Source: an uncultured delta proteobacterium
GTDB taxonomy: Bacteria; Myxococcota_A; Polyangia; Fen-1088
Length of the DNA: 64,000 nt
NCBI GenBank assembly: GCA_963796685.1
Contig: CAWCMR010000008.1
Span: 192,001 to 256,000 of the forward strand
Reading direction: 5' to 3'
Positions 1 to 64,000 of this stretch are shown here, piece after piece. The notes under the pieces were generated by a model, which was not told the origin of the DNA, did no database searches, and saw only the letters and a program-made list of their open reading frames with translations. Position 1 is the stretch's first letter; every line of letters begins with the position of its first letter. Made by a program: the position numbers and the translations under genes.

Positions 1-1552
1 GCGGCAACCACACTGGTGCGGCCACGATGTGGCGCCACACGCGCGTGCCCACGTCGGATTCCTTGTAGCGATAGTATTCTTCGCCATCGGAGGCGACCTC
101 GGTTCGCCAGCCACCGATGGTGGTGCGCCAATTGACGAGCGGTACCTTCTCGCCTCGCCACCGCACGAACAGCGTGAAGGACGGAAAGCGCTCGCGGGCT
201 TGCGCGATGCGCACGCCCTTGTCGTCGAAGGGGAAGTCGTACCACACGTCGCCGCGATCGATCTCGGCCACCAGGTCCATGTGCGGACCGTAATATTCGG
301 GCAGGGCGGGAAAGCGCACGGCCGCGCGCAACGAGCGAAAGTCGCTTTCCGGGTGGCGACGGAAGAACGCTAGGGCGTCCTCGGGCGTGGCCAGCCCCAG
401 ACGCGCCATGGTGGCCAGGGTGGCCTGCCCCACCAGATCGGGAACCGGCACGTCCTCGCCGGCCTTGTTCTTGTACGTGGGTTGCTTGCGCGGCCGGTTC
501 CGCTTGGCGGGCGGCATGGCCTCGATGGCGCTGCCGTCCTCGAGGATGCGGCCGGCGTGCGCCGCCCGTTCGGCCAGCACCCGACGCAGGGCCAGAAAGT
601 CGTTCAGCAGGAGCGGGCGGGCCATGGCCTCCAGCGTTCCGCGCGTGAGATCGGCCTGCGCGAACACCGCGTTTTTCTGCTGGAAATCCACGGCGGCGCT
701 ACGCATGGGACCGTCGTAGGAACCGGTCTTGTGCTTGCCAGGATCGAGCAGCCCTTCGCAGATGAGGCGTTTTTCCACCTCGGCAAAGGCAGCGCGTTCG
801 GCCTCGGTGCGCAGATGATCCTTCACCTCGCGACCATAGCGGGGATCCTTCGTGGCCAGCTCCTCCAGCGTGGAGGCGCCCAGTTTCTTCTGCGCAGCTT
901 CGAGGCGCATGCCGCGGAAACGGTGTTTCGCGCTTTCCTTCTTCTCGGTGGTCCTGCCCCAGGTCTCGATGCTGTCCACGGCCAAGAGCTTGGCCGTGTC
1001 CACCGTGCTCTCGCAGGTGCGCGCACGGTCTTCGAGAAAACGCCTGCGCATGACCGACAGCGAGGGCGGCACGCCGTAGAGCTCGAGGTAGTTGCGCTCG
1101 CCGGGTGGCAGCGGCTCGCCATCGCCGTCGGTGCGATCGTTGGCCAGCCCCACGAACACGGCCCGGTAGCGGTTGGGCAAGGGCGCACCATCGGCGGCCT
1201 TGCCGTCCTGAAAGATGAAGGGTGCGAAGTCGTCGGACAGATCGACCAGGGTCAGGCCCTTGTCGCGCGCCATGTTCGCGTCAACCACGCGCTCTTGGCC
1301 GTCCACCACCTGAATCGCTCGGCGCTCGAGGGCGAGCTTGCCGGTCGCCTCGGGCAGGGCATCCTCGTCGGGCTTGGATGGCCCGGAGGTCGGCGCGGGC
1401 CGCGCGGAAGGCGGGGCAAGAGCGACGGCGGAAGGCGGAGGCTCGGACGGCGGTGCCGGCTTCGTGGACGGCGTGCCCTCGCCCCGGCAGGCAAGCCCTC
1501 CCGTCGCGGCGAGGAGAAGAAGCGGCGCATGCGGAAGAAAAGTTCGATTCAC
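1..1552 (-). CDS. Lipoprotein, myxobacterial peptidoglycan-binding / L,D-transpeptidase-like protein (3' end runs off the window)
   Basis: Not in ORF track because it has no stop in the window. Manual translation from GTG 1552: MNRTFLPHAPLLLLAATGGLAC (lipobox), Pro-rich linker, GSYDGPMRSAAVDFQQKN (PG-binding-like), WRTTIGGWR...VWRHIVAAPVWLP. Confidence 0.6.
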   Translation of the reverse strand, partial: MNRTFLPHAPLLLLAATGGLACRGEGTPSTKPAPPSEPPPSAVALAPPSARPAPTSGPSKPDEDALPEATGKLALERRAIQVVDGQERVVDANMARDKGLTLVDLSDDFAPFIFQDGKAADGAPLPNRYRAVFVGLANDRTDGDGEPLPPGERNYLELYGVPPSLSVMRRRFLEDRARTCESTVDTAKLLAVDSIETWGRTTEKKESAKHRFRGMRLEAAQKKLGASTLEELATKDPRYGREVKDHLRTEAERAAFAEVEKRLICEGLLDPGKHKTGSYDGPMRSAAVDFQQKNAVFAQADLTRGTLEAMARPLLLNDFLALRRVLAERAAHAGRILEDGSAIEAMPPAKRNRPRKQPTYKNKAGEDVPVPDLVGQATLATMARLGLATPEDALAFFRRHPESDFRSLRAAVRFPALPEYYGPHMDLVAEIDRGDVWYDFPFDDKGVRIAQARERFPSFTLFVRWRGEKVPLVNWRTTIGGWRTEVASDGEEYYRYKESDVGTRVWRHIVAAPVWLP

Positions 1553-1625
1553 GGTACCGGTCGAGGATCTACCAGCGACGGACCGCGGATGGCGAGATTT
1601 GTCTGAATCGAATACTATGCACCCC

Positions 1626-2165
1626 ATGAAACGCGTCATCATCACCCTGGCATTCGCCCTGGTCGCCCTTGGCTCACGCCCACGCACGGCCCAAGCGACC
1701 GAGGTTGGAACATCGCGCACCTTTGGCCTCGGCGTTCAGCTACTCAATCCGACTGCCCTCATCGGCAAGGTCTTCCTCGACAGAAACGATGCCCTGGACT
1801 TCGGCATCGGCTTTTGGGGCTACGGCACCTGCTACGACGGCAACGGCCACCCTTACTACTGCAACGACAACCGGCACGACTTCAGCTTGCACTTCGACTA
1901 CCTCTACGAGGAGCCCATCGTGAACTCGGTGGTCAGACTCGACTGGCACGCGGGCGTGGGCGGACGCATGGTCGTCTGGGGCTATACCTACAACAACGGC
2001 GATCACGGGGTCGTCTTCCTGGCCAGGGTTCCGCTCGGCCTGGACCTGACCTTTCGCCGCCCACGCTGGTTGGAGGTCTACCTCGAGATCGCACCGGCCC
2101 TGGTCGTCATCCCGCCGCTCGATTTCACCATCGATGTCGGACTGGGTGTGCGGGCATACTTCTAG
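1626..2165 (+). CDS. Small outer-membrane beta-barrel protein
   Basis: Signal peptide MKRVIITLAFALVALG..AQA, amphipathic beta strands, C-terminal VGLGVRAYF (terminal Phe). Confidence 0.7.
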   Translation: MKRVIITLAFALVALGSRPRTAQATEVGTSRTFGLGVQLLNPTALIGKVFLDRNDALDFGIGFWGYGTCYDGNGHPYYCNDNRHDFSLHFDYLYEEPIVNSVVRLDWHAGVGGRMVVWGYTYNNGDHGVVFLARVPLGLDLTFRRPRWLEVYLEIAPALVVIPPLDFTIDVGLGVRAYF

Positions 2166-2185
2166 CCCGGGGATCGTTTTCGAAG

Positions 2186-2446
2186 CTACTGGGGCTCGGA
2201 CTCGGGACTCGGCGTTCCCATCAAGGCGTCGCTGAGCACGACGTTACCCGAAACCGGAGTCTCCGCATGACCCGTGACGACACCGGACTCCTGACCAACC
2301 TCCTCGGCGGGATCTTCCGGCGCGGTCGCGACCGGCACCTCGGCCGCCACGGTACCTGAAGCGACAGGTGCTGCCGGTTGCGGCACGCCCGCAGCGCGAG
2401 ATTTCCATCGGGCGATTGCGAACTCGAAATCGGCGTACGAGATCAT
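2186..2446 (-). CDS. Small acidic hypothetical protein (86 aa)
   Basis: MISYADFEFAIARWK followed by an Ala/Pro/Glu-rich tail; directly downstream of ettA on the same strand. Confidence 0.55.
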   Translation of the reverse strand: MISYADFEFAIARWKSRAAGVPQPAAPVASGTVAAEVPVATAPEDPAEEVGQESGVVTGHAETPVSGNVVLSDALMGTPSPESEPQ

Positions 2447-2510
2447 GGCCGAACCAGCGTACCGGTTTCTCCGCCACGCCGCAAATGCTTCCCTGATTTT
2501 TCCGGCGTCG

Positions 2511-4187
<1,677 letters not shown>

Positions 4188-4270
4188 GGGCCGCGCAGTT
4201 TACCCGATGATCCGCGTTCGTCACGTCTGGCTTTGGGCGTGCGAACCTGCCCAGACGGTCTACCTCGAGC

Positions 4271-4807
4271 CTACTTGACCTCTTCCTTCCCGTTCTTACC
4301 CTCCTGGCCCTCTTGCTTGGGCGCCTTCTTGGCCCCCTTCTTGGCCCCCTTCTTCTCTTCGCTCTTGTCTTCCTTCTCGGCCTCCTTCTTGCCCTTGGGC
4401 TTCTTGACCTTGTCCTTGGGTCCGGGCGGCGTGGTCTCGTCAGCGGTCTCGCTGTCCTCGCCCTCCGATTCGTCGGCGGCTTGCTCCACGGCCTTGGCTT
4501 TGGCGGCCTCTTCCTCGCGCCGCTTCTTGTCGGCCTCTTCCGCCTTCTTGGTTTCGGCTTGAATTTCCTTGTCCAGCTCTTTCTGCCGCTTTTCCTCGCA
4601 GCCCTTGGGCTCGCACTCTCCCGGGCAGCCGCACTTGCTGGGCCTCGTGCAGGTACATTCGCCAGCGGTGTTCTGGTAGCATCCGCAGGCGTTGATCTTG
4701 CGATCGTCCGCGCGCGCCGCCAACCAATCACCTCCCAGCACCGATGCAGCGGCTGTCAACGACGCAACAACCAATAGTCTGTTCCAATTAATTTGCATGG
4801 TTTCCAT
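4271..4807 (-). CDS. Secreted Cys-rich / Lys-Glu-rich hypothetical protein
   Basis: Signal-like N-terminus, CGC-x6-CTC-x5-CGCPGECEPKGC, then a highly charged tail. Confidence 0.7.
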   Translation of the reverse strand: METMQINWNRLLVVASLTAAASVLGGDWLAARADDRKINACGCYQNTAGECTCTRPSKCGCPGECEPKGCEEKRQKELDKEIQAETKKAEEADKKRREEEAAKAKAVEQAADESEGEDSETADETTPPGPKDKVKKPKGKKEAEKEDKSEEKKGAKKGAKKAPKQEGQEGKNGKEEVK

Positions 4808-4868
4808 TCCCTTTGGCCCCGGACCATAACCATAGGTGTGCCCGGATTCAACAGGACAAATGCCGGAC

Positions 4869-7711
4869 TCAGTCGCCCAGGTCGAGAAAGGTCAGGGCGT
4901 CGACCATCATGGCGTCTTGCTTCGAATGGTTCGCGATGCGAACCCGCACCTCGCCAGAGACCGGTACAGGCAACCGGACCGTCTGCGGCGTGAGGACGTT
5001 CGGAGCGGCGGGCGCGCCGCTGCGACCAAGCTCGAATCCAACCGGCGCCGTCGCGCGCCTCCACGACCACGGAGGTTCCCTTGCCAGGGCCCGCGAGCAA
5101 GACACCAAAGCGGGAACCAGACCAAGGCAAGGGCCCCCAAATCGCCTCGCTGCAAGGCTCCCGGACGCACGGGGGGACGAACAGGAAGGAGCGGCCCTGC
5201 CCGCCCAGCATGGACGCCGGGGGCCGGGACACGAGCCACGTCCGACTGACGTTGTCGAAGTGTAGCGACGGATCGGATGCATTTTCGAAGCCCTGTATGA
5301 GGACGCGCAGAGGATGATTGGGATGGTTCGAGCAAACCAGGTCGGGCATGAGCCGCGAGCGCAGTCCCAGGGCGGCGACCGCTTCGCAGAGCAGGTCCTG
5401 GACCTCGGGCCTGCGCGCAAGACCTCGGCCGAGTGCCACAAGAAGAAGCCTGTCGTACTGCCGCGCCAGCAAGAGCGCACCCAGGCCGGCGCGCGCTTGC
5501 TCGGGCGACGGCTCGCCGGGTTTCAATTCGGTGGCCGACCATGCCAGCGCAATCTCGTCGAAGTAGGTGTGCCGCGATCGTTCGCGGTCGAGGTGCCTGC
5601 GCACCGACGTCGAAATGGGCAGCCCCAGGTCGGGGAACACACGGTAGGCATCGTAGCGATCGTCGGGAGACGCCAGCCCGGAGGCTTCGGCTTCGATCGC
5701 TTCGGCGACCCGCGCACGATCGTCGCGAGAAAGCCCACCCCCGCAAAGACGAGCCACGAGCGCCGTCCCGCGAGCACGGGCTCCGGCGTGGGCGTGCGGA
5801 TCGAGATAGGTGCTCACGTCGCAGCGAGGGCCGGGCTGGCCGGCCAGACGAAAGAGCGGCAGCCGGGTCATGGCCGCCGCGTCGGCCGGTGCGCTCACCA
5901 CGCTCGGCCAATCCGTCAATCGAAGCTCCGTGGGTTCCAGTCGCACGGGCAGCACACCGGCGGGCAATTCAACCATGCCGACGATGGGCGAGCCCACGGG
6001 CCCCGGCTCCACGTCGTGCCCCGTGTGCCACTGCACCGGCCATTCATCCTGATCGGCGTCCTTCACCGTGAGGGTCGGCGGCGCGCCAGAGCCCGTCTGC
6101 AGGGCGTGAACGAACAAGACCCGGCTGTCCGAGCCAAGCGACGAGAAACCGAGGATCCGAATCGAGTCTTGGCTCGCTTGTGCCTCCACCACCGGCGCAG
6201 CAGGCGGATCGACGAGAATCGGCGCGAATCGCGGTTAGCCAGCAAACCTCCAATTGCCGCATGAACGCCGGGCCCATCACGCGAAAGTCGTACCGAAACG
6301 GCGAGAGCGCGTAGAGCGGACGCGCGCCAACCCATCCGCCGTGAACGTGGAAGGTGTCGGGACGTCGCTCCCCGAAGAAATAGTCGACGATTTCGGAAGG
6401 CTGCCGCGTCCACGAATAGCCGAAGACATGGTCGGCGAGGCCGCCTATATCGAGGACATCGACGCCGGGCGGGTAGGACATCCCCCCCACGTCGACATCG
6501 GCGATGAGCAAGGGTCTGCCCAAATCAAGGCGATCCCCAAGGCGGCGGTAGAGGGCACCCACGCTGGAGATCCGTCGCATGTCGACGTCATGATCCTGGG
6601 CGCACGTCTTCACCCGGCTCGCGCGCTCCGCCCATCCGGTCGTGGAGAGAGGCAGGATCGCGACCAGCAGCAACAGGGGGCGCAGCCCGCGCGGACGGCG
6701 GCCAGGTTTGCAACTGCGGGCGGAGAACAGGGCCAGCACGCCGAGCAGGCACAAGGCCCAGTAAGGGCCTTGCAAGGGTTGCATGAAGCGCCAGTGGCGC
6801 ATCCAATCCCCACCGCTGAGAGCGGCAAAGACATTCGCGAAGGCCATTTGCGCAAACGCGGCGAAGGCGACGAGGCGGGTCCTGCCGACGAGGAAGGCAA
6901 AGAGGGGAAGGAAACACAGGAAATAGGCCGTCCCGTTGGCGTTCCAGAATTGGCGTACGTAGTCCGCTCCCGCCCCCCATCGGGTGTCGACATTGATCTT
7001 AGCGAAGTAGGTGTTGGGGACCCATTGCCGAAAGAGGGCAAATCGCAGCAGCAGGATGCAAGCAACGCCGATGCAGAAGATGGCGGCGAGTCGCCAGCGC
7101 CGGCCCGATTGGAACGCGCGAAACGCGACGACGATGCCGCCGTAAACCACGCCTTCGGGCCGAGTCAAGGCCAGCAGCAAGGCCACGATGCCAAGCGCCG
7201 CGTCTCGCCTCCCTTGCAGGGGTGAAACGGCGAGCAAGGCGATGGACAGGATCTGCAGGCCGCACAAGAGCCCGCCTTCGAGGCCCGCCACCAGCCAATG
7301 ATTGAACGCGGGCCAGAGAAATCCGAAGGCGCAGGGCACGGCCAGCCACAGACGCGACAGCGGATCGAGGCGCCGCCAAGCGACGAAGGTCATCGCCAAG
7401 ATTCCACCCAGGACCGCCGCAAGGTTCAGGAATTTGCAGGCCGCGTCCAAGCCCGCACCGGCCCACGCAAAGGGAACCAACAAGAGGACTTCGAGCGGAT
7501 TCGAGAACCCCTCCACCGGACTTGCATTCGGGGTCAGTCTGAAACCATTTCCGTGGGCCAGGTTGTCCGCATAGGCGTACGAGATGGCGGCATCGTCCAC
7601 GGTGAATCCGGCGAAATTCGTGTCCACGTGGCGCGCATAGAGCGCGAGCACCAGCGCGATCAGCGCCGCACTCAAAACCGACGAGACAGGCCGAATCCCG
7701 GGCACGCGCAT
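4869..7711 (-). CDS. Membrane GT-C-type glycosyltransferase with large C-terminal soluble domain (two +1 frameshifts at ~6217 and ~5035)
   Basis: VDDAAISYAYADNLAHGNG...VEGFSNPL, LTRPEG, PNTYFAK, GGDWM..WRF motifs. ORFs 6044..8056, 4756..6192 and 4869..5480 join into one protein when one base is removed at each site. Confidence 0.7.
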
Positions 7712-7716
7712 GGAAC

Positions 7717-9390
7717 CTAGGTCGCTTCCTGCGCGGGATCCCCGACGCCCGCGACGGGCAATGCCTGCGCGCGACGATGTCCGCGCCAAACTTCGAGCAG
7801 AAAGAGCACGAACATGGCCACGCTCGCGGTCGGAAGGAGGACGATCAGAAACCAGGACAGGCGAGGGAAGGCGCGGTGGTATTCCGTGAACCACCAATCG
7901 ACGCGAGCCCGTGCGTAGGATTCTCGAATGTCGATCTGAAGATTGGTGTATCTGCGCCAGGGGGCATCTTTTTCGGCCCGAACCCAATCGTGCCCGTAGG
8001 GGAGGTGGGTCAGCAGCCAATAGTTTCCCACGATGTGCTGGAAGGGAGGCAACCATTGCAATTGGGAAATGGTTTCGAAACAGACCGGACAGGGAATGGC
8101 CCGGGTGCTACTGCCGTCGCCCGTGTTGTTGGGCGTTCCCAGCCAGGCTCGCGTCGCGTCGGTTTGAATGCGAATGAAATGATCCCAATAGATCGCATTG
8201 CCCAAGTAGGTGACGAAAGCGCCCGACGCGAACACGCCGGCGAGGAGGGTCAGCCCCAGCCAGCGTCGCAGCCTTCGTCCTTGGTTCAGGCACGCCTGGA
8301 CGACGAAACTGGCCGGAAGCAAGAGAACGCCAAGAGCAAACGTCGTGTAGCGCGGTCCCCAGGCATAGTCGCCCGCCCAAGAGATCAGTTGGGCATGGAC
8401 GTAGAGCCCGGGAACGATGGTCAGCGCCATGGCCAGGACGACGTGACGGTGGCTCTTGGCGAAGCGAAGAAGCCCCGCGAACGCAACCAATAGAGGGGGG
8501 CTGTAGAGAAAGATGGATTTTCCCGGCGACAAGAACATCCCCCAAAGGCCGATCAACGGATGCTCGTGGACGCCCGGCCCGGTTTCGATTCCCGAGCTGG
8601 TGATGGCCACGCCGTAGCCGGTGGAGGTGATGCTGCCCCAGCGCAGATAGTTGTAGTCGAGGACCATGGCCGCGAACGGGGCGGCGGACCCGATCGACAC
8701 CAGCGCCACCAGCAGCAGCGCCCGCCGGTCTCGTCGCAATTCCCAAAGCAGAAACAGACCTCCCCCAAGCCCGGTCAGCAAAAAGACCGGCTTGGCGTTC
8801 ACCAGCAGACCGGCCCACACCCCGAGCCACATGGCCTGCCGCCAGGTCGGCCGGTCGCGCACGTCGAGCAGCTTGCAGAAGAACCCCGTGAAACAGAACA
8901 GCTGAAGCGTCTCGGAGTAGGGGTAGCGAGAATAGACCCAGACGGACGACGCCAAGGCCAGCGCCAAGGTTGTCAAGGCGGCCGGAAGGATCGAGGCTCC
9001 CAGGCGCCGGCACAGGGCAAAGAAGAGCAGACACGAAAGCGCGCCGAGAACCGTGGACGCCAAGTGCGAGGTCAGCCGCCAGGCGATCTGCCAATAGGCC
9101 GGGTAGACCTTGGCGATCTGCCGCTGCAGGATGGCCCCCGGAACGTGGATGAGGCTCTGCAGCAGGGGCGCCAGGGCATAGAGATGGCCATCCTTCCCGT
9201 TCGGCAGAGTCATCGGCCAGCGGGTCGTGGCATGTAGGTTGTGCTTGCTGACGATGCTGTCCGCCACCTCCCAGATCGGCGTGGCGTCGCCCCACGGGCG
9301 CGCGCTGCTGGTCGAAAACAGGTACAGACAGAGAATGGCGCCGAACAACCACAACTGGCCGAGCCAGGGAAATGCTGGTCCACGTTCCAT
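7717..9390 (-). CDS. Polytopic membrane glycosyltransferase (GT-C / PMT-like)
   Basis: Many TM helices, early WGD acidic motif, YSETL, NYLRWGS, WAGDYAWGPRY. Confidence 0.75.
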   Translation of the reverse strand: MERGPAFPWLGQLWLFGAILCLYLFSTSSARPWGDATPIWEVADSIVSKHNLHATTRWPMTLPNGKDGHLYALAPLLQSLIHVPGAILQRQIAKVYPAYWQIAWRLTSHLASTVLGALSCLLFFALCRRLGASILPAALTTLALALASSVWVYSRYPYSETLQLFCFTGFFCKLLDVRDRPTWRQAMWLGVWAGLLVNAKPVFLLTGLGGGLFLLWELRRDRRALLLVALVSIGSAAPFAAMVLDYNYLRWGSITSTGYGVAITSSGIETGPGVHEHPLIGLWGMFLSPGKSIFLYSPPLLVAFAGLLRFAKSHRHVVLAMALTIVPGLYVHAQLISWAGDYAWGPRYTTFALGVLLLPASFVVQACLNQGRRLRRWLGLTLLAGVFASGAFVTYLGNAIYWDHFIRIQTDATRAWLGTPNNTGDGSSTRAIPCPVCFETISQLQWLPPFQHIVGNYWLLTHLPYGHDWVRAEKDAPWRRYTNLQIDIRESYARARVDWWFTEYHRAFPRLSWFLIVLLPTASVAMFVLFLLEVWRGHRRAQALPVAGVGDPAQEAT

Positions 9391-9466
9391 GGGCGCGGGG
9401 ATGATACTCGTGGCTCGCTGGACCCGCTAGCGCATCGGTTTTTCCCATGTGCTATTTTGCCGTGCC

Positions 9467-10384
9467 GTGGACAAACCGGTCGTCATCGTCAACCCGCGCT
9501 CGGGCGGTGGGCTCAGCGAAAAACGCTGGGCGGGGGTGGTCGGCGCGATCTCGGATGGGTTGGGTGTGTTCGACACTCGCTTCACCGAGGCGCCCGGACA
9601 CGCTCGCACCCTGGCGCACGAGGAAGCCAAGCAGGGACGCAAGTTGGTCGTGGCCTTGGGTGGCGATGGCACGATCTCCGAAGTGGCCGACGGCTTGGTG
9701 GCAGCAGGAGGCGACACCGAGATGGGCATCATTCCCCGAGGAACCGGGGGCGACTTTCGCCGCAGTCTCGGCATCGAGAACGAGCTCTTCAGCGCCGCGG
9801 AGCACGTGCGCAAAAGCAAGCCCCGCAGCGTGGATGTGGGCAAGGTTACCTTCATGACCCATGACGGCACGGAAGCTTCTCGCCACTTCGTGAACGTGAC
9901 CTCGGTGGGATTTTCAAGCGTGGTGGCCGAGCGGGCCAATCGAGGCTCCAAACGGCTGGGCGGCCGGATCTCGTTCCTCTCCGCCGTGGCAAGCTCGCTG
10001 CTGACCTACGACAACACCGAGCTCGCGATCTCGGTCGACGATGGCGATGCGCGTCACATGACCCTGTTGCTGGCGGCTGTCGGCAACGGGCGGTTCTTCG
10101 GGGGCGGCATGAAGATTTGCCCCGAGGCCCTCCTCGACGATGGCCGTTTCGATCTCGTCACCGTCGGAGACCTTGGACGTCTGGAGGTCCTGGCCAAGAT
10201 CCATCGCATCTATTCGGGCAATCACCTGGCCATGAAGGAGGTGAGATCGGTGCGTTGCCGTCGAGTGCGACTGGCCCCGGTTGATGCCAAGGCCGAGATT
10301 CCCCTGGAGATCGACGGGGAGACTCCGGGGCGTCTGCCTGCCACGCTGGAGATCCTGGAGGGCGCACTGCGTCTTCGCGGGTAG
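9467..10384 (+). CDS. Diacylglycerol kinase family lipid kinase (YegS/BmrU)
   Basis: IVNPRSG, GGDGTISEV, IIPRGTGGDF, GNGRFFGGG, EIDGE motifs. Confidence 0.9.
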   Translation: MDKPVVIVNPRSGGGLSEKRWAGVVGAISDGLGVFDTRFTEAPGHARTLAHEEAKQGRKLVVALGGDGTISEVADGLVAAGGDTEMGIIPRGTGGDFRRSLGIENELFSAAEHVRKSKPRSVDVGKVTFMTHDGTEASRHFVNVTSVGFSSVVAERANRGSKRLGGRISFLSAVASSLLTYDNTELAISVDDGDARHMTLLLAAVGNGRFFGGGMKICPEALLDDGRFDLVTVGDLGRLEVLAKIHRIYSGNHLAMKEVRSVRCRRVRLAPVDAKAEIPLEIDGETPGRLPATLEILEGALRLRG

Positions 10385-10531
10385 CCATGACCGCCGGTCC
10401 TGTTGGCGCTGGCGAACCGCTACATCGAATACCGTTGGGGCGATGGAGAGAGCTCCGACACCAGACTGGCCCTTGAAGGTCGCCCGAGCTTGGTGCTACG
10501 GTGGCCCCGCTGTCCAGTAGGACGGCCCCCT

Positions 10532-11035
10532 ATGCAAATTCACCTCGCGAAGTCCGACATCACCGAGATGGCTGTCGATGCCGTGGTCAGTCCCGCGAAT
10601 TCGCTCGGCATCATGGGGGGAGGTGTAGCCGCCGCTCTTTCGCGCAAGGGCGGCCCACTCATCCAACGCGAAGCCATGTCCCTGGCGCCCATCGCCGTCG
10701 GCGCCGCCGTCGTGACCAACGCCGGCACGCTGTGGGCGAAACACATCATCCACGCCCCCACCATGGAGGAGCCAGGCCTCAAGGTCACCGTCGAGAGCGT
10801 CCGCCGCGCCACCCGCGCCGCCCTCCTCGCCGCCAGCCAGCGCAGCTTCGATGTCATCGCCATCCCTGGGCTGGGCACCGGTCTGGGTGGAGCCGATCCC
10901 GCGGATGCCGCGCGCGCCATGGTCAACGAGCTTCGCGCGCACAAGCAGCCGCACCCATCCACCGTGTGGCTGGTCGACGTGAACGACCAAATCCTCGCCC
11001 ACCTGGAAGAGGCGCTGCAGACGACCGCGCCGTAA
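10532..11035 (+). CDS. Macro domain (ADP-ribose-binding) protein
   Basis: SDIT..VDAVVSPANS..GIMGGGVAAA, IIHAPTM, AIPGLGTGLGG. Confidence 0.9.
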   Translation: MQIHLAKSDITEMAVDAVVSPANSLGIMGGGVAAALSRKGGPLIQREAMSLAPIAVGAAVVTNAGTLWAKHIIHAPTMEEPGLKVTVESVRRATRAALLAASQRSFDVIAIPGLGTGLGGADPADAARAMVNELRAHKQPHPSTVWLVDVNDQILAHLEEALQTTAP

Positions 11036-11075
11036 CTGCGAGTCCGACCGAGAACCAACCCCGAAGGAGGTTTGC

Positions 11076-11897
11076 GTGAAGATCCTTGTACCCTGTAAAC
11101 GCGTTCCCAATCCCGAGCTCAAGCTGAAGATCGCCGGCGGCGCTGTCGAGCTCGGCGACACCACTTGGCAGGTGAACCCATTCGACGAGTACGCGGTGGA
11201 AACGGCGCTGCGCCTGACCGAAAAGAGCAAGGGCGGCGAGCGCTCGGGCGAGGTGGTCTTGATCAGCATCGGGCCCAAGGACACCTCGACGCAGCTTCGG
11301 CAGCTCTTGGCCATGGGCGCGGATCGCGGCATCCTCGTCGCCGGTGACGACGCGGCCCTGGACGCGGACCTGGTGGCGCGAACCCTGAAGGCCGTGGTGG
11401 AAACCGAAAAGCCCGACATCGTGGTCATGGGCAAGCAAGCGGTCGACGGCGACGACAACCAAGTCGGACAGCTGCTCGCCGGCTACCTGGGCTGGCCGCA
11501 GGCCACCTTTCTGTCGACCATCGCCCTGGCCGCCGACGGCAAGTCGGCCACGGTGTCGCGCGAAGTGGACACCGGCGTAGAGGAACGCCGCGTGCGCCTG
11601 CCCGCCGTCACGACCGTCGACCTGCGCATCATCGGCAAGAAGGCCGTGCGCAACGAGGCGCTCTCGGGTCCCGAGGTCGAGTGGGAAGACACGCAACGCC
11701 TGGCCTCGCTCAAGGGAATCATGGCCGCGAAGAAGAAGGAACTGAAGGAAGTCACCGCCGAATCGCTCGGAGTGACAGGGGGCATCCTGGTCAAGACCCT
11801 GCGCCACGAGAACCCGCCCGCACGCAAGGCCGGCATCAAGGTGGCCTCGGTCGAGGAATTGGTTTCCAAGCTGCACACGGAAGCGAAGGTGATCTGA
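11076..11897 (+). CDS. etfB: Electron transfer flavoprotein beta subunit
   Basis: MKILVPCKRVP, NPFDEYAVE, AMGADRG, GKQAVDGD, SLKGIMAAKKK. Confidence 0.93.
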   Translation: MKILVPCKRVPNPELKLKIAGGAVELGDTTWQVNPFDEYAVETALRLTEKSKGGERSGEVVLISIGPKDTSTQLRQLLAMGADRGILVAGDDAALDADLVARTLKAVVETEKPDIVVMGKQAVDGDDNQVGQLLAGYLGWPQATFLSTIALAADGKSATVSREVDTGVEERRVRLPAVTTVDLRIIGKKAVRNEALSGPEVEWEDTQRLASLKGIMAAKKKELKEVTAESLGVTGGILVKTLRHENPPARKAGIKVASVEELVSKLHTEAKVI

Positions 11898-12865
11898 TGT
11901 CCGCAACGCTCGTTCTTCTCGAAACGACTTCCTCCAACCTGCGCTCGTCGTCGCTGCCCGCCGTGACCGCCGCGCGCGCATTGGCCAAGCACCACGGCGG
12001 ACCGGTCGTTGGCGTCGTCATCGGCGCCGGCGTGGCCGCCGCCGCCTCGGACGCGGCCCGCTTCGTCGACAAGGTGCTGTGCTACGACAACCCGGCCCTC
12101 TCGGCGGCCCTGGCCGAGACGTGGGCGCCGCTCATCGCAAGCGCGGTCAAGGAAATCGGCGCCACGGCCTTGGTCGCCTCGGCGACTTCGACGGGCAAGG
12201 ATGTCCTTCCCCGCGCGGCGGCCCTGCTGGGCGCGGGCATGGCCAGCGACGTGGTGGCCGTGCTCGGCGGCAAGTCCTTCCGCCGGCCGACCTATGCCGG
12301 GAACGCCCTCACCGACGTCGAGGTCACGACCGCCGTCGTGGCATGCACCGCGCGCCAGACCGAATTCGCCCCGGCGGCACCGGCCGCGAGCGCCGGCCCC
12401 GTCGACAGCAAGACCGTTGGTGCCGTCGATGCCTTGGGCAGCGAATTCGTGGCCCTGCACGCCACCAAGAGCGCGCGCCCCGATTTGGCCGAGGCCAAGG
12501 TCGTGGTGGCCGGTGGACGCGGCATGAAGGAAGCCGCCAACTTCAAGGTGCTGGAGGAGCTGACCGATCTGCTCGGCGGTGCGCTCGGTGCCAGCCGCGC
12601 GGCCTGCGACGCGGGCATGGTGCCCAACGACCTGCAAGTCGGCCAAACCGGCAAGGTCGTCGCCCCCGAGCTCTACTTCGCGGTGGCGCTCTCGGGCGCC
12701 ATCCAACACCTGGCCGGCATGAAGAGCTCGAAGGTCATCGTGGCCATCAACAAGGATCCCGAGGCACCCATCTTCCAGACCGCGGACTACGGCCTGGTGG
12801 CCACCTGGGAATCCGCGCTTCCGTCGCTCATCGCCGAGATCAAGAAGATCAAGGCGGCATCGTAG
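11897..12865 (+). CDS. etfA: Electron transfer flavoprotein alpha subunit
   Basis: ATG overlaps the etfB stop (TGATG). [51 protein letters not shown]. Confidence 0.93.
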
Positions 12866-12920
12866 CGGCGGCGCGCCGGATGTCTCGTGACAGGCGCGTC
12901 GGCCGTGGTAAGCCCACAGG

Positions 12921-13349
12921 GTGACGCGCTCCGATCTGCTCGGGTTTCTTCGCCAGCACAGGCTCGCGGTCGAGGCGTCGATGGCGCCGGACGGGCGGCC
13001 GCAAGCCGCGGTGGTTGGATTCGCCGTGAGCGACCTCCTCGAGCTCGTGTTCGACACCGTCACGACCTCGCGCAAGTATCAGAACCTGCGTCGCGATCCG
13101 CGCATCGCCCTGGTCATCGGCTGGGACGGAGAGGTCACGACGCAGGTCGAGGGCATGGCCGATTTTCCAAGCGGCGACGAGCTACTGCGCATTCGAGAGT
13201 GCTATTTCGCGGCGTACCCAGACGGCCGCGAGCGCCTGAGCTGGCCCGGCATCACGCACGTGCGGATTCGTCCCACATGGATCCGTTTCAGCGATTTCAC
13301 GAAGGATCCGCCATCCATCGTGGAGATGGACATCGCGCAGCTCGGGTAG
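12921..13349 (+). CDS. Pyridoxamine 5'-phosphate oxidase family (split-barrel flavin-binding) protein
   Basis: DGRPQAAVVGF, SRKYQNLRRDPRIALVI. Confidence 0.8.
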   Translation: MTRSDLLGFLRQHRLAVEASMAPDGRPQAAVVGFAVSDLLELVFDTVTTSRKYQNLRRDPRIALVIGWDGEVTTQVEGMADFPSGDELLRIRECYFAAYPDGRERLSWPGITHVRIRPTWIRFSDFTKDPPSIVEMDIAQLG

Positions 13350-13421
13350 CGCCGGGGCGCCGGCCACACATTCCGTCACCTTGTCCGTCACGTCGGCCTT
13401 TGCCGTTGTATGATTAGCCCG

Positions 13422-14393
13422 ATGAGCCGACTTATGGCGGCCGAGCAGGTGAAGAGCGTGGCTGAGTCCATCGACCGGCTGGAGCGCAATGTTGCGCGCG
13501 TCATCCGGGGCAAGCCAGAGGCCATTCGCAATTGCGTGCTCGCGCTCTTGGCCCGCGGTCACCTGCTGATCGAGGACGTCCCCGGCGTGGGCAAGACCAC
13601 GCTCGCGCGCGCTCTGGCCGCCTCCATCGGCGGCACCTTCCACCGCATTCAATTCACCAGCGACCTTCTGCCGTCGGACATCATCGGGGTGTCGGTCCTG
13701 GTGGGCGCCAAGTTCGAGTTCAAGCCCGGACCGCTGTTCGCCAACGTCGTGCTGGCCGACGAGATCAACCGCACCACGCCGCGCACGCAGAGTGCCTTGC
13801 TGGAGGCCATGAACGACAGCCAGGTCACCGTCGACGGCGTCGGCCATCCGCTCGAGCAACCGTTTCTGGTCGTGGCCACGCAAAATCCCGAAGAGCACTA
13901 CGGCACCTACCCCTTGCCCGAATCGCAGATGGATCGCTTCGCCTTGCGCATCCGGCTCGACTATCCCTCGGCCGAGGTCGAACAGTCGCTGCTGCTCGAA
14001 GCGCCGGCGCTGACCGAGGAAGCCCTGGCCAAAATCGAGGCCGTGGTCTCGCTGAGCGAGATCGTCGCGCTTCAGGAAGCCGCCGCGCGCGTCCATCTTT
14101 CCCCCGAGCTGGCCGGCTACATCGTCGAGGTCGCGCGTGAAACCCGACGCTCGCCCTTCCTTTCCCTCGGCCTCTCGCCGCGCGGGGAGCTGGCCTGGCG
14201 CAACCTGGCCCGGGCCGCAGCCCTGGTCGCCGGACGCGGCTTCGTGCTGCCCGACGATCTCAAGGCGCTGGCCCTGCCCGCCCTGGCACACCGCCTGGTC
14301 TTGGCCAACCAACTCGATTCGACCGGCCGCGCGCGCGACGAGGCCGAGCGCATCGTCACCGACGTGCTCGGTCGCGTACCGATCCCGGCGTAG
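13422..14393 (+). CDS. moxR: MoxR family AAA+ ATPase
   Basis: HLLIEDVPGVGKT, RIQFTSDLLPSD, LADEINR, ATQNP, YPLPESQMDRF. Confidence 0.92.
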   Translation: MSRLMAAEQVKSVAESIDRLERNVARVIRGKPEAIRNCVLALLARGHLLIEDVPGVGKTTLARALAASIGGTFHRIQFTSDLLPSDIIGVSVLVGAKFEFKPGPLFANVVLADEINRTTPRTQSALLEAMNDSQVTVDGVGHPLEQPFLVVATQNPEEHYGTYPLPESQMDRFALRIRLDYPSAEVEQSLLLEAPALTEEALAKIEAVVSLSEIVALQEAAARVHLSPELAGYIVEVARETRRSPFLSLGLSPRGELAWRNLARAAALVAGRGFVLPDDLKALALPALAHRLVLANQLDSTGRARDEAERIVTDVLGRVPIPA

Positions 14394-14410
14394 GTGAGGC
14401 CGGCATCGAC

Positions 14411-15490
14411 ATGGCGGGCCTTCGTTCGCGTCTCAGGCGCTGGTTTCGGCCCCCGCGCAAGTTCAGACTGACCCGCGAGGGCAAGTGGTTCATCGGCGCC
14501 ACGCTGGTGCTGGGATTCGCTGCCGTCAACGGCGGCATCAACTTGCTCTTCCTCGTCTTCGGCATGCTGCTTTGTTTGCTGGTGGCCAACGGCATCCTGG
14601 CCGAGGCCTCCATGCGTCACCTGGAGGCGCAACGGCAGTTGCCCCACGCCATCTATGCCGACAGCCCCTTTCTCATGGGCATCGCCGTGCGCAACCGAAA
14701 GCACCGAATCGCCACCTTCTCCCTCGAGGTCGAGGATCTCTCCGCGGATCGTACCCCTGTCGACCGACGCTGCTTCTTCCTCAAGATCCCGGCCCACCGC
14801 CGGCAAGAGACGTCCTACCGGCGGACCCTGACACGTCGAGGGATCCATCGCCTGACCGGCCTGCGCCTGTCCACGCGGTTTCCCTTCGGGCTTCTGCGCC
14901 GGTCCATCGACGTGGAGTCGCCGGCCGAGCTGCTGGTGTACCCCGCCCTGATTCCAACCGACGACCTGACCTTGCGCACGGGCCTTTCGCGCCTGGGCGA
15001 GAAACAGACAGCGGCCCGCGCACGCAGCGGGGAATTTCACGGCCTGCGCGAGCTGCGCCCCGGCGACGACCCCAGCAGCATCCACTGGCGCACCTCCGCG
15101 CGCCGAGGTCGCCCCTTCGTGCGCGAGTTCGAGGAAGAGGCCGGGCGCACGGTCGTCATCGTGCTCGAGACCGCCGTCGAACCCGGCGCCGACGAAGCCT
15201 TCGAAACCGCGGTCTCCTATGCCGCGTCGCTGGCGCTGGTGCTGATCCGGCGCGGACTTCGCGTGGGGCTCGTGGCGGGTGCCTTCGGCATCGCGCCCGA
15301 GACCGGCGGGGCGCAAGGCGGCCAGATTCTGCGCGCGCTGGCCATGGTCGAGCCGGCCGCCAACAGCCAAAACGTAGGGGACAGACCGGCCTGGGCCGGG
15401 CCCGGAGCAACCACCTTGACCGTCGTGCCGGCGCCCGGTCGTCCGCGCGTCGAGGTGGGCGCCGGCGGTGCGATGCGGAGGATGGCGTGA
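14411..15490 (+). CDS. DUF58 domain protein
   Basis: N-terminal TM pair, TRFPFGL, GEFHGLRELRPGDD..IHWRTSAR; follows moxR. Confidence 0.88.
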   Translation: MAGLRSRLRRWFRPPRKFRLTREGKWFIGATLVLGFAAVNGGINLLFLVFGMLLCLLVANGILAEASMRHLEAQRQLPHAIYADSPFLMGIAVRNRKHRIATFSLEVEDLSADRTPVDRRCFFLKIPAHRRQETSYRRTLTRRGIHRLTGLRLSTRFPFGLLRRSIDVESPAELLVYPALIPTDDLTLRTGLSRLGEKQTAARARSGEFHGLRELRPGDDPSSIHWRTSARRGRPFVREFEEEAGRTVVIVLETAVEPGADEAFETAVSYAASLALVLIRRGLRVGLVAGAFGIAPETGGAQGGQILRALAMVEPAANSQNVGDRPAWAGPGATTLTVVPAPGRPRVEVGAGGAMRRMA

Positions 15491-17763
15491 GGTTTCGCCT
15501 GGTCCACAAGCTCGCCACGTACCTGCTGGCCGCCACCGCCGTGTTCACGCTCGGCACCTCCGGCATCCTGTCTTCTTTCACCTTGGTGCTGGTGGTTCTC
15601 TTCTCGGCGCTGTCCTGGTACGCGGATGTGGAGACCCGCATCGGCCAACGCATCGGCCGGGCGACGGTCCTGTTCAATGTGGTGACCCTGGTCCTGCTGG
15701 CCGGCGCGGTCTTTCAAGTCGCGCGCAGCTTTCCCGATGTCGACCTCCTGCCCTTCCTCGATTTCGTCCTCTTCCTCCTCGTGCTCAAGCTGTGCCAGCG
15801 CCGCTCCAACCGCGACTACCTGCAGGTCTACATTCTGTCCTTCCTGGTGATGCTGGCCGCCGCCTGGTTGGCCACCAGCGTGATCTTCATCGTGGGGTTC
15901 GGTTTCTACGTCCTGCTCGCCACCTGGACCCTGGTGCTCTTCCACCTCCGCCGCGAGATCGAAGAGAACTACATCGTCCGCCACGCCAGCGAATCGAAGA
16001 CCGAGCAGGTCACCGCCACCCGCGTGCTCAACTCGCGCCGGGTGGTGGGTCCGGCCTTCTTCGCCACCACCGGCGTGGTGGCGTTGTTCGTGCTTCTGGG
16101 ATCGTCGCTGGTCTTTGCCCTGGTGCCACGCGTGGGCCTGGGCTTCATCCTGGGCGGCGTCCGCCGTCCCGTCGGCGTGGCCGGCTTCACCGACGAGGTC
16201 AAGCTGGGCATGTACGGCGTGATCTCCACCGACAACGAAACCGTCGTGCTTCGCTCGCAGGTCCCGGCCATCGCGGCCATCGCCGACGACGGCATCCGCA
16301 ATCGGGTCATATCGTCCCTATACTGGCGCGGCACCGTCTACGACACCTACGACAGGGGCCAATGGCTGCGTTCGCGCGACGCGAAGACGCGCACCCGGCT
16401 GGCCTCCTTCCAGTCGCCCATCGAGCTTTCCCGCGGCTACCTTCTCACCGACCCGTTCGAGGTCGATCCTCCGCGCGGCCGGCGGGCCGCGATCAGCGGC
16501 GCCATCGAACAGACCGTCGAGATCGTCGCTCTGTCGCACCCCGTGGCCTTCGCGCTCGACCGCCCTGTGCTGTTCGAGATTCCCCCACCGCCCGCGGGCT
16601 CATTCACGGCGGTCGACCTGGAAGCGCGCTGGTCCGACGAGGTGTCGCTGCGCATGTTCCGCGTGAACCCCGCGAATCCCTACGACCGGCACCAGGCCAT
16701 GACCGAATTTCTGGGTGCCCGCTACCGCGTCTACTCCCGCGAGGCCGATCGCGCCCACCCCGGACGTGCCAACCTGCCCGTGGAACAACTGGCGCCCAGG
16801 GTCTTCGACAACTACTTGCGGATTCCCGCCTCGCTGACCGCGCGCGTGTCGGCCTTGGCCAGGGACATCACGGCCGGACAGGCAACGCCCGCCGCCAAGG
16901 TGCAGGTGGTGGTGGCGTGGTTGCAGCGAACCCACGGCTACACCACGAATCTGAAACGCGACGAGCGCATCGCCGATCCGCTGGAGGACTTCCTTTTCGC
17001 CGAGAAGGACGGCCACTGCGAGTACTTTGCGTCCGCGGCGGCCATCCTCTTGCGCGCCGGCGGCGTGCCCACGCGCTACGTGAATGGTTTCCTAGGCGGG
17101 GAATGGAACGACCTGCGCCAGGCCATCACGGTCAGGGAGAACCGCGCGCATTCGTGGATCGAAGCCTATCTCGGTCGCGAAGGCTGGGTGCGCGTCGATG
17201 CCACGCCGGCTCTCAACCGCAATTCGCGCATGGGCACGTTCCGACAACTGCTCGACTCCGCCGAGCTGCTCTGGAATCGCTGGGTCGTGGAATACAACGC
17301 CAGCCAACAGCTCCTGCTGGCCCAGCGACTGGGGAAGAGGCTCGGATTCTCGGGTCGATCCTTCGTCGGCGGACATCGTGCCACCGGACTTACGCGGCGG
17401 CAGGCACTGGTCGTCACCGGTATCCTGATCCTCGCCATCGCCGTCATCAGTCAACGCAAACGCCTGCTCGGCTGGCGCAGAGGACAGTCGGCCGGGGACA
17501 GAGCCCAGCCCGGCGAAGTCCCCATCGCCCGCGTCTACCACGCGACGGTCAAGCGCCTGGCCGCCGCCGGCCTGCCTCGCCGGCCGTGGGAAACTCCGCA
17601 CGAATACCTCGCCCGCCTGGAAGACACCAGTCTGGAAGGCGCGGACGTGCTCGCGCGCCTGACCGAGCTTTATGCCTCCGCGCGCTACGGCGACGTGGAG
17701 ATCCCCCCCGACGTCGTGATGCGCATCCGGAGCGAATGCGGCCAGATCGGCATTTCGGAGTAG
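15487..17763 (+). CDS. TgpA-like transglutaminase (DUF3488 + transglutaminase + DUF4129)
   Basis: GTG overlaps the DUF58 stop. Multi-TM N-terminus, LYWRG, GHCEYFASA, AHSWIEAY, WVRVDATP, ETPHEY...ARYG. Confidence 0.88.
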   Translation: MRFRLVHKLATYLLAATAVFTLGTSGILSSFTLVLVVLFSALSWYADVETRIGQRIGRATVLFNVVTLVLLAGAVFQVARSFPDVDLLPFLDFVLFLLVLKLCQRRSNRDYLQVYILSFLVMLAAAWLATSVIFIVGFGFYVLLATWTLVLFHLRREIEENYIVRHASESKTEQVTATRVLNSRRVVGPAFFATTGVVALFVLLGSSLVFALVPRVGLGFILGGVRRPVGVAGFTDEVKLGMYGVISTDNETVVLRSQVPAIAAIADDGIRNRVISSLYWRGTVYDTYDRGQWLRSRDAKTRTRLASFQSPIELSRGYLLTDPFEVDPPRGRRAAISGAIEQTVEIVALSHPVAFALDRPVLFEIPPPPAGSFTAVDLEARWSDEVSLRMFRVNPANPYDRHQAMTEFLGARYRVYSREADRAHPGRANLPVEQLAPRVFDNYLRIPASLTARVSALARDITAGQATPAAKVQVVVAWLQRTHGYTTNLKRDERIADPLEDFLFAEKDGHCEYFASAAAILLRAGGVPTRYVNGFLGGEWNDLRQAITVRENRAHSWIEAYLGREGWVRVDATPALNRNSRMGTFRQLLDSAELLWNRWVVEYNASQQLLLAQRLGKRLGFSGRSFVGGHRATGLTRRQALVVTGILILAIAVISQRKRLLGWRRGQSAGDRAQPGEVPIARVYHATVKRLAAAGLPRRPWETPHEYLARLEDTSLEGADVLARLTELYASARYGDVEIPPDVVMRIRSECGQIGISE

Positions 17764-17991
17764 TCGCGACAACGCCATCGCTTCACTTTGAACGCCTCGG
17801 AAAACCCGGCCAAGCTGGGCAGCTAGAATGGCAAGGTGCTTTGCCAACTTGGCAAGAGCTTGGGATTCCTCATGCCAGCAGATCAGAACCCCGCCCAGGA
17901 CAGCGACGACTGCGTAACTTTCACTAGTGATATCAATTAGATGAGGCTAAACACCAAACGGCACCCGCATTGCAAGGTCTTGCCTTGGCAT

Positions 17992-20103
17992 ATGCGTTCA
18001 GCACCCCGCGTCCCCAGATCACCCCTCGTCGGCCTCATCGTCGCTACATTCGCGCTTCTCGCAGCCGGCCGCGCCTCGGCGCAGTATGGGGGCACAAGTG
18101 GTACCGGCACCGGCGGTGTCACGGGTACGACCGGCTCCCTAGCTGCCACGGACTTCACCATCCTCTTCAATGGCTACTTCGATGGGAAGTGGGTCCAGAT
18201 GAACTCGACCACGCAGCAGTACTACTTCAACCAGGCACGCTGTCTGTGTGACACGGATCCCAACGGCGAGTTCGAGGTCATCGTGCAGCCTGGCGCTGGT
18301 GCCGGAGCGAAGATTCAGGGTCAGCTCGAAAACAGCCTGACGGGGGGGGGGCAAGGAGCCTCGTACTTATTCGCTGGCGCCCAAGGCTACGACTGCCTCA
18401 ATCCAACCGCCTATGCCGGAGGCCTCGGAACCTTTTGCACCAATCTCATCGACCCGGGCAGCGGCTACAAGGGAACGCTTTTCTCGACCATGGCGGCCTT
18501 CGGGAACGTGAATTACATTCCGAGTGGTCCGATTCCCGTTGCCTACCTCTTCAATTCCCTGAGCAACCCTACCTGTGGTTCCAATGGCACTTGCCATTCG
18601 CCAGCTGCGTGCAAGACGACGAGCACACAGACGAATCTCCAGCTCTGGATCCAAACCAACTCTGGCGTCACTCCGGACTTCGACTCAAGTCCACCGGCCC
18701 CCGTCAGCCTGGTGGGTTATGTTCCGGTGACACCCGCCAACGTTGCAGCCGAGGGCGGCAACGAGGCGCTGAAGGTGAGTTGGGACTGGGGGGGGGTCAA
18801 CATCGCCACCGACACAACGCTGAGCGGGGTTCAGATTTTTTGTCGACGCGGCGCCACCGATCAGGTTTTCCCTACCGGCTCGTTTGGCGCGGCCTACCAG
18901 ACTCCCGCGACGCTGTGCCCGAACAATGTCGCCGCCGTTGCCGCCGCCAGCACCGACGGTCCATTCTCCAATCTCGATCCCAAGTACCTGTGCTCGGGAC
19001 TTATCCCCGCTGTCTCGAACAGCTACCGCATCACCGGGTTGCAGAACGGAATCCAGTACGGCGTCGGCGTCGCGGCGGTAGACAGGTACGGCAACATCGG
19101 AGCCATCGCCAACGTCGTCTACGGGGTACCCATCCCGACCGTGGATTTCTACGCGGAATACAAGGACGACGGCGGGTCTGGCCAGGGCGGCTTCTGCGCG
19201 TTGGTCAGCCAGCACGCTCGGCCGGGCGTTCTCACGGTCCTGTGTCTGGCAGCGCTGGGCCTGGTGCTGCATCTGCGCCGCCGATCGAGACGGCGCCGTC
19301 GACCCGGCGCCGGGACGCTCGCGGTCCTTCTCGTGGCAGGCACGCTGACGTCCGCCCAAGCGCACGCGCAGGTCGGATACGGCGGCACCTCCTTCGTCGA
19401 TGATGGCGCGGACGAGGCGTGGGAGGGAAGCCCGCGCGAGTACGCCATCGAGGCGCGTTTCGGGCTGTATACGCCGAACGTCGACTCGGAATTCGGCAAG
19501 GGCAATACGCCGCAGGCCTCAGTCTTCGGCAGCAAGAAGCGCCCCATGTGGCAGTTCGAATTCGACTGGGAATTCCTGCAGGAATTCGGCACGCTCGCCC
19601 TCGGCGGGGTCCTTGGCTACTACAAGGAGAACGCGCTGGCCTGCAAGCAGTCCGGGCTCCAGGCAGACGGCAGCTGTAACGATCGCTCAGGCGACAACAC
19701 TGGCCTGCGCTTGATTCCGCTGGCGGCCCTGCTCGTCTACCGCATGGATGAAGCCGCCAAGCGATGGAACATCCCCCTCGTGCCCTACGCGAAGATCGGG
19801 CTCAACTACACCATTTGGACGATCACCAACGGGAACGGGGATGTTGCGTGGTATCAGGATGCCAAGGGCCAGAGCACCAAGGGGCAGGGCGGCACCATGG
19901 GCTGGCAGGCGGCCGTGGGAATTTCCCTGCAGCTCGACTTCCTCGATCCGAGCTCCGCGCGCGGTTTCGACGCGGATTCCGGCGTAAACCACACCTATGC
20001 CTTCTTCGAGCTCGACCACGTGGATGGCTCGGGCCTCTACCGCAAGGACGTCCTGCGCGTCGGCGACGACACCTGGTTCGCCGGGTTGATGTTCGAGTTT
20101 TGA
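17992..20103 (+). CDS. Fused FN3/MYXO-CTERM surface protein + outer-membrane beta-barrel (MXAN_2561/MXAN_2562-like)
   Basis: Signal peptide, Cys-rich region, FN3-like (EGGNEALKVSW...ITGLQNGIQYGVGVAAVD.YGN), internal GGFC-TM-RRR, second signal-like segment, then barrel ending GLMFEF. Confidence 0.7.
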   Translation: MRSAPRVPRSPLVGLIVATFALLAAGRASAQYGGTSGTGTGGVTGTTGSLAATDFTILFNGYFDGKWVQMNSTTQQYYFNQARCLCDTDPNGEFEVIVQPGAGAGAKIQGQLENSLTGGGQGASYLFAGAQGYDCLNPTAYAGGLGTFCTNLIDPGSGYKGTLFSTMAAFGNVNYIPSGPIPVAYLFNSLSNPTCGSNGTCHSPAACKTTSTQTNLQLWIQTNSGVTPDFDSSPPAPVSLVGYVPVTPANVAAEGGNEALKVSWDWGGVNIATDTTLSGVQIFCRRGATDQVFPTGSFGAAYQTPATLCPNNVAAVAAASTDGPFSNLDPKYLCSGLIPAVSNSYRITGLQNGIQYGVGVAAVDRYGNIGAIANVVYGVPIPTVDFYAEYKDDGGSGQGGFCALVSQHARPGVLTVLCLAALGLVLHLRRRSRRRRRPGAGTLAVLLVAGTLTSAQAHAQVGYGGTSFVDDGADEAWEGSPREYAIEARFGLYTPNVDSEFGKGNTPQASVFGSKKRPMWQFEFDWEFLQEFGTLALGGVLGYYKENALACKQSGLQADGSCNDRSGDNTGLRLIPLAALLVYRMDEAAKRWNIPLVPYAKIGLNYTIWTITNGNGDVAWYQDAKGQSTKGQGGTMGWQAAVGISLQLDFLDPSSARGFDADSGVNHTYAFFELDHVDGSGLYRKDVLRVGDDTWFAGLMFEF

Positions 20104-20104
20104 G

Positions 20105-20866
20105 ATGGCGTCCGCGGACGCGCCCCCTACCCTGCGCACGCTGAAGCTGGTCGTCGAATACGACGGCACCAACTTCGCGGGCTGGCAGCGCCAGCACGGA
20201 CAGCGCACGGTGCAGGGTTGCTTGGAAGAAGCCTTCCGCGCCATGACCGGCCAGCCCGTGGTCGTACGCGGCGCCGGCCGTACCGACGCGGGCGTGCACG
20301 CCGAGGGTCAGGTGGCCAGCGTCGAGGTCTCCTCGCGCATCCCCACGCTGGGGTTCCTGCGCGGAATCAACACGAACGTGCCCCCCGAGATCGCGGTTCT
20401 CGAGGTCACCGACATGCCCGCGGCCTTCAATGCTCGGCACGATGCCCGCGGCAAGATCTACCGGTACCGGGTGTGGAACCACCCCGTCCGCTCGCCCGGG
20501 CTGGCGCGCTCGTCGTGGCACGTCTACGACCCGCTCGACACCCATGCCATGCGCGAGGCCGCCCGGTGCCTCCTCGGCCAGCATGACTTCCGCTCTTTTC
20601 GATCGTCGGATTGCGATCGCCTGAACACGGTTCGCATCATCCGGCGCTTCGACGTGCGACGAGAGGGCGCGCTGTTGTCGTTCGAAGTGGAGGGCACGGC
20701 CTTCCTGCGCAACATGGTGCGCATCCTGGCCGGAACCTTGGTCGCCGTCGGCAAGGGTAAGATGACTCCCGACGAAGTCGCGGCCCTGCTCACCACCTTC
20801 GACCGCACCCGGGCTGGCGTCACCGCGCCCGCGTGCGGGCTCACCCTGGTGCGGGTGATTTATTAG
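20105..20866 (+). CDS. truA: tRNA pseudouridine(38-40) synthase
   Basis: EYDGTNFAGWQRQ, GAGRTDAGVHA, HDFRSF, FLRNMVRI, TAPACGL. Confidence 0.95.
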   Translation: MASADAPPTLRTLKLVVEYDGTNFAGWQRQHGQRTVQGCLEEAFRAMTGQPVVVRGAGRTDAGVHAEGQVASVEVSSRIPTLGFLRGINTNVPPEIAVLEVTDMPAAFNARHDARGKIYRYRVWNHPVRSPGLARSSWHVYDPLDTHAMREAARCLLGQHDFRSFRSSDCDRLNTVRIIRRFDVRREGALLSFEVEGTAFLRNMVRILAGTLVAVGKGKMTPDEVAALLTTFDRTRAGVTAPACGLTLVRVIY

Positions 20867-20888
20867 AAGAAGGACCGCTGACCTGAAA

Positions 20889-20946
20889 CCACCTCGCCCC
20901 GCGAAGCGGGGAGAGGTCGCCGAGCGCAGCGAGGCGGGTGAGGGGC
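20889..20946. repeat. REP-like palindromic intergenic element
   Basis: CCTCGCCCCGC-GAA-GCGGGGAGAGG hairpin followed by GCGCAGCGAGGCGGGTGAGGGG; only one copy in this window. Confidence 0.55.
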
Positions 20947-21220
20947 ATCGGTCTGTCGTGCCGTTGAATCTCGTCGTGCTCCTTCGCCTTTGGTGGCGAG
21001 CGTAGCCCAGCTTTGCTGGGCGAAGCGAGGGGGGGACCGGGGGACTGCGAGCGCGAGCGAGCCAGTCCCCCGTAAGATACAAGGGGCTGCCGCGTTTCAG
21101 GACCGAGGGATCCGGGCCATCGGCCCGGCGGCGTTACTGGAAGGGTCCTTCACATCCAGACCCGAATAACACTGTACGCCCGCGTCGTTTCATGGTGTGA
21201 TGACGCCAGGAGGGATCGCG

Positions 21221-21979
21221 ATGATGAAGACCTTGGCGGCGGTTGTAGCTTGTTTGTTGGTTCCTGGCCTGGCGGCCGCGCAGTACGGGGATGCACCCCC
21301 GGCATACTACGCTCCACCCCCGGCTGGACCGCCACCCGGCTACGCTCAACCAGCCGCCCCGCCAGGCTACTACTCGTCCCGAGAACAATACGCACCCCCA
21401 GAGCCGAGCGCGAATCTCGAGGGCCTCGCCCTTTCGGCTGCGCTTGGATATGGCACAGCATTCGGCGGCCTCATGAAGGACGGCAGTGGAAACGATCTGA
21501 CCATGAGCGATGGCATCTCGGGTCAGATACCACTCTCGCTTGGCGTTGGATATCGCGCGAATCCCCTGTTCTCGTTCGGTGTGGCATTTCAGTACGCGCC
21601 CCTGACGACCAAGAACTGCGATCCTGGCTCGTCGTGCTCCGCCTCGGACACCCGCATCGGGGTAGAAGGGCGGCTTCATCTCGTGGCCGAGCAGTCATTT
21701 TCGCCTTGGCTCTCGGGAGGCATCGGCTACGAGTGGTTCAGCCTGTCGGAGTCGGGAGCGTACGTGGGAGATCTAACTCTCAAGGGTCTCGATTTCGAGT
21801 TTCAGGCGGGTGGGGATTTCCGCGTGAACAGCACCTTTACCCTTGGACCTTACCTTGGCTTGAGATTCGGAACATACGACTCCGCGTCCTCCGGGAGTGC
21901 CTCGGCCGACATACCCGATGCGAACCAAACCAGTCACGGCTGGGTTACGTTCGGAATCCGGGGCGCGTTCACGATTTAG
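21221..21979 (+). CDS. Outer-membrane beta-barrel protein
   Basis: SD GGAGG, signal peptide ending AAA-Q, Pro/Tyr-rich linker, beta strands, C-terminal GIRGAFTI. Confidence 0.75.
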   Translation: MMKTLAAVVACLLVPGLAAAQYGDAPPAYYAPPPAGPPPGYAQPAAPPGYYSSREQYAPPEPSANLEGLALSAALGYGTAFGGLMKDGSGNDLTMSDGISGQIPLSLGVGYRANPLFSFGVAFQYAPLTTKNCDPGSSCSASDTRIGVEGRLHLVAEQSFSPWLSGGIGYEWFSLSESGAYVGDLTLKGLDFEFQAGGDFRVNSTFTLGPYLGLRFGTYDSASSGSASADIPDANQTSHGWVTFGIRGAFTI

Positions 21980-22716
21980 GCGCTCTTGCTGCCGAGCGAG
22001 GCTTTCGACTTCTCGGTAAGGAGCACTTCCACCGCGACGCGCACGCGTTCGTTCAGGGTCGCGCGCTCCTCGTCGGAGAGGCCCTGGGTGGCGATGGGCT
22101 CGCCGATGATGACGGTCATCGTTCCGCTGCGCAGAAGAAGGCTCCCGGCTGGCATCAGCTCGCGCGTTCCGCGCAGTGCCAACGGCACGATGGGAACCCC
22201 GGCCTTGATGGCGAGGTGAAAGCCTCCCTTCTTGAACGTGCCCAGCGTGCCGTCGCGGGTCCGCGTGCCCTCGGGAAACAGCAAGACGGAATCGCCGTCG
22301 TGGATGCGCCGCCCGGCCTCGTCGATGCTTCGCCGGGCGGCCACTCCGTTTTGGCGATCGATGAAGATGAAGCGGCCCGCCCACATGACCCACCCGAACA
22401 GCGGGATGCGCGCGAGCTGCCGCTTGGCGATCAAGCGAATCCGACGCGGAATCGCCACGAAGACCGCCCAGATGTCGAGCGAGGAGGCATGGTTGGCCAT
22501 GAACACATAGGGCCTGTCGGGGAGCAAGTTGGCGCGGTTCTCGACCACGATCTTCACGCCCGCGAAGGACGTTATCCAGCGCGACCAGGCGCGGGCCAGA
22601 TCCAGGATGAGATCCCCGCTCTTGTCCACGAGGCGCGTCGCCAAGCCCACGAGGCTGCCCAGGATGGTGACCACGGCGATGAACAAAACAGTCAAAGCGG
22701 CTCTAAGGAACGACAC
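21976..22716 (-). CDS. plsC: 1-acyl-sn-glycerol-3-phosphate acyltransferase
   Basis: NHASSLD, FIDR, FPEGTRT, PIVP motifs. Start is GTG 22716 or ATG 22725. Confidence 0.9.
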   Translation of the reverse strand: MSFLRAALTVLFIAVVTILGSLVGLATRLVDKSGDLILDLARAWSRWITSFAGVKIVVENRANLLPDRPYVFMANHASSLDIWAVFVAIPRRIRLIAKRQLARIPLFGWVMWAGRFIFIDRQNGVAARRSIDEAGRRIHDGDSVLLFPEGTRTRDGTLGTFKKGGFHLAIKAGVPIVPLALRGTRELMPAGSLLLRSGTMTVIIGEPIATQGLSDEERATLNERVRVAVEVLLTEKSKASLGSKSA

Positions 22717-22740
22717 AGAGAGCATGCTATCCTCTCGTGG
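22716..22740. promoter_or_regulatory. Putative bidirectional promoter for plsC and pssA
   Basis: Top strand TG-C-TATCCT (22725-22733), bottom strand TAGCAT (22729-22724); GTG codons 6 and 7 nt downstream. Confidence 0.55.
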
Positions 22741-23681
22741 TGGATTTCCGGAAGACCTACTACATCCTTCCAAACCTTTTCACACTGTCATCCGTGCTGT
22801 GTGGGTTCGCGTCGCTCGCGCTGTGCGCCTCTGGCCGCAGCGGAGCGGATCTGTATTTCGCGGCGCTGGCCATCTGCTTCGGCTTGGTCTTCGACACCTT
22901 CGACGGCCGCGTGGCACGCCTGACCAAGACGCAGACCGATCTCGGCCGCGATCTCGATTCGCTGGCCGACGTCATCACCTTCGGCGCTGCGCCAGCCCTG
23001 CTCGTATACAAGTGGGGCCTGACCGATTTCGGCTATACCGGGATCTTCGTCGCGGGCCTTTTCGTCTGCGCTGGCGCCATGCGCCTGGCCCGCTTCAACG
23101 TGCTGTCCCGGCGCGACGAAAGCTCGGGGCACAAGAAACCGGGCAAGTTCACCCTGGGGCTGCCCATTCCTCCCGCGGCCAGCCTGCTGGTGTTCATGGT
23201 CATCGTCAGCCACAACAGCAGCGAGTACAGGCTGGTCAGCGAGAGCTCCACCGCCGTGATCGTGCTGATCTTGTCCTTCTTGATGGTCTCGCGCGTCCGA
23301 TTTCGTTCGTTCAAGGAGCTGCGCCTGAGCCTGAAGACGGTGGGCGTGGTGCTGCTCATCTGCGGCGCGAGCGCGACGTGGGTGATGGGCGGTTTCGCCA
23401 AGGCCTTCATCTTCCTGTTCCTGGTGCTGGCCTACATCGTTCTTGGACTGGCCGAGGAAGTGTTGTTCTACCGCCGGCGGCGCGCGCAAGAGCGCAGCGC
23501 CAAACAGTCGGCCCTTCAGGAACCGCCCACGGTTCCCGACGAAGAGGTGCTGCGCGAGCTGGGCGCCTTCGACGACGAAGAGCCCCAGGACAAGCAACCG
23601 ACCGCCAAGGGGAGCGATACCAACAGCGCAGCCAGCGGATCCACCGACGATCCGCTGTCAACACGGGCCGTCAGACACTAG
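22740..23681 (+). CDS. pssA: CDP-diacylglycerol--serine O-phosphatidyltransferase
   Basis: ILPNLFT, DTFDGRVAR...GRDLDSLADVITFGAAPA, RLARFN, GLPIPPAA. Confidence 0.9.
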   Translation: MDFRKTYYILPNLFTLSSVLCGFASLALCASGRSGADLYFAALAICFGLVFDTFDGRVARLTKTQTDLGRDLDSLADVITFGAAPALLVYKWGLTDFGYTGIFVAGLFVCAGAMRLARFNVLSRRDESSGHKKPGKFTLGLPIPPAASLLVFMVIVSHNSSEYRLVSESSTAVIVLILSFLMVSRVRFRSFKELRLSLKTVGVVLLICGASATWVMGGFAKAFIFLFLVLAYIVLGLAEEVLFYRRRRAQERSAKQSALQEPPTVPDEEVLRELGAFDDEEPQDKQPTAKGSDTNSAASGSTDDPLSTRAVRH

Positions 23682-25075
23682 TTCTTCGCCACTACCGGCG
23701 GCAGCGATTTGAGAGTCGCGACGCGAGAACGGATGGCTTCGAGGTAGGCGACGCGATTGGGCGGTCCGGGCTCGCGCTGGACCGAGAGCTTGGACGGATC
23801 GATGTAGTGGCCGTTCTTGACCACGCTGAAGTGCAGGTGCGGTCCCGTGGAAAGCCCCGTCGTGCCCACGAATCCGATGACCTCCTTCTGCGCCACCTGC
23901 TTGCCCGGCTTGATGCCCTTGGCGAAGCGGGACAGGTGGAAGTAGCGTGTTTGCAGGCCGTTCGCGTGCTGAAGCACGATGGTGTTTCCCGAGCCCCTCA
24001 TCATCTCGGCTTGCAGCACCTTTCCGCTGGCCGGCGCCCATACGGGCGTCCCGACCGGCGCCGCGTAGTCGATGCCGAGATGCGCCCGGATCGTATGCAG
24101 GATGGGGTGGAAACGCTTGAGGTCGAATTTCGAGCTGATGCGCACGTAGCGCAGCGGCGTCTTGAGCATGCTCTTGGCGAGCGCCTGGCCCTTCTCGTCG
24201 TAGTAACGGCCGCGACCGCGCTCGCCCGTCGGGTTCCAGTAGAAACCACGGAAGGTGCCGGTCTTGCCGCTGTACTCGACGGCCAGCAGCTTGCCGTACT
24301 TGTAGAACTGACCGCCCAGATACTGTTTCTCGACCACGACCTTCCAGTGATCGCCGGGATGGGTGTCGGTGTAGAAGTTGATGTCCCAGGCGAACACGTC
24401 GACGATCAGGCTGACCAGGGCGCCGGACTCGCCGGCCTTGGCGACCGACTCGTACAACGACGACTCGATGGTACCGTAGGCCTGCCCGGTCTTGATCTCG
24501 ACGGGCTTTTCCTGCTTCTTGGCCTGCCAGCTTCCATCCTCCTGGCGCTTGACCAGGTAGCGCAACACCGGAGATGGCACGTATTCGAAGCTCTCCGGCG
24601 TGCCCTCGTCGTCGCGGTCGACCTGGTACCTTTCGCCGGCCCGGATCAATTTCGGATCGATGAGCTTGTCGAGCGCCGCGCTGACGTTGGCCACCGAGCT
24701 GCCGAAGCCTTCGCGCAAAAGTACCGTACTGAGCGTGTCCGACGGCCCGAACTGCCCGGTCAACGTATTGTCATCGAAGCCGACCCCCGGGCCGGCCCCG
24801 GCCCCGCCGGTCGCCTTCGGCGGCTTCTTCGCATCGTACGCCGCGCCCAACAGGGATGGAGGAATCGATTCCGCAAGGGCCTCGTGCTGCCCGTCGGACA
24901 GGGTCTTGCTGGTCGACACCGGCTTCATGAGGCTGCCCACCGAGGTGTCGTGGCGCAGGAAGAAGTAGTAGACGTTGACCGCCGTCAGCGCGACCAAAAG
25001 TGCACCCAGCCCTAGCGAGCTGCGTAACTGCTGAGGTCGGCGCTTCTTGCGCCTGGGGACGAGCGGACGGGCCAC
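23678..25075 (-). CDS. M23 family peptidoglycan DD-endopeptidase (MepM-like)
   Basis: N-terminal TM, RFHPIL..RAHLGIDYAAP, YFHLS, STGPHLHF. Confidence 0.9.
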   Translation of the reverse strand: MARPLVPRRKKRRPQQLRSSLGLGALLVALTAVNVYYFFLRHDTSVGSLMKPVSTSKTLSDGQHEALAESIPPSLLGAAYDAKKPPKATGGAGAGPGVGFDDNTLTGQFGPSDTLSTVLLREGFGSSVANVSAALDKLIDPKLIRAGERYQVDRDDEGTPESFEYVPSPVLRYLVKRQEDGSWQAKKQEKPVEIKTGQAYGTIESSLYESVAKAGESGALVSLIVDVFAWDINFYTDTHPGDHWKVVVEKQYLGGQFYKYGKLLAVEYSGKTGTFRGFYWNPTGERGRGRYYDEKGQALAKSMLKTPLRYVRISSKFDLKRFHPILHTIRAHLGIDYAAPVGTPVWAPASGKVLQAEMMRGSGNTIVLQHANGLQTRYFHLSRFAKGIKPGKQVAQKEVIGFVGTTGLSTGPHLHFSVVKNGHYIDPSKLSVQREPGPPNRVAYLEAIRSRVATLKSLPPVVAKN

Positions 25076-25188
25076 CCCTTATAACCACCACAGCGACGGC
25101 GATACGTCAACTTGAGATGGGAACCCTGGGAGGGTTCCGCGTTGCACTCGGCACCTGCCACACGCCCCGCCTGCCCCGCTCCTCCGAC

Positions 25189-25473
25189 CTAAACGCGTCC
25201 TTCGCGCTCGATGAACTGGAGAAGGGCGCGGCCCTTGTCGCGGACGCGCTTCTTGAGCTCGGCGTGCAGCCGGCGCTCCTTCCAAAGCTCCTCGGTGATT
25301 TGCAGGGCAGTCAAGATGGCAAGAGATTGGGTGTCTGCGGCGCGCGTCTGTTTCTGCAGATCGCGCAAATGCTTGTCGACGTGGGCGGCCATCTCGCGCA
25401 CCACGCGCTCGTCCTCGTCGCTGCGCAGGGTGAAGCGGTGGCCGGCAATGCTGACGCTGACTGGGGTCTTCAT
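25189..25473 (-). CDS. zapA: Cell division protein ZapA
   Basis: 94 aa, VSVSIAGHRFTLRSDEDE..AAHVD..LAILTALQITEEL plus coiled coil. Confidence 0.85.
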   Translation of the reverse strand: MKTPVSVSIAGHRFTLRSDEDERVVREMAAHVDKHLRDLQKQTRAADTQSLAILTALQITEELWKERRLHAELKKRVRDKGRALLQFIEREGRV

Positions 25474-25574
25474 GCAATCCCTCGGGCGCCGACTTTACCC
25501 CGTGCCCAGCCCTGCGTCTCCCCCGTTCCACGGGCACCGGGGTTTCACGACGGGAGTCAACCCGTTCGGTTGCT

Positions 25575-25952
25575 CTAGGCTTCGCCGCCCGGAGGATCGG
25601 CATAGGCACCGCCCGCCAGCGCGGACAGCCCCAGCGAAGACAAGACCATCCGGTCTTCGAGACTGACGTCGATGAACTTGATCCCCATGCCACCTACGTT
25701 GGGTGTGTCGTTGACCCAGCGAACCTCCCCACGCAGCTCCAGCGGATGGCTGCGCCAAGGAATATCGAGCCAGACGCGCACGGTTTCGCCCGTGCCGTCG
25801 AGGTAGTCCGAGCAGAAGAAGAGCCCGTCCGCGCTCACGTCGGTTACCACCCCCTCGGCGACCAGGCTATCACTGACGTACTTGGCCACGATTTCCACCT
25901 TCATGCGAGCGGAGCGCCTCAACTCTTTCGGTTTCTCGAGATATGGCAGCAT
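25575..25952 (-). CDS. PilZ domain protein
   Basis: RRSAR (RxxxR) and DVSADG (DxSxxG), GEVRW, GMGIKF. Confidence 0.85.
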   Translation of the reverse strand: MLPYLEKPKELRRSARMKVEIVAKYVSDSLVAEGVVTDVSADGLFFCSDYLDGTGETVRVWLDIPWRSHPLELRGEVRWVNDTPNVGGMGIKFIDVSLEDRMVLSSLGLSALAGGAYADPPGGEA

Positions 25953-26203
25953 GGGGGGAAATCTCCAGGGATCGAGCGGACATTCAACTGTATCGGCCGT
26001 CGTGTCAACTTCTGTAAAATCAACCCTACCTTGTTCGGGGGCGATGGCTAATTCCTTCACAGCGCACCGCGCTGCGAGGATCCCGGCGCCTTACACGTTG
26101 GAGGCAGTGGGCGAAGGATTTTTTCCTTCTGAAAGTCGCGACCCGTGCTACAACAACCCGCCCGGTCATCCGGCCGGGCGTTTCCTAGCTTTTCCGCACA
26201 TCC

Positions 26204-26276
26204 GGGCCCATAGCTCAATTGGTAGAGCTGCGGACTTTTAATCCGTAGGTCGCAGGTTCAATTCCTGCTGGGCCCA
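26204..26276 (+). tRNA. tRNA-Lys (anticodon TTT)
   Basis: Acceptor GGGCCCA/TGGGCCC, D arm AGCTCAATTGGTAGAGC, anticodon arm GCGGA-CTTTTAA-TCCGT, T arm GCAGG-TTCAATT-CCTGC; no encoded CCA. Confidence 0.95.
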
Positions 26277-26307
26277 CAGCCCCGAACCTACGCGAAAAAC
26301 CGAATAA

Positions 26308-26382
26308 GACCCTATCGTCTAGTCCGGCCCAGGACAATGGCCCTTCAAGCCATGAACACGGGTTCGAATCCCGTTGGGGTCG
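26308..26382 (+). tRNA. tRNA-Glu (anticodon TTC)
   Basis: Acceptor GACCCTA/TGGGGTC, anticodon arm ATGGC-CCTTCAA-GCCAT, T arm ACGGG-TTCGAAT-CCCGT. Confidence 0.93.
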
Positions 26383-26500
26383 CTATCTACCTGGCTGATT
26401 TTACTCAGCTTCGTCTCTTCCGTCTGCCTTTGCTGCCACCTGGCTGCCACGGACGTCGGCGTTTCGAGCGTCGCGATGAGTTCACCAAGCCCAATCGAGC

Positions 26501-27515
26501 TCAAGGACACGCGATCATCGCAGGGCAAGAATGGGATTCGTCCAACCGCTCCCAATATCCATGGATGCACGCCATCGACGGACCGAGCGAGAAACCACGA
26601 GAGCATCCGTCGGCGTAGATGCACCAAAGGCCTTCGAGGCTGCAGCCGTCGCCGGAAAGGGGTCGCTGCATGGGACACGCATTGCCACCATCGGGTGCCT
26701 GGCGAGAGACATATGCGGTCGCATATCCCGGAGCGATGCAGCTGGCACGCGAGCGCGGACGACACCGAGCCGCAGTTGCACAGGCCTTCGGGGTAGTTGC
26801 AAAAGAACGCGTCGCGCGGCGCGCAATAGCCGGCATCGATAATGCCCCCGGACGTCGCGTCTGCAGCATCGTAGGACGCTGGGCAACCGGCTGGATTCGG
26901 GTCGCAGCCAACGCTCGGGTAAGTTTGAAAATGATAGGAACCGTCGGTTTGCAGCGCACAGGCAGTGCTCTGCGTGCAGCGGCCGAGCGCATCGCCTCCG
27001 TATTCGCACTCGAGGGGCCCCGCACTTGCGTCGCAGGCTGTGCCTGCGTTGGAAAGGGTGGTTGGACAGCGCGGGTCACGCGCCTGCGAGCTCACGGCTC
27101 CAGCAGCGGTCGATCGCTGGGGCGCGGTGCCGATCGCCGTCCCGTCGGGGGCGAGCAGGTAGTCATCGACGACGGTGTACATGCCGAGCGTGACCCCTGG
27201 ATTTCCGTACAGGTGCACCGTGATGAGAGTCAACGTCGAACCGTTTGCGGTATACGGGGTGCTGCCGTCCCAGGCGCTCAATTGGGAGATGCTGAGAGCC
27301 TGCGGGACCAGGGGTCCGTACGTACCCCCGCCGCTGCCCCCGCCTGCTTGAAATCCCTGCTGGAACATATCACCGGTCACGGTGACCTCGGCGCTCACGA
27401 CATCACCAGGATTGCCGAAGCCGAGGTTGAACAGTGACGGCGGGAGGGGGCCATAGAGCCCCAGTGTCGCCCAGCGGACCGTCACCCTGTTATTGTTCGA
27501 CTCAAATGGGCTCAC
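26501..27515 (-). pseudogene. Cys-rich myxobacterial extracellular protein, frameshift at ~26745, probably 5'-truncated
   Basis: ORFs 26319..27515 and 26501..27079 join as ...SALACSCIAPGY...; repeated CP..GxxC..C.Y units; no signal peptide. Confidence 0.5.
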
Positions 27516-27534
27516 CCGGCTGGGTCTGTCCTAT

Positions 27535-27951
27535 TTAGGTGTAGTCAGGAGGATTCTCGGTTTCGGACGAACAAACCAGAGAAGCCAGCGATTCATTGTG
27601 CGCGGGTTCGGTGGCCAGGGTCGTCCATGTACCGTCGCCCCATTTGCGGAGGGTCCAGGTGTTGCAATCTTAGCGCGCGCCGGTGACGACCTCGGGGTGC
27701 CCATCCCGGAGGCACAGATTGAGCGCCGATTCGGACAAGTCCACACCGATGCGCTTCTTCTCGCCTTCCCTGATGCTCGATACCTCCCCGGCGTCGGAAA
27801 GCAACCAAAGTCGTCCCTCGGCGAACACCGCACGGCTAAGTGAGTTCTCTTGGCCGGGCCGCTTGGGTTCCATCGCGAGCGAATCGATAGACACAAGGCT
27901 GAGGTAGAGGCCAAGTAGCCAGGCGACGTCCAAAGCGATAGGTCTGCGCAT
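27535..27951 (-). pseudogene. Secreted protein fragment with in-frame TAA at 27670-27672
   Basis: Signal-like start; protein-like sequence continues past the stop (DCNTWTLRKWGDGTWTTLA) to TAA at 27535. Confidence 0.45.
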
Positions 27952-28037
27952 GCTCAACGGACAACTCACGCGCCGCAAAGTTCCGTCGGGTCATGGTCAA
28001 ACGCCCTTTCAGGTCCTTGGCCATATGGGCTGACGGT

Positions 28038-28580
28038 CTACGCTTTCTTCATCCCCGCCGCCAGCTTCACGGCCTCCGCCACGCCCTTCTCCTTGGCGGC
28101 TGCCTTGACCTTCGCCCGGTCCGCGCCCTTGAGCGTCTTCAACGCACCCAGGTACTGCCCTTGCAGCTTCCTTGCCCGCGCCACCTTGGGCGTGGCCGCC
28201 TTCTTGGTCTTCTTCACCGCCGCCGGCTTTGAGGAACTCGCAGGCTTACCCTTGCGCTCGGCCCGGTACATCTTGATCTTGGACTTGGCCACGTTCCTGT
28301 GGTCCTTGCAGACCATGCCGAAGACTGGTGCTGCCACGTTCTTGCAGCCGGGGACTGGGCATAGCTGCTTTGGCCTCGTCTTCTTTCCGGCCGATCTAGC
28401 CGCCACTGGCGCCACAGCCGCCACAGCCTTCGTAGCCGGTCTACCTGGCCCGCGCTTCTGCGGCGCCCCGAGGGCCCCTGCGATGGCAGCTTCGAGTCGG
28501 TCAACCATGGATGATTCCATGGCAGCGGCGATCTGACTGACGAAGGACTCGACGAGGGTGGTGATGTTCATCTCGGGCAT
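28038..28580 (-). CDS. Histone-like AT-hook / zinc-finger protein (VegA-like)
   Basis: SD GGAG, N-terminal helix, KRGPGRP, CPVPGC-x11-CKDH, Lys/Ala-rich tail. Confidence 0.75.
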   Translation of the reverse strand: MPEMNITTLVESFVSQIAAAMESSMVDRLEAAIAGALGAPQKRGPGRPATKAVAAVAPVAARSAGKKTRPKQLCPVPGCKNVAAPVFGMVCKDHRNVAKSKIKMYRAERKGKPASSSKPAAVKKTKKAATPKVARARKLQGQYLGALKTLKGADRAKVKAAAKEKGVAEAVKLAAGMKKA

Positions 28581-28746
28581 TGGTACTCCTGGGTGTTGTT
28601 TCCGGCCTATGCTACGGGGCTTGGGCGAGATGGGCAATGGATCATTGCGGCGATGGATGAGGTGGCGCCCGGCCGGCACTTCGTAGACTGGCGAAGCCGG
28701 AATGAGACTATCCAACAGCTCTCGGCAAGCGCTCAGGAAGGAATTG

Positions 28747-29034
28747 CTAGTCGCAAAATATGCCGCCAAGACCGGGAGTCGGTTCGCAGAGAGCATTGGG
28801 GTTCCTGCATTGGGAATTGCACCACACAATACCCTTGAGATTCGCGGTCCACGGCCATGAGGTAGTGTCAAGCGGCACGTCATTCAGGTCTCCAAGATCG
28901 CAATCTTCGTCTCGGTCTACGATGCCATCGCCGCAGCAGCGTGGTGAAGTTGGGCCGCCTCCATCTGCAGAAGGGTCAGATGTTTCAAGTGAAACGCCGT
29001 CTGACCAAACGCCAGTGCAGACCATCGGAGGCAC
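28747..29034 (-). pseudogene. C-terminal fragment with a Myxococcus Cys-rich (DUF4215-like) repeat
   Basis: CGDGIVDRDEDCDLGDLN...CNSQC; no signal peptide or convincing start. Confidence 0.45.
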
Positions 29035-29070
29035 ACCTGCATCTGCCGCAGATTTCTTCTGGGACCTACC

Positions 29071-29802
29071 CTAGAAATCCACCACCAGCCGGTCCAGGAA
29101 TTCGGGATTGAGTTCTTCGACCGCGTATCCGAACGGATTACACCGCACGGTGGTCTCCCCGATTTGAACACGCACGGAGGCGTGCGAGTGACCGTGCAAC
29201 CAAAGGCGCGGCCGGTGTTCCATGATCTGCCCGGTGAGGTCGCACACGAAGAACGGGTTGAGGGGATGCCCCTGGAATCTGGGTGCGACGCAGCGATGAG
29301 ACGGCAGGTAGTGGGTGACGACGATGTCGCCGGGGTGTAGCTGCCGCTCGAAGAAGGCAACGGCCTTGGCATTCTCCTCGTACACCCAGGACTCGAAGTC
29401 CTCGATGGCGGAGAAATCGTTCATCGCATGCTTGAGCCTTTCATCGACCGTGGAGCGCGGGAACCACAGCGTCGCTCCCAAGAAGGTGAATCCATGAAGT
29501 TGGATACCCGAGCTGTCGAGCCAGACGAGATTGGGGTTCTCGGCCTGCGCACGCTTCGTGATATCGATCACCGAGGTGCGGCCCGAGCCGTAGAACTCAT
29601 GGTTGCCGTGGACGTACACCACGGAGGCGTCGCAAAATCTCCCGCACAGCAGCGCGAGCGCAGGCTGAAGTCCTTCCCCGACGGCGATGTCACCCGCGAG
29701 CACCAGCACGTCTATGCCGGTTGGGTCGAGCGAGTCCACGAACGAGCGCCCGTTGTCCCGGTGAAACTCAAAGTGCAGGTCGGAGAGGAGCTGGAGGCAC
29801 AT
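29071..29802 (-). CDS. Calcineurin-like metallophosphoesterase
   Basis: SDLH, LAGDI, GNHEFY, VVTHYLP, HGHSH, NPFGY. Confidence 0.9.
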   Translation of the reverse strand: MCLQLLSDLHFEFHRDNGRSFVDSLDPTGIDVLVLAGDIAVGEGLQPALALLCGRFCDASVVYVHGNHEFYGSGRTSVIDITKRAQAENPNLVWLDSSGIQLHGFTFLGATLWFPRSTVDERLKHAMNDFSAIEDFESWVYEENAKAVAFFERQLHPGDIVVTHYLPSHRCVAPRFQGHPLNPFFVCDLTGQIMEHRPRLWLHGHSHASVRVQIGETTVRCNPFGYAVEELNPEFLDRLVVDF

Positions 29803-30311
29803 GGTTCACAGGATGCATAGGCTTGCGGCGGCCGTCCACCAAGGTAGCAGACGATGCCCCGGACCGCCGGGCAGCCGTCGAGAAGTTGCACGCTATTCAC
29901 ATTGAACAGACCTGTGAGTTGCACGGACGGACGGACATCGTGACTGTGCACTTCTTGTAGGAAGACGTAACGAACCCTCCTCCATCGAACGGCATCCCAT
30001 GGACGTAGCTTAGATAACTTAGAGGTGGCGGTGGTCCAAGGGCGGGCAATTGAAAACGAGAAACGGGAGAGCGGCGTTCGGTTGCCAGGAGTGGTTGCGC
30101 TCCTGGCTCCGCTGAGGCCGGGCAGGTCGAGCGAGGACGTTGGGTGGCGGCCTGAAGCCAAGCGGCGTAAGCCGACCGTCGCTCTCCCGGTGGGTTCCAT
30201 CCCTCGGGCCGTTGGCGGCCACAAGAAGAGCATCGTCGGCAGATGCGCGCCGGAAAAGGGTCGCTCAACTTTCGGTCTTCAACCTCCGCCCACCTGCTCT
30301 AGAAACGCGCC

Positions 30312-30671
30312 ATGAGCATGATGGCCTTCCAGCTCCTCTTTCCCGAGGAGGCGAAGAACGAGACCCGAGCAGTCACGCCAGTCTTTCCCGGCAAGGTGAC
30401 GGGGCATCGCTACCTGCTCATGGAATTCTACTGCGTCGACCCAGGATGCGGCTGCCGTCGAGTCATGATCGACGTCGTCGACACGGAAACCGACAGGCAT
30501 GTGGCCACCATCAACCATGCCTTCGAGCCACCCAAGCCGCCGTTCGAGGATAAAGGCCAAACATTCCTCGACCCGATGAACCCGCCGTCCGCGCTGTCGA
30601 ACGGCCTCCTCGACATGTTCACGAAGATGGTCGCCAACGACGAGGAGTATCGGCAGCGCGTATTCCAGTAG
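30312..30671 (+). CDS. Hypothetical protein with YCxxPxCxCRRV motif (possibly truncated)
   Basis: EFYCVDPGCGCRRVMIDV, LDPMNPPS; resembles the N-terminal part of SEC-C-containing proteins but has no SEC-C tail. Confidence 0.55.
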   Translation: MSMMAFQLLFPEEAKNETRAVTPVFPGKVTGHRYLLMEFYCVDPGCGCRRVMIDVVDTETDRHVATINHAFEPPKPPFEDKGQTFLDPMNPPSALSNGLLDMFTKMVANDEEYRQRVFQ

Positions 30672-30695
30672 ACGGAACAGGGCGTCGCAGGATGG

Positions 30696-32372
30696 TCAGG
30701 GCGCGCTCACGACCTTGAGCATGACGACGGTGTGACTTGCGACATTGCTCGCCGTGTAGGAGTCCGTGAATGAGCCGAGATCTTTCGCCGCCCAAAGATC
30801 GCGGACCGTGGCTGCACCCGCGGGAAGGCCGATCTGGCTCCACTGAACGGCTATGGATGCGCTTCCGGTGCCGCGATTGAACAGCGCCACCGCTCGCGTG
30901 TTGGTCTCCGTCATCTCCTTCGACCAAACCTCCAGGTTCGATCCCGGCGTGGCCACCACGCGACCTTGTTTGCCGAGCGGGTCTTGATCGACGGCGATGA
31001 CCTCGGCGTTCATGAGCGTCGCCTTCGTCGTCGCGGTCATCTTGGTCAGGTCGTTGCCCGTGATGAGCGGTGACGCCATGATCGCCCACATGCTGAAATG
31101 GGCGCGTCCTTCCGTGTCGCTCAGGCCATTGCCGACCTCCAGCATGTCGGGATCGTTCCAGTGTCCTGGCCCGGCACCGACTTCCTGGCCCTTGTTCGCG
31201 TCGATGAGCCGGGTGACATCGGCCCAAGTTGCGGAGATGTCGAACCCGATGCGCCACATGTTTGCAGTCGTGGGCAGGTTGAGCGAGCAGCTCGTCGGCG
31301 TGCAGAACGGGCCCTGGTCTGCCGGATTGATGCTGTAGAAGATGGGACGCCCGGTTGCCTTGAGTGCGTCGCGCATCGTCGCGAACGCACTCAGCTGACC
31401 TTGGCACTTGTCGTACTTCAGATAGTCCACACCCCAGGTGGCGAAGCTTTGCGCGTCGGCGGTTTCATGACCGACGCTGCCCACGCCGCCGGTGTAACCG
31501 CCGTAGAGGCCGGCGCAGGTCTTGGTGTTGGGCGTTGAATAGATACCAAGCTTGAGGCCCTTGCCGTGAACGTAGGTAGCGAGCGAGGCGATTCCCGAGG
31601 GGAACTTGCTCGCGCTCGCCTTCAGATTGCCGCTGGAATCGCGCCCATCCATCCAGCAGTCGTCGAGATTGACATACTGGTAGCCGACGTCCTTCATGCC
31701 GGTGGTGATGAAGGCATCTGCCATGCTCTTGACCACGGTTTCATTGAGGCCGCTGCAATTGAACGCATTCCACGAGTTCCAGCCCATGGGGGGAGTCGCC
31801 CCAACCATGGTCGAGCCCCCTGTACCTCCGGTCGTGCCTGCATCCGACGAGGATAGGCCGCCTGAACCTGTCGCACCCCCGGTGCGCGCACCGCCATTGC
31901 CCGTCGCACCGCCTGAAGCAGCTCCACCCGTGCCGGTGGCACCACCCGAAGAAGCTCCACCATTTCCCGTTGAGCCTCCTCGGCTCGTGGCGCCGCCCGT
32001 ATTCGGCCCGGCGTCGCCTGTCGCGCCGCCCGAAGCGGCTCCGCCGGCGCCGGTCGAGCCACCGTGGCTCGTGGTGCCGCCGCTGGACATCCCGCCGGTT
32101 CCGCTCGTGGCGCCCGCGGTGCCGCCCGTTGTGGCCCCACCGGCGGCCGCGTCAGCCCTGCCGCCGCTTCCGGACGTCGTTCCGGCCGTTCCGCCCGCGC
32201 CGGTGGTACCGCCAGCGGAAACGCTACCTCCCGTATGCGTTGCGCCACCGCTTCCCCGGCTGCTGCCGGCGGCGCCTCCCGTCGAGGAAGTTGGGCCAGA
32301 GGGGCTCGTTCCCGAGCAGTCCGCCCCGAAGACGGCGACCGCAAGCGCAAGAAGACATGCCTTGATCTTCAT
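30696..32372 (-). CDS. GH27 alpha-galactosidase, lipoprotein with long Gly/Thr/Ser linker
   Basis: TPPMGWNSWN, YVNLDDCW, WGVDYLKYDKC, NMWRI, WNDPDMLEVGN; lipobox FGADC. Confidence 0.92.
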   Translation of the reverse strand: MKIKACLLALAVAVFGADCSGTSPSGPTSSTGGAAGSSRGSGGATHTGGSVSAGGTTGAGGTAGTTSGSGGRADAAAGGATTGGTAGATSGTGGMSSGGTTSHGGSTGAGGAASGGATGDAGPNTGGATSRGGSTGNGGASSGGATGTGGAASGGATGNGGARTGGATGSGGLSSSDAGTTGGTGGSTMVGATPPMGWNSWNAFNCSGLNETVVKSMADAFITTGMKDVGYQYVNLDDCWMDGRDSSGNLKASASKFPSGIASLATYVHGKGLKLGIYSTPNTKTCAGLYGGYTGGVGSVGHETADAQSFATWGVDYLKYDKCQGQLSAFATMRDALKATGRPIFYSINPADQGPFCTPTSCSLNLPTTANMWRIGFDISATWADVTRLIDANKGQEVGAGPGHWNDPDMLEVGNGLSDTEGRAHFSMWAIMASPLITGNDLTKMTATTKATLMNAEVIAVDQDPLGKQGRVVATPGSNLEVWSKEMTETNTRAVALFNRGTGSASIAVQWSQIGLPAGAATVRDLWAAKDLGSFTDSYTASNVASHTVVMLKVVSAP

Positions 32373-32495
32373 CTCAAACGATCTCCTGTCCATCCGACGA
32401 TGTGTTTTTGTGCACAGTCAGTGTGGCCTTCATCAACGAATACTCTCGCACATTTTCCATTGCGAGGGTGACGATGTCCGAAGTAGGGTAAATTC

Positions 32496-33488
32496 GTGAA
32501 GGTCCGCTCCTTCCCGCGATCGAAAGTGAAGCTGTGGCGGCGCAACGCATTCGAGGTCCTCACCGCGGATGTCGTGGCAAGCCGACATCCAGGCCCGGCG
32601 CCGCCACCAGAATGGGCGCCGACCCTGCACCAGCTTACCCGTTTGTTGCGCGATCCGGCAACGCCCCCATCGTGGTGGACGCCGATGACGGCGTTCTTCG
32701 GCAGCGTCGAAACCCGGACCGATCCGAGCAGTTACCACTGGGACGGAATGAAGCGTCTCGGGCGCACCGATGCGCCGTTGTTCGCCTTCCAGCTGACCCT
32801 GGCGGGTTGGGGGCACTTCCAACTCTACGGTGAATCGCCTCGCCGCGTTCCACCTGGTACCGCGTTCGTCGCGATCATACCGTCGCGCCATCGCTACTAC
32901 TTGCCCGAGGATTCGCCGGGCTGGACGTTCGGCTGGATCTCCATCCACCATCCCTACCTTCTCGGCAGAATGGCCAAACAAGTGGAGGCCACGGGGCCGC
33001 TCATCGAGGTGGCGCCCGATGGTGCGCTGGCGGCAGTTGCCGTGCGCCTCATGCGTGGCGCGATCAAGAAGGATTTTCGCGATCGATACGAGACCGAGCT
33101 GGCCCTGTTCGAGTTCCTGGTTGCTTGCGAGCGAAGCGTGCAGCAGGCGCGCGACACCTCCAGCGAAAGCCGGCGGCTGCTGGAGGCGGTTCGGTCGCGC
33201 ATCGTCGCGAGCCTGCCCAAGGCCCTCGACGTCAATGCCCTGGCAGCCGAATACGGGATGAGCCGCACACACTTCAGTCATTTCTTCCGGGCACGTACCG
33301 GGCTCACTCCCGCGCGCTTCGCCACAGACGTGCGAATTCACCAAGCGACGCGCATGCTGCTGACCACCCGTACACCGCTGAAACAGATCTCCGACGCCTG
33401 TGGGTTCGCGAATGCCAACTACTTCTGCAAGGTGTTTCGCCGTCTGCAGCACCTGACCCCAGCTTCCTACCGGCGAGCCTTCGGCTGA
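32496..33488 (+). CDS. AraC family transcriptional regulator (true start probably downstream)
   Basis: Cupin-like N-domain; LAAEYGMSRTHFSHFF, ISDACGFANANYFCKVFRR..TPASYRR; divergent from the GH27 gene. Confidence 0.9.
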   Translation: MKVRSFPRSKVKLWRRNAFEVLTADVVASRHPGPAPPPEWAPTLHQLTRLLRDPATPPSWWTPMTAFFGSVETRTDPSSYHWDGMKRLGRTDAPLFAFQLTLAGWGHFQLYGESPRRVPPGTAFVAIIPSRHRYYLPEDSPGWTFGWISIHHPYLLGRMAKQVEATGPLIEVAPDGALAAVAVRLMRGAIKKDFRDRYETELALFEFLVACERSVQQARDTSSESRRLLEAVRSRIVASLPKALDVNALAAEYGMSRTHFSHFFRARTGLTPARFATDVRIHQATRMLLTTRTPLKQISDACGFANANYFCKVFRRLQHLTPASYRRAFG

Positions 33489-33602
33489 CCGAAGACTATC
33501 TCCAGCAGAAAACGGGGTCTTGTTTCGACTTGGTACCGAGTCCTTGCGGCAGACAACCGAATCTCTTTCGGCGAACAACCGTTCGAAGTCGCCTCCTCGC
33601 CC

Positions 33603-34008
33603 TCAACCACGCCGCTCGGCCACCTGCCTCACCTCGAGCGAGGAGACCCTCGCGAGTGCGGCGAAATCGCGGTCTCGGTGCAGGACGGCGACATCGTGCC
33701 GGATGGCACAGGCGGCGATGAGACAATCGACCCCGGAACGGATGGTCAGACCCGCCTTGCGTGCTGCCCGATACAGTCTGCGCCGCCTCCAAGAAGACTT
33801 CCTCTGGCACCGGCGACTCGATCATCGGCATGGACAGCAGTGCGTCCCGGGCCACGCGATAGCTTGCCTCATCCCGGATGCCTTGGAGGATCTCCTGGAC
33901 GATGGGAAGACAGACCACGACCTCGTCGAAGACTACCAGGGATTCGAGGTCCAGCGGCCGCTGCTTGCGAAACACCTCGATCCAGACGGACGTGTCGACC
34001 AGGATCAC
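33603..34008 (-). CDS. vapC: VapC PIN-domain toxin (+1 frameshift at ~33777)
   Basis: ILVDTSVWI, QEILQG; after removing one base YRAARKAGLTIRSGVDCLIAACAIRHDVAVLHRDRDF. Confidence 0.85.
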
Positions 34009-34241
34009 GAACGTGCGCCCCGCCGTCTCGGCCCCGCCGAATCCGACAGATCCCGGCGCATCTCGGAAAGCGCTCCCTGCCACGCTCCACTGCCGCGCAG
34101 CGAGAGAATCCTTTGTGCGCGAACCCTCCTGACGAAATCCTTGAGCGCGGCGTTGACAGTCGCCGAGTAGGTCTTCTGCCCGCCCAACCTGGTCGCTTCC
34201 TTGAGCACGTCCACATCAAGCACAAGATTTGTACGTTGCAT
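34005..34241 (-). CDS. vapB: VapB antitoxin (DUF2191-like)
   Basis: MQRTNLVLD..L.EA......YSATVNAALKDFVRR; stop overlaps the vapC GTG. Confidence 0.85.
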   Translation of the reverse strand: MQRTNLVLDVDVLKEATRLGGQKTYSATVNAALKDFVRRVRAQRILSLRGSGAWQGALSEMRRDLSDSAGPRRRGARS

Positions 34242-34536
34242 ACACACAGTATGCGAAGGACCCCCGGCGATATCAAGCCCGCGTCCCTGTCGTTCGCCAT
34301 CTCGCGGTCAACGCGATCGCTCTCCCACTCGTTGGCCTGATCGGCTGCAGTTTGCCGCTCTGTGAGTGGTATCGCGCGGGTCGCAGCGGACCACCAGGAT
34401 CACCGCGGGACAGCACGCACAATGCGCAGCAACCAGGGCGTAACCTTTGCCACGTGACAACTTGTCGCGCGCGGCAGATTGCCACGCTCTTGGCCACGAA
34501 CCGGGGCGTCCTTGTTGTTGCTTCTTCTCTTCGAGC

Positions 34537-34552
34537 TGGCATCGGCCATGCA
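34537..34552 (+). promoter_or_regulatory. Possible sigma-54 promoter of gltC
   Basis: TGGCATCGGCCATGCA = GG-N10-GC, ~55 nt upstream of ATG 34609, which has SD GAGGAGG. Confidence 0.35.
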
Positions 34553-34608
34553 CGAAAAGCCTGCGGTTCTCCACAACCAATCGATGCCGATAGCCGAGGA
34601 GGTCCCCT

Positions 34609-36429
34609 ATGAGCCCTACCAAGGGTTGCGCCCTGTTTCTCGTAGCCGCGTTCGTGATGGCAGGTTCGCCCGACGCTGCCGCCCGAGGGAAGAGACGGAG
34701 AGCCACGGACGAACCTTCCGCCTCCTCGCCGCCTGGCACCCTGGCCGCTCCTTTGACGAGTGGCGGGGGATTGACGGCGCTCGACCGCGGCGACAAGTTC
34801 TACGCCCACAACGACCTCTACATGGCGTCGATCGAATACAACAACGCCCTCGAAGACAAGAGCAGCGACGAGCTCGTGCGGCAGACGGCCGAGTTCAAGA
34901 TGGCAAAGACCCTGTACAAGCTCCACTTCTACTCGGGAGCGCTCAGTTACTTCGACCGCATCGTACAGAAGGGGAATTCGCATCCCTTCTACAACGAAAC
35001 GCTGCAATGGTTGGCGGCGTTGACCCATGACATTCCCGACTCGGCCGGGGTCCTGGAGAAGATCGGCAAATACGATCGCAGCGAATTGGAAAATCCGCAG
35101 CTCGCTGCCGTGCGCGACGAGCTCTACTTCTTGCTTGGCAAGTACAACTACCAGAAGAACAAGTTCAAAGAAGCGGTGGAGCTCTTCGACATGGTGAATC
35201 CGCAGAGCCCCTTCTACGTGCAGGCCAAGCTTTTCGAGGGTGCGACCCACGTCCGCGAATACGATGCCAAGCCGGCGGTGGCCGCCTTCAAGGACGTGTT
35301 GCGCGTGGCCGAGAACAGCTCGGATCCCAAGGTTCGTCCTTTCGAGGATCTGGCCAATCTTTCGCTGGCGCGCGTCTTCTATTCCACCGGGCAGTACGCG
35401 CTCGCGGCGAAGTACTTCGACCGCGTGTCGCGTGACTCGTACGACTGGCCGAACAGCCTGTTCGAGTCCTCCTGGGCGAATTTCATGCTCAAGGATGCCG
35501 GCTACTCCAAGGCGCTCGGCGACATCCACACCCTGCGCGCGCCCTTCTTCGAATACTTCATCAAGCCGGAATCCGCCGCCGAAGCGCTCACGGTCAAGGC
35601 CACCATCTATTTCTACAATTGCCTATTCGACCGCGCCAGCGATGCCATGGACGAGTTCGACGAAACCGTTCCCGAAATCAAGAAGGGCCTCGACGAGCTC
35701 CTGAAACAGCACCAGGACAATGCGGAGTTTTACGACCTGGCCGTCAAGATTCGCGCTGGTCGATCGCGCATGAATCCGGTCGTGGAACGCGCGGCGCGCG
35801 CCGAGTTGCTCGACCGCAGCCTGGCCAAGCGTTTCGAATATGTACGGGAGCTGGACAAGGAGATGGCCCAATATGACAAGGCGGACCCGACTTGGAAGGC
35901 CACGGCGGTGGCCAACAATGTCTTCTCCGACCTCGGCGTGAATCGGGCGCTCATGGTGGCCGCGGCCGGCGATTTGGCGCGCAAGCGCGTCGAGCGTCTG
36001 GACAACGAGCTTTCGGCGCTCATCACGCGCGTGATCAAGATCAAATACGAGATTCTCGAAGGACAGAAACGCCAGGAGGAGGAGGATCTGAAGGAGGAGC
36101 AGGCCACCAGCCACGCGCGCAAGGCGAAGAGTATCGTCACCATCAATGTCGACGACGAGCACGAGTTCTGGCCATTCACCGGAGAGTATTGGCGCGACGA
36201 GCTCGGATACTATCGCTACAAGCTGGTCAACAAGTGCGGGCGGGCAGGAACGCCGCAGGGCGCGCCCGAGAATGCGCCAACCGCCGAGACCGGCGGCGAA
36301 GGCGCCGCGGCCACGGGCGGCGGCGAGGCCGCACCAGCCGAGGGTGCCCCACCCGCGGAGAGCGGCACGGCCCCCGGCGGCGGCGGGGAGGGAATGCCTG
36401 CGCCCTCCGCGCCAGGGACTTCACCGTAA
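34609..36429 (+). CDS. gltC: Adventurous gliding motility protein GltC (TPR)
   Basis: Signal peptide, TPR repeats, SLFESSWANF, C-terminal DDEHEFWPFTGEYWRDELGYY. Confidence 0.8.
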   Translation: MSPTKGCALFLVAAFVMAGSPDAAARGKRRRATDEPSASSPPGTLAAPLTSGGGLTALDRGDKFYAHNDLYMASIEYNNALEDKSSDELVRQTAEFKMAKTLYKLHFYSGALSYFDRIVQKGNSHPFYNETLQWLAALTHDIPDSAGVLEKIGKYDRSELENPQLAAVRDELYFLLGKYNYQKNKFKEAVELFDMVNPQSPFYVQAKLFEGATHVREYDAKPAVAAFKDVLRVAENSSDPKVRPFEDLANLSLARVFYSTGQYALAAKYFDRVSRDSYDWPNSLFESSWANFMLKDAGYSKALGDIHTLRAPFFEYFIKPESAAEALTVKATIYFYNCLFDRASDAMDEFDETVPEIKKGLDELLKQHQDNAEFYDLAVKIRAGRSRMNPVVERAARAELLDRSLAKRFEYVRELDKEMAQYDKADPTWKATAVANNVFSDLGVNRALMVAAAGDLARKRVERLDNELSALITRVIKIKYEILEGQKRQEEEDLKEEQATSHARKAKSIVTINVDDEHEFWPFTGEYWRDELGYYRYKLVNKCGRAGTPQGAPENAPTAETGGEGAAATGGGEAAPAEGAPPAESGTAPGGGGEGMPAPSAPGTSP

Positions 36430-37471
36430 AAGCCTCCACTGGCGTCGGACGAGCTGTGCCTGGTCGGCGATGTTGGCGAGCCACTGGTGGGTGAGCTCGG
36501 CATGGGTCAGGTCGCTCCAGTGCGCGAACCAGGCGGCCCGCTCGCCGAGGGGCTTGCGGGTCAGGCGAACCGTGGGATGGATCTCCAGGGTCAGCGAGAT
36601 CCGATCGGGCGGGAGGTGCGCGTGGACGGCGTCGAGCACGCCGCGCAAGCCCTCGGCGCCCAGGATGGTAGGCAGGGTTCCGTCCGGCGCCAGCGCCGTG
36701 CTCGCCGGGATACGTTCGACGAAGGCGAGGTGGTCGCACACGCGGTAGGGGCTGAGTCGCGAGAGGAGATGACCGTCGTGCAGGTGGAAGTGCATCGGCT
36801 TGCCCAGGCGGGCGACCCGAGCCACCAGCGCGATCAGAGCGCGGGCGGCATGGCTGCCGGCCTCGTCAAGATCGCACGCCAGCGAGCCCAAGACCGGATC
36901 GGCGGGGTCCAGGCTCGAGACGTCGAGATCCGGATGGCGCGCCCGCATCCAACGACGGGCGGCGAAGATGGTCACGTGCCCGGTGTCGATGCACGCGCTC
37001 ACGTGGCGCAGCGGCGACAGCCCCTCCAGCATGGTCGCGTACGAAGAGAGCTTCGAGCCCGGCCGCGTACTCGAGATGCAGAACCGGCCCATCCGCGAGC
37101 GTCGCCAGTTGCGTATCGATCTCGCCCAGCGCCGTGGCCAGCTCGTCCGCGCGCGACGGCCAGTCGCCGCGATCGTGAACCACGAGGCCGCGCACGCGCC
37201 CCTGCAGCGCCCGCGCGAAGGCGGGGATGCGCGCTCGGTCCCCCGGCGCGAAGACATCCCAGTTGCGCGAGAGATGGAGCATGTGTCGAGCCAGGCCTCG
37301 TGGTACGAACCGCCAATCGTGCAACGCCTCGTCGACCGTACCGGGATAGACCTCGGCCCCCATCTCCGCCCGCTCGAGCTCGGCCTGAGCGAGGCGGAGC
37401 AGCGCCTCGTCGCCCGAAAAGTGGCGATGGAAGATCCCGAACAGCTCGGGCATGGCCCCTGGTCGACTCAC
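36421..37471 (-). CDS. Metal-dependent TIM-barrel protein (xylose isomerase-like / AP endonuclease 2 fold), +1 frameshift at ~37052
   Basis: Joined ORFs 36866..37471 and 36421..37257 give LHLEY, CIDTGH, HFHLHDGH, DH, LTLEIH; GTG overlaps the dikinase stop. Confidence 0.7.
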
Positions 37472-40122
37472 GTCACCTCCTCGGCGGTCGGGATCGCGGG
37501 CCTAGACTGCACCAACCACAGGTCGTCGTGCACGATCGCACCCTCGACGTCCTGGGGTCCGCCCAGCTCGCGCTCGAGCGTCAGCGCGGCATCCAACAAC
37601 CGCTCGACCAGCCCTTGCCGCCAGGCCGGGTCGCGTCCGAAGCGGAGATCGTCGTGGCGAACCGCGCGCCAGCGCAGCTCGCCGTCCGCGCCGAGCATGA
37701 GCCCCTCGGCAAAGCTCAGGTGGGTTGCCAGCCGGTGGGTGCCTCGACGCCGATCGATGTGGACCCGATAGGGGCTGCCCTCGCCGCTGGCCGAGCAAAG
37801 GGTCTCGCCCAACCCCACCGCAAGCTCGACATAGGCCTGGTCGCCGGACGAATCGAAGGGGCTGCGCGTGTACATCACCAGGGAAAGATCGGCGGCAACG
37901 ACCGGCTGGATCAACAAGGACATGCGTAGATCGCGGGCGCGGACAGCCGCCGCGCGACAAGCGGCGAGCGCCCGGCGGCCATAGAGCGAGGCCCAGACCC
38001 GGCGCACCGCCGCGGACAGATCCGGTGGATGGACGCCGATGGCCGAGTCGAAGAGGCCGGCGCCCACTGCGCCTTTCAGGTCCTCGGCGTTGCTGCTGGA
38101 ACGTACCGCGAGCGGCTCGAAACCGGCGGCGCGCTGGCCGAGCTCGCGCTGGAAATCCTCGGGCAGCGCCGTGGCCTCGACCAGGTCGTGCAGGCGTCGG
38201 CCGGCATCGGCCCATGCACCGGATTCCTCGTGCCGGTCGGCGGCGGCCAGCAACGAGCGCATCTCGTCGGCGGCATGCGGAGCCCGCGCCAGGCAAGCCT
38301 CCATCACCCCGAACGGCACCACGAACCCGGGCGGCGCACGAAAACCGCCTCTTCCGTCCGCCGCCATCTCGGCCAACCTGCGCGCCCCCCAGGCCTTGCC
38401 GCCCGCCGTCGCGCTCTCCGCCTGCTCCAGCGCAAGCAGGCCCGGACTGCCAGTGCACGCAGCCTCGCCGAGCGTGAATCGCCGCGTGGCGGTGGTGCCG
38501 CCGCCGGCGCTTGCCGGCCGCACATGAAGACCTTCGTTGTCGACGGTGAGCGCGGTCAGTTGGCCCACGCGCGCGGCGAGCGAATCCTCGAGTGGCCCCG
38601 GGTCGCGGCGGGCCGCCATGACGACGCCACGCTGGCGAGCGCGAATCGCCACGTGCGATAGGTGGGGAAGGTCGTGGCCGACCAGCAGCCCGCGCACCCA
38701 GTCGGGCAGCTCCTCGTCCCCATCGAGGCGGTCGAGCAGCACGAGCGCGGGTTGGGCTTGCTCGTCCATCTCATGGAGATGGTCGAGCGAGAGCAGCCTC
38801 CCCTCCGCGGTTCCCTCGACCACGGCCTGCCAAGGGGACAGTCCCAGGGCCTCCGCGGTCGTGGACAACCCGAAGTCGACCAGACGGGACAGTTGAAAGG
38901 CCAGGCTGCCCCTGATCTCGCGCTCGGCGAACTGCCCGGTCACCTGCGCAGGCATGGCGAGCCGGCGACCCAGCTCGGCGGCGAAGCGGGCACACCCGCC
39001 GAGAACCCGATCCGCATAGCGCCCCAGCACGATTCGCGCGGTTTCGAAGCGCGCGCGCGCCAACCGCATGTCTTCCTCCCGCCCGCCGGGGATGCCTTCG
39101 TGTTTCTCGGGGCGGACAGCCAGAGCTTGCATGAATTCCGGCTCCACCCCCGAGATGGCAAGCTGCGCAGCCACCTCGGCCATCACGTCGAGCAAGGCAT
39201 CGACCTGCGTGGCGTCCGTCTTCGCTTCGAGACGGTTCACCCTCATGGACACGAGCACGAACGCCCTCTCGTCGAGCTTGAGATCCGCGAGACGCATCTT
39301 CTGCCCCAAGGGCGCCTCGCCGTCGGCGAACGCGGGCGCCAGAGCGCGGCGGAGGCGCGTGATGGCCACGAGCTCGCGGTCGATGCGGTCGGGCGAGTCG
39401 AGCGGCAGGCGATGGAGCGCGAGAAAATCCTCAGCGGCGGAGGCATCCACCGCAGGCAGCTTGGGCAGCAGCTCCCGCAGGTCCTGTTCGACGCTGCCGG
39501 CGTTGAAGAACGCCTCCAGCTCGGCATGAAACAGGCGAAACTCGCGAACGAAGGATTCCGGAAACTGTGCCTCGGGGCTGGTGATGCGCGCGAGCAGGTC
39601 GGCCGAGGTCTGGAGATCCTCGGGACCCGCGCTACGGTGCAGCTTGTTTTGCAGGGTACCCTTGATTTCGTTCTTGAGGGGCTGGGGAATGTCGTTGCGG
39701 TGGGCGATGTCGCGGATGCGCGTCAGCGGCTCGGCACGCCGAAACGGAAGATCGTGCGAGGGCAACCAGCGCAGGATGCCGCGCACCAGCGAGCGATTCT
39801 CGGGCCGAACGTCAGCCAACAGGACGTGCTCGATCTCGAGACCCAGCTCCGCATGGTGGCTGGGCCGGTAATGGCCGCCATCCTCGTGTCCTGGAATGGC
39901 GCCGCTCGCCACCAGCTTGAGAAAGACCCCAAGGTAGGCCAGCACCTCCGGATCACGCGCGCCATGGTCGCGTGTCAGGACGTCTCTGACCCACTCCAGG
40001 CGACGGCGCCAGCTCCCGCGCTCGCCGGAAATCCGCGCCACCTCCGCGGCAAGCTCCAGACACCGATCACTCCCTGCCGCGGACGGCGGCGTCCATGCTG
40101 GCTTGTCGGAGGATCTCGGCAT
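37468..40122 (-). CDS. Phosphoglucan, water dikinase (PWD/GWD3)-like protein
   Basis: EDGGHYRPSHHA, PLTRIRDIAHRNDIP..LKNEIK.TLQNKLHRSAGPEDL, phospho-His LPHLSHVAIRARQ, C-terminal VRSSSNAEDL..GAGLFDS..VWASL..QDVEG..VQSRP. Confidence 0.85.
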   Translation of the reverse strand: MPRSSDKPAWTPPSAAGSDRCLELAAEVARISGERGSWRRRLEWVRDVLTRDHGARDPEVLAYLGVFLKLVASGAIPGHEDGGHYRPSHHAELGLEIEHVLLADVRPENRSLVRGILRWLPSHDLPFRRAEPLTRIRDIAHRNDIPQPLKNEIKGTLQNKLHRSAGPEDLQTSADLLARITSPEAQFPESFVREFRLFHAELEAFFNAGSVEQDLRELLPKLPAVDASAAEDFLALHRLPLDSPDRIDRELVAITRLRRALAPAFADGEAPLGQKMRLADLKLDERAFVLVSMRVNRLEAKTDATQVDALLDVMAEVAAQLAISGVEPEFMQALAVRPEKHEGIPGGREEDMRLARARFETARIVLGRYADRVLGGCARFAAELGRRLAMPAQVTGQFAEREIRGSLAFQLSRLVDFGLSTTAEALGLSPWQAVVEGTAEGRLLSLDHLHEMDEQAQPALVLLDRLDGDEELPDWVRGLLVGHDLPHLSHVAIRARQRGVVMAARRDPGPLEDSLAARVGQLTALTVDNEGLHVRPASAGGGTTATRRFTLGEAACTGSPGLLALEQAESATAGGKAWGARRLAEMAADGRGGFRAPPGFVVPFGVMEACLARAPHAADEMRSLLAAADRHEESGAWADAGRRLHDLVEATALPEDFQRELGQRAAGFEPLAVRSSSNAEDLKGAVGAGLFDSAIGVHPPDLSAAVRRVWASLYGRRALAACRAAAVRARDLRMSLLIQPVVAADLSLVMYTRSPFDSSGDQAYVELAVGLGETLCSASGEGSPYRVHIDRRRGTHRLATHLSFAEGLMLGADGELRWRAVRHDDLRFGRDPAWRQGLVERLLDAALTLERELGGPQDVEGAIVHDDLWLVQSRPAIPTAEEVT

Positions 40123-40531
40123 GGGAGCCCACTCTGCTGATTACGTCGAGCAAGTGTACCTCCCCAAGCCTCGCGGGCGAGACGTTTCGAGGGCACTACT
40201 GGACGCGCGTCAATTTCCGGAAGCAGGGATCCGTGGTCATGGTCGCCGACAGCTCGTTGGCGGTCGCCACCATGCGAATCGGATCTCAGCGGCTTTGTCC
40301 CGCGATACTGCGCCACAACAGCTGTGCCACGATCGGGCCAACCCCGTGTGCCAAGACTGGCCATACGACCCGTTCCTGGCTTCCTGGCTTCCTTGGAGGG
40401 ACTTCCTCACGCAGTTCTGGGCGGAGAACGGATCCGAGGCTGCAGGCGCCTCGACAGCACCTGCAGCCGCAGAGATCAGCCCGTCGGTTGGGCGGGCTGC
40501 GGTCGGCGGGACCGGCCGGCTCGCTACCTGA

Positions 40532-43500
40532 CTACCACGCGGTGAAGTAGGCCCACGACTGATTGCCGGTCGTGGTCTGGATGCAGTAGCCGCCATTGCG
40601 CGTGGCGGGCAGCGACGACCAGTTGCCGCCGGTACAAGACTCCGTCGTGCCGTTGACCTTCAAGGTCCGCGGGCTGACGAAGTTGCCGCAATTCCCACTA
40701 TGCATGGTGGAAGTCGTTTGGTAGCAGACCGCGCCGGTTCCGAGGTTACCGGATGAGTAGCTGCCATTGACCGTAAAGGTGATGGGGTTCGTGCAAAGTC
40801 CGGTGCACGGCGTGGTTCCAGCGGCGTTGACCGTGATGACGATGTCGTCGGTCCCAGAGAGGGCGCTGTCGTTCGCGGTCAAGCGAAGCGTATAGCTTCC
40901 GGCCGTCGAGAACGTCGCAGTGGTTGCGCGTGCGCTGGCATTGCCGAAGGTCACGGTCCCTGATCCGCTTACTTTCGACCAGGTCGTGGTCACCGTCGCG
41001 GGCGGGCTCGGCAGGCCGTCGTCGGTCACGCTTCCCGACAGGCTGGCCGTGGCGGGCAAGGTGATCGTTTGATCCGGACCGGCGTTCGCCACCGGCGCGT
41101 GGTTCACCGGCGCGGCGTTGACCGTCACCACGATGTCGTCGCTGGCGGAGAGAGCGCTGTCACTCGCGCTCAGGCGAAGTGTGTAGCTGCCTGACGTCGA
41201 GAACGTCGCGGTGGTGGCGCGTGCGCTCGCGTTGCCGAAGGTCACGGTCCCGGGACCGCTGACTTTCGACCAAGTCGTGGTCACGGTTGCGGGCGGGCTC
41301 GGCAGCCCGTCATCGGTCACGCTTCCCGAAAGGCTGGCCGTGGCTGGCAAGGTGATCGTCTGATCCGGACCGGCATTCACCACGGGCGCCTGGTTCGCAG
41401 GCGCGTTGACCGTCACCACGACATCGTCGCTGGCGGACAAGGCACTATCGTTCGCGGTCAGGCGCAGGGTATAGCTCCCTGCCGCCGAGAACGTCGCCGT
41501 CGTGGCCCGCAGACTTGCGTTGCCGAAGGTCACGCTCCCCGGTCCACTCACCATCGACCAGGTCGTGGTCACTGTCGCGGGCGGGCTCGGCAGGCCGTCG
41601 TCGGTCACGCTTCCCGACAGGCTTGCCGCGGCAGGCAAGGTGACGGTCTGATCCTGACCCGCATTCACCACGGGTGGCTGGTTGACCGGTGGCGCTGCGC
41701 TCACCGTGATCACGATATCGTCGCTCGCCGACAGGGCGCTGTCGCTTGCGGTCAGACGAAGCGTGTAGCTGCCCGGCGCCGAGAAGGTCGCGGTGGTGGC
41801 CAGAAGCGCCGGATTGGCGAAGGTCACCGTGCCCGTTCCGCTCACCACCGACCACGTGGTGGTCAAGGTCGCGGGCGGGTTCGGCAAACCGTCGTCACTC
41901 GCCATGCCGGTCAGGCTGGCCTGAGCCGGCAAGGTGATCGCTTGATCGGGTCCCGCGTTGACCACCGGCGGCTGATTGACCGGCGGGCTCGACCCCACCG
42001 TGATGACGACGTCGTCACTGGCCGACAAGGCGCTGTCGCTCGCGGTCAATCGGAGGGTGTAGATCCCCGATGCCGAGAAGGTCGCGGTGGTGGCCGGAAG
42101 CGCCGGATTGGCGAAGGTCACCGTGCCCGTTCCGCTCACCACCGACCACGTGGTGGTCAAGGTCGCGGGCGGGTTCGGCAAACCGTCGTCCGTCGCCGTC
42201 CCCGTCAGGCTGGCGATGGCCGGCAACGTGATCGTCTGGTCAGGGCCGGCGTTGACGACGGGCGCGGTGTTCGCGGGTGGCGTGCCGTTGGGAGGCACGA
42301 AAGCAATCGCCTGCCCGTCGCTGAGCACGGCCTGGTTGTACGCGTACTGCAGAGCCACGGTTCCCGAGCTGTTCTCGATGCCGATGGTTGCCGAGTTGCC
42401 TTGCGCGCGCGGGTCGGTGCCGATGGTGGTGTACTGAAGCGTGACCTGGCCATTCTCGGCGAGAACCACCTCGAACCCGAACAGGGGCGCGGTAGTGTTG
42501 TAGAATCGCACCGTACGCCATTCGATGACGAAGCTGCGGTTCGGTGCCGTGCCTATGAGCCCGGTGCGAACGCTGCCGGTACTGCCATCGACGATAAGAT
42601 CATCCCACAGCGCATAGATGGCGGCGTTGGGGGTCGATGTGGATGGAATGCCGGTGTTGGAATACGACGTGTCCGCGGCGAGGAAGCTCACCAACCCGTT
42701 GGTGGAAACGTATGCCGTGTTGTAGGCCTGACCGTAGAGGGTGAAGGCGAACGGCAGCGTCACCGAGGTCGCGTAGTCGTCGCCCGTCAGCGCAAGCACC
42801 GTGTTGGCGGCAACATAGGCGTAGGCGGTGGCTCGGCACGTATAGCCGAAGCTGTCTTGACGAGCCACGACCGCGAAGTCCAGCGTGGTGTCCGAGCTGA
42901 TCGTCACGTGCAAGGTCTGGCCGGCAAGGCAACCATTGCTGTCCACCGTGACGTCGTATTCCCCCTCGAACACGGCCGCGAAGCTATAGCTACCGTCGGC
43001 GCCGGTGGTGGCGGGCGCAAGCGACGATCCGATAATGGTGACCTTGACATTGGCCACCGCTGCACCCTGGGCATCTCTTACATGACCCGAGAGAGCGTGC
43101 GCGGGGGGCGCTGGGTTCACGGTGATGACGATGTCGTCACTCGTGGACAGGGCACTGTCGCTCGCCGTCAGCCGCAGCGTGTAGGTCCCCGCAACCGAGA
43201 AGGTTGCGGTGGTGGCCAGCGCCGCTGGGTTGGCGAAGGTCACCGTGCCCGGCCCGCTCGCCACGGACCACGTGGTGGTCAAGGTCCCGGGTGGATACGG
43301 CAGGCCGTCGTCGGTTGCGGTCCCGGACAAGCTCGCCGTGGCCGGCAAGGTGATGCTCTGATCCGATCCCGCGTTGACGACAGGGGCCGTGTTCACGGGT
43401 GGCGTGAAGGGCGGCGACACGAAAACAATCGCCTGCCCATCGCTGAGCACGGCCTGGTTGTACGCGTACTGCAGAGCGACCGTTCCCGCGCCGTTCTCGA

Positions 43501-45904
43501 TGCCGATGGTCGCCGAGTTGCCCTGCGCCCGGGCGTCGCTGCCCACGGTAGCGTACTGAAGGGTTACCTGGCCGTTTTCGGAAAGCACCACCTCGAATCC
43601 GATCACCGGAGTCGAGCTGCCGAGGAACTGCACGGAACGCCACTCGATGACGAAGCTGCGATTCGGCGCCGTGCCCACGATCTCGGTGCGAACGCTGCTT
43701 CCGCTTGCCACATTCAGGTCATCCCACAGCGCATAAATGGCGGCGTTGGGGGTCGACGTGGACGGGATGCTGGTGTTGGAGTACGACGTGTCCGCGGCGA
43801 GGAAGTTCACGACCCCGTTGGTGGAAACGTAGGCGGTGCTGTAAGCCTGGCCGTAGAACGTGAAGAGGAACGGCAGCGCCACCGCCACCGCGGAATCGTC
43901 GCCCGACAAAGAGAGCACGGTATTGGCGGCAACATACGCATAGGCTCCGGCTCGGCACGAGTAGCCGAAGGTATCTCGCCGGGCCACCACCGCGAAATCG
44001 AGGGTCGTGTCGGCGTGGATGGTCACGTGCGAGGTCAGCCCAGCGAGGCAGCCGGTGGTGTCCACCTTGACGTCGTATTCTCCGTCGGGCACGGCAGCGA
44101 AGCTGTAGCTGCCGTCTGCACCGGTGGTGGCAGGGGCAAGCGGCGTGCCAAGGATGGTGACCTTGACATTGGCCACCGCCGCCCCCTGGTCGTCTCTCAC
44201 CTGACCGGAGAGCGCGTGCGAGGGGACCGCGACCATGACGAAGCTCTGGACCGTCGCCGCCCCTTCGGTGATCGCCACCTGGTTGGCGGTGGAGCTTTGA
44301 TAGGCGTACAGGCTCGCGGTCACGGTGTAGGAGCCCACCGGCAACGTGATCTGGTAGGCGCCGGTCGCGTCGGTGGTGGCGCTCCGACTGCTGCCCGTAA
44401 CCGTGATGGCCACACCGGCCAGGGGCGCGCCCGTCGACGACGACGTGACCGTGCCTTGCAGCGTGCCGGTAGGACCGCGCGGGGCCTGATCGATGGCCGC
44501 GTAGATGTCCAGCCTTCCCTCGCCCCAAACATTGTTGTTGGCCGCCGTGCCGCCGCAGCTGGTATCGGAGGTGTCCACAGCGGTGAGCGACAGCAGCGCC
44601 TTGGTGGCGGCGATGTCGCCAATCAGCGACGGCGCGGACGACCAGAGCAGGGCGACGGAGCCCGCAACATGGGGCGACGCCATCGATGTGCCACTGAAAC
44701 TGGCATAGCTGTTGCCCGGGATGCTGCTGCGAACGCTCACGCCGGGCGCTGCGATATTCGGCTTGATGATCCCGGCGAACGCCGACGGGCCACGGCTGGA
44801 GAAGCTGGCAATCACGTTGTTGACATCGTAGGCGCCGGCCGAGAAGCTCTCGGGATAGTCGCCCGGCGTGCCCGAGGTGCTGCAGCCCGAGCCCGAGTTG
44901 CCGTTGGAGAACGCGGGAAAGATGCCGGCCGCCACCCAACTCTGCACGATCTGCTGGTACCAGGTGTCCCCACCACCGCCGCCCCACGAGTTGTTGACGA
45001 TGTTGGGACGCAGGTCTGGACGCGGATTCTGGCCGTTGAGGTCGGTGGGGGCCAGGATCCACTGCCCGGCCGCCAGCAGCGAGGAGGTGCTGCAAGAGCT
45101 CAGCTCGCATCCTTTGGCGGCGATCCATTTGGCGTGCGGCGCGACGCCGATGCGGTTGGCGCCCGGAGAACCGTCGTCGCCCACCATGGTCCCCATGGTG
45201 TGCGTGCCGTGGTCGTTGTTGTCGCAGGGAACGAGCGACGGGTTGCCGCAGGTGTTGGACGGGTCGTACCAGTTGTAGTTGTGGTTGAAGGATCCGTCGG
45301 CCTGTCGGCCGCGGTATTGATTCACCAGGGCCGGGTGATCGTACTGCACCCCGGTGTCGACGCTCGCAACGACGATCCCGTCACCGAACGCCCCGAAGCT
45401 CTGCCAGGCATCGGGGGCCCTGATGCTGTTTAGCCCCCATTCCGTACCCTCGACGGGAACCACGTCCGCTGCCGGCAACAGCGGCGGCAGCGGGAAGGAC
45501 TTGTCTTCGACAATCCGAGCCACGTCTGGTCGCTTGGCGATCTCGTCCAAGGTGGCCTGATTCGCCGTCACCTTGATGGTGTTCACGATCCAGAACGGCT
45601 TGTGCTCGACCCCCTTCTGCTTGAGCCAGGCCCGCAGGCTCGCCTGATGGACGTCGGCATGGTTCCGGAGACCCTCGTGCACCGCCTTGCCTCGCGCCTT
45701 CCAGTCCTTAAGGCCACGGGCCTGTGTCAGGTCGGCCTGATCCTTCATCAACACCCACGCGGTGATCTTGTCCTTGTCTTTGCCGCCGACATCGCCTGCG
45801 GTCAGATTTTCCGTCGACGACTCGACCGGCGTCGGACTTGTCTTGTTACAAGAGGCCAGGACCAGGAGCCCGAGAGCGACGAACCGAAATTTGGTCTTCT
45901 TCAT
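40532..45904 (-). CDS. Large S8 serine protease lipoprotein (bacillopeptidase F-like) with carboxypeptidase-regulatory-like, nidogen-like and PKD/Ig repeats
   Basis: Lipobox LASC; triad [20 protein letters not shown]; six NxxPVxNAGxDQxITLP repeats. Confidence 0.9.
40820..42275 (-). repeat. Five tandem ~290-bp PKD/Ig-like coding repeats (a sixth at ~43120-43395)
   Basis: Near-identical DNA units encoding DDGLP.PPAT.TTTWS.VSG.GTVTF.N...TTATFS..G.YTLRLTA.DSALS..DD.V.TV. Confidence 0.85.
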
Positions 45905-46184
45905 CGATACACCTCCACGAATTCGCGAACTGCTATTGGGGGACAGTCTCCACGACGGTGACACAACAGGTCATCAGCGCGATGCTGCACCATCCCCTAA
46001 GAAAGGCAAGAGGCGACTTGGCGCGTACTGACTTTTGATGGGATGCCGTGTGGTCCGCGTCACCTGGGCTTGGTTGCGAAGACGGAGGCGATCGAAAATG
46101 CTCGGCCGGCAGACGGAGCCTGCACGCTCTCCGACGAGAATTCGCAGAACCGATCGTAGTCCGTAAACATCCTATGGATACCCC

Positions 46185-48861
46185 TTGTCAACGTATCGAG
46201 AACCGGAACAAAGCTTCGACGAGCACGTCGCCACCCGCTACCGGCTCTATTCCGGCCTTCTACTCGGCCTGCCTTACAACCTGCTGCAACGGGTGGGGAG
46301 GCTCTTGCCGGTTTTTACCGAGCACTGTCGCAAAGGCCTGCAACAGAAGGAGTCGCCCAGCGCCATCGTGGAGAGGTTCTTCGCGGAGAACCCCGCGCTC
46401 ACGGATGTCTCGCAGAGCGATGCGATCTTTCTCTTCCTGCAACTCATCGAGCGCCAGGTCGTACTGTTCGACGCCCTCGAGGACGCATCCTTCGGCCAAA
46501 CCCACGACCTCGACGCGCCGGGAAGCGTGTCCCAGATCGTCGAGGAGATCTTTCGCGACGACCGCCGCGCGGATCTGGCGAAACTCCTGGACCAAACCGC
46601 CACGCGCATCGTGCTGACCGCGCATCCCACGCAATTCTATCCGGACACGGTCCAGGAAATCATTCACGATCTCCGCTCGGCCCTGAGCCGCAACGCCCCG
46701 GCAGAGGTGGAGAGGCTACTCCTCCAACTTGGCAAGACGCGCTTTTCCAACCACGAGCGTCCGACACCCGTGGACGAGGCACGCAGTGTCCTGCGCTCCC
46801 TCGAAGACGTGTTCTATCCCGTGCTCTCGGGCATCGCCGCGCGCATGCTGGTCGTAGCGCACCGTCGCGCACGGCTGCCAGAGCACCTGCCGAAGCGTCC
46901 CAACATTCAGATCGGCTTTTGGCCGGGCGGCGACCGCGATGGCAATCCCTTCGTCACCGCCGCGGTCACCCGCGAAGTCGCGCGCCTGCTCAAGGAGCGG
47001 GTGCTCGAGCAACACCACGCCACCGCGGTCGCGCTGGCCCGGCGCCTGACCTTCGAAGGCGTCCACAGCAAGATCCAAGGTATTGTCGCCCGCTTGCGCT
47101 CGACGTGGCTTCACGCTGCCGACATCGGTCGCAACGGAGCCGGTGGCCATGCCGTGGCTGGCAGCACGCCCTATGCCACGGTGACGGAGCTGCAGTCCGA
47201 GCTACTCCAGCTGCGCAAGCTCATCGTTCGCGATCACCAGAGTCTGTTTTTGGACGAGCTCGACGATCTCATCGTCAAAGTCCACCTCTTCGGATTCCAC
47301 TTCGCCTCGCTCGATTTGCGCCAGAGCAGCGATGTCTTCTTCTCGAGTCTGCGTGAGATCGCGGAGGGCATGGGCGAGACCAACGCCTTCTCGGCATCCG
47401 ACCGTCTCGCCTTGACCAGGGCCGAGTCTGCCCAGCAGGTCCCGTTCGACGTGCTGGAGCGCCTTCTCGGCCTGGTCGAGCCCTTGTCCGCAGAAGCCGT
47501 CGCCCGCCTCTCGCCTCTTGCCAAGGACACCTTGGAAGTTCTTGGCCTGGTACCGAAAATCCAGGAGAGCAACGGCGAGCTCGGGCTCCATCGCGTGATC
47601 ATCAGCCACACCCGCGGACCCGAGGATCCCATGGTGGTGCTCGTGCTGGCGCGATTGGCGGGTCTTTTGCCGTCGGCCGGGCGCTTGGATATCGTGCCCT
47701 TGTTCGAGTCCATCGACGATCTGGAGCACGCCGAGGCCATCATGGGACGACTTCTGCAATCTCCCGCCTACCGCGAGGTCCTCGATGCACGCGAACAGCG
47801 GCAGGTGGTCATGCTGGGGTTCTCGGACGGCACCAAGGATGGCGGGTATCTCACCGCCAACTGGAGCATTCGCCGGGCCAAGCGTCGCCTGACCAAACTC
47901 GGGCGCAGCCAGGGCGTGCGCATGATCTTCTTCGACGGACGCGGCGGACCGCCGGCGCGCGGCGGCGGCAACACGCATCGCTTCTACCGTTCGCGGGACT
48001 CCCTGATCGAGCAGTGGGAAACCCAGACTGACCATCCAGGGCCAAACCATCAGCAGCAATTTCGGAAGCCCCGAAATGGCTTGCTACCATGTGGAACAAC
48101 TCTTCACCGCGAACATCGAGAACCACTTGTCTCCGACCCAAGGCGAGGATCCCGCGCCGGAATTTGGGCCCCTGATGGACGAGCTGTCGAGCTTGTCCTT
48201 CGAGGCCTACCGCAAGTTGCGCGACAACCCGGCCCTCATCACCTTTCTGGCCGAATGCAGTCCCCTGCCACTTTTCGACCACCTGACCAACGCAAGCCGG
48301 CCGGTAAGCCGTCGCGCCTCGCAGACCCTCGATTTGGAAAGCCTACGCGCCATCCCCCTGGTCGCGACCTGGAGCGTGCTCAAGATCCAGATCTCCGGTT
48401 TTTACGGGCTTGGCTCGGCCCTGGAACAAGTCATCGACTCGGGCCGCGAGGAGGAGCTGCAGCGGCTGTACCGCCACTCGCGCTTTTTCCGCGCCCTGGT
48501 CGACAACACAGCCATGAGCGTCATCAAATCCCGTTTCGATATCACCGCGCACCTCGAGCGTGACGAGCGATTCCGAACGCTCTGGGGGCAGATCCACGAT
48601 GAAGCCGTGCGCGTCGAGCGAAGCATCCTGCGTATCACCCGACAGCCGTGGCTGCTGGCGAATGACCCCCTCGTCAGGGCCAGCATCCGCTACCGCGAGG
48701 AAATCATCCTACCCTTGTTGGTCATCGTTCACGATGCCTTCGCCCGCTACAACGCCAATCTGCGCGCGGGTAGCGCGGGCACGGAACGGGCGGTGCTGGC
48801 TCGGCGAATGGCTTTGAAGGGCATCGCCGCGGTCATCAACGCCACCCGCAACGCCGCCTAG
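46185..48861 (+). CDS. ppc: Phosphoenolpyruvate carboxylase (+1 frameshift at 48027)
   Basis: VLTAHPTQF, GGDRDGNP, IVPLFE, MLGFSDGTKDGG, DGRGGPPARGGG; removing A48027 restores QLTIQGQTISSNFG; LRAIP; ends RNAA. Confidence 0.9.
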
Positions 48862-48971
48862 CCCCAAACCTGCCCGCACACGAAAGTATTGAAGGTTTGC
48901 CGCACTCCGGATTAGTCTCGCTTTGCGCAGCGCGAACACACTGCGTGAACAGCAACCAGGAGAGGTGAAGA

Positions 48972-50272
48972 ATGGTCCGTTCCAGCCGCTGCACGTATAT
49001 TCTCGCAAGCACAGGTGCCTTGATGTTCGCTGCCGGTTGTTGCCATTGCCCGGCGCCGGCGCCCATGGCCCAGCCACCCCGCCCCATGGTCTACGCACCC
49101 GCGCCGGTCCCCGTGCCCGCGCCCGCTCCGGTCGTTACACCCCCGCCGGCCGAGGCCGCGCCCGCATCGACGGCGACCATCGTGCTCAAGGACGCCGGAC
49201 TGCAGACACCCGAGTGCGCCTTGTGGGATCCCGATCAGGATATCTACTTCCTCAGCAACATCAACGGCGATCCAACGGCCGTGGACAAAAATGGATTCAT
49301 CTCGAAGATCAGCCCGGAGGGCAAGGTCATCGAGCTCAAGTTCATCGAAAGCGGCAAGAAGGGCGCCGAATTGAACGCGCCCAAGGGCATGGCCATCGCG
49401 GGCAACATTCTTTACGTGGCCGATCTGGACGTGGTTCGCAGGTTCGACCGCAAGTCAGGCAAGCCCAGGGGCAAGATTGCGATCAAAGGCTCCGTCTTTC
49501 TCAATGCCCTGACCGTCTCGCCCGATGGCAAGGTGCTGTACGTTTCGGACAGCGCGGTCAAGATCAACGCGGGCGGCTTCACGGGCACGGGCGGCGACGC
49601 CATTTTCGAAATCGATCTCAAGAAGCGCTCCGTGCGACCGCTCATCCAGAACAAGGCGTTGCACTGGCCGAACGGCGTGCTCGCAGACGACACCGGCATC
49701 TGGTCGGTCTCGCTGGGCGCGAACGAGTCGTTCACGTCAGCTACAAGGGCGAGCTCGGCTCGGTCACCAAGCTTCCCAAGGGCGCTCTCGACGGTATCGT
49801 CCGTCTCGCCGACAATTCGCTCTTGATTTCGAGCTGGGATGCATCCGCCGTCTATCGCGGCCTGCCCGGTGGCGAGTTCAAGGAGATCATTTCCGGCGTG
49901 ACCTCGCCGGCGGCCATCGGACTCGACAGCAAGCGACGCGCGGTGCTCATCCCGATCTTCATGGCATCGGCCTTCGAGATTCACCCCTTGCCCGTGCTGC
50001 CCCTGCTCGATCCTCCGGTGCCACCGGCGCCCGTCGCAAAGCCCGAGGCCGCACCGGCCCCCGTTGCCTCACCGGTGCCTGCCCGGCCCGCTTCACCAAC
50101 GGCGATGGCAGCGGCCCCCGTGCGCGCAACGGCGCCGGCCCCCGTGCCAGCGCCTGCACCAGCCGCCGCACCGGCACCCGCCGCCGTGCCAGCGCCCGCC
50201 GCCGTGCCAGCGCCGGCACCAGCTCCGGCCCCCGCGGCTCCGAGTGGCCCGCGCCCGGCGCGCTGGCAGTAG
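48972..50272 (+). CDS. SMP-30/gluconolactonase-like beta-propeller lipoprotein with Pro/Ala-rich termini (-1 frameshift at ~49727)
   Basis: GLQTPE..WDP..D.YFLSNING, LNAPKGM, FLNAL, WPNGV, continuing in another frame as LPKGALDGI..ISSW..SPAAIG.D. Confidence 0.75.
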
Positions 50273-50445
50273 GGTCGTCGACGTCCCGTATACCTCTCGG
50301 TGCGGCCTAGGGTGATGAAGGCCGCACTGCTGGCCCTGGCCTTCGTTTGTGCGACCAGCGCCTCCGACGAAACGTGTTGCGCGTCCTGCCTGACAAGGTC
50401 GACCTGGCATCCCTGCAAGCGATCTACGGCGAAGTCCTCTACAAC

Positions 50446-51003
50446 TCAAATGAACAGCGTGGCCTTGCTCGATCCTGCCTGGCCGAGGAACGACCCGACG
50501 CCAGCGAATTTGAGACCGGGGTAATCGATGAGCTCTTCATGCTTCATGCCCATGAGATTCATGCTCATTTCGCACACGTAGATTTCCACGCCAGACTCAC
50601 CGGCGGTCTTGATGAGCTGTTCAAGCGACATCACGTTCTTCTTCTTCATGAGGCCTTTGAGCATCGCGGTGCCCATGCCTGCCATGTGCATCTGCGAGAG
50701 TTTCAGGTTCGGCGCGCCCTTGGGCAGCATCTTGCCGAACATGCGGCCCATCATGTCCTTCTTGACCGGCCCCTTCTTGGGATCGCGCAAGGCGGCCGTG
50801 GCCCAGAAGGTGAAGAACATCGTCACCTTCTCGAACATGGCCGCCGCGCCGGTGGCGATGATGAAGGCCGCCAGCATGCTGTCGAGGTCGCCGCTCATCA
50901 CCACCATGCTGAATTTGTCCTCGGGGGCGTTGGCTTTGATGGTCTCGAGCTCGGACTCGAGGGCTTCTACGCGAGATTTCAGGGACGCGAGCTCATCGGA
51001 CAT
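50446..51003 (-). CDS. DsrE-family (DsrE2-like) sulfurtransferase
   Basis: SGDLD..AAFIIATGAAAM..VTMFFTFW, LSQMHMAGMG, YVCEMSM (active Cys), AGVGSFL. Confidence 0.88.
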   Translation of the reverse strand: MSDELASLKSRVEALESELETIKANAPEDKFSMVVMSGDLDSMLAAFIIATGAAAMFEKVTMFFTFWATAALRDPKKGPVKKDMMGRMFGKMLPKGAPNLKLSQMHMAGMGTAMLKGLMKKKNVMSLEQLIKTAGESGVEIYVCEMSMNLMGMKHEELIDYPGLKFAGVGSFLGQAGSSKATLFI

Positions 51004-51033
51004 GGGTTCTCCAGGGTGATGGGGTGGTCGGAA

Positions 51034-52254
51034 TCAGGGCAGCGAGGCCACTCTCTCGGTCGAGCATCCGGGACGAGGCACGACTTCGACCGCGGGGTCG
51101 CGGCGCATGTGCATGAAGAGAAGAGCGAGCGGGCGGCCCACCGCATGGAAGAGCTTGGTCGCGCCCATGAGCAGCACCAGCTCCATGGCCATCACGGAGT
51201 GGACCAGCAGGATCCAATCATTGACCGGGGCCTGGATGGCGAAGGTGACGGCGATTTCGATCCAGAACCCGGTCACGGCAAGCAGGAACAGCAAGATCAG
51301 CAACCAAGCATCGGCGGCCCGGGTGGTGGCCGCGCTCGGACCATCGCGACGAAGGCGACGAACGATGGCCAGCAGCACGCCGACAAGCAGGGCAAGACCG
51401 GCCCCGGTGCCCAGCACCCGCGCCGGCCAAAACACCGCCAGATGAAGCGTGTCCTTCAGCAGGTAGAGAACCACCAGGTCGAGGGTGGTGGCCAAGAGGA
51501 GTCCGGCGAAGCCACCCAGGATCAACATGTGAATGAACCAGGGGTTGCGTAGCCAGCCCAGCCCCTTGGGGCTTGACTCCGACCGCTGCCGCCGCATGGT
51601 CGCTACGTCCACAAGGGTGTTTCGCAGCGCCGCCAGAAGACTCGTCCGTGTGGCAGGGTCTTTCTGCAAAAGACGCTTTCGTCGCGGCCTGACGAAGCGA
51701 AAAAGCGAGACGGCCAAAGATAGGGTCAGCAACCCGCCGACTGCGATGCCCACGGCGTGAATCGTGCCGTAGGCAACCAGCGCCCGGAACGGCCAGCTGT
51801 CGACGCCGGCTTCAAATCCTTCTTGTGCCCCCACCTTGATACGCAGAAGGAAAAGCCCCAGCACCATTGCGATGCCGAGCGTCACCAAGATCGGTCCCAC
51901 CACGCCCCGGAGCATGAGCTTTCCGATGCCGGTAGGTTCGAGACGCGCAACCGTCCAGCGACGAACCGCGGCCATGTATTCGCCGGGGTCGGCCTGGCGC
52001 GGACAGGTTTGCGTACACTCGCCGCAGTGGTGGCACAGCCAGGGCTCGTCGCTGGCCAGCAGCTCTTGCGCGCGCCCCAGCTGACCCAAGCGAATGGCCC
52101 GGCGGGGAAAGCTCTCGGCTCCCTCGGACAAGGGGCAAACGGCCGAGCAATTGCCGCAATTGAAGCAGGCCGAGATGTCGACGGCACCGTAGCGTGCGAT
52201 GTCGCGCAGAAGACCGGGTCTGACCAGGGGAGCGTTCACGGTTGACTCCTTCAT
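51034..52254 (-). CDS. QmoC-like membrane subunit (2x[4Fe-4S] HdrC-like domain + NarI-like heme b membrane domain)
   Basis: CFNCGNCSAVCP and WLCHHCGECTQTCP, then ~6 TM helices with His residues (FIHML, LVHSV, KLFHA). Confidence 0.8.
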   Translation of the reverse strand: MKESTVNAPLVRPGLLRDIARYGAVDISACFNCGNCSAVCPLSEGAESFPRRAIRLGQLGRAQELLASDEPWLCHHCGECTQTCPRQADPGEYMAAVRRWTVARLEPTGIGKLMLRGVVGPILVTLGIAMVLGLFLLRIKVGAQEGFEAGVDSWPFRALVAYGTIHAVGIAVGGLLTLSLAVSLFRFVRPRRKRLLQKDPATRTSLLAALRNTLVDVATMRRQRSESSPKGLGWLRNPWFIHMLILGGFAGLLLATTLDLVVLYLLKDTLHLAVFWPARVLGTGAGLALLVGVLLAIVRRLRRDGPSAATTRAADAWLLILLFLLAVTGFWIEIAVTFAIQAPVNDWILLVHSVMAMELVLLMGATKLFHAVGRPLALLFMHMRRDPAVEVVPRPGCSTERVASLP

Positions 52255-52257
52255 CCC

Positions 52258-52545
52258 TTACTTGCGCGTATAGGCGATGTAGTCGCCTTGCTTGGGGCCA
52301 TCGGCCACTTCGTTGTATTTCCGCAGCGCCGCCACCTGCCACAGAACCAAACGAGCGTCGGCGCCAAGCTCGGCCGCCAGCTCGGGCACCGTCCTCGGGC
52401 CCTTGGCCAAGGTATCGAGCACGGCCTTGCGCAGACGCATGCGCTCCTTGCGCTCGGCTGCGTGCGCGTCGGACGGTTTTCCGTGCAGCTCACGCGCGCT
52501 CTGCAGCTCTCGTTTGTAGCGCTCGGACATGGCCTTCTCGGTCAT
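52258..52545 (-). CDS. Small winged-helix protein of the Hdr-like operon
   Basis: SD GAGGAGG; AVLDTLAKGPRTVPELAAELG..RLVLWQVAALRKYNEV. Confidence 0.75.
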   Translation of the reverse strand: MTEKAMSERYKRELQSARELHGKPSDAHAAERKERMRLRKAVLDTLAKGPRTVPELAAELGADARLVLWQVAALRKYNEVADGPKQGDYIAYTRK

Positions 52546-52555
52546 CGCGCCCTCC

Positions 52556-54373
52556 TCATGTCGCCACGATGGCATCGACCATCGCCTCGTATTGGTCCAG
52601 CGACCATCCCGCCACATCCAGCGCCCGCGGCGCGCACACGGCGACGCATGCACCACAACCCTTGCACAGCGCCGGGTTGATGTGCGCGACCTTGTCCGAC
52701 TGTCCAGCGCCATTAGGCTCGCATTTCACCATCGAGAGCGCCCCCTCGTAAGCGCATTCCGCGAGGCAGTCGCCACACCCATTGCAACGGTCGAGGCGCA
52801 CGGTCGCGATGAAGGGATCGAGCGACAATTCGCTCTCGGACAGCAGAATGCCCGCCTTGGCCGCGGCCGCACCCGCGCCAGCCGCGGCCTCGGAAGCGTC
52901 CATGGGTGCCTGACAGGTCCCCGCCAGGAAGATGCCATTGTTGGCGACCTCCACCGGGCGCAGCTTGGGGTGCGCTTCAAGCAAAAAGCGATCGGCGCCC
53001 ACCGGCAACTTCATCGACTCGACCAGCTCGGCGATAGGATTCGGCAACATCCCCGTGGCGAGCACGACCAGATCTGCAGCAACGGCGATCTCCTCGTTCC
53101 AAGTGAGGGCATCCTTGAAGCGAACTTGCAGCGGGCTTTCCGCCTGCGCCGGAGCGGCCTCAACCACCGGGGGCTCTTCCCCGGGATAGCGGAAGAAAAG
53201 CGCGCCGCCCTTGCTGGCCCGCTCGTACATCGCCTCCTGGCCACGGCCGTAGGTGCGAATGTCGCGGTAAAGGTCGTAGACCTGCGTCTTGGAAAACTGC
53301 TCTTGCACTTGGCCAACCGCATTCATCGCGGCGGCACAGCATACGCGCGAGCAGTAGTCGTTGATCTTGCCGTCGGCGCCGGGCTCGTGCACGCCTTCGA
53401 TTTGCCGGCTGCCCACGCAGTGGATGATGGCCAGATTGCGCACCACCTTGCCTTGCCAAATCAGGGCGCCGTCCTTGCTGCGCGCCAACGTGGGCAAGGC
53501 TTCGAGCAACGCCGCCAGCGTCACCACACGCTCGTCGCCCCAGCCAAGCTCGCCCGCCGAGGGCCGATAGAGGTCGAACCCCGTGGCCAGCACCAGCGCA
53601 CCCGCGGTGACGGGTTCGCGGTCGCGCAGGCGCACGATGAAATTGCCCACGTAGCCGTCGACCTTTTCGACCGCCACACCCGTCAGAACGGTGATGAGCG
53701 GCTCGGCATTCACGCGCGTTTCCAGCTCGCCCGTAACTTTCGAGCCATCTTCGCGCGTTTGATGGAGGCGCCCGAGCGTGCGCAACTTGCCGCCCAGCTG
53801 CCCTTCACGCTCGATCAGAATCACAGGTAACCCGATGCCGGCCAAGGCAAGCGCCGCCCGCATGCCGGCGAGTCCGCCACCGATCACCGCCACGCGCCGT
53901 TCGGCGGGTACCAAGATTGCCTCAAGCGGATCCTTCAGCACAGCCGCGCGCACCCCTGCCCGAACCAAGCTCGCCGACTTCGCGGTGGCCGCGGCGTGAT
54001 CCGCCTTGTGCACCCAGGACGCCTGCTCGCGCACGTTCACGTGCTGATAGAGGTACGGATTCAGCCCGGCTTTCTGCATGGCCCGGCGGAAGGTGCTTTC
54101 GTGGAGAGCGGGTGAGCACGCGGCGACCACGACCCGATTGACGCCCTTGTCGCGAATGTCGTCGATGATCAGGTTTTGCCCCGGATCGGAGCACATGAAG
54201 ACGAAGTCCTTCGCGGCAACCACGTCGGCATCGAGACCGGCGGCCTCGGCGACCGCCTTCACGTCCACCACGTCCGAGATGTTCCCGCCGCAATGACAGA
54301 CGTAGACACCGACCTTGGGCTTGTCCTGTGCGGGCGGGGCAGACACGACGGGTAAGTGCAGCTTCTCGGTCAT
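52556..54373 (-). CDS. hdrA: HdrA/QmoB-like flavoprotein (N-terminal HdrA domain + FAD domain + C-terminal ferredoxin)
   Basis: ATG overlaps the upstream stop. VGVYVCHCGGNI, FMCSDPGQ, AACSP, VIGGGLAG, HCVGSR..YCSRVCC, CNGCGDC..C, CKGCGACVAVC. Confidence 0.88.
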   Translation of the reverse strand: MTEKLHLPVVSAPPAQDKPKVGVYVCHCGGNISDVVDVKAVAEAAGLDADVVAAKDFVFMCSDPGQNLIIDDIRDKGVNRVVVAACSPALHESTFRRAMQKAGLNPYLYQHVNVREQASWVHKADHAAATAKSASLVRAGVRAAVLKDPLEAILVPAERRVAVIGGGLAGMRAALALAGIGLPVILIEREGQLGGKLRTLGRLHQTREDGSKVTGELETRVNAEPLITVLTGVAVEKVDGYVGNFIVRLRDREPVTAGALVLATGFDLYRPSAGELGWGDERVVTLAALLEALPTLARSKDGALIWQGKVVRNLAIIHCVGSRQIEGVHEPGADGKINDYCSRVCCAAAMNAVGQVQEQFSKTQVYDLYRDIRTYGRGQEAMYERASKGGALFFRYPGEEPPVVEAAPAQAESPLQVRFKDALTWNEEIAVAADLVVLATGMLPNPIAELVESMKLPVGADRFLLEAHPKLRPVEVANNGIFLAGTCQAPMDASEAAAGAGAAAAKAGILLSESELSLDPFIATVRLDRCNGCGDCLAECAYEGALSMVKCEPNGAGQSDKVAHINPALCKGCGACVAVCAPRALDVAGWSLDQYEAMVDAIVAT

Positions 54374-55680
54374 GGCGTCCTCGCGGACTTGGTGGTGCGC
54401 AGGTGCCCGAGCGCCTCCATGGCCGCCGAACCGGCATCCATGATGGAATCCACGATGTCCTTGGGGCCACTGGCCGTGCCGGCCGAAAAGACCCCACGAA
54501 TGTTGGTCAGGGTTGGCGAGTGCAGCAGGTGCGGCTGATCGACGAAGCCATCGGGCGAGACGCCGACGCCACAGCTGTCGAACAGCGCCGGATCGGCCCC
54601 TGGCACCATGCCGAGCGAAAGCACCACCATGTCGTGGCGCACCTCCTCGACCCGGCAGTCGTCCTCTTGCCGCTCGATGCGCAGGATAGGATTGTGTTCC
54701 GCGTCCTCCGCCACGCGCGCCACCTTGGCCTTCACGAAGTTGATGCCCATGGCTTTGGCCGACGCGTAGAACTGCTCGTAGCCTTTGCCGAAGGCGCGGA
54801 TGTCCATGTAGTAGATGGTGATATCTGCGATGGGCAGCGACCCCGAGAGCAACACGGCCTGCTTGATGGCGTACATGCAACAGACGCGCGAGCAGTAACC
54901 CGTGCCGAGTGACAGGTCCCGACTGCCGGCGCACTGAACGAAGGCAATGCTGTCCGGGATCTTGCCGTCCCCTGGGCGAAGCACACGTCCATACGGTCCG
55001 TGCGGCGCAAGCAGCCGCTCGACCTGCATCGGCGTGAGCACATTGGGCAGCTTGCCCAGCCCGTATTGAGGCTTGGCGTCGACGGGTGTCAGGTGGCTGC
55101 CCGTGGTCATGATGACCGACTTGGCTTGCACCTCGATCTCTTTCGGTTTCTGTAGGAAGTCGATGCAATCCGTTGGACACGCCCTGGCGCAACGGCCGCA
55201 CCACGTACAAGTTTCGGGATCGAGAACTGCGTACTGCGGAATGGCGTTGGTGAAGGGGATGGCGATGGCCTTGGTGGCGCCGAGTCCATGCTCGTAGGCA
55301 TCCGGCTGGTACTCGGGACAGGCTTCTTCGCACAGCCGGCACCCGATGCAGTTCGCCTCGTCCACGTAGCGCGGCTTCTTGCGCAACCGCCCGCGAAATC
55401 CGTCCCCAACGCGCGCGACCGAAAGGACCTCCGTGTGGGTGAGGGTCTCGATGCGGGCGTGGTGGGCCACCGAGGCCATGCGCGGCGTGGTGATGCAACT
55501 GGCGCAATCCAGGGTCGGGAACACCTTACTCAAGTTGATCATGCGACCGCCGATGCTGGCGTCCTTCTCCGCCAGCACCACGCGCACGCCCTGGTCGGCC
55601 GCCTCCAGGGCGGCCTGCATGCCCGCGATGCCGGCCCCCACGACCAAGACATCCGTCTCGATGATCTTCGGCTGGTCCAT
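54370..55680 (-). CDS. hdrA: HdrA-like flavoprotein (FAD core + inserted ferredoxin)
   Basis: VVGAGIAG, KVFPTLDCASC, CIGCRLCEEACP, CTWCGRCARACP, QCAGSRD..YCSRVCCMYAIKQA, YMDIRAFGKGYE, GPKDI. Confidence 0.9.
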   Translation of the reverse strand: MDQPKIIETDVLVVGAGIAGMQAALEAADQGVRVVLAEKDASIGGRMINLSKVFPTLDCASCITTPRMASVAHHARIETLTHTEVLSVARVGDGFRGRLRKKPRYVDEANCIGCRLCEEACPEYQPDAYEHGLGATKAIAIPFTNAIPQYAVLDPETCTWCGRCARACPTDCIDFLQKPKEIEVQAKSVIMTTGSHLTPVDAKPQYGLGKLPNVLTPMQVERLLAPHGPYGRVLRPGDGKIPDSIAFVQCAGSRDLSLGTGYCSRVCCMYAIKQAVLLSGSLPIADITIYYMDIRAFGKGYEQFYASAKAMGINFVKAKVARVAEDAEHNPILRIERQEDDCRVEEVRHDMVVLSLGMVPGADPALFDSCGVGVSPDGFVDQPHLLHSPTLTNIRGVFSAGTASGPKDIVDSIMDAGSAAMEALGHLRTTKSARTP

Positions 55681-55700
55681 GATTGGCCCGAACGTCAGGG

Positions 55701-55949
55701 TCACTTCTTCCGTGTTACGAAGATGCTGTCGTATCCGTCGCGCTCGGTGAAGCCCATGAACAGCTGGCCTGTCTTTTTGCACCAGGCGGGGATGTCTTCG
55801 CGGCTGCCCTTGTCCCCGCTGAGGATCTCCAGGATTTTGCCCACGGGCACCGAGCCCATCGCCTTCTTCGCCTCGAGCAAAGGGCCTGGGCAGGCCATGG
55901 CTCGCGCATCCACCACTTTGTCGCCCTTGAGATTCACCAGGTCGGTCAT
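55701..55949 (-). CDS. tusA: TusA-family sulfur carrier
   Basis: 82 aa, VDARAMACPGPLL, DIPAWCKKTG. Confidence 0.9.
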   Translation of the reverse strand: MTDLVNLKGDKVVDARAMACPGPLLEAKKAMGSVPVGKILEILSGDKGSREDIPAWCKKTGQLFMGFTERDGYDSIFVTRKK

Positions 55950-55979
55950 ACTTTCTCCATAGCTTTGGGTTGAGATCGC

Positions 55980-56285
55980 CTAATTGACTTTCAGTCCCGC
56001 GCAATACAGACCCCGCACACATCTCAGCAAGTCGCCAATCTTCGGATCCTTGATCGAATAGAAGATGCGATTGCCATCGCGGCGCTTGCTGATCAGGCCT
56101 TTGTTCTCCAGCAGCCGCAGGTGCTGGCTAACATTGCCCTTGGTGGTACCGATCTGCTCCAGCAGCTCTCCAACGAAGCGCTCGCGCTCGATGAGCAGAC
56201 AGACGATGAGCAAGCGCAGCGGGTGCGCAACACTACTTAGTACCCGCGCGGCCTTCTCGGCATGTTGCAATTGACGTTGATCCAT
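55980..56285 (-). CDS. ArsR/SmtB regulator, BigR/SqrR (persulfide-sensing) type
   Basis: AHPLRLLIVCLL (helix-2 Cys), VSQHLRLL, C-terminal LYC. Confidence 0.85.
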   Translation of the reverse strand: MDQRQLQHAEKAARVLSSVAHPLRLLIVCLLIERERFVGELLEQIGTTKGNVSQHLRLLENKGLISKRRDGNRIFYSIKDPKIGDLLRCVRGLYCAGLKVN

Positions 56286-56290
56286 GGTCC

Positions 56291-56731
56291 TCAGGCAAGC
56301 TTGGGATGGGATGAGTCGGCTATACTCTTGCGCATCTCGCCGATCTCCTTGAGAAAGGCCGACCGGCATACGGTGCAGATTGTCGTCAGCTTGAGTCGCG
56401 TGGTCGGGATGCCGCGCTCCTTCATGAGCGTGTAGACGCGATCGATGCGCTTCGACAGCCGCGTATACGCACCCTCGTAGGGACAGTCCGAACCCGAGCT
56501 CATGATGATGATGCCCGCGATCCCCTTGTCGAAAGAGCGCAAGTAGAACGATTCGGGAAACATCACCGGATCGGGCACGCGCAGGATGTACGTGTTGGGG
56601 TCGTACTGAAGCCGTGCTTGTCCTACGGCGTTGGCGCCCGGATCGGAGCTGTGCAGCGTGGTCAGGACGAGGATCCCAGGGACCCGGTTCGCGCCAGGGC
56701 TTGGATCCTTCTTCTGTATCTCGGTATTCAT
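56291..56731 (-). CDS. MvhD/FlpD-like protein lacking most [2Fe-2S] cysteines
   Basis: GANAVGQARLQY...ILRV...F.KG..GI.....DCPY..G...RI......L...GI...RL follows the MvhD pattern. Confidence 0.75.
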   Translation of the reverse strand: MNTEIQKKDPSPGANRVPGILVLTTLHSSDPGANAVGQARLQYDPNTYILRVPDPVMFPESFYLRSFDKGIAGIIIMSSGSDCPYEGAYTRLSKRIDRVYTLMKERGIPTTRLKLTTICTVCRSAFLKEIGEMRKSIADSSHPKLA

Positions 56732-56744
56732 GGTCTGCTTTGCT

Positions 56745-56779
56745 GTTTAGTAGTTAAGCGATAACTAAACTAGAGTCAA
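56745..56779 (-). promoter_or_regulatory. Promoter and inverted-repeat operator of the Hdr-like operon
   Basis: AT-rich island with perfect IR TAGTTA-N5-TAACTA (56751-56767) and minus-strand TTGACT -35 at 56779-56774. Confidence 0.6.
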
Positions 56780-56844
56780 GCCCGAATGTGATCTTTTTCA
56801 CGGCGGGCAAGCAATTTGCGTCTCATCCAGTTACACTTCGGCCC

Positions 56845-57696
56845 ATGGTCACCTTTCACGGGCAACTTCGCATGTGGCTTCCCTGGGTCGCGTCCGCGGC
56901 CTTCGTCTTGACCGGTGGGTCGTGCCGACACAAGGAAGGCAAACCCACCGCTCCGGGCGCCCATGCAAGCCTTGCGACGCCCTCCCTGCTTGGCAACACG
57001 CCCGCCGGCACTCCTTCCGTTGGCCACGGCGCCTCGTCAGCCATCGATGCCCAAGCCCACGATCCCGCGCACCCTCCTATCGACTGCCCGCTGCGCAAGC
57101 TGGGCATCGATCCACTGCACCTTCGGCCCTTCGATCAGGTCGAGAAGTACATCGCCTTCTTGGAAAAGCCCGAGCGTGCCATCTGGCAAAAGCCCGATGA
57201 GGTCGTCAAAGCGCTTGGCCTCACGGGAACAGAGACCATCGACGACGTCGGCGCGGGCTCGGGCTACTTCACGTTTCGATTCGCGCGGGCCTTGCCCCAC
57301 GGCAGGGTCATCGCCGCGGATACCGAGGCGGAGATGATCCGGCATATCCATCATCGGGCCATGAGCGACGGCATCCAGAATATCCAGGCCGTGCTCATCA
57401 AGCCCGACGATCCCGAGGTCAGCAAGGACGCGGACTGGGTCTTCATCTGCGATGTGCTCCACCATGTTCCCGATCGCTCGGCATGGCTCCACCGAGTCGC
57501 TTCGCAGATGAAGACCGGGGCCAGGCTGGCGCTCATCGAGTTCAAGCAAGGCAAGTTGCCCCAGGGACCGCCCGAGTCGGCCAAGATTCCGCGTGCCCTG
57601 CTCATCGAGCTTGCCACCAAGGCCGGCCTCAGGCTCGAAGGCGAAAAGACCACGCTTCTGCCCTATCAAGTCTTCCTGGTGTTCAAGAAGGCCTGA
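56845..57696 (+). CDS. Class I SAM-dependent methyltransferase with lipoprotein-like signal
   Basis: WQKPDEV, DDVGAGSGYFT, DVLHH; N-terminal AAFVLTGGSC. Confidence 0.85.
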   Translation: MVTFHGQLRMWLPWVASAAFVLTGGSCRHKEGKPTAPGAHASLATPSLLGNTPAGTPSVGHGASSAIDAQAHDPAHPPIDCPLRKLGIDPLHLRPFDQVEKYIAFLEKPERAIWQKPDEVVKALGLTGTETIDDVGAGSGYFTFRFARALPHGRVIAADTEAEMIRHIHHRAMSDGIQNIQAVLIKPDDPEVSKDADWVFICDVLHHVPDRSAWLHRVASQMKTGARLALIEFKQGKLPQGPPESAKIPRALLIELATKAGLRLEGEKTTLLPYQVFLVFKKA

Positions 57697-57747
57697 AGCT
57701 CCGAACGTTGGCGCGCCCGCCGCACCGGTGAATTGAAGACCTCCGGC

Positions 57748-58236
57748 CTATGGGATTTTCCCGGTGGATGTCGCGCCGTCGTTCTTCAGAGATGACGGCA
57801 GCAGCGTGCGAGCGATGATGTCCGCTGCCGAGGCGACGATCCGAGCGCACGGGCGGATCGCGTAGTATTCTGCGGTTCGTTCCGAAGGGTCGGGATTGAA
57901 CGTACACGACGCCTTCTCGAGCAGCTCTCTGCAACAAATGGTCCCGTGTCGCTCGGTGAACGCATGGACCATCCTCTTGATCAGATCGTACAGCCTCGTC
58001 TTGGTCTCGATGTCCCCTGCCGGGTAGGGTCCGACATGCAAACCGGCAAGGTAGGCCATGGCGCCGACCGCGCCGCAGGTCTCCCGCAGTCCGCCGATGC
58101 CGGCGCCAAAGCCGGCGGTGGATTTCAAAACGAAGCATGGCTCGAGGCCAAAATCCTCGGCGAACGCCGCCGTCGTCGACTGGGCGCAGTTGTAGCCCTG
58201 CCTGAAGAGCTCCTCGGCCTTGTCGCTGTGTTTCAC
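57748..58236 (-). CDS. C_GCAxxG_C_C family putative redox protein
   Basis: GYNCAQS, GFGAGIG..ETCGAVGA, GTICCRELL, RPC. Confidence 0.88.
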   Translation of the reverse strand: MKHSDKAEELFRQGYNCAQSTTAAFAEDFGLEPCFVLKSTAGFGAGIGGLRETCGAVGAMAYLAGLHVGPYPAGDIETKTRLYDLIKRMVHAFTERHGTICCRELLEKASCTFNPDPSERTAEYYAIRPCARIVASAADIIARTLLPSSLKNDGATSTGKIP

Positions 58237-58447
58237 GCGGGTGCCCCTCAGCCATCCGCACAAGCAACTCGCAGCGCTTGACGATGTCGCGCGAGATGAC
58301 GGGTCTTCATGCCCGCACGATAGATCCGAAGTGGGCGATACGCGCTCATATCTTTTGCACGCTTGGAGCCAGACCGTGGCCGGAAGGGTTCGCAAATTGA
58401 AACAGCGGTCGACGGCGCGGCAGGTGCAGATACACGCGGCCGAGTCC

Positions 58448-58481
58448 TTGACCCAAGTAATGAACATATGCTAATAATACT
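58448..58481 (+). promoter_or_regulatory. Sigma-70-like promoter with SmtB/CzrA-like imperfect palindrome
   Basis: TTGACC...TGCTAATAAT, containing ATGAAC-ATAT-GCTAAT; upstream of the ZIP transporter remnant. Confidence 0.4.
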
Positions 58482-58487
58482 CCGTGG

Positions 58488-59009
58488 GTGATGACGCTTC
58501 TATCTATCCTGGCTGCCGCGCTGGCGGGCGGCCTACTGACCGTGCTCGTCGCAGGTGCCGTGCTGGCGGTGAACGCAACGCTACTGGACCGGGCCCTACC
58601 CCGTCTTGTCAGCTTCTCCACGGGCGCCCTGCTCGGCGCCGCCCTCATGGGGATGATTCCCCACGCCGCACGGGTGCTACCGGTTTCCACCGTCGCGCGC
58701 GTGGTCCTTGTGGGGCTGGTTCTTTTCTTCGTGCTCTCGGATGGAAAGCGCATCCCCATCCGTGTTTCGACCGCGTCGCTGCGCGACGATCGGGGAAAGG
58801 TCATGGGAGGAGCGGAAACCTTCCGCGATCTGAGTGTCATCGAAGAGCTGCGCAAGGAGATCAAGGGGCGGCGCCAGGTGGGTGACATCGTCAGTCGCAG
58901 CCCGTCCATGCGCCAGGTCCTCGAGGTACTCCCGCGCATCGCCGAAAGCGAAAGCACGATCTTGCTCCAGGGCGAGACGGGCACGGGCAAAGAGCTTGCG
59001 GTGCCGTGA
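58488..59009 (+). pseudogene. Chimeric remnant: ZIP metal transporter N-terminus fused to a PAS/sigma-54 activator fragment
   Basis: LVSFSTGALLGAALMGMIPHA (ZIP), then IRVSTASLRDDRGKVMGGAETFRD (PAC) and ILLQGETGTGKELA, stopping right after Walker A. Confidence 0.75.
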
Positions 59010-59011
59010 GT

Positions 59012-59860
59012 ATGAGTACCAGCACCGGCACGATCACAATCACCATCCTGGTCGACAATCGGGCCAACGAGGGACTCGTCGCCGAGCACGGCTTTTCTGC
59101 CTGGATCGAGACCGCGGGCCGGCGAATTCTCTTCGACACCGGCCAGGGCGTGGCGCTCGCCCAAAACGCCGACGCGCTCGGCGTCGCCCTGAGCTCCGCG
59201 CACGCCTTGATCTTGAGTCACGGCCACTACGACCACACCGGCGGTGTGTCTCTGGTGGTCGAACGCGCACCGGCGGTTCAGGTCTACTGCCATCCGGCGG
59301 CGAATGGCCATCGCTACGCTGTCCGCGATGGGGTGGCCAGGCCGATCGACATGCCCCATTCGTCGGTATCGGCACTCGCGAATCTCCCGGCGGAGAGACT
59401 GCACTGGACCGAAAGGGCACGGGAAATCGCCCCGGGCATCGGTCTCTCCGGCCCCATTCCCCGGCGCACCGACTACGAGAATGTCGGCGGCCCGTTCTTT
59501 CTCGACATCCAGGGAAAGCACGCCGATCCCGTCGAGGACGACATGGCCCTTTGGCTGCGCACGGAGAGAGGGCTCGTCGTTGTTCTCGGGTGCGGCCACG
59601 CGGGCATCATCAACACGCTCGACCATGCCCTGCGCGTGGGTGGCTCTTCCCACATTCATGCGGTCCTCGGGGGCTTCCACCTGCGCGAAGCGAGCGATTC
59701 ACGCATCGACCGCACCCTGTCGGCGCTCGGGAAGCTTGCACCCGACGTCATCGTCCCATGCCATTGCACGGGAGAGCGCCCTATCGAAGCTCTGAAGAGC
59801 GTCTTTGGCGATCGCGTGCACCTCGAAGCGGCCGGGGCGATCCACAGCTTCGGGTCCTGA
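59012..59860 (+). CDS. MBL-fold metallo-hydrolase (COG1237-type)
   Basis: ITILVDN, AEHGFS, LFDTG, SHGHYDHTGG, GCGHAG, GGFHL, PCHCTG. Confidence 0.9.
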   Translation: MSTSTGTITITILVDNRANEGLVAEHGFSAWIETAGRRILFDTGQGVALAQNADALGVALSSAHALILSHGHYDHTGGVSLVVERAPAVQVYCHPAANGHRYAVRDGVARPIDMPHSSVSALANLPAERLHWTERAREIAPGIGLSGPIPRRTDYENVGGPFFLDIQGKHADPVEDDMALWLRTERGLVVVLGCGHAGIINTLDHALRVGGSSHIHAVLGGFHLREASDSRIDRTLSALGKLAPDVIVPCHCTGERPIEALKSVFGDRVHLEAAGAIHSFGS

Positions 59861-59887
59861 GTCGCTGGAAGCGACAGCGGTACGACC

Positions 59888-60988
59888 TCAAGGCGCCGTC
59901 GCCAAACGATCACGCCCGGCCTGTTTGGCTGCATAGAGGCATCGATCGGCGCGTTCGAGCCAGGTCTTGGCGTCGTCATCGGCCTTGATCTCGGCCAGTC
60001 CGATCGAGACGGTGACGGAAAGGGTTTGGTCATTCGTCGTCGAAACGAGCAGCGAGCGAATGCGGCCAAGCACTCGCTCGGCCAAGGCGCTCGCGTCTCG
60101 AACCCCGGTCTCGCGCAGGATGACGGCGAACTCGTCGCCGCCAAGGCGTGACACGAAGTCGTTCTTACGCAAGAAGACCTTGACCACGGCATCGGCGACC
60201 TGGCGCAAGACCTCGTCCCCGGAGATGTGACCACTGCTGTCGTTGACGTCCTTGAAGTGGTCGACGTCCACCACCAACATGGACATCGGGGAGCCGAACG
60301 CCTTGTGAATCTCCACGCTGCGCGCGAGGTAGTCGTCGAACGCCTTGCGGTTGGAGATGCGGGTCAAAGGATCCGTTTCGCTCTCCCGCCGGGCAGATTC
60401 CAGCTCGCTGCCGAGCGACCGAACCTGCGCCCCCAGGAGTTGCACTTGCTTCTGCTGCCGCTGGTGGCGCTCTTCGATGATCGACTTGAGCATGCCTACG
60501 GCGTCGAGCACCTCCCGCTTCAAATCCGCGGTCGAGTTGGCCTCGACCAGCTTCTCGAGCCGCCCGATCTGCATGCCCAGTCTACCGTCGACCTCTTCGT
60601 CTTGCGCGAAGGCCTGGCTGAGATTGCGAATGAAGACCCAGATGACCTGTCGCAGATCGGTCGAGATCTCGCTCACGCGCTTGGAGCTGGCCTGGCAGTA
60701 GTCGCGCACGAAACGACGAACGCCTTCCCATTCGCGACGCCCCTTGCGCGTCTGGACATCATCCTCGACGGCTCCGGGGGGCGAGGTGGCCAACGTGACG
60801 TGCATGGCCCATGCCTCGGCGGTGGCGCGAAAGGTCGGAATGTCTGTGGCATCCTGTTCGAGGGCGAACTCGGCCATGCTGCGCAAGACCCCCGCCAGGG
60901 TATCCAGCGCCATGTCGCCCGCGATGGTCGCGTCAGCCTCCTCGACGGGCGGCTTGCTCTCGTGCGGCTTTGGCGATTTTCCGAACAT
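59888..60988 (-). CDS. Diguanylate cyclase (GGDEF)
   Basis: DPLTRISNR, DVDHFK.VND..GH..GD, RKND I-site, RLGGDEF, AD..LYAAKQAGR. Confidence 0.92.
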   Translation of the reverse strand: MFGKSPKPHESKPPVEEADATIAGDMALDTLAGVLRSMAEFALEQDATDIPTFRATAEAWAMHVTLATSPPGAVEDDVQTRKGRREWEGVRRFVRDYCQASSKRVSEISTDLRQVIWVFIRNLSQAFAQDEEVDGRLGMQIGRLEKLVEANSTADLKREVLDAVGMLKSIIEERHQRQQKQVQLLGAQVRSLGSELESARRESETDPLTRISNRKAFDDYLARSVEIHKAFGSPMSMLVVDVDHFKDVNDSSGHISGDEVLRQVADAVVKVFLRKNDFVSRLGGDEFAVILRETGVRDASALAERVLGRIRSLLVSTTNDQTLSVTVSIGLAEIKADDDAKTWLERADRCLYAAKQAGRDRLATAP

Positions 60989-61289
60989 GGCGGCGAGCAG
61001 TCAAGGACGGTATCGGCAGCTACCAGATTGGGGTTGAGGAGATTGTGCCAAGAGCGTCAAACTGTCCATGCCGCATCCGCACACCGCTTGCCTCCACGCG
61101 CAGACACTCGTCCCGCGAAACGGACTTTCGCGGAGTCATGGACGCATTGTGCCCGCCACGTTTTCCAACACGCATCATCTATTCCGTATGACTGGCTCTC
61201 CTTTTCTTTCGGTACTAACTCTGCAGGGAGCTTCCACAATACGGCCTCTCTGAATCGCCCGCACACTTGCACCGCGGAGGTTGCGCCCA

Positions 61290-63860
61290 ATGACAACTAC
61301 AGGTTCTTCTCGAATCATCGCGACGACAAAAGCTCTTTCTCCGACGCTGCTGCTTGGAGCAGTCTTTCTGCTTGGCGGGCATGCCTGCCAATCCGGCGGC
61401 ACCATCGGCCCGTCTGTTGCTGGAAACTCCGGCCATGGTGGCAGTGGCAAGGGCGGCGGCGGCGTCTCGGGCGGCGGCGGTACCGGCGGACTCACGCTCA
61501 CCACCGTGACCGTGGGCTCAAAGGAGAGTTGCGGAAATGGCAGCTTGGACCCGGGCGAGCAGTGCGATGATGGAAACACGACGAGCGGCGACGGATGCAA
61601 TGCGCTTTGCCAGCTCGAAGCCAACTACGTATGCAGGACGCCTGGGCAGCCCTGCACGAATCTCGCGGCGTGTGGCAACGGAGTCTTGACCTCCGACGAG
61701 ACCTGCGACGACGGCAACACGGTCAGTGGCGATGGTTGCTCGGGAGACTGCAAGACCGTCGAGGACGGCTATGTGTGTCGCGTGCCGGGCAAGGCGTGCA
61801 CCCCCAAGTGCGGAGACGGCCAGCTCAAAGGCTCGGAGAACTGCGACGACGGCAACGACGCCAGCGGCGACGGCTGCTCGAGCACGTGCCAAATCGAGCC
61901 AGGCTATACCTGCCCGACACTCGGACAGCCCTGTATCCAGTCCGTGTGCGGGAACGGCAAGCTGGAAACCGGCGAGCTGTGTGACTGCGGCACCGACCCC
62001 AAGAATCTTCCCAGCGGTTGCAAGGCGGTCAACGGGCTCTTCTACGGAGACGGCAAGGGGTGCTCGAAGACCTGCACGAAAGAGCCGACTTGCCAGGACA
62101 GCAGCGGCAAGACCCAGGCCTGCACCTCGACCTGCGGCGACGGCAACTTGGATCCGGGGGAAGACTGCGACGACGGCAATCTGGCCGACGGTGATGGGTG
62201 CTCCTCGCACTGCACGAAAGAGGACGGTTTCACTTGCACGACCAAGACCTACCAGGACTCCTCACCTTGCACGCAGACTACCGGGCAGTGTCTCGAATTG
62301 CCCATCATCTACCGCGACTTCAAACCCCAGAACCTGACCCCGGACGGTCATCCGGATTTCTACTTCTACGGTTCCAAGGACGCGAGCGGCAACAAGACCA
62401 TCTGCGTTCCCAATTCCGGCGGTCCGGCGAAGGGCAACGATTCGACGGCCCGTTGCTGGGGCATCGTGGCTCCCAACTTGCTCAATGGCAAACCGCAACC
62501 GGGACCTACCACGACCTGCACATGTCAATTCAGCGACTGGAACATCAGCAATTCAAGCCATATCCCGGGTGGGTACACCCAGGCCAACAACGACAGTCCT
62601 CTGTCCAACGGAAACGGCGGCTATATTCCGTCGGTGACCGCCTATACGACGGGCTCCCCTGGCGGGCCGATTGTGAAGGGGGTCATGGTCCCCACCTACT
62701 CCAGCACCAAGAGCTTCTCGCAGTGGTGGAACGACGATAGCACGGTCAACCAGACCTTCACGTCGGTGCTCGAGATGCCGTCGATCGGTACCAACATCTA
62801 CCAGTACGCCAGCACGTCGCATTTGGCCCAAGGGGGCTTCTTCCCCCTCGATACCCTGAATCCCAGCGAAGCAACCTTGTGCAACCTGTGGCCGTATTGG
62901 AACAGGAGCGACGGCAAGACGCCCATCTGGAGCACTTGCACCGGCGATCAATATCTATTTCCACCTCGCGTCGTTCAATCCGATTGCCCGAATCAGAACC
63001 CGCTCAGCAACGGCTGCTGGGTCACCGCAATCCCGGGCGTCAAGCACGACTCCTACTTCACGGACGAGGCGCGTTACTACTTCGTCTACGACGGCACCAA
63101 TGGTATCACGCTCCAGTTCTTCGGCGACGACGATCTCTATATCTTCATCAACGGCGTTCTCGTCCTCGATTTGGGCAGCGTCCACCAGCAGTTGCCCGGC
63201 AAGGTGGTCGTCACGGGCGATCCGGGTGACGCGCAGGTGACGGAAGGCGGGTGCCTCGATGCAGCCGGCAACATCACCGGTGTCACCGTGGGCTCGAGTG
63301 CCTGCTCCCCGACCAACACCACCCCTCCCACCGCGACGACACCGGATGACTTCCGGGTCCGCACGGTCCCCTTGGGCCTCAACACCGGCAAGGTCTACGA
63401 GATTGCCATCTTCGGCGGCGACCGTCATCCACCCGAGTCGAACTACCAACTCACCCTCAATGGCTACACCACCAAGCGATCGATCTGCACCCCACGCTGC
63501 GGGGATGGAATCGTATCCGGCGGCGAGGAGTGCGACTGTGGCGACGGCTCGGTGCCGACCCCCTCGGGTTGCTCGGGACCGAACAACGACTCCACCTACG
63601 GCGGTTGCACGACCCAGTGCAAATTCGGACCATTCTGCGGCGACGGTACCGTGCAGAGTCCACCCGAGGACTGCGACCTCGGCAAGCAGAATGGGGACAC
63701 CACCCTGGGTTCCTCCGGATGCACGATCGGCTGCACCAAGCCCCACTACTGCGGCGATGGCATCGTCGACACCAACCTAGGCGAGCAATGCGACCTGGGC
63801 GCCAACAACGGCCAGCCGGGACAGCCGTGCGACAGCCAGTGCAACTACGTCATTCAGTAG
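61290..63860 (+). CDS. Fibro-slime/PA14 domain lipoprotein with Myxococcus Cys-rich (DUF4215) repeats
   Basis: SD GGAGG, lipobox GHAC, many CGxG....E.CDDGN..SGDGC repeats, IYRDF..HPDF, FTDE..YF, FFGDDDLYIFING. Confidence 0.88.
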   Translation: MTTTGSSRIIATTKALSPTLLLGAVFLLGGHACQSGGTIGPSVAGNSGHGGSGKGGGGVSGGGGTGGLTLTTVTVGSKESCGNGSLDPGEQCDDGNTTSGDGCNALCQLEANYVCRTPGQPCTNLAACGNGVLTSDETCDDGNTVSGDGCSGDCKTVEDGYVCRVPGKACTPKCGDGQLKGSENCDDGNDASGDGCSSTCQIEPGYTCPTLGQPCIQSVCGNGKLETGELCDCGTDPKNLPSGCKAVNGLFYGDGKGCSKTCTKEPTCQDSSGKTQACTSTCGDGNLDPGEDCDDGNLADGDGCSSHCTKEDGFTCTTKTYQDSSPCTQTTGQCLELPIIYRDFKPQNLTPDGHPDFYFYGSKDASGNKTICVPNSGGPAKGNDSTARCWGIVAPNLLNGKPQPGPTTTCTCQFSDWNISNSSHIPGGYTQANNDSPLSNGNGGYIPSVTAYTTGSPGGPIVKGVMVPTYSSTKSFSQWWNDDSTVNQTFTSVLEMPSIGTNIYQYASTSHLAQGGFFPLDTLNPSEATLCNLWPYWNRSDGKTPIWSTCTGDQYLFPPRVVQSDCPNQNPLSNGCWVTAIPGVKHDSYFTDEARYYFVYDGTNGITLQFFGDDDLYIFINGVLVLDLGSVHQQLPGKVVVTGDPGDAQVTEGGCLDAAGNITGVTVGSSACSPTNTTPPTATTPDDFRVRTVPLGLNTGKVYEIAIFGGDRHPPESNYQLTLNGYTTKRSICTPRCGDGIVSGGEECDCGDGSVPTPSGCSGPNNDSTYGGCTTQCKFGPFCGDGTVQSPPEDCDLGKQNGDTTLGSSGCTIGCTKPHYCGDGIVDTNLGEQCDLGANNGQPGQPCDSQCNYVIQ

Positions 63861-64000
63861 GGCAAGGAACGCCGTACCACCGCGACAATCGGGGTGCGCG
63901 GGTCATTAGTTGTCCTGCGCACCCTGGCAGACCCAGTTGATCATCGTCCGAATCTCGGCCGGAGCGAGCTGGCCGTTCTGCGGCATCGTGCCGACACAAC

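Follow-up and report, generated by a model that had tools for sequence, protein, structure and literature searches.

The window, by which we mean the whole 64,000-nucleotide stretch of DNA that was analysed, contains an open reading frame (protein P0001, Table 1) that probably encodes a bacterial α-glucan dikinase of the phosphoglucan, water dikinase type (PWD, or GWD3), working by the mechanism of its family and with two TIM-barrel proteins, T and X, as its partners. Among the explanations considered, we regard this as the best overall; its support comes from homology, from the order of the domains, from the conservation of catalytic residues and from the association with α-glucan enzymes in genomes. 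Translation confirms the 884-residue frame and the motifs quoted in the initial annotation, since EDGGHYRPSHHA, PLTRIRDIAHRNDIP...QNKLHRSAGPEDL and LSHVAIRARQ are all found exactly. The dikinase start at 36421 given there falls outside the frame, as positions 36421 to 37471 belong to a second gene, X.

Table 1 Features of the dikinase locus, with positions counted along the window
Feature	Position	Strand	Basis
PWD-type (GWD3-type) glucan dikinase gene, without CBM20 (P0001, 884 aa)	37468..40122	-	Open reading frame and translation, Pfam
Central (acceptor-side) domain, all-helical, about residues 17-425	38848..40074	-	Predicted structure, profiles, motif alignment
Phospho-histidine swivel domain, residues 431-535	38518..38832	-	Pfam PF22973 (GWD1_pHisD), E 5e-16
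Predicted catalytic His490 (LSH motif)	codon 38653-38655	-	Alignment with family and eukaryotic PWDs
C-terminal ATP-grasp nucleotide-binding domain, residues 572-876	37495..38409	-	Pfam PF01326 (PPDK_N), E 9.5e-34
Gene X, uncharacterised divergent xylose-isomerase-like TIM barrel, about 350 aa	36421..37471	-	Overlap, homologues, fold

The domain order claimed for PWD (central domain, phospho-histidine domain and then C-terminal ATP domain) is borne out by Pfam and by the AF2 model (pLDDT 86.3, pTM 0.87), in which helices span residues 15-425 and the central domain begins less than about 20 residues from the N-terminus. HYRPSHHA, PLTRIRDIAHRNDIP, QNKLHRSAGPEDL and the pair E400/R404 all lie within this central domain, and the phospho-histidine site is also recovered in a whole-genome domain scan. 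In line with the earlier remark that no N-terminal CBM20 is recognisable, Pfam finds no carbohydrate-binding module of any kind in P0001 at E<=0.01 and no CBM45/Ig_N_CWD1 modules. H490 is invariant in 28/28 aligned family members (alignment A1), and P0001 retains every column that is invariant in the other 27 sequences, H490 included. Homologues number 1208 at E<=1e-3, with both domains present in 120/120 among the matches listed; their JGI annotation is 'phosphoglucan, water dikinase'.

The assignment to PWD rather than to the related GWD1 rests on the central domain. PWDs that bear a CBM20 score E 1e-128 to 1e-76 against the P0001-family profile of this domain, and red algae, plants and an apicomplexan are the named sources of some of them; the family profiles, in contrast, reach the central-domain crystal structure of potato GWD1 (StGWD1, 9HA9) only at E 1.9e-14 and 2.1e-12, and because of this preference we assign P0001 to the PWD type, as its motifs had suggested. 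At E<=1e-3 the profile collects 1139 representative clusters, 265 of them at E<=1e-30, and a eukaryotic origin was established for 6 of 20 looked up (two from Porphyridium, the Cucurbita pepo PWD, Digyalum, JGI Mesen1 and MMETSP). The quoted motifs are common, near letter-for-letter, to the source-named PWDs of Cucurbita pepo and Porphyridium purpureum, a similarity therefore far beyond chance, and H490 aligns with the LSH of both. PWD (EC 2.7.9.5; plants, green and red algae, alveolates) has the same domain order and catalytic LSH histidine as P0001 and a near-identical central-domain signature (PLTRIRDIAH-NDIP, QNKLHR-AGPEDL, EDGxH-RP). It differs in its CBM20, absent from P0001 and found, in a CBM_20, pHisD and PPDK_N architecture, in 36/41 lower-ranked profile matches examined, which represent the eukaryote-containing group; the bacterial members instead usually carry a fused N-terminal AP_endonuc_2 TIM barrel and have X downstream. 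Identity between P0001 and six eukaryote-sourced PWD-type proteins, two of them source-named PWD, is 29-36% over about 400 central-domain columns, and identity reaches 53-63% for its nearest relatives, which are bacterial. GWD1 (EC 2.7.9.4; crystals 9HA9 and 9QVI) has the same histidine and ATP domains and a homologous central domain; however, it carries CBM45/Ig_N_CWD1 domains that P0001 lacks and is much more distant from it than PWD. StGWD1 residues E900 and R904, to which the accessible part of PMC13553574 assigns a proposed role in phosphate transfer, align with E400 and R404 of P0001.

PEP synthase, PPDK and rifampin phosphotransferase have an ATP-grasp domain homologous to that of P0001 and swivelling-histidine chemistry in common with it. 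That P0001 itself is an enzyme of this type is barely credible. PEP synthase and rifamycin phosphotransferase do provide its best NCBIfam and PDB sequence matches, and rifampin phosphotransferase ATP domains lead the Foldseek matches of its ATP domain (5hv6, E 1.5e-11, TMt 0.82), which also include PEP synthases; but all these matches are limited to the ATP domain, at residues ~565-880. The best NCBIfam scores, 107.4 and 105.1 bits for residues ~565-878, fall far under the family cut-offs of 883 and 999. The domain order is reversed, the ATP domain being N-terminal in the PEP-utilising dikinases and C-terminal in P0001, and the latter has no PEP/pyruvate- or rifampin-binding domain; what its N-terminal 430 residues do match is the central domain of GWD1 and PWDs. 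The grouping with PEP synthases or rifampin phosphotransferases that the initial annotation had named as its refutation is thus not what we find, and P0001, as judged from its sequence, is a PWD-type dikinase.

Gene X follows directly, its GTG start overlapping the dikinase stop by four bases (GTGA), and the two are translationally coupled. In this assembly the reading of X is divided between two frames; 36866-37471 corresponds to residues ~10-153 of intact homologues and 36421-37257 to residues ~142-351, and the frame changes near 37035-37050. Neither frame has a Pfam match, no sequence relative of X was found in the PDB, and its homologues are unnamed or 'hypothetical protein' in 120/120 among the matches listed. 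An intact homologue modelled with AF2 (pLDDT 92.3) has 124 Foldseek matches at E<=1e-3, with 3u0h, 8xiv, 8axy and 4hno at the top; the matched folds are TIM barrels of the xylose-isomerase-like kind, among them endonuclease IV, ketose 3-epimerases and DgpB-DgpC, which cleaves C-glycosides. X therefore has the fold of the AP_endonuc_2 TIM barrels (endonuclease IV, ketose 3-epimerases, MJ1311), yet the Pfam profile (PF01261) fails to capture it: 0/30 X proteins reach the cut-off and 6/30 match weakly (best E 0.0013). T, in contrast, matches PF01261; in most relatives it is fused N-terminally to the PWD-like dikinase, and its closest solved relative by sequence is the D-tagatose-3-epimerase-like MJ1311 (3wqo, E 5.7e-13). 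A comparison by hhalign shows a distant relationship between the two barrels (95.8%, E 8e-9), with many invariant His, Asp and Glu residues in both, and the ligand pattern of X presumably resembles the three-metal site of endonuclease IV.

A motif scan places the dikinase in at least 144 bacterial species genomes. In other bacteria the cluster is conserved and consists of a GWD1-like dikinase, the TIM-barrel-fused PWD-like dikinase, X and a GH13 enzyme, often with a GH57 branching enzyme and GlgA. Counted by tblastn over 80 loci, with loci that have enough flanking DNA as denominators, the GWD1-like dikinase is present at 46/53 loci with enough upstream DNA, T at 69/72, X directly downstream of the dikinase at about 57-58/65 with enough sequence, a GH13 enzyme at 25/34 full-flank loci and any α-glucan enzyme at 29/34. 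By Pfam, the neighbours are an Ig_N_CWD1 GWD1-like dikinase, hDGE_amylase/GH13, GH57 with BE_C, Glyco_transf_5, GlgB, an isoamylase-like enzyme and phosphorylase. The PWD-like family is thus normally accompanied by a GWD1-like dikinase and two TIM-barrel partners, and fusions join X to GH13 in 7 loci and to the C-terminus of the dikinase in 4. Such colocation with glucan genes is an association and does not establish the substrate. The searchable literature yielded neither biochemical data for bacterial members nor a paper describing a bacterial two-dikinase system.

The partners also raise the question of the acceptor. Since the TIM-barrel superfamily also holds sugar isomerases, epimerases and lyases, a dikinase of this same family might act on a soluble sugar, a sugar phosphate or a malto-oligosaccharide, with T and X as an isomerase, epimerase or lyase on the phosphorylated sugar. 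The absence of a carbohydrate-binding module from the PWD-like protein, the fusion of T to it in most relatives, the epimerase-like closest solved relative of T and the ketose 3-epimerases and DgpB-DgpC among the fold matches of X are all compatible with such a small substrate. We nevertheless consider it unlikely, as the PWD signature of the acceptor-side central domain hardly differs from that of eukaryotic PWDs, the enzyme encoded with it in the operon is GWD1-like and bears CBM45-like Ig domains, the neighbours (GlgA, branching enzymes, the isoamylase-like enzyme and phosphorylase) act on polymers, and X is itself joined to a GH13 glucan enzyme in the 7 fusion loci. Phosphorylation of an α-glucan is the best-supported predicted function.

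In its own genome, the dikinase has no glg gene within 10 kb. Contig C10 encodes a GH57 branching enzyme, a GWD1-like dikinase with two Ig_N_CWD1 domains, T (here a separate gene, not fused to the dikinase) and a GH13 enzyme, and homologues of GlgA, GlgB, GlgP and GlgX lie elsewhere in the genome, in which no DSP-type phosphatase was found. The glg genes that the initial annotation had suggested looking for are hence present, as glg-type context elsewhere in the genome and in the operons of relatives. On C10 the GWD1-like gene, too, is spread over two frames, and with both X and this partner split, the system could be decaying rather than mis-assembled; the PWD-like/X pair, which stands apart from the C10 cluster, would then be a remnant split from its operon and functionless in this organism. 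This seems quite improbable, because the dikinase frame is intact with all A1-invariant columns kept, and because an unrelated PEP carboxylase gene in the window is likewise split over two frames, which in an assembly of medium quality (88.6% complete, 6.5% contaminated) indicates indel errors and not decay of the glucan system in particular.

The phylogeny qualifies the earlier description of the enzyme as plant-type. In both trees, with GWD1-like paralogues as the outgroup, P0001 falls within a large group of bacterial sequences and not within the CBM20 clade that contains the eukaryotes; this clade has a support of 98 (FastTree, 118 rows) and 100 (IQ-TREE quick search, 48 rows). Profile search and phylogeny against GWD and PWD thus uphold the PWD type but neither a placement within the eukaryotic PWD clade nor a plant affiliation; a bacterial sister or ancestral type fits. 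That the gene was recently acquired from an alga or plant, or that it entered the assembly as eukaryotic contamination, could be suspected from the G+C content, as the two 2-kb windows over the dikinase/X pair are the highest (0.695-0.696, against 0.605-0.682 for all others in the window), and from the distribution, as a GWD-type phospho-histidine domain above the Pfam cut-off occurs in 1/401 sampled genomes of its own phylum, namely this genome only; lateral acquisition of GWD by some bacteria is, moreover, suggested in the accessible part of PMC6260743. We hold this origin to be highly improbable, since the gene sits among bacterial genes within an 844-kb bacterial contig, its bacterial relatives are far more similar to it than the eukaryotic PWDs are over the central domain, and its position is deep in the bacterial group. 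By the sequence evidence, the P0001 gene is not a plant gene, and its patchiness and G+C fit transfer from another bacterium better than transfer from an alga or plant.

For the bacterial PWD-type dikinase, we infer a substrate, a phosphorylated position and roles for T and X along the following lines. By analogy with its family, the C-terminal ATP-grasp domain would bind ATP, His490 of the swivelling phospho-histidine domain would take over the β-phosphate, with the γ-phosphate freed as Pi, and the histidine domain would then swing to the acceptor-holding helical central domain, where a glucosyl hydroxyl of a storage α-glucan would be phosphorylated. By analogy with PWD, the target would most likely be C3 of chains pre-phosphorylated by the GWD1-like dikinase of C10. 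The bacterial enzymes would work not with a CBM20 but with T and X, the two xylose-isomerase-like TIM barrels rich in His and Asp, which would bind or process phosphoglucan and might, as phosphoesterases resembling endonuclease IV, take the place of SEX4/LSF2.

In the accessible literature, GWD and PWD are treated as hallmarks of starch-accumulating eukaryotes. A more far-reaching joint reading, which we put forward tentatively and with more doubt than confidence, is that many bacteria (Nitrospirota, Desulfobacterota, Verrucomicrobiota, Planctomycetota, some Proteobacteria, Acidobacteriota and this genome) run their own complete reversible glucan-phosphorylation cycle. A CBM45-type GWD and the PWD-type dikinase would write the phosphate, endonuclease-IV-like T and X would act as erasers or readers replacing the eukaryotic DSP phosphatases SEX4, LSF2 and laforin, eukaryotic PWD would descend from bacterial stock with the TIM barrel swapped for CBM20, and the bacteria would make a semi-crystalline glucan. 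If eukaryotic PWD does come from bacterial stock, starch-type phosphorylation would be older than the eukaryotic starch pathway and would have been imported into it.

Sequence comparison thus points to a large and unstudied bacterial storage-glucan gene set that includes an enzyme closely related to the one with which plants and algae phosphorylate starch. With its two dikinases and its ties to glycogen and starch enzymes, the gene set to which the locus belongs provides concrete candidate machinery, with a cultured carrier available for testing in Luteolibacter marinus NBU1238 (locus L064). Two uncharacterised TIM-barrel families gain a predicted phosphoglucan role, and the bacterial group offers outgroup material for the origin of starch phosphorylation.

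The dikinase gene of the window encodes an 884-residue protein, P0001, whose translation contains EDGGHYRPSHHA, PLTRIRDIAHRNDIP...QNKLHRSAGPEDL and LSHVAIRARQ; the reading frame and the motifs quoted in the initial annotation are thus real. The phospho-His motif described there lies in a domain of the Pfam family GWD1_pHisD, the C-terminal nucleotide-binding domain corresponds to PPDK_N, and Pfam finds no carbohydrate-binding module in P0001, in line with the reported lack of a CBM20. In the confident AlphaFold2 model, calculated with 28 homologues as input (pLDDT 86.3, pTM 0.87), residues 15-425 are all-helical, 432-536 form a small beta-rich domain, and 570-875 resemble an ATP-grasp domain. 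As an alternative, P0001 might belong to the PEP synthase or rifampin phosphotransferase families. Against the NCBIfam models it scores 107 bits for PEP synthase (cut-off 883) and 105 bits for rifamycin phosphotransferase (cut-off 999), placing it in neither, and these sub-threshold matches are confined to the ATP domain. PDB sequence matches are likewise confined to residues ~590-880, and Foldseek on the whole 884-aa model returned ATP-domain matches only, with 9HA9, a potato GWD1 central-domain structure, not among them (structure library ending 2026-04-08).

The initial annotation had assigned the whole span 36421..40122 to the dikinase; 37468-40122 stands, and 36421-37471 is a partner gene, X. 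A single fused ORF of 1233 aa is ruled out by the stop at 37468-37470 and by the start of X in another frame. X itself is open in two frames: frame A starts with GTG at 37471, in a four-base GTGA overlap with the dikinase stop, and runs to 36866, and frame B is open from 37257 to 36421. The C-terminal extension of a 1256-aa homologue matches the X pieces at residues 911-1042 (E 7e-18) and ~1040-1243 (E 7e-35), and in free X homologues of ~350 aa from other genomes frame A corresponds to residues ~10-153 and frame B to ~142-351. Because the two frames match consecutive parts of one protein, they constitute one gene, with a frame change near 37035-37050. The PEP carboxylase gene of the window is also split into overlapping ORFs in different frames, with Pfam PEPcase positions 331-625 in one and 658-916 in the other, as is a GWD1-like dikinase gene on C10, another contig of the same genome (near C10:94900). 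Given these further splits in an assembly of 26 contigs and 7.3 Mb (88.6% complete, 6.5% contaminated), assembly indels are the likelier cause. The single public DNA run found (0.06 share of words) yields three contig pieces that span only 36559-36991 and miss both the frame-change site and the dikinase; no RNA sequencing run holding the locus is listed.

Features of the dikinase locus and related positions
Feature	Position	Strand	Content or evidence
P0001 dikinase ORF, 884 aa	37468-40122	-	ORF and translation
GWD1_pHisD (PF22973)	P0001 residues 431-535		Pfam, E 5e-16
PPDK_N (PF01326)	P0001 residues 572-876		Pfam, E 9.5e-34
X gene	36421-37471	-	Open in two frames; matches to intact homologues
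Secreted-type protein, 1810 aa	40532-45964	-	Subtilase S8, CarboxypepD_reg repeats, six K319L-like PKD; directly upstream of dikinase
Alpha-galactosidase, 565 aa	30696-32393	-	Melibiase_2 + Melibiase_C; 4 kb downstream of X
PEP carboxylase	46185-48861	+	ORFs 46185-48563 and 48076-48861
Glucan cluster of the same genome (L081)	C10:91061-105312	-	All genes on one strand
HAD-family hydrolase, ~281 aa	L016:13732-14574		Pfam; after X

The central domain connects P0001 with the starch dikinases. A dikinase-family profile matches the potato GWD1 central-domain crystal structure (9HA9/9QVI) with E 1.9e-14, and a profile of the central domain only does so with E 2.1e-12. In the alignment of the latter, the RIRD...KLH..P.D block lines up between P0001 and StGWD1, and StGWD1 E900/R904, proposed in an excerpt of PMC13553574 to work near the catalytic histidine, fall opposite E400/R404 of P0001. 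A search of 5.8 billion proteins gave 1208 matches at E<=1e-3 (among 8000 candidates scored); PF22973 and PF01326 occur in all of the 120 matches listed, 79 of which additionally carry an N-terminal AP_endonuc_2 TIM barrel (PF01261; hereafter T). Among the matches listed, JGI labels read 'phosphoglucan, water dikinase' and NCBI labels 'TIM barrel protein' or 'PEP/pyruvate-binding domain-containing protein', the NCBI-named homologues coming from Nitrospirota, Deltaproteobacteria, Planctomycetota, and Thermodesulfobacteria MAGs. Searched against 1.84 billion cluster representatives, the central-domain profile retrieved 1139 clusters (E<=1e-3), of which 609 pass E<=1e-10 and 265 pass E<=1e-30. 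Beneath the bacterial matches ranks a second group (E 1e-128 to 1e-76), in which 36 of the 41 proteins scanned have the canonical PWD architecture, CBM_20 + pHisD + PPDK_N. Tracing 20 second-group proteins by exact sequence led to a eukaryotic source for six, to entries without an organism name for 14, and to a bacterial name for none. The eukaryotic ones comprise Porphyridium purpureum 'Phosphoglucan, water dikinase, chloroplastic', a Porphyridium aerugineum cluster, Cucurbita pepo PWD, the apicomplexan Digyalum oweni, a JGI 'Mesen1' protein, and an MMETSP transcript. Alignment with these PWD-type proteins, in which the Cucurbita counterparts of the P0001 motifs are PLTRIRDIAHQNDIPHDLKEEIKHTIQNKLHRNAGPEDL and ELPHLSHLGVRARQ, bears out the motifs as a PWD signature. 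Over ~400 central-domain columns, P0001 is 29-36% identical to these eukaryotic sequences, compared with 40-67% to bacterial ones. P0001 is a PWD-type dikinase that appears tied to alpha-glucan metabolism, and the original interpretation was right in kind.

Whether the protein is also plant-type, as the initial annotation had it, is a matter for phylogeny. From the best 150 representatives, 46 fragments or multi-stretch rows were removed, leaving 104 that measure at least ~840 aa and span almost the whole profile, to which P0001, P0008, and 12 bacterial GWD1-like paralogues (outgroup) were added. FastTree (118 rows) yields two sister clades, a CBM20 clade of 47 rows with all eukaryote-named rows inside (support 98) and a bacterial clade whose 59 rows carry T, X, or no extension (support 96). 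An IQ-TREE quick search (LG+C20 PMSF, 48 rows) keeps the CBM20 clade (support 100), does not resolve the basal order of the bacterial rows, and places the CBM20 clade as sister to eight bacterial rows (SH-aLRT 91, unstarred). These are quick searches rooted on bacterial paralogues only, with deviant composition in many rows, and the two trees disagree on bacterial monophyly. In neither tree are bacterial sequences nested within the eukaryotic clade. P0001 clusters with the extension-less homologues P0004, P0008, and P0009 within a TIM-fused subclade (P0013, P0014, P0015; support 99-100). The plant-type label is therefore not borne out: P0001 lies in the bacterial group, outside the clade that holds all eukaryote-named rows, and belongs to a broad bacterial lineage rather than being a plant-type import.

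Two peptide patterns searched against one-genome-per-species GTDB contigs gave 185 stretches; relatives are encoded in 144 of them, and the 80 loci retained derive from Nitrospirota/Thermodesulfovibrionales, Desulfobacterota, Verrucomicrobiota (with a cultured carrier, Luteolibacter marinus NBU1238), Planctomycetota, Gammaproteobacteria, Acidobacteriota, and Chloroflexota. In this set, an uncultured Myxococcales MAG supplies the closest relative (53% identity). One relative (L023) lies on a 3-kb contig titled 'MAG: archaeon', too short to judge archaeal occurrence of the family. ORF clustering and Pfam reveal a conserved co-directional cluster around the dikinase, consisting of a GWD1-like dikinase of ~1020-1190 aa (Ig_N_CWD1, the GWD1 N-terminal Ig-like domain, + pHisD + PPDK_N), the PWD-like dikinase fused to T (~1150-1200 aa), X (~350 aa), and an hDGE_amylase/GH13 protein (~434 aa). 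DUF4912, a GH57 branching enzyme (GH57+BE_C), and GlgA (Glyco_transf_5) often accompany these, and other loci contain GlgB, further GH57 proteins, an isoamylase-like enzyme, glucan phosphorylase, or PGI. Counted by tblastn over loci with enough sequence, the GWD1-like N-terminal region is present in 46/53 loci with at least 4.5 kb upstream (directly upstream in 44), T in 69/72 (directly adjacent or fused in 65), and X in 58/65 (directly downstream in 57); among 34 full-flank loci, 25 encode the GH13 protein and 29 any alpha-glucan enzyme. X is fused to the GH13/hDGE-like protein in seven loci (~780 aa; L009, L013, L019, L025, L042, L049, L056) and to the dikinase C-terminus in four (L038, L066, L070, L077), the TIM-dikinase-X proteins of L070 and L077 reaching about 1490-1500 aa. 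DUF4912 recurs beside GH57 branching enzymes and GlgA (L007, L021, L031, L034, L040, L042, L045, L057), likewise in our genome on C10 and a further contig, C14, and on C10 it is fused to a GT4 glycosyltransferase, which suggests a role in alpha-glucan metabolism. In the gammaproteobacterial loci L016 and L041, X is followed by a HAD-family hydrolase (Pfam on L016 only), another candidate phosphatase of the cluster.

An alignment of 30 X proteins shows D169, H172, H234, H236, H238, D239, H241, D253, H254, E303, and H305 (L068 numbering) to be invariant. None of the 30 reaches the cut-off of a Pfam family, six match AP_endonuc_2 weakly, and a profile search of the PDB brought up no relative by sequence. 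X has 1393 homologues at E<=1e-3, the 120 listed being unnamed or 'hypothetical protein', and the ESM Atlas gave 'hypothetical protein' clusters only, plus a sub-threshold TIM-barrel lead (0.89). The AlphaFold2 model of an intact member is an alpha/beta barrel (pLDDT 92.3) with Foldseek matches to xylose-isomerase-like TIM barrels (E ~1e-5, TM-scores 0.48-0.59), namely a xylose isomerase domain protein, ketose 3-epimerases, endonuclease IV, and DgpB-DgpC. X and T are distantly related (hhalign 95.8%, E 8e-9); T matches MJ1311 (3wqo) at E 5.7e-13, with a weaker match to endonuclease IV (5zhz) at E 6.4e-5, and it too has a His/Asp/Glu-rich invariant set. We take the ligand pattern of both proteins to be nearer to the three-metal phosphoesterase site of endonuclease IV than to the site of ketose epimerases, which has four ligands, and on this likeness we tentatively propose a putative phosphoesterase role for them.

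In the window, the dikinase is surrounded by an S8 peptidase with PKD repeats, a TPR protein, an alpha-galactosidase, and PEP carboxylase. We saw no connection between the S8/PKD protein and the dikinase in other loci, and the alpha-galactosidase is not conserved as a neighbour across the 80 related loci. No glg gene lies within 10 kb of the dikinase; GlgA, GlgB, GlgP, GlgX, and PGI homologues occur elsewhere in the genome. The L081 cluster on C10 encodes a GH57 protein, GT4 glycosyltransferases, the DUF4912-GT4 fusion, a GH57 branching enzyme, a GWD1-like dikinase with two Ig_N_CWD1 domains, a stand-alone T, and a GH13/hDGE-like enzyme. Compared with the canonical order, it misses exactly the PWD-like core and X, the two genes of the window, and we therefore infer that the dikinase/X pair is a detached module of the same system. 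GWD-type pHis domains number just two in the genome, the first on C10 and the second in the window; a DSPc-type phosphatase was not found in this 88.6%-complete assembly. Among 401 genomes sampled from the phylum, this is the only one with a pHis domain above the Pfam cut-off, and the highest G+C of the 64-kb window falls over the dikinase and X, at 36001-40000 (two 2-kb windows at 0.695-0.696; all others 0.605-0.682). Both observations fit acquisition from another bacterial lineage.

In the literature searched (supplementary trees and a 2020 book chapter lying outside it), we found no description of bacterial PWD- or GWD-type dikinases or of a two-dikinase operon. The 'water dikinase' matches, by their listing, looked like pyruvate, water dikinase, and pyruvate dikinases are the only dikinases mentioned in PMC4046663. 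Starch-like granules are listed, in a source available as an extract, for a few cyanobacteria, clostridia, and some Verrucomicrobia, and an excerpt of PMC13666283 calls the prokaryotic glycogen phosphorylation machinery unknown. Our comparison identifies P0001 as one of the two dikinases of a system that also has two TIM-barrel proteins, T and X, as partners.

Follow-up and report, generated by a model that had tools for sequence, protein, structure and literature searches.

Among the described systems closest to the operon analysed here is canonical (type I) QmoABC, known in sulfate reducers and green sulfur bacteria. Linked to AprBA, it lacks HdrB and is made up of a pair of HdrA-type flavoproteins, an MvhD module and a membrane protein that combines HdrC-like FeS and dihaem b parts. 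"Type II" Qmo proteins, uncharacterised, have been noted in organisms without Dsr/Apr (Neukirchen et al. 2023, PMC10504309). In the main text of that paper Qmo is not connected with TusA, DsrE, ArsR or a winged-helix subunit (of the two mentions of TusA, one stands in a figure legend and one in a reference, neither on Qmo, and ArsR is absent), and 'TusA' and 'MvhD' are absent from one text supplement. The sHdr systems, going by parts of PMC11094781, PMC10451225 and PMC12423496, are cytoplasmic, need the lipoate-binding LbpA and contain HdrB1/B2, HdrC1/C2 and DsrE3. In these sources the genes for an Hdr-type redox module sit with those for TusA and DsrE-family carriers, under the control of a sulfane-sulfur-responsive ArsR-type repressor (sHdrR/SoxR). 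The operon presented here, found in a 64-kb stretch of DNA (the window, on contig C8), resembles sHdr in these last features, with sulfane-sulfur sensing predicted from cysteines. Unlike sHdr, it has no CCG domain; its products include a pair of HdrA-type proteins, a membrane subunit of the quinone type and a carrier of the DsrE2B type. Judged from sequence, its product is most likely a menaquinone-linked redox complex that would act on sulfane sulfur carried by TusA and DsrE2B and would be induced by persulfide. We found no paper that describes a Qmo-like complex with a TusA/DsrE carrier linkage.

Eight co-directional, tightly packed genes form this one operon on the minus strand (50446-56731; Table 1). 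The start of the QmoB-like gene overlaps the stop of the QmoA-like gene by 4 nt (ATGA), and the remaining intergenic gaps are, in operon order, 5, 30, 20, 10, 3 and 30 nt. Identities were assigned from Pfam and NCBIfam profile matches, and the eight proposed in the first-pass annotation are all right, each with profile or structure support. A myxobacterial host, also proposed there, is plausible only: the nearest loci are labelled 'delta proteobacterium' and one relative is labelled Polyangiaceae.

Table 1. Genes and promoter-region features of the operon, in window coordinates.
Feature	Position	Strand	Details
MvhD/FlpD-like subunit	56291-56731	minus	146 aa; PF02662, 54 bits
ArsR, BigR/SqrR/YgaV type	55980-56285	minus	101 aa; PF01022
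TusA sulfur carrier	55701-55949	minus	82 aa; PF01206, 72 bits
QmoA-like HdrA-type flavoprotein	54370-55680	minus	436 aa; NF040770 HdrA2, 451 bits
QmoB-like HdrA-type flavoprotein	52556-54373	minus	605 aa; NF040770, 457 bits
Small ArsR-like wHTH protein, cysteine-free	52258-52545	minus	95 aa
QmoC-like membrane subunit	51034-52254	minus	406 aa, or 401 aa from GTG 52239
Soluble DsrE2B-type (DrsE_2) sulfur-transferase-like protein	50446-51003	minus	185 aa; PF13686, 166 bits
TTGACT, -35-like hexamer	56774-56779	minus	read from sequence
Operator-like inverted repeat TTTAG-N14-CTAAA	56746-56769		downstream of the -35-like hexamer, ahead of the first ATG

Comparison with methanogen Hdr complexes (PDB 5odc, 8rvu and 7bkb) reveals which parts of that machinery are kept. 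The QmoA-like protein matches methanogen HdrA (368 bits against 8rvv_A) and has an FAD domain into which a 2x[4Fe-4S] ferredoxin domain is inserted. Its match to NF040770 spans profile positions 134-559, it carries the motifs FPTLDCxxC and CX12CX3CC, the CxxC being the one conserved in methanogen HdrA, and each of the 59 aligned rows retains all 14 cysteines of the FeS and CxxC motifs. The QmoB-like protein is built from an N-terminal 4-Cys domain, an FAD domain and a C-terminal 2x[4Fe-4S] domain, with profile positions 1-231 as its best stretch on NF040770. The two jointly cover all domains of HdrA, which is here split into two different proteins. Unlike in methanogen Hdr, the HdrC-like 2x[4Fe-4S] domain shares one chain with a NarI/HdrE-like dihaem b domain in the QmoC-like subunit (PF13183 and PF02665 match), whose eight cysteines and four histidines are 94-100% conserved across 80 rows. 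The operon also differs from HdrABC-MvhAGD in having no HdrB/CCG catalytic subunit and no hydrogenase.

The MvhD-like subunit retains the MvhD fold and remodels its cysteines. The AlphaFold model (pLDDT 84.6) superimposes on MvhD (5odc_D) with a TM score of 0.77 and an rmsd of 1.6 Å; within the aligned part only one (C83) of the three MvhD cysteines is kept, the rest being replaced, and a new C119-x2-C122 pair is invariant (65/65 rows, compared with 56/65 for C83). The small wHTH protein (model pLDDT 90.6) shows weak likeness to SmtB, CzrA and SqrR, with TM scores of about 0.5-0.58. In Bacteroidota loci its coding sequence shares a single open frame with that of the QmoB-like protein, and it is probably a subunit of the complex.

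The operon had been described as fitting no known layout. In fact MvhD, QmoA, QmoB and QmoC together are the domain content of canonical QmoABC with MvhD unfused. Absence of HdrB, put forward as a distinguishing trait, was likewise overstated, since to our knowledge it is normal for any Qmo. What does set the operon apart is its linkage to TusA and DsrE2B in place of AprBA, an extra winged-helix subunit, and a separate, cysteine-remodelled MvhD-like protein: MvhD is fused to the C-terminus of canonical QmoB in 7/7 cases examined, while the QmoB-like protein here ends after its ferredoxin domain with no fused MvhD. TusA, DsrE2 and wHTH genes were absent from the canonical loci examined.

Phylogeny places the proteins outside the aprBA-linked Qmo clades, in quick trees with small canonical samples (10 rows for QmoC, 7 for QmoA/QmoB). 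Nine of the 10 canonical QmoC rows (7 lying beside aprA or aprBA, 3 assigned from the family cut-off plus a fused MvhD) group together in one clade (SH-aLRT 100, branch length 2.85), and the window's QmoC falls on the other side. In the QmoA/QmoB tree, cluster-type QmoA, cluster-type QmoB, canonical QmoA and canonical QmoB form four groups with support of 97-100. On NF038018 (qmoC) the QmoC-like protein reaches 172 bits, below the cut-off of 300, versus 334-335 for the genome's canonical QmoC. With 451 bits on the HdrA2 model, against 344 for canonical QmoA of this genome, the QmoA-like protein is the closer of the two to HdrA by model score, as type II is relative to type I. Novelty as a protein family does not stand, given the "type II" Qmo already noted in PMC10504309 for organisms without Dsr/Apr. 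Going by sequence and by the description in that source, the operon's complex fits this type, whose reference Qmo proteins come from Ammonifex degensii and 'Ca. Vulcanisaeta moutnovskia', and may belong to it.

The first-pass annotation described a complex with no AprAB or HdrB. This is true of the locus and of the 64-kb window, in which no AprA and no CCG/HdrB domain was found, and it fails for the genome. Another contig carries canonical aprBA-qmoABC, dsrAB and dsrP; the sole aprA match lies there next to the other qmoABC (contig C7), and PF02754 (CCG) matches occur on contigs C3, C10, C25 and C5 and not on the window's contig. As the genome has its own canonical aprBA-qmoABC, the window locus is a paralogue and not a Qmo that lost its partner. 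The claim that the complex is not tied to AprAB is borne out across host genomes with the cluster: aprA is present in only 7/50 (6 over the cut-off), a count taken from incomplete MAGs in which some absences may be false, and dsrB in 9/50. The complex is mostly independent of sulfate reduction and recurs in many bacterial phyla without sulfate respiration.

To examine conservation we fetched 80 loci and used for synteny the 61 with at least 4.7 kb upstream and at least 0.8 kb downstream of QmoC. TusA, MvhD, QmoA, QmoB, wHTH and QmoC occur together in 60 of these, a DsrE2-like gene is also present in 54, and all eight genes are found in 30. The proposed linkage of tusA and dsrE to the complex is therefore conserved; the full gene set is less so, with ArsR in 34/61 loci. 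By record names the loci span Acidobacteriota, Armatimonadota, Bacteroidota, Chloroflexota, Elusimicrobiota, FCPU426, Verrucomicrobia, Planctomycetota, Spirochaetia and Heimdallarchaeota. Genes next to the cluster in other lineages code for enzymes that act on thiols or persulfides: both of the scanned loci from Acidobacteriota (L063 and L064) have CoA-disulfide-reductase-rhodanese fusions after the cluster, members of one thioredoxin family turn up in 10 loci (the representative scanned being L026, Bacteroidales), and a thioredoxin-reductase fusion lies beside the cluster in L035.

The two carriers are the genome's only matches to their Pfam families. TusA (cut-off of PF01206, 28.6 bits) has the active-site cysteine in the CPxP motif: Cys20, within CPGP, is invariant in 65/65 rows. 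It is very conserved, with a mean column identity of 68%, and its gene stands immediately before the MvhD-like gene in 55 of the 60 loci that keep it. The DsrE2B-type protein has an invariant Cys144 (48/48 rows) and PDB relatives 3pnx and 2qs7, the latter named DsrE2B in the relevant part of PMC11094781; on NF047629, the Allochromatium type of DsrE2, it scores 72.8 bits, under the equivalog cut-off of 210.

The persulfide regulation suggested for this operon is plausible. The best PDB matches of ArsR are BigR (3pqj), Rv0081, YgaV (3cuo) and SqrR (6o8k), and its Cys29 (helix alpha-2) and Cys95 (C-terminus) align with the cysteines of BigR and SqrR that we take to be the sensing residues. On the NCBIfam BigR equivalog it scores 68.4 bits, under the cut-off of 155, and the BigR-like Cys...LYC pair is seen in only 6 other loci. 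The 69 nt ahead of the first ATG have 39% G+C, against about 65% in the genome. Because a sigma-70 consensus scan of the region upstream of the operon called no promoter, TTGACT is put forward as a candidate -35 element only. The palindrome TTTAG-N14-CTAAA occurs once in the window (0 expected from 100 shuffles) and at the matching position upstream of the operon in four relatives (L009, L010, L011 and L016); a general repeat search with a minimum length of 8 did not pick it up. ArsR would repress the operon from this predicted operator, and sulfane sulfur bridging Cys29 and Cys95 would release it and switch the operon on. BigR/SqrR/YgaV repressors control SQR, persulfide dioxygenase or rhodanese genes, whereas the genes here are those of a respiratory-type complex. 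Against persulfide regulation as a general trait, ArsR is absent from 27/61 loci, and LysR or Crp/Fnr regulators occupy its place in other lineages.

On balance we lean towards a second, non-canonical ("type II"-like) Qmo that is wired to TusA/DsrE2B and not to APS reductase, and that would carry out sulfane sulfur redox chemistry. Through its two haems b and two [4Fe-4S] clusters, the QmoC-like subunit would exchange electrons with membrane menaquinone. By analogy with the HdrA dimer, the QmoA-like protein would pair with the QmoB-like one in a heterodimer that holds two FAD and seven [4Fe-4S] clusters. The two-cluster insert of the QmoA-like protein is a likely ferredoxin port, and the separate MvhD-like subunit may be the outlet towards the partner. 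In the Bacteroidota form a GltD-type NAD(P)H module takes the place of this ferredoxin-type insert, which fits a third redox partner at this position. Sulfane sulfur would arrive as a persulfide on TusA Cys20, be exchanged with DsrE2B Cys144, and be converted to sulfide or, in reverse, be formed from sulfide. We favour the reductive direction, which would serve sulfane sulfur disposal or respiration. Against this reading, no persulfide or disulfide site was recognised in any subunit: a CCG/HdrB domain is absent, and the flavoproteins have no free redox cysteine pair. Moreover, passing electrons from menaquinol to persulfide costs energy at standard potentials, so that the reductive direction would depend on low sulfide, on membrane potential or on a second donor of low potential.

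The same assembly may instead run oxidatively, passing electrons from sulfide or carrier sulfane sulfur to menaquinone, as a cytoplasmic alternative to SQR that loads TusA. We regard this as unlikely. In its favour, sulfide to menaquinone is downhill, and BigR/SqrR-type sensors typically switch on sulfide-oxidising genes. The genome's dsrAB is followed by a DsrL-like gene, so TusA-bound sulfur could feed Dsr here, the genome's only TusA being the one in the operon; for the preferred reading, too, this leaves room for a link to the Dsr pathway. But dsrB is missing in 41/50 host genomes, where no downstream sulfur-oxidising pathway is thus evident, the neighbours elsewhere are reductases (CoADR-rhodanese, thioredoxin or thioredoxin reductase), and no SQR-like catalytic cysteine pair was found beside the flavin.

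A quite unlikely reading is a three-way flavin-based confurcating or bifurcating sulfane-sulfur oxidoreductase, in which the cysteine-remodelled MvhD-like subunit, with its invariant CxxC, would stand in for HdrB as the persulfide-reactive site. The HdrA-type FAD would couple carrier persulfide/sulfide, menaquinone (via the QmoC-like subunit) and ferredoxin (via the QmoA-like insert). The persulfide/sulfide couple lies at about -270 mV and menaquinone at about -74 mV, and halfway between the quinone and ferredoxin couples is roughly where the sulfur couple lies. In Bacteroidota, with their NAD(P)H module, NAD(P)H would replace ferredoxin.

It is also rather improbable that the complex is a quinone/ferredoxin (or NAD(P)H) transfer or bifurcating module for another thiol, disulfide or protein, with TusA and DsrE2B in a regulatory, protective or maturation role. 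The lack of a recognisable persulfide-reactive site, a wHTH protein and a remodelled MvhD-like subunit without assigned roles, and the thioredoxin genes that recur nearby would suit such a module. Against it stand the near-constant, highly conserved TusA gene, mostly right before the MvhD-like gene, the DsrE2B gene with its invariant cysteine, and a sensor type that points to sulfane sulfur. Finally, a spare or condition-specific QmoABC serving the genome's APS reductase is highly improbable: the genome has aprBA, the domain content is that of QmoABC, and one aprA-linked QmoC (L090) groups in the tree with the non-canonical rows, so that QmoC type alone does not rule out an Apr partner, but aprBA already adjoins its own canonical qmoABC, aprA was not seen in 43/50 host genomes (incomplete MAGs, some absences perhaps false), the QmoA-like and QmoB-like proteins lie outside the canonical clades, and the conserved operon partners are TusA and DsrE2B, not AprAB.

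If the preferred reading of a complex turning over sulfane sulfur is true, membrane-linked sulfide reduction or formation would be open to many anaerobes and to many heterotrophs of soil or peat that do not belong to the classical sulfur guilds (Bacteroidales, Acidobacteriaceae, Chthonomonadales, Anaerolineae and Asgard archaea among the carriers), and such sulfur cycling would be missed by dsrAB/aprA marker-gene surveys. Hdr/Qmo-type machinery without HdrB would need another sulfur-handling site, for which the remodelled MvhD-like subunit is one candidate. Because an AprBA-linked and a carrier-linked Qmo occur in one genome, their regulation and partners are directly comparable. Were three-way coupling true, the complex would be an undescribed class of energy-converting sulfur enzyme, at work across many phyla whose fermenters and soil heterotrophs are not regarded as sulfur cyclers.

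Eight minus-strand genes form an operon that joins the domain content of a quinone-interacting Qmo complex to two sulfur-carrier proteins. The first-pass annotation had described eight packed, co-directional genes here, and this is borne out by the family matches and by intergenic gaps of 3 to 30 nt, plus one ATGA overlap. The window has a G+C content of about 65% and abounds in spurious frames, yet the eight operon frames match families clearly. At 48923-50272 (+) and 50000-50499, immediately downstream of the operon, a stretch of 73% G+C holds a Pro/Ala-rich frame without a family match. The operon sequence is matched in 7 DNA sequencing runs, with a share of at most 0.11 in each, and by no RNA run among those listed.

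Genes of the operon and elements of its upstream region
Feature	Position	Strand	Basis
MvhD/FlpD-like, 146 aa	56291-56731	minus	PF02662
ArsR, 101 aa	55980-56285	minus	PF01022
TusA, 82 aa	55701-55949	minus	PF01206
QmoA-like HdrA-type flavoprotein, 436 aa	54370-55680	minus	HdrA2 profile positions 134-559, 451 bits
QmoB-like HdrA-type flavoprotein, 605 aa	52556-54373	minus	HdrA2, 457 bits; best stretch profile positions 1-231
Small winged-helix protein, 95 aa	52258-52545	minus	HTH_20 alone, E 0.009, under cut-off
QmoC-like, 406 aa	51034-52254	minus	qmoC model, 172 bits (cut-off 300); HdrC-like FeS and NarI-like domains
DrsE_2 protein, 185 aa	50446-51003	minus	PF13686, 166 bits
TTGACT hexamer	within 69 nt upstream of operon		read from sequence
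Inverted repeat TTTAG-N14-CTAAA	56746-56769		pattern search

The genome assembly (7.3 Mb, 65% G+C, 26 contigs, 88.6% complete, 6.5% contaminated) contains a single aprA match (868 bits), on contig C7. Around it are aprB, QmoA, a QmoB whose C-terminus is fused to an MvhD domain, and QmoC (334 bits, above the cut-off), and the same stretch carries dsrP, dsrA, dsrB and a GltD-like (DsrL-like) gene. We take C7 to be part of the same organism, because its G+C is that of the window's contig (C8) and because aprA and dsrB are also present in G001, the genome of L009, which is among the two loci nearest to the window's. Four frames on other contigs, and none on C8, encode CCG domains, as in the catalytic subunit HdrB; sat (TIGR00339) has no match in the assembly, which at this completeness does not imply its absence. 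The first-pass annotation had proposed a complex without AprAB or HdrB. Its description fits the locus and fails for the genome, where the search it called for finds aprAB, dsrAB and, off C8, CCG domains, and no sat. Since aprBA has its own qmoABC on C7, the operon is a second, paralogous Qmo-like system, and not a Qmo that lost AprAB. Its MvhD-like, QmoA-like, QmoB-like and QmoC-like proteins together equal the domain content of canonical QmoABC, and the absence of HdrB from a Qmo-like locus is nothing unusual. The operon's TusA and DrsE_2 proteins are the sole matches to their families in the genome. QmoC-type matches of any kind were found in 9 of 151 sampled genomes of the window's phylum, this one included, and in 5 they exceed the cut-off. 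On C7, dsrA is split in two frames at about 31944-33174 (14945-16175 of the fetched locus, L008): frame 14945-15748 covers profile positions 2-136 and frame 15357-16175 positions 131-386, which indicates a pseudogene or an indel from sequencing. The dsrB gene is intact and is followed by the GltD-like, DsrL-like gene (PRK12771, 496 bits; cut-off 516).

Phylogenetic comparison separates the operon from canonical (type I, aprBA-linked) Qmo. The QmoC tree (quick IQ-TREE) holds 97 rows: 84 cluster-type (relatives of the window's operon), 3 other and 10 canonical, of which seven come from beside aprA or aprBA and three were identified as canonical by the family cut-off together with a fused MvhD. 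Nine of the ten form one clade (SH-aLRT 100; branch length 2.85 changes per column). The window's QmoC lies opposite this clade, among 78 rows without a canonical sequence, a grouping whose inner split has a support of only 59%. The QmoA/QmoB tree has 50 rows, with 21 loci picked by hand and sequences under 80% of the query's length left out; in it each group falls on one side of a branch, namely cluster-type A (22 rows, support 99), cluster-type B (14 rows, 100), canonical A (7 rows, 97) and canonical B (7 rows, 99). Of the pair of findings that the first-pass annotation had named as jointly refuting its reading, the genome shows one, the presence of aprAB, while the operon's proteins fall outside the canonical clades. 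The aprA-linked QmoC of L090 is found on the non-canonical side of the QmoC tree. In this qmoABC locus (G030, contig C94), QmoA and QmoB belong to the canonical clades and QmoC groups with the cluster-type, a sign that subunits may have been exchanged between the two types of Qmo. Three loci of the window's phylum make up a group of their own in the QmoC tree (support 100): L103 and L106 have the gene order QmoA-QmoC-QmoB, and L100 has QmoB fused to MvhD and a QmoC under the family cut-off.

For synteny, 17 QmoC-like relatives were aligned and used to scan species-representative genomes. The scan yielded at least 600 stretches; a relative was encoded in 556 of 600, and the 80 best loci were retained and mapped with profiles built from the window's eight proteins; all cluster loci compared are MAG-derived. 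Flanks of at least 4.7 kb upstream and at least 0.8 kb downstream of QmoC were available for 61 of the best 80. TusA and the MvhD-like, QmoA-like, QmoB-like, winged-helix and QmoC-like genes lie on one strand in 60 of these 61, L058 being the exception. A DsrE2-like gene is additionally present in 54 (downstream in 39, upstream in 15), ArsR in 34, and the full set of eight in 30. Linkage to the operon therefore holds for TusA and the DsrE2-like gene and only in part for ArsR. In 55 of those 60 loci the TusA gene comes ahead of the MvhD-like one. The window's order MvhD-ArsR-TusA is common to L009, L010, L011 and L016; L020 likewise has MvhD first, and ArsR was not found there. By record title, the nearest loci are from 'delta proteobacterium' (76-78% identity), and the other carriers among the best 80 are from FCPU426, Armatimonadota, Bacteroidota, Acidobacteriota, Chloroflexota, Verrucomicrobia, Ignavibacteria, Spirochaetia, Planctomycetota, Latescibacteria, Elusimicrobiota and Heimdallarchaeota. 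A variant operon of Bacteroidota (L021, L024, L027-L029, L038) begins with the DsrE2-like gene. In Bacteroidota a single open frame encodes both the winged-helix protein and the QmoB-like one, and the QmoA-like protein has a GltD-type NAD(P)H module in place of the two-cluster ferredoxin insert of the window's protein; in L021, the locus scanned with Pfam, this module belongs to a QmoA-like protein of about 950 aa.

The conserved residues and structural models define what is retained in each subunit. Cys20 of TusA (in CPGP) is invariant (65/65), as is Cys144 of the DsrE2-like protein (48/48). The QmoA-like protein has FPTLDCxxC, eight ferredoxin cysteines and CX12CX3CC in all of 59 sequences, motifs that align with methanogen HdrA (368 bits). 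Four N-terminal cysteines, CX21CX3CC and eight ferredoxin cysteines are conserved in the QmoB-like protein, and eight cysteines and four histidines (94-100%) in the QmoC-like one. The model of the MvhD-like protein (pLDDT 84.6) superposes on MvhD with a TM of 0.77. The cysteines of MvhD in the aligned part are nevertheless replaced, C83 alone being kept, and the MvhD-like protein has an invariant C119-x2-C122 that 8rvv_F, an MvhD chain aligned through that region, lacks. A co-fold of the MvhD-like protein with TusA scored 0.02 (mark 0.32), which counts neither for nor against binding. The small winged-helix protein is modeled (pLDDT 90.6) as two long helices and a winged helix, weakly resembling ArsR/SmtB repressors; it has no cysteine, which rules out a DsrC-like role. 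The DrsE_2 protein is not the two-helix membrane DsrE2 of the Allochromatium type, as its score is under the cut-off and its nearest solved chains are 3pnx and 2qs7.

The AT-rich upstream region with an inverted repeat, noted in the first pass, was confirmed. The 69 nt upstream of the operon are 39% G+C, and TTTAG-N14-CTAAA occurs once in the 64 kb against none expected (100 shuffles). The arms of the repeat, of 5-6 bp, were spotted by reading and alignment and then by pattern search; a repeat search (seed 6, minimum length 8) returned no inverted repeat upstream of the operon, and a sigma-70 scan called no promoter upstream of its first gene. The motif also precedes the operon in L009, L010, L011 and L016, and in L074 and L076 it stands where the ArsR frame begins. 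These same six loci share the C...LYC pattern of the window's ArsR, from which the remaining cluster-linked ArsRs differ. The nearest solved relatives of the window's ArsR are BigR, Rv0081, YgaV and SqrR, and the two cysteines of BigR and SqrR correspond in the alignment to its Cys29 and Cys95. In other lineages the cluster is adjoined by LysR or Crp/Fnr genes.

Redox genes adjoin the cluster in several lineages. CoA-disulfide-reductase-rhodanese fusions lie downstream in L063 and L064 (both Acidobacteriota loci scanned), a thioredoxin family is near the cluster in 10 loci (L026, Bacteroidales, scanned as representative), and a fusion with thioredoxin reductase is present in L035. A FadL/TodX outer-membrane protein family is present in 14 loci, upstream of the cluster in L063, the locus scanned. 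In the window, a methyltransferase (56788-57693, +) diverges from the operon, with related frames near the cluster in L009, L010, L064 and L085, and it is adjoined by a C_GCAxxG_C_C putative redox protein (57751-58467, -). The last part of the frame 58464-59006 (+) matches only the initial 37 positions of a sigma-54 interaction domain (27.7 bits), and the remainder of the domain was not found in adjoining frames; an MBL-fold gene (58886-59857) overlaps the frame. On the other side of the operon, PEP carboxylase extends over two frames (46167-48858, +), with profile positions 331-625 in 46167-48560 and 636-916 in 48007-48858, a frameshift or assembly indel.

Neukirchen et al. 2023 (PMC10504309) set type I Qmo apart from type II, and in the accessible parts of that paper Qmo is not linked to TusA or DsrE. 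Its main text mentions TusA twice, once in a figure legend and once among the references, neither time concerning Qmo, and one searchable supplement table contains neither TusA nor MvhD. Within the accessible portions of the full-text literature, including this paper, PMC12142623, PMC13490349, PMC12998232, PMC6018796 and PMC11094781, no TusA/DsrE-linked Qmo-like operon was found described. Neither the individual components nor the Qmo/Hdr architecture is new; what the literature searched did not describe is the conserved sulfur-carrier coupling, the separate and remodelled MvhD, and the winged-helix subunit.

No recognised persulfide-reactive site is present among the operon proteins, and our inferred candidate for one is the CxxC that is invariant in the MvhD-like subunit. 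Among 50 host genomes, hand-picked from the 80 loci to span taxa, aprA was found in 7 (6 above cut-off) and dsrB in 9; some of the absences may be false, as the host genomes are MAGs. Reduction to sulfide is favoured on the evidence of the reductase neighbours and of the hosts, most of which are without an oxidising pathway. The reverse direction, thermodynamically the easier one, is possible. With reduction as the favoured direction, the operon is best read as encoding a menaquinone-linked, HdrA-type complex, induced by persulfide, whose partner would be the sulfane sulfur carried on TusA and the DsrE2B-type protein.
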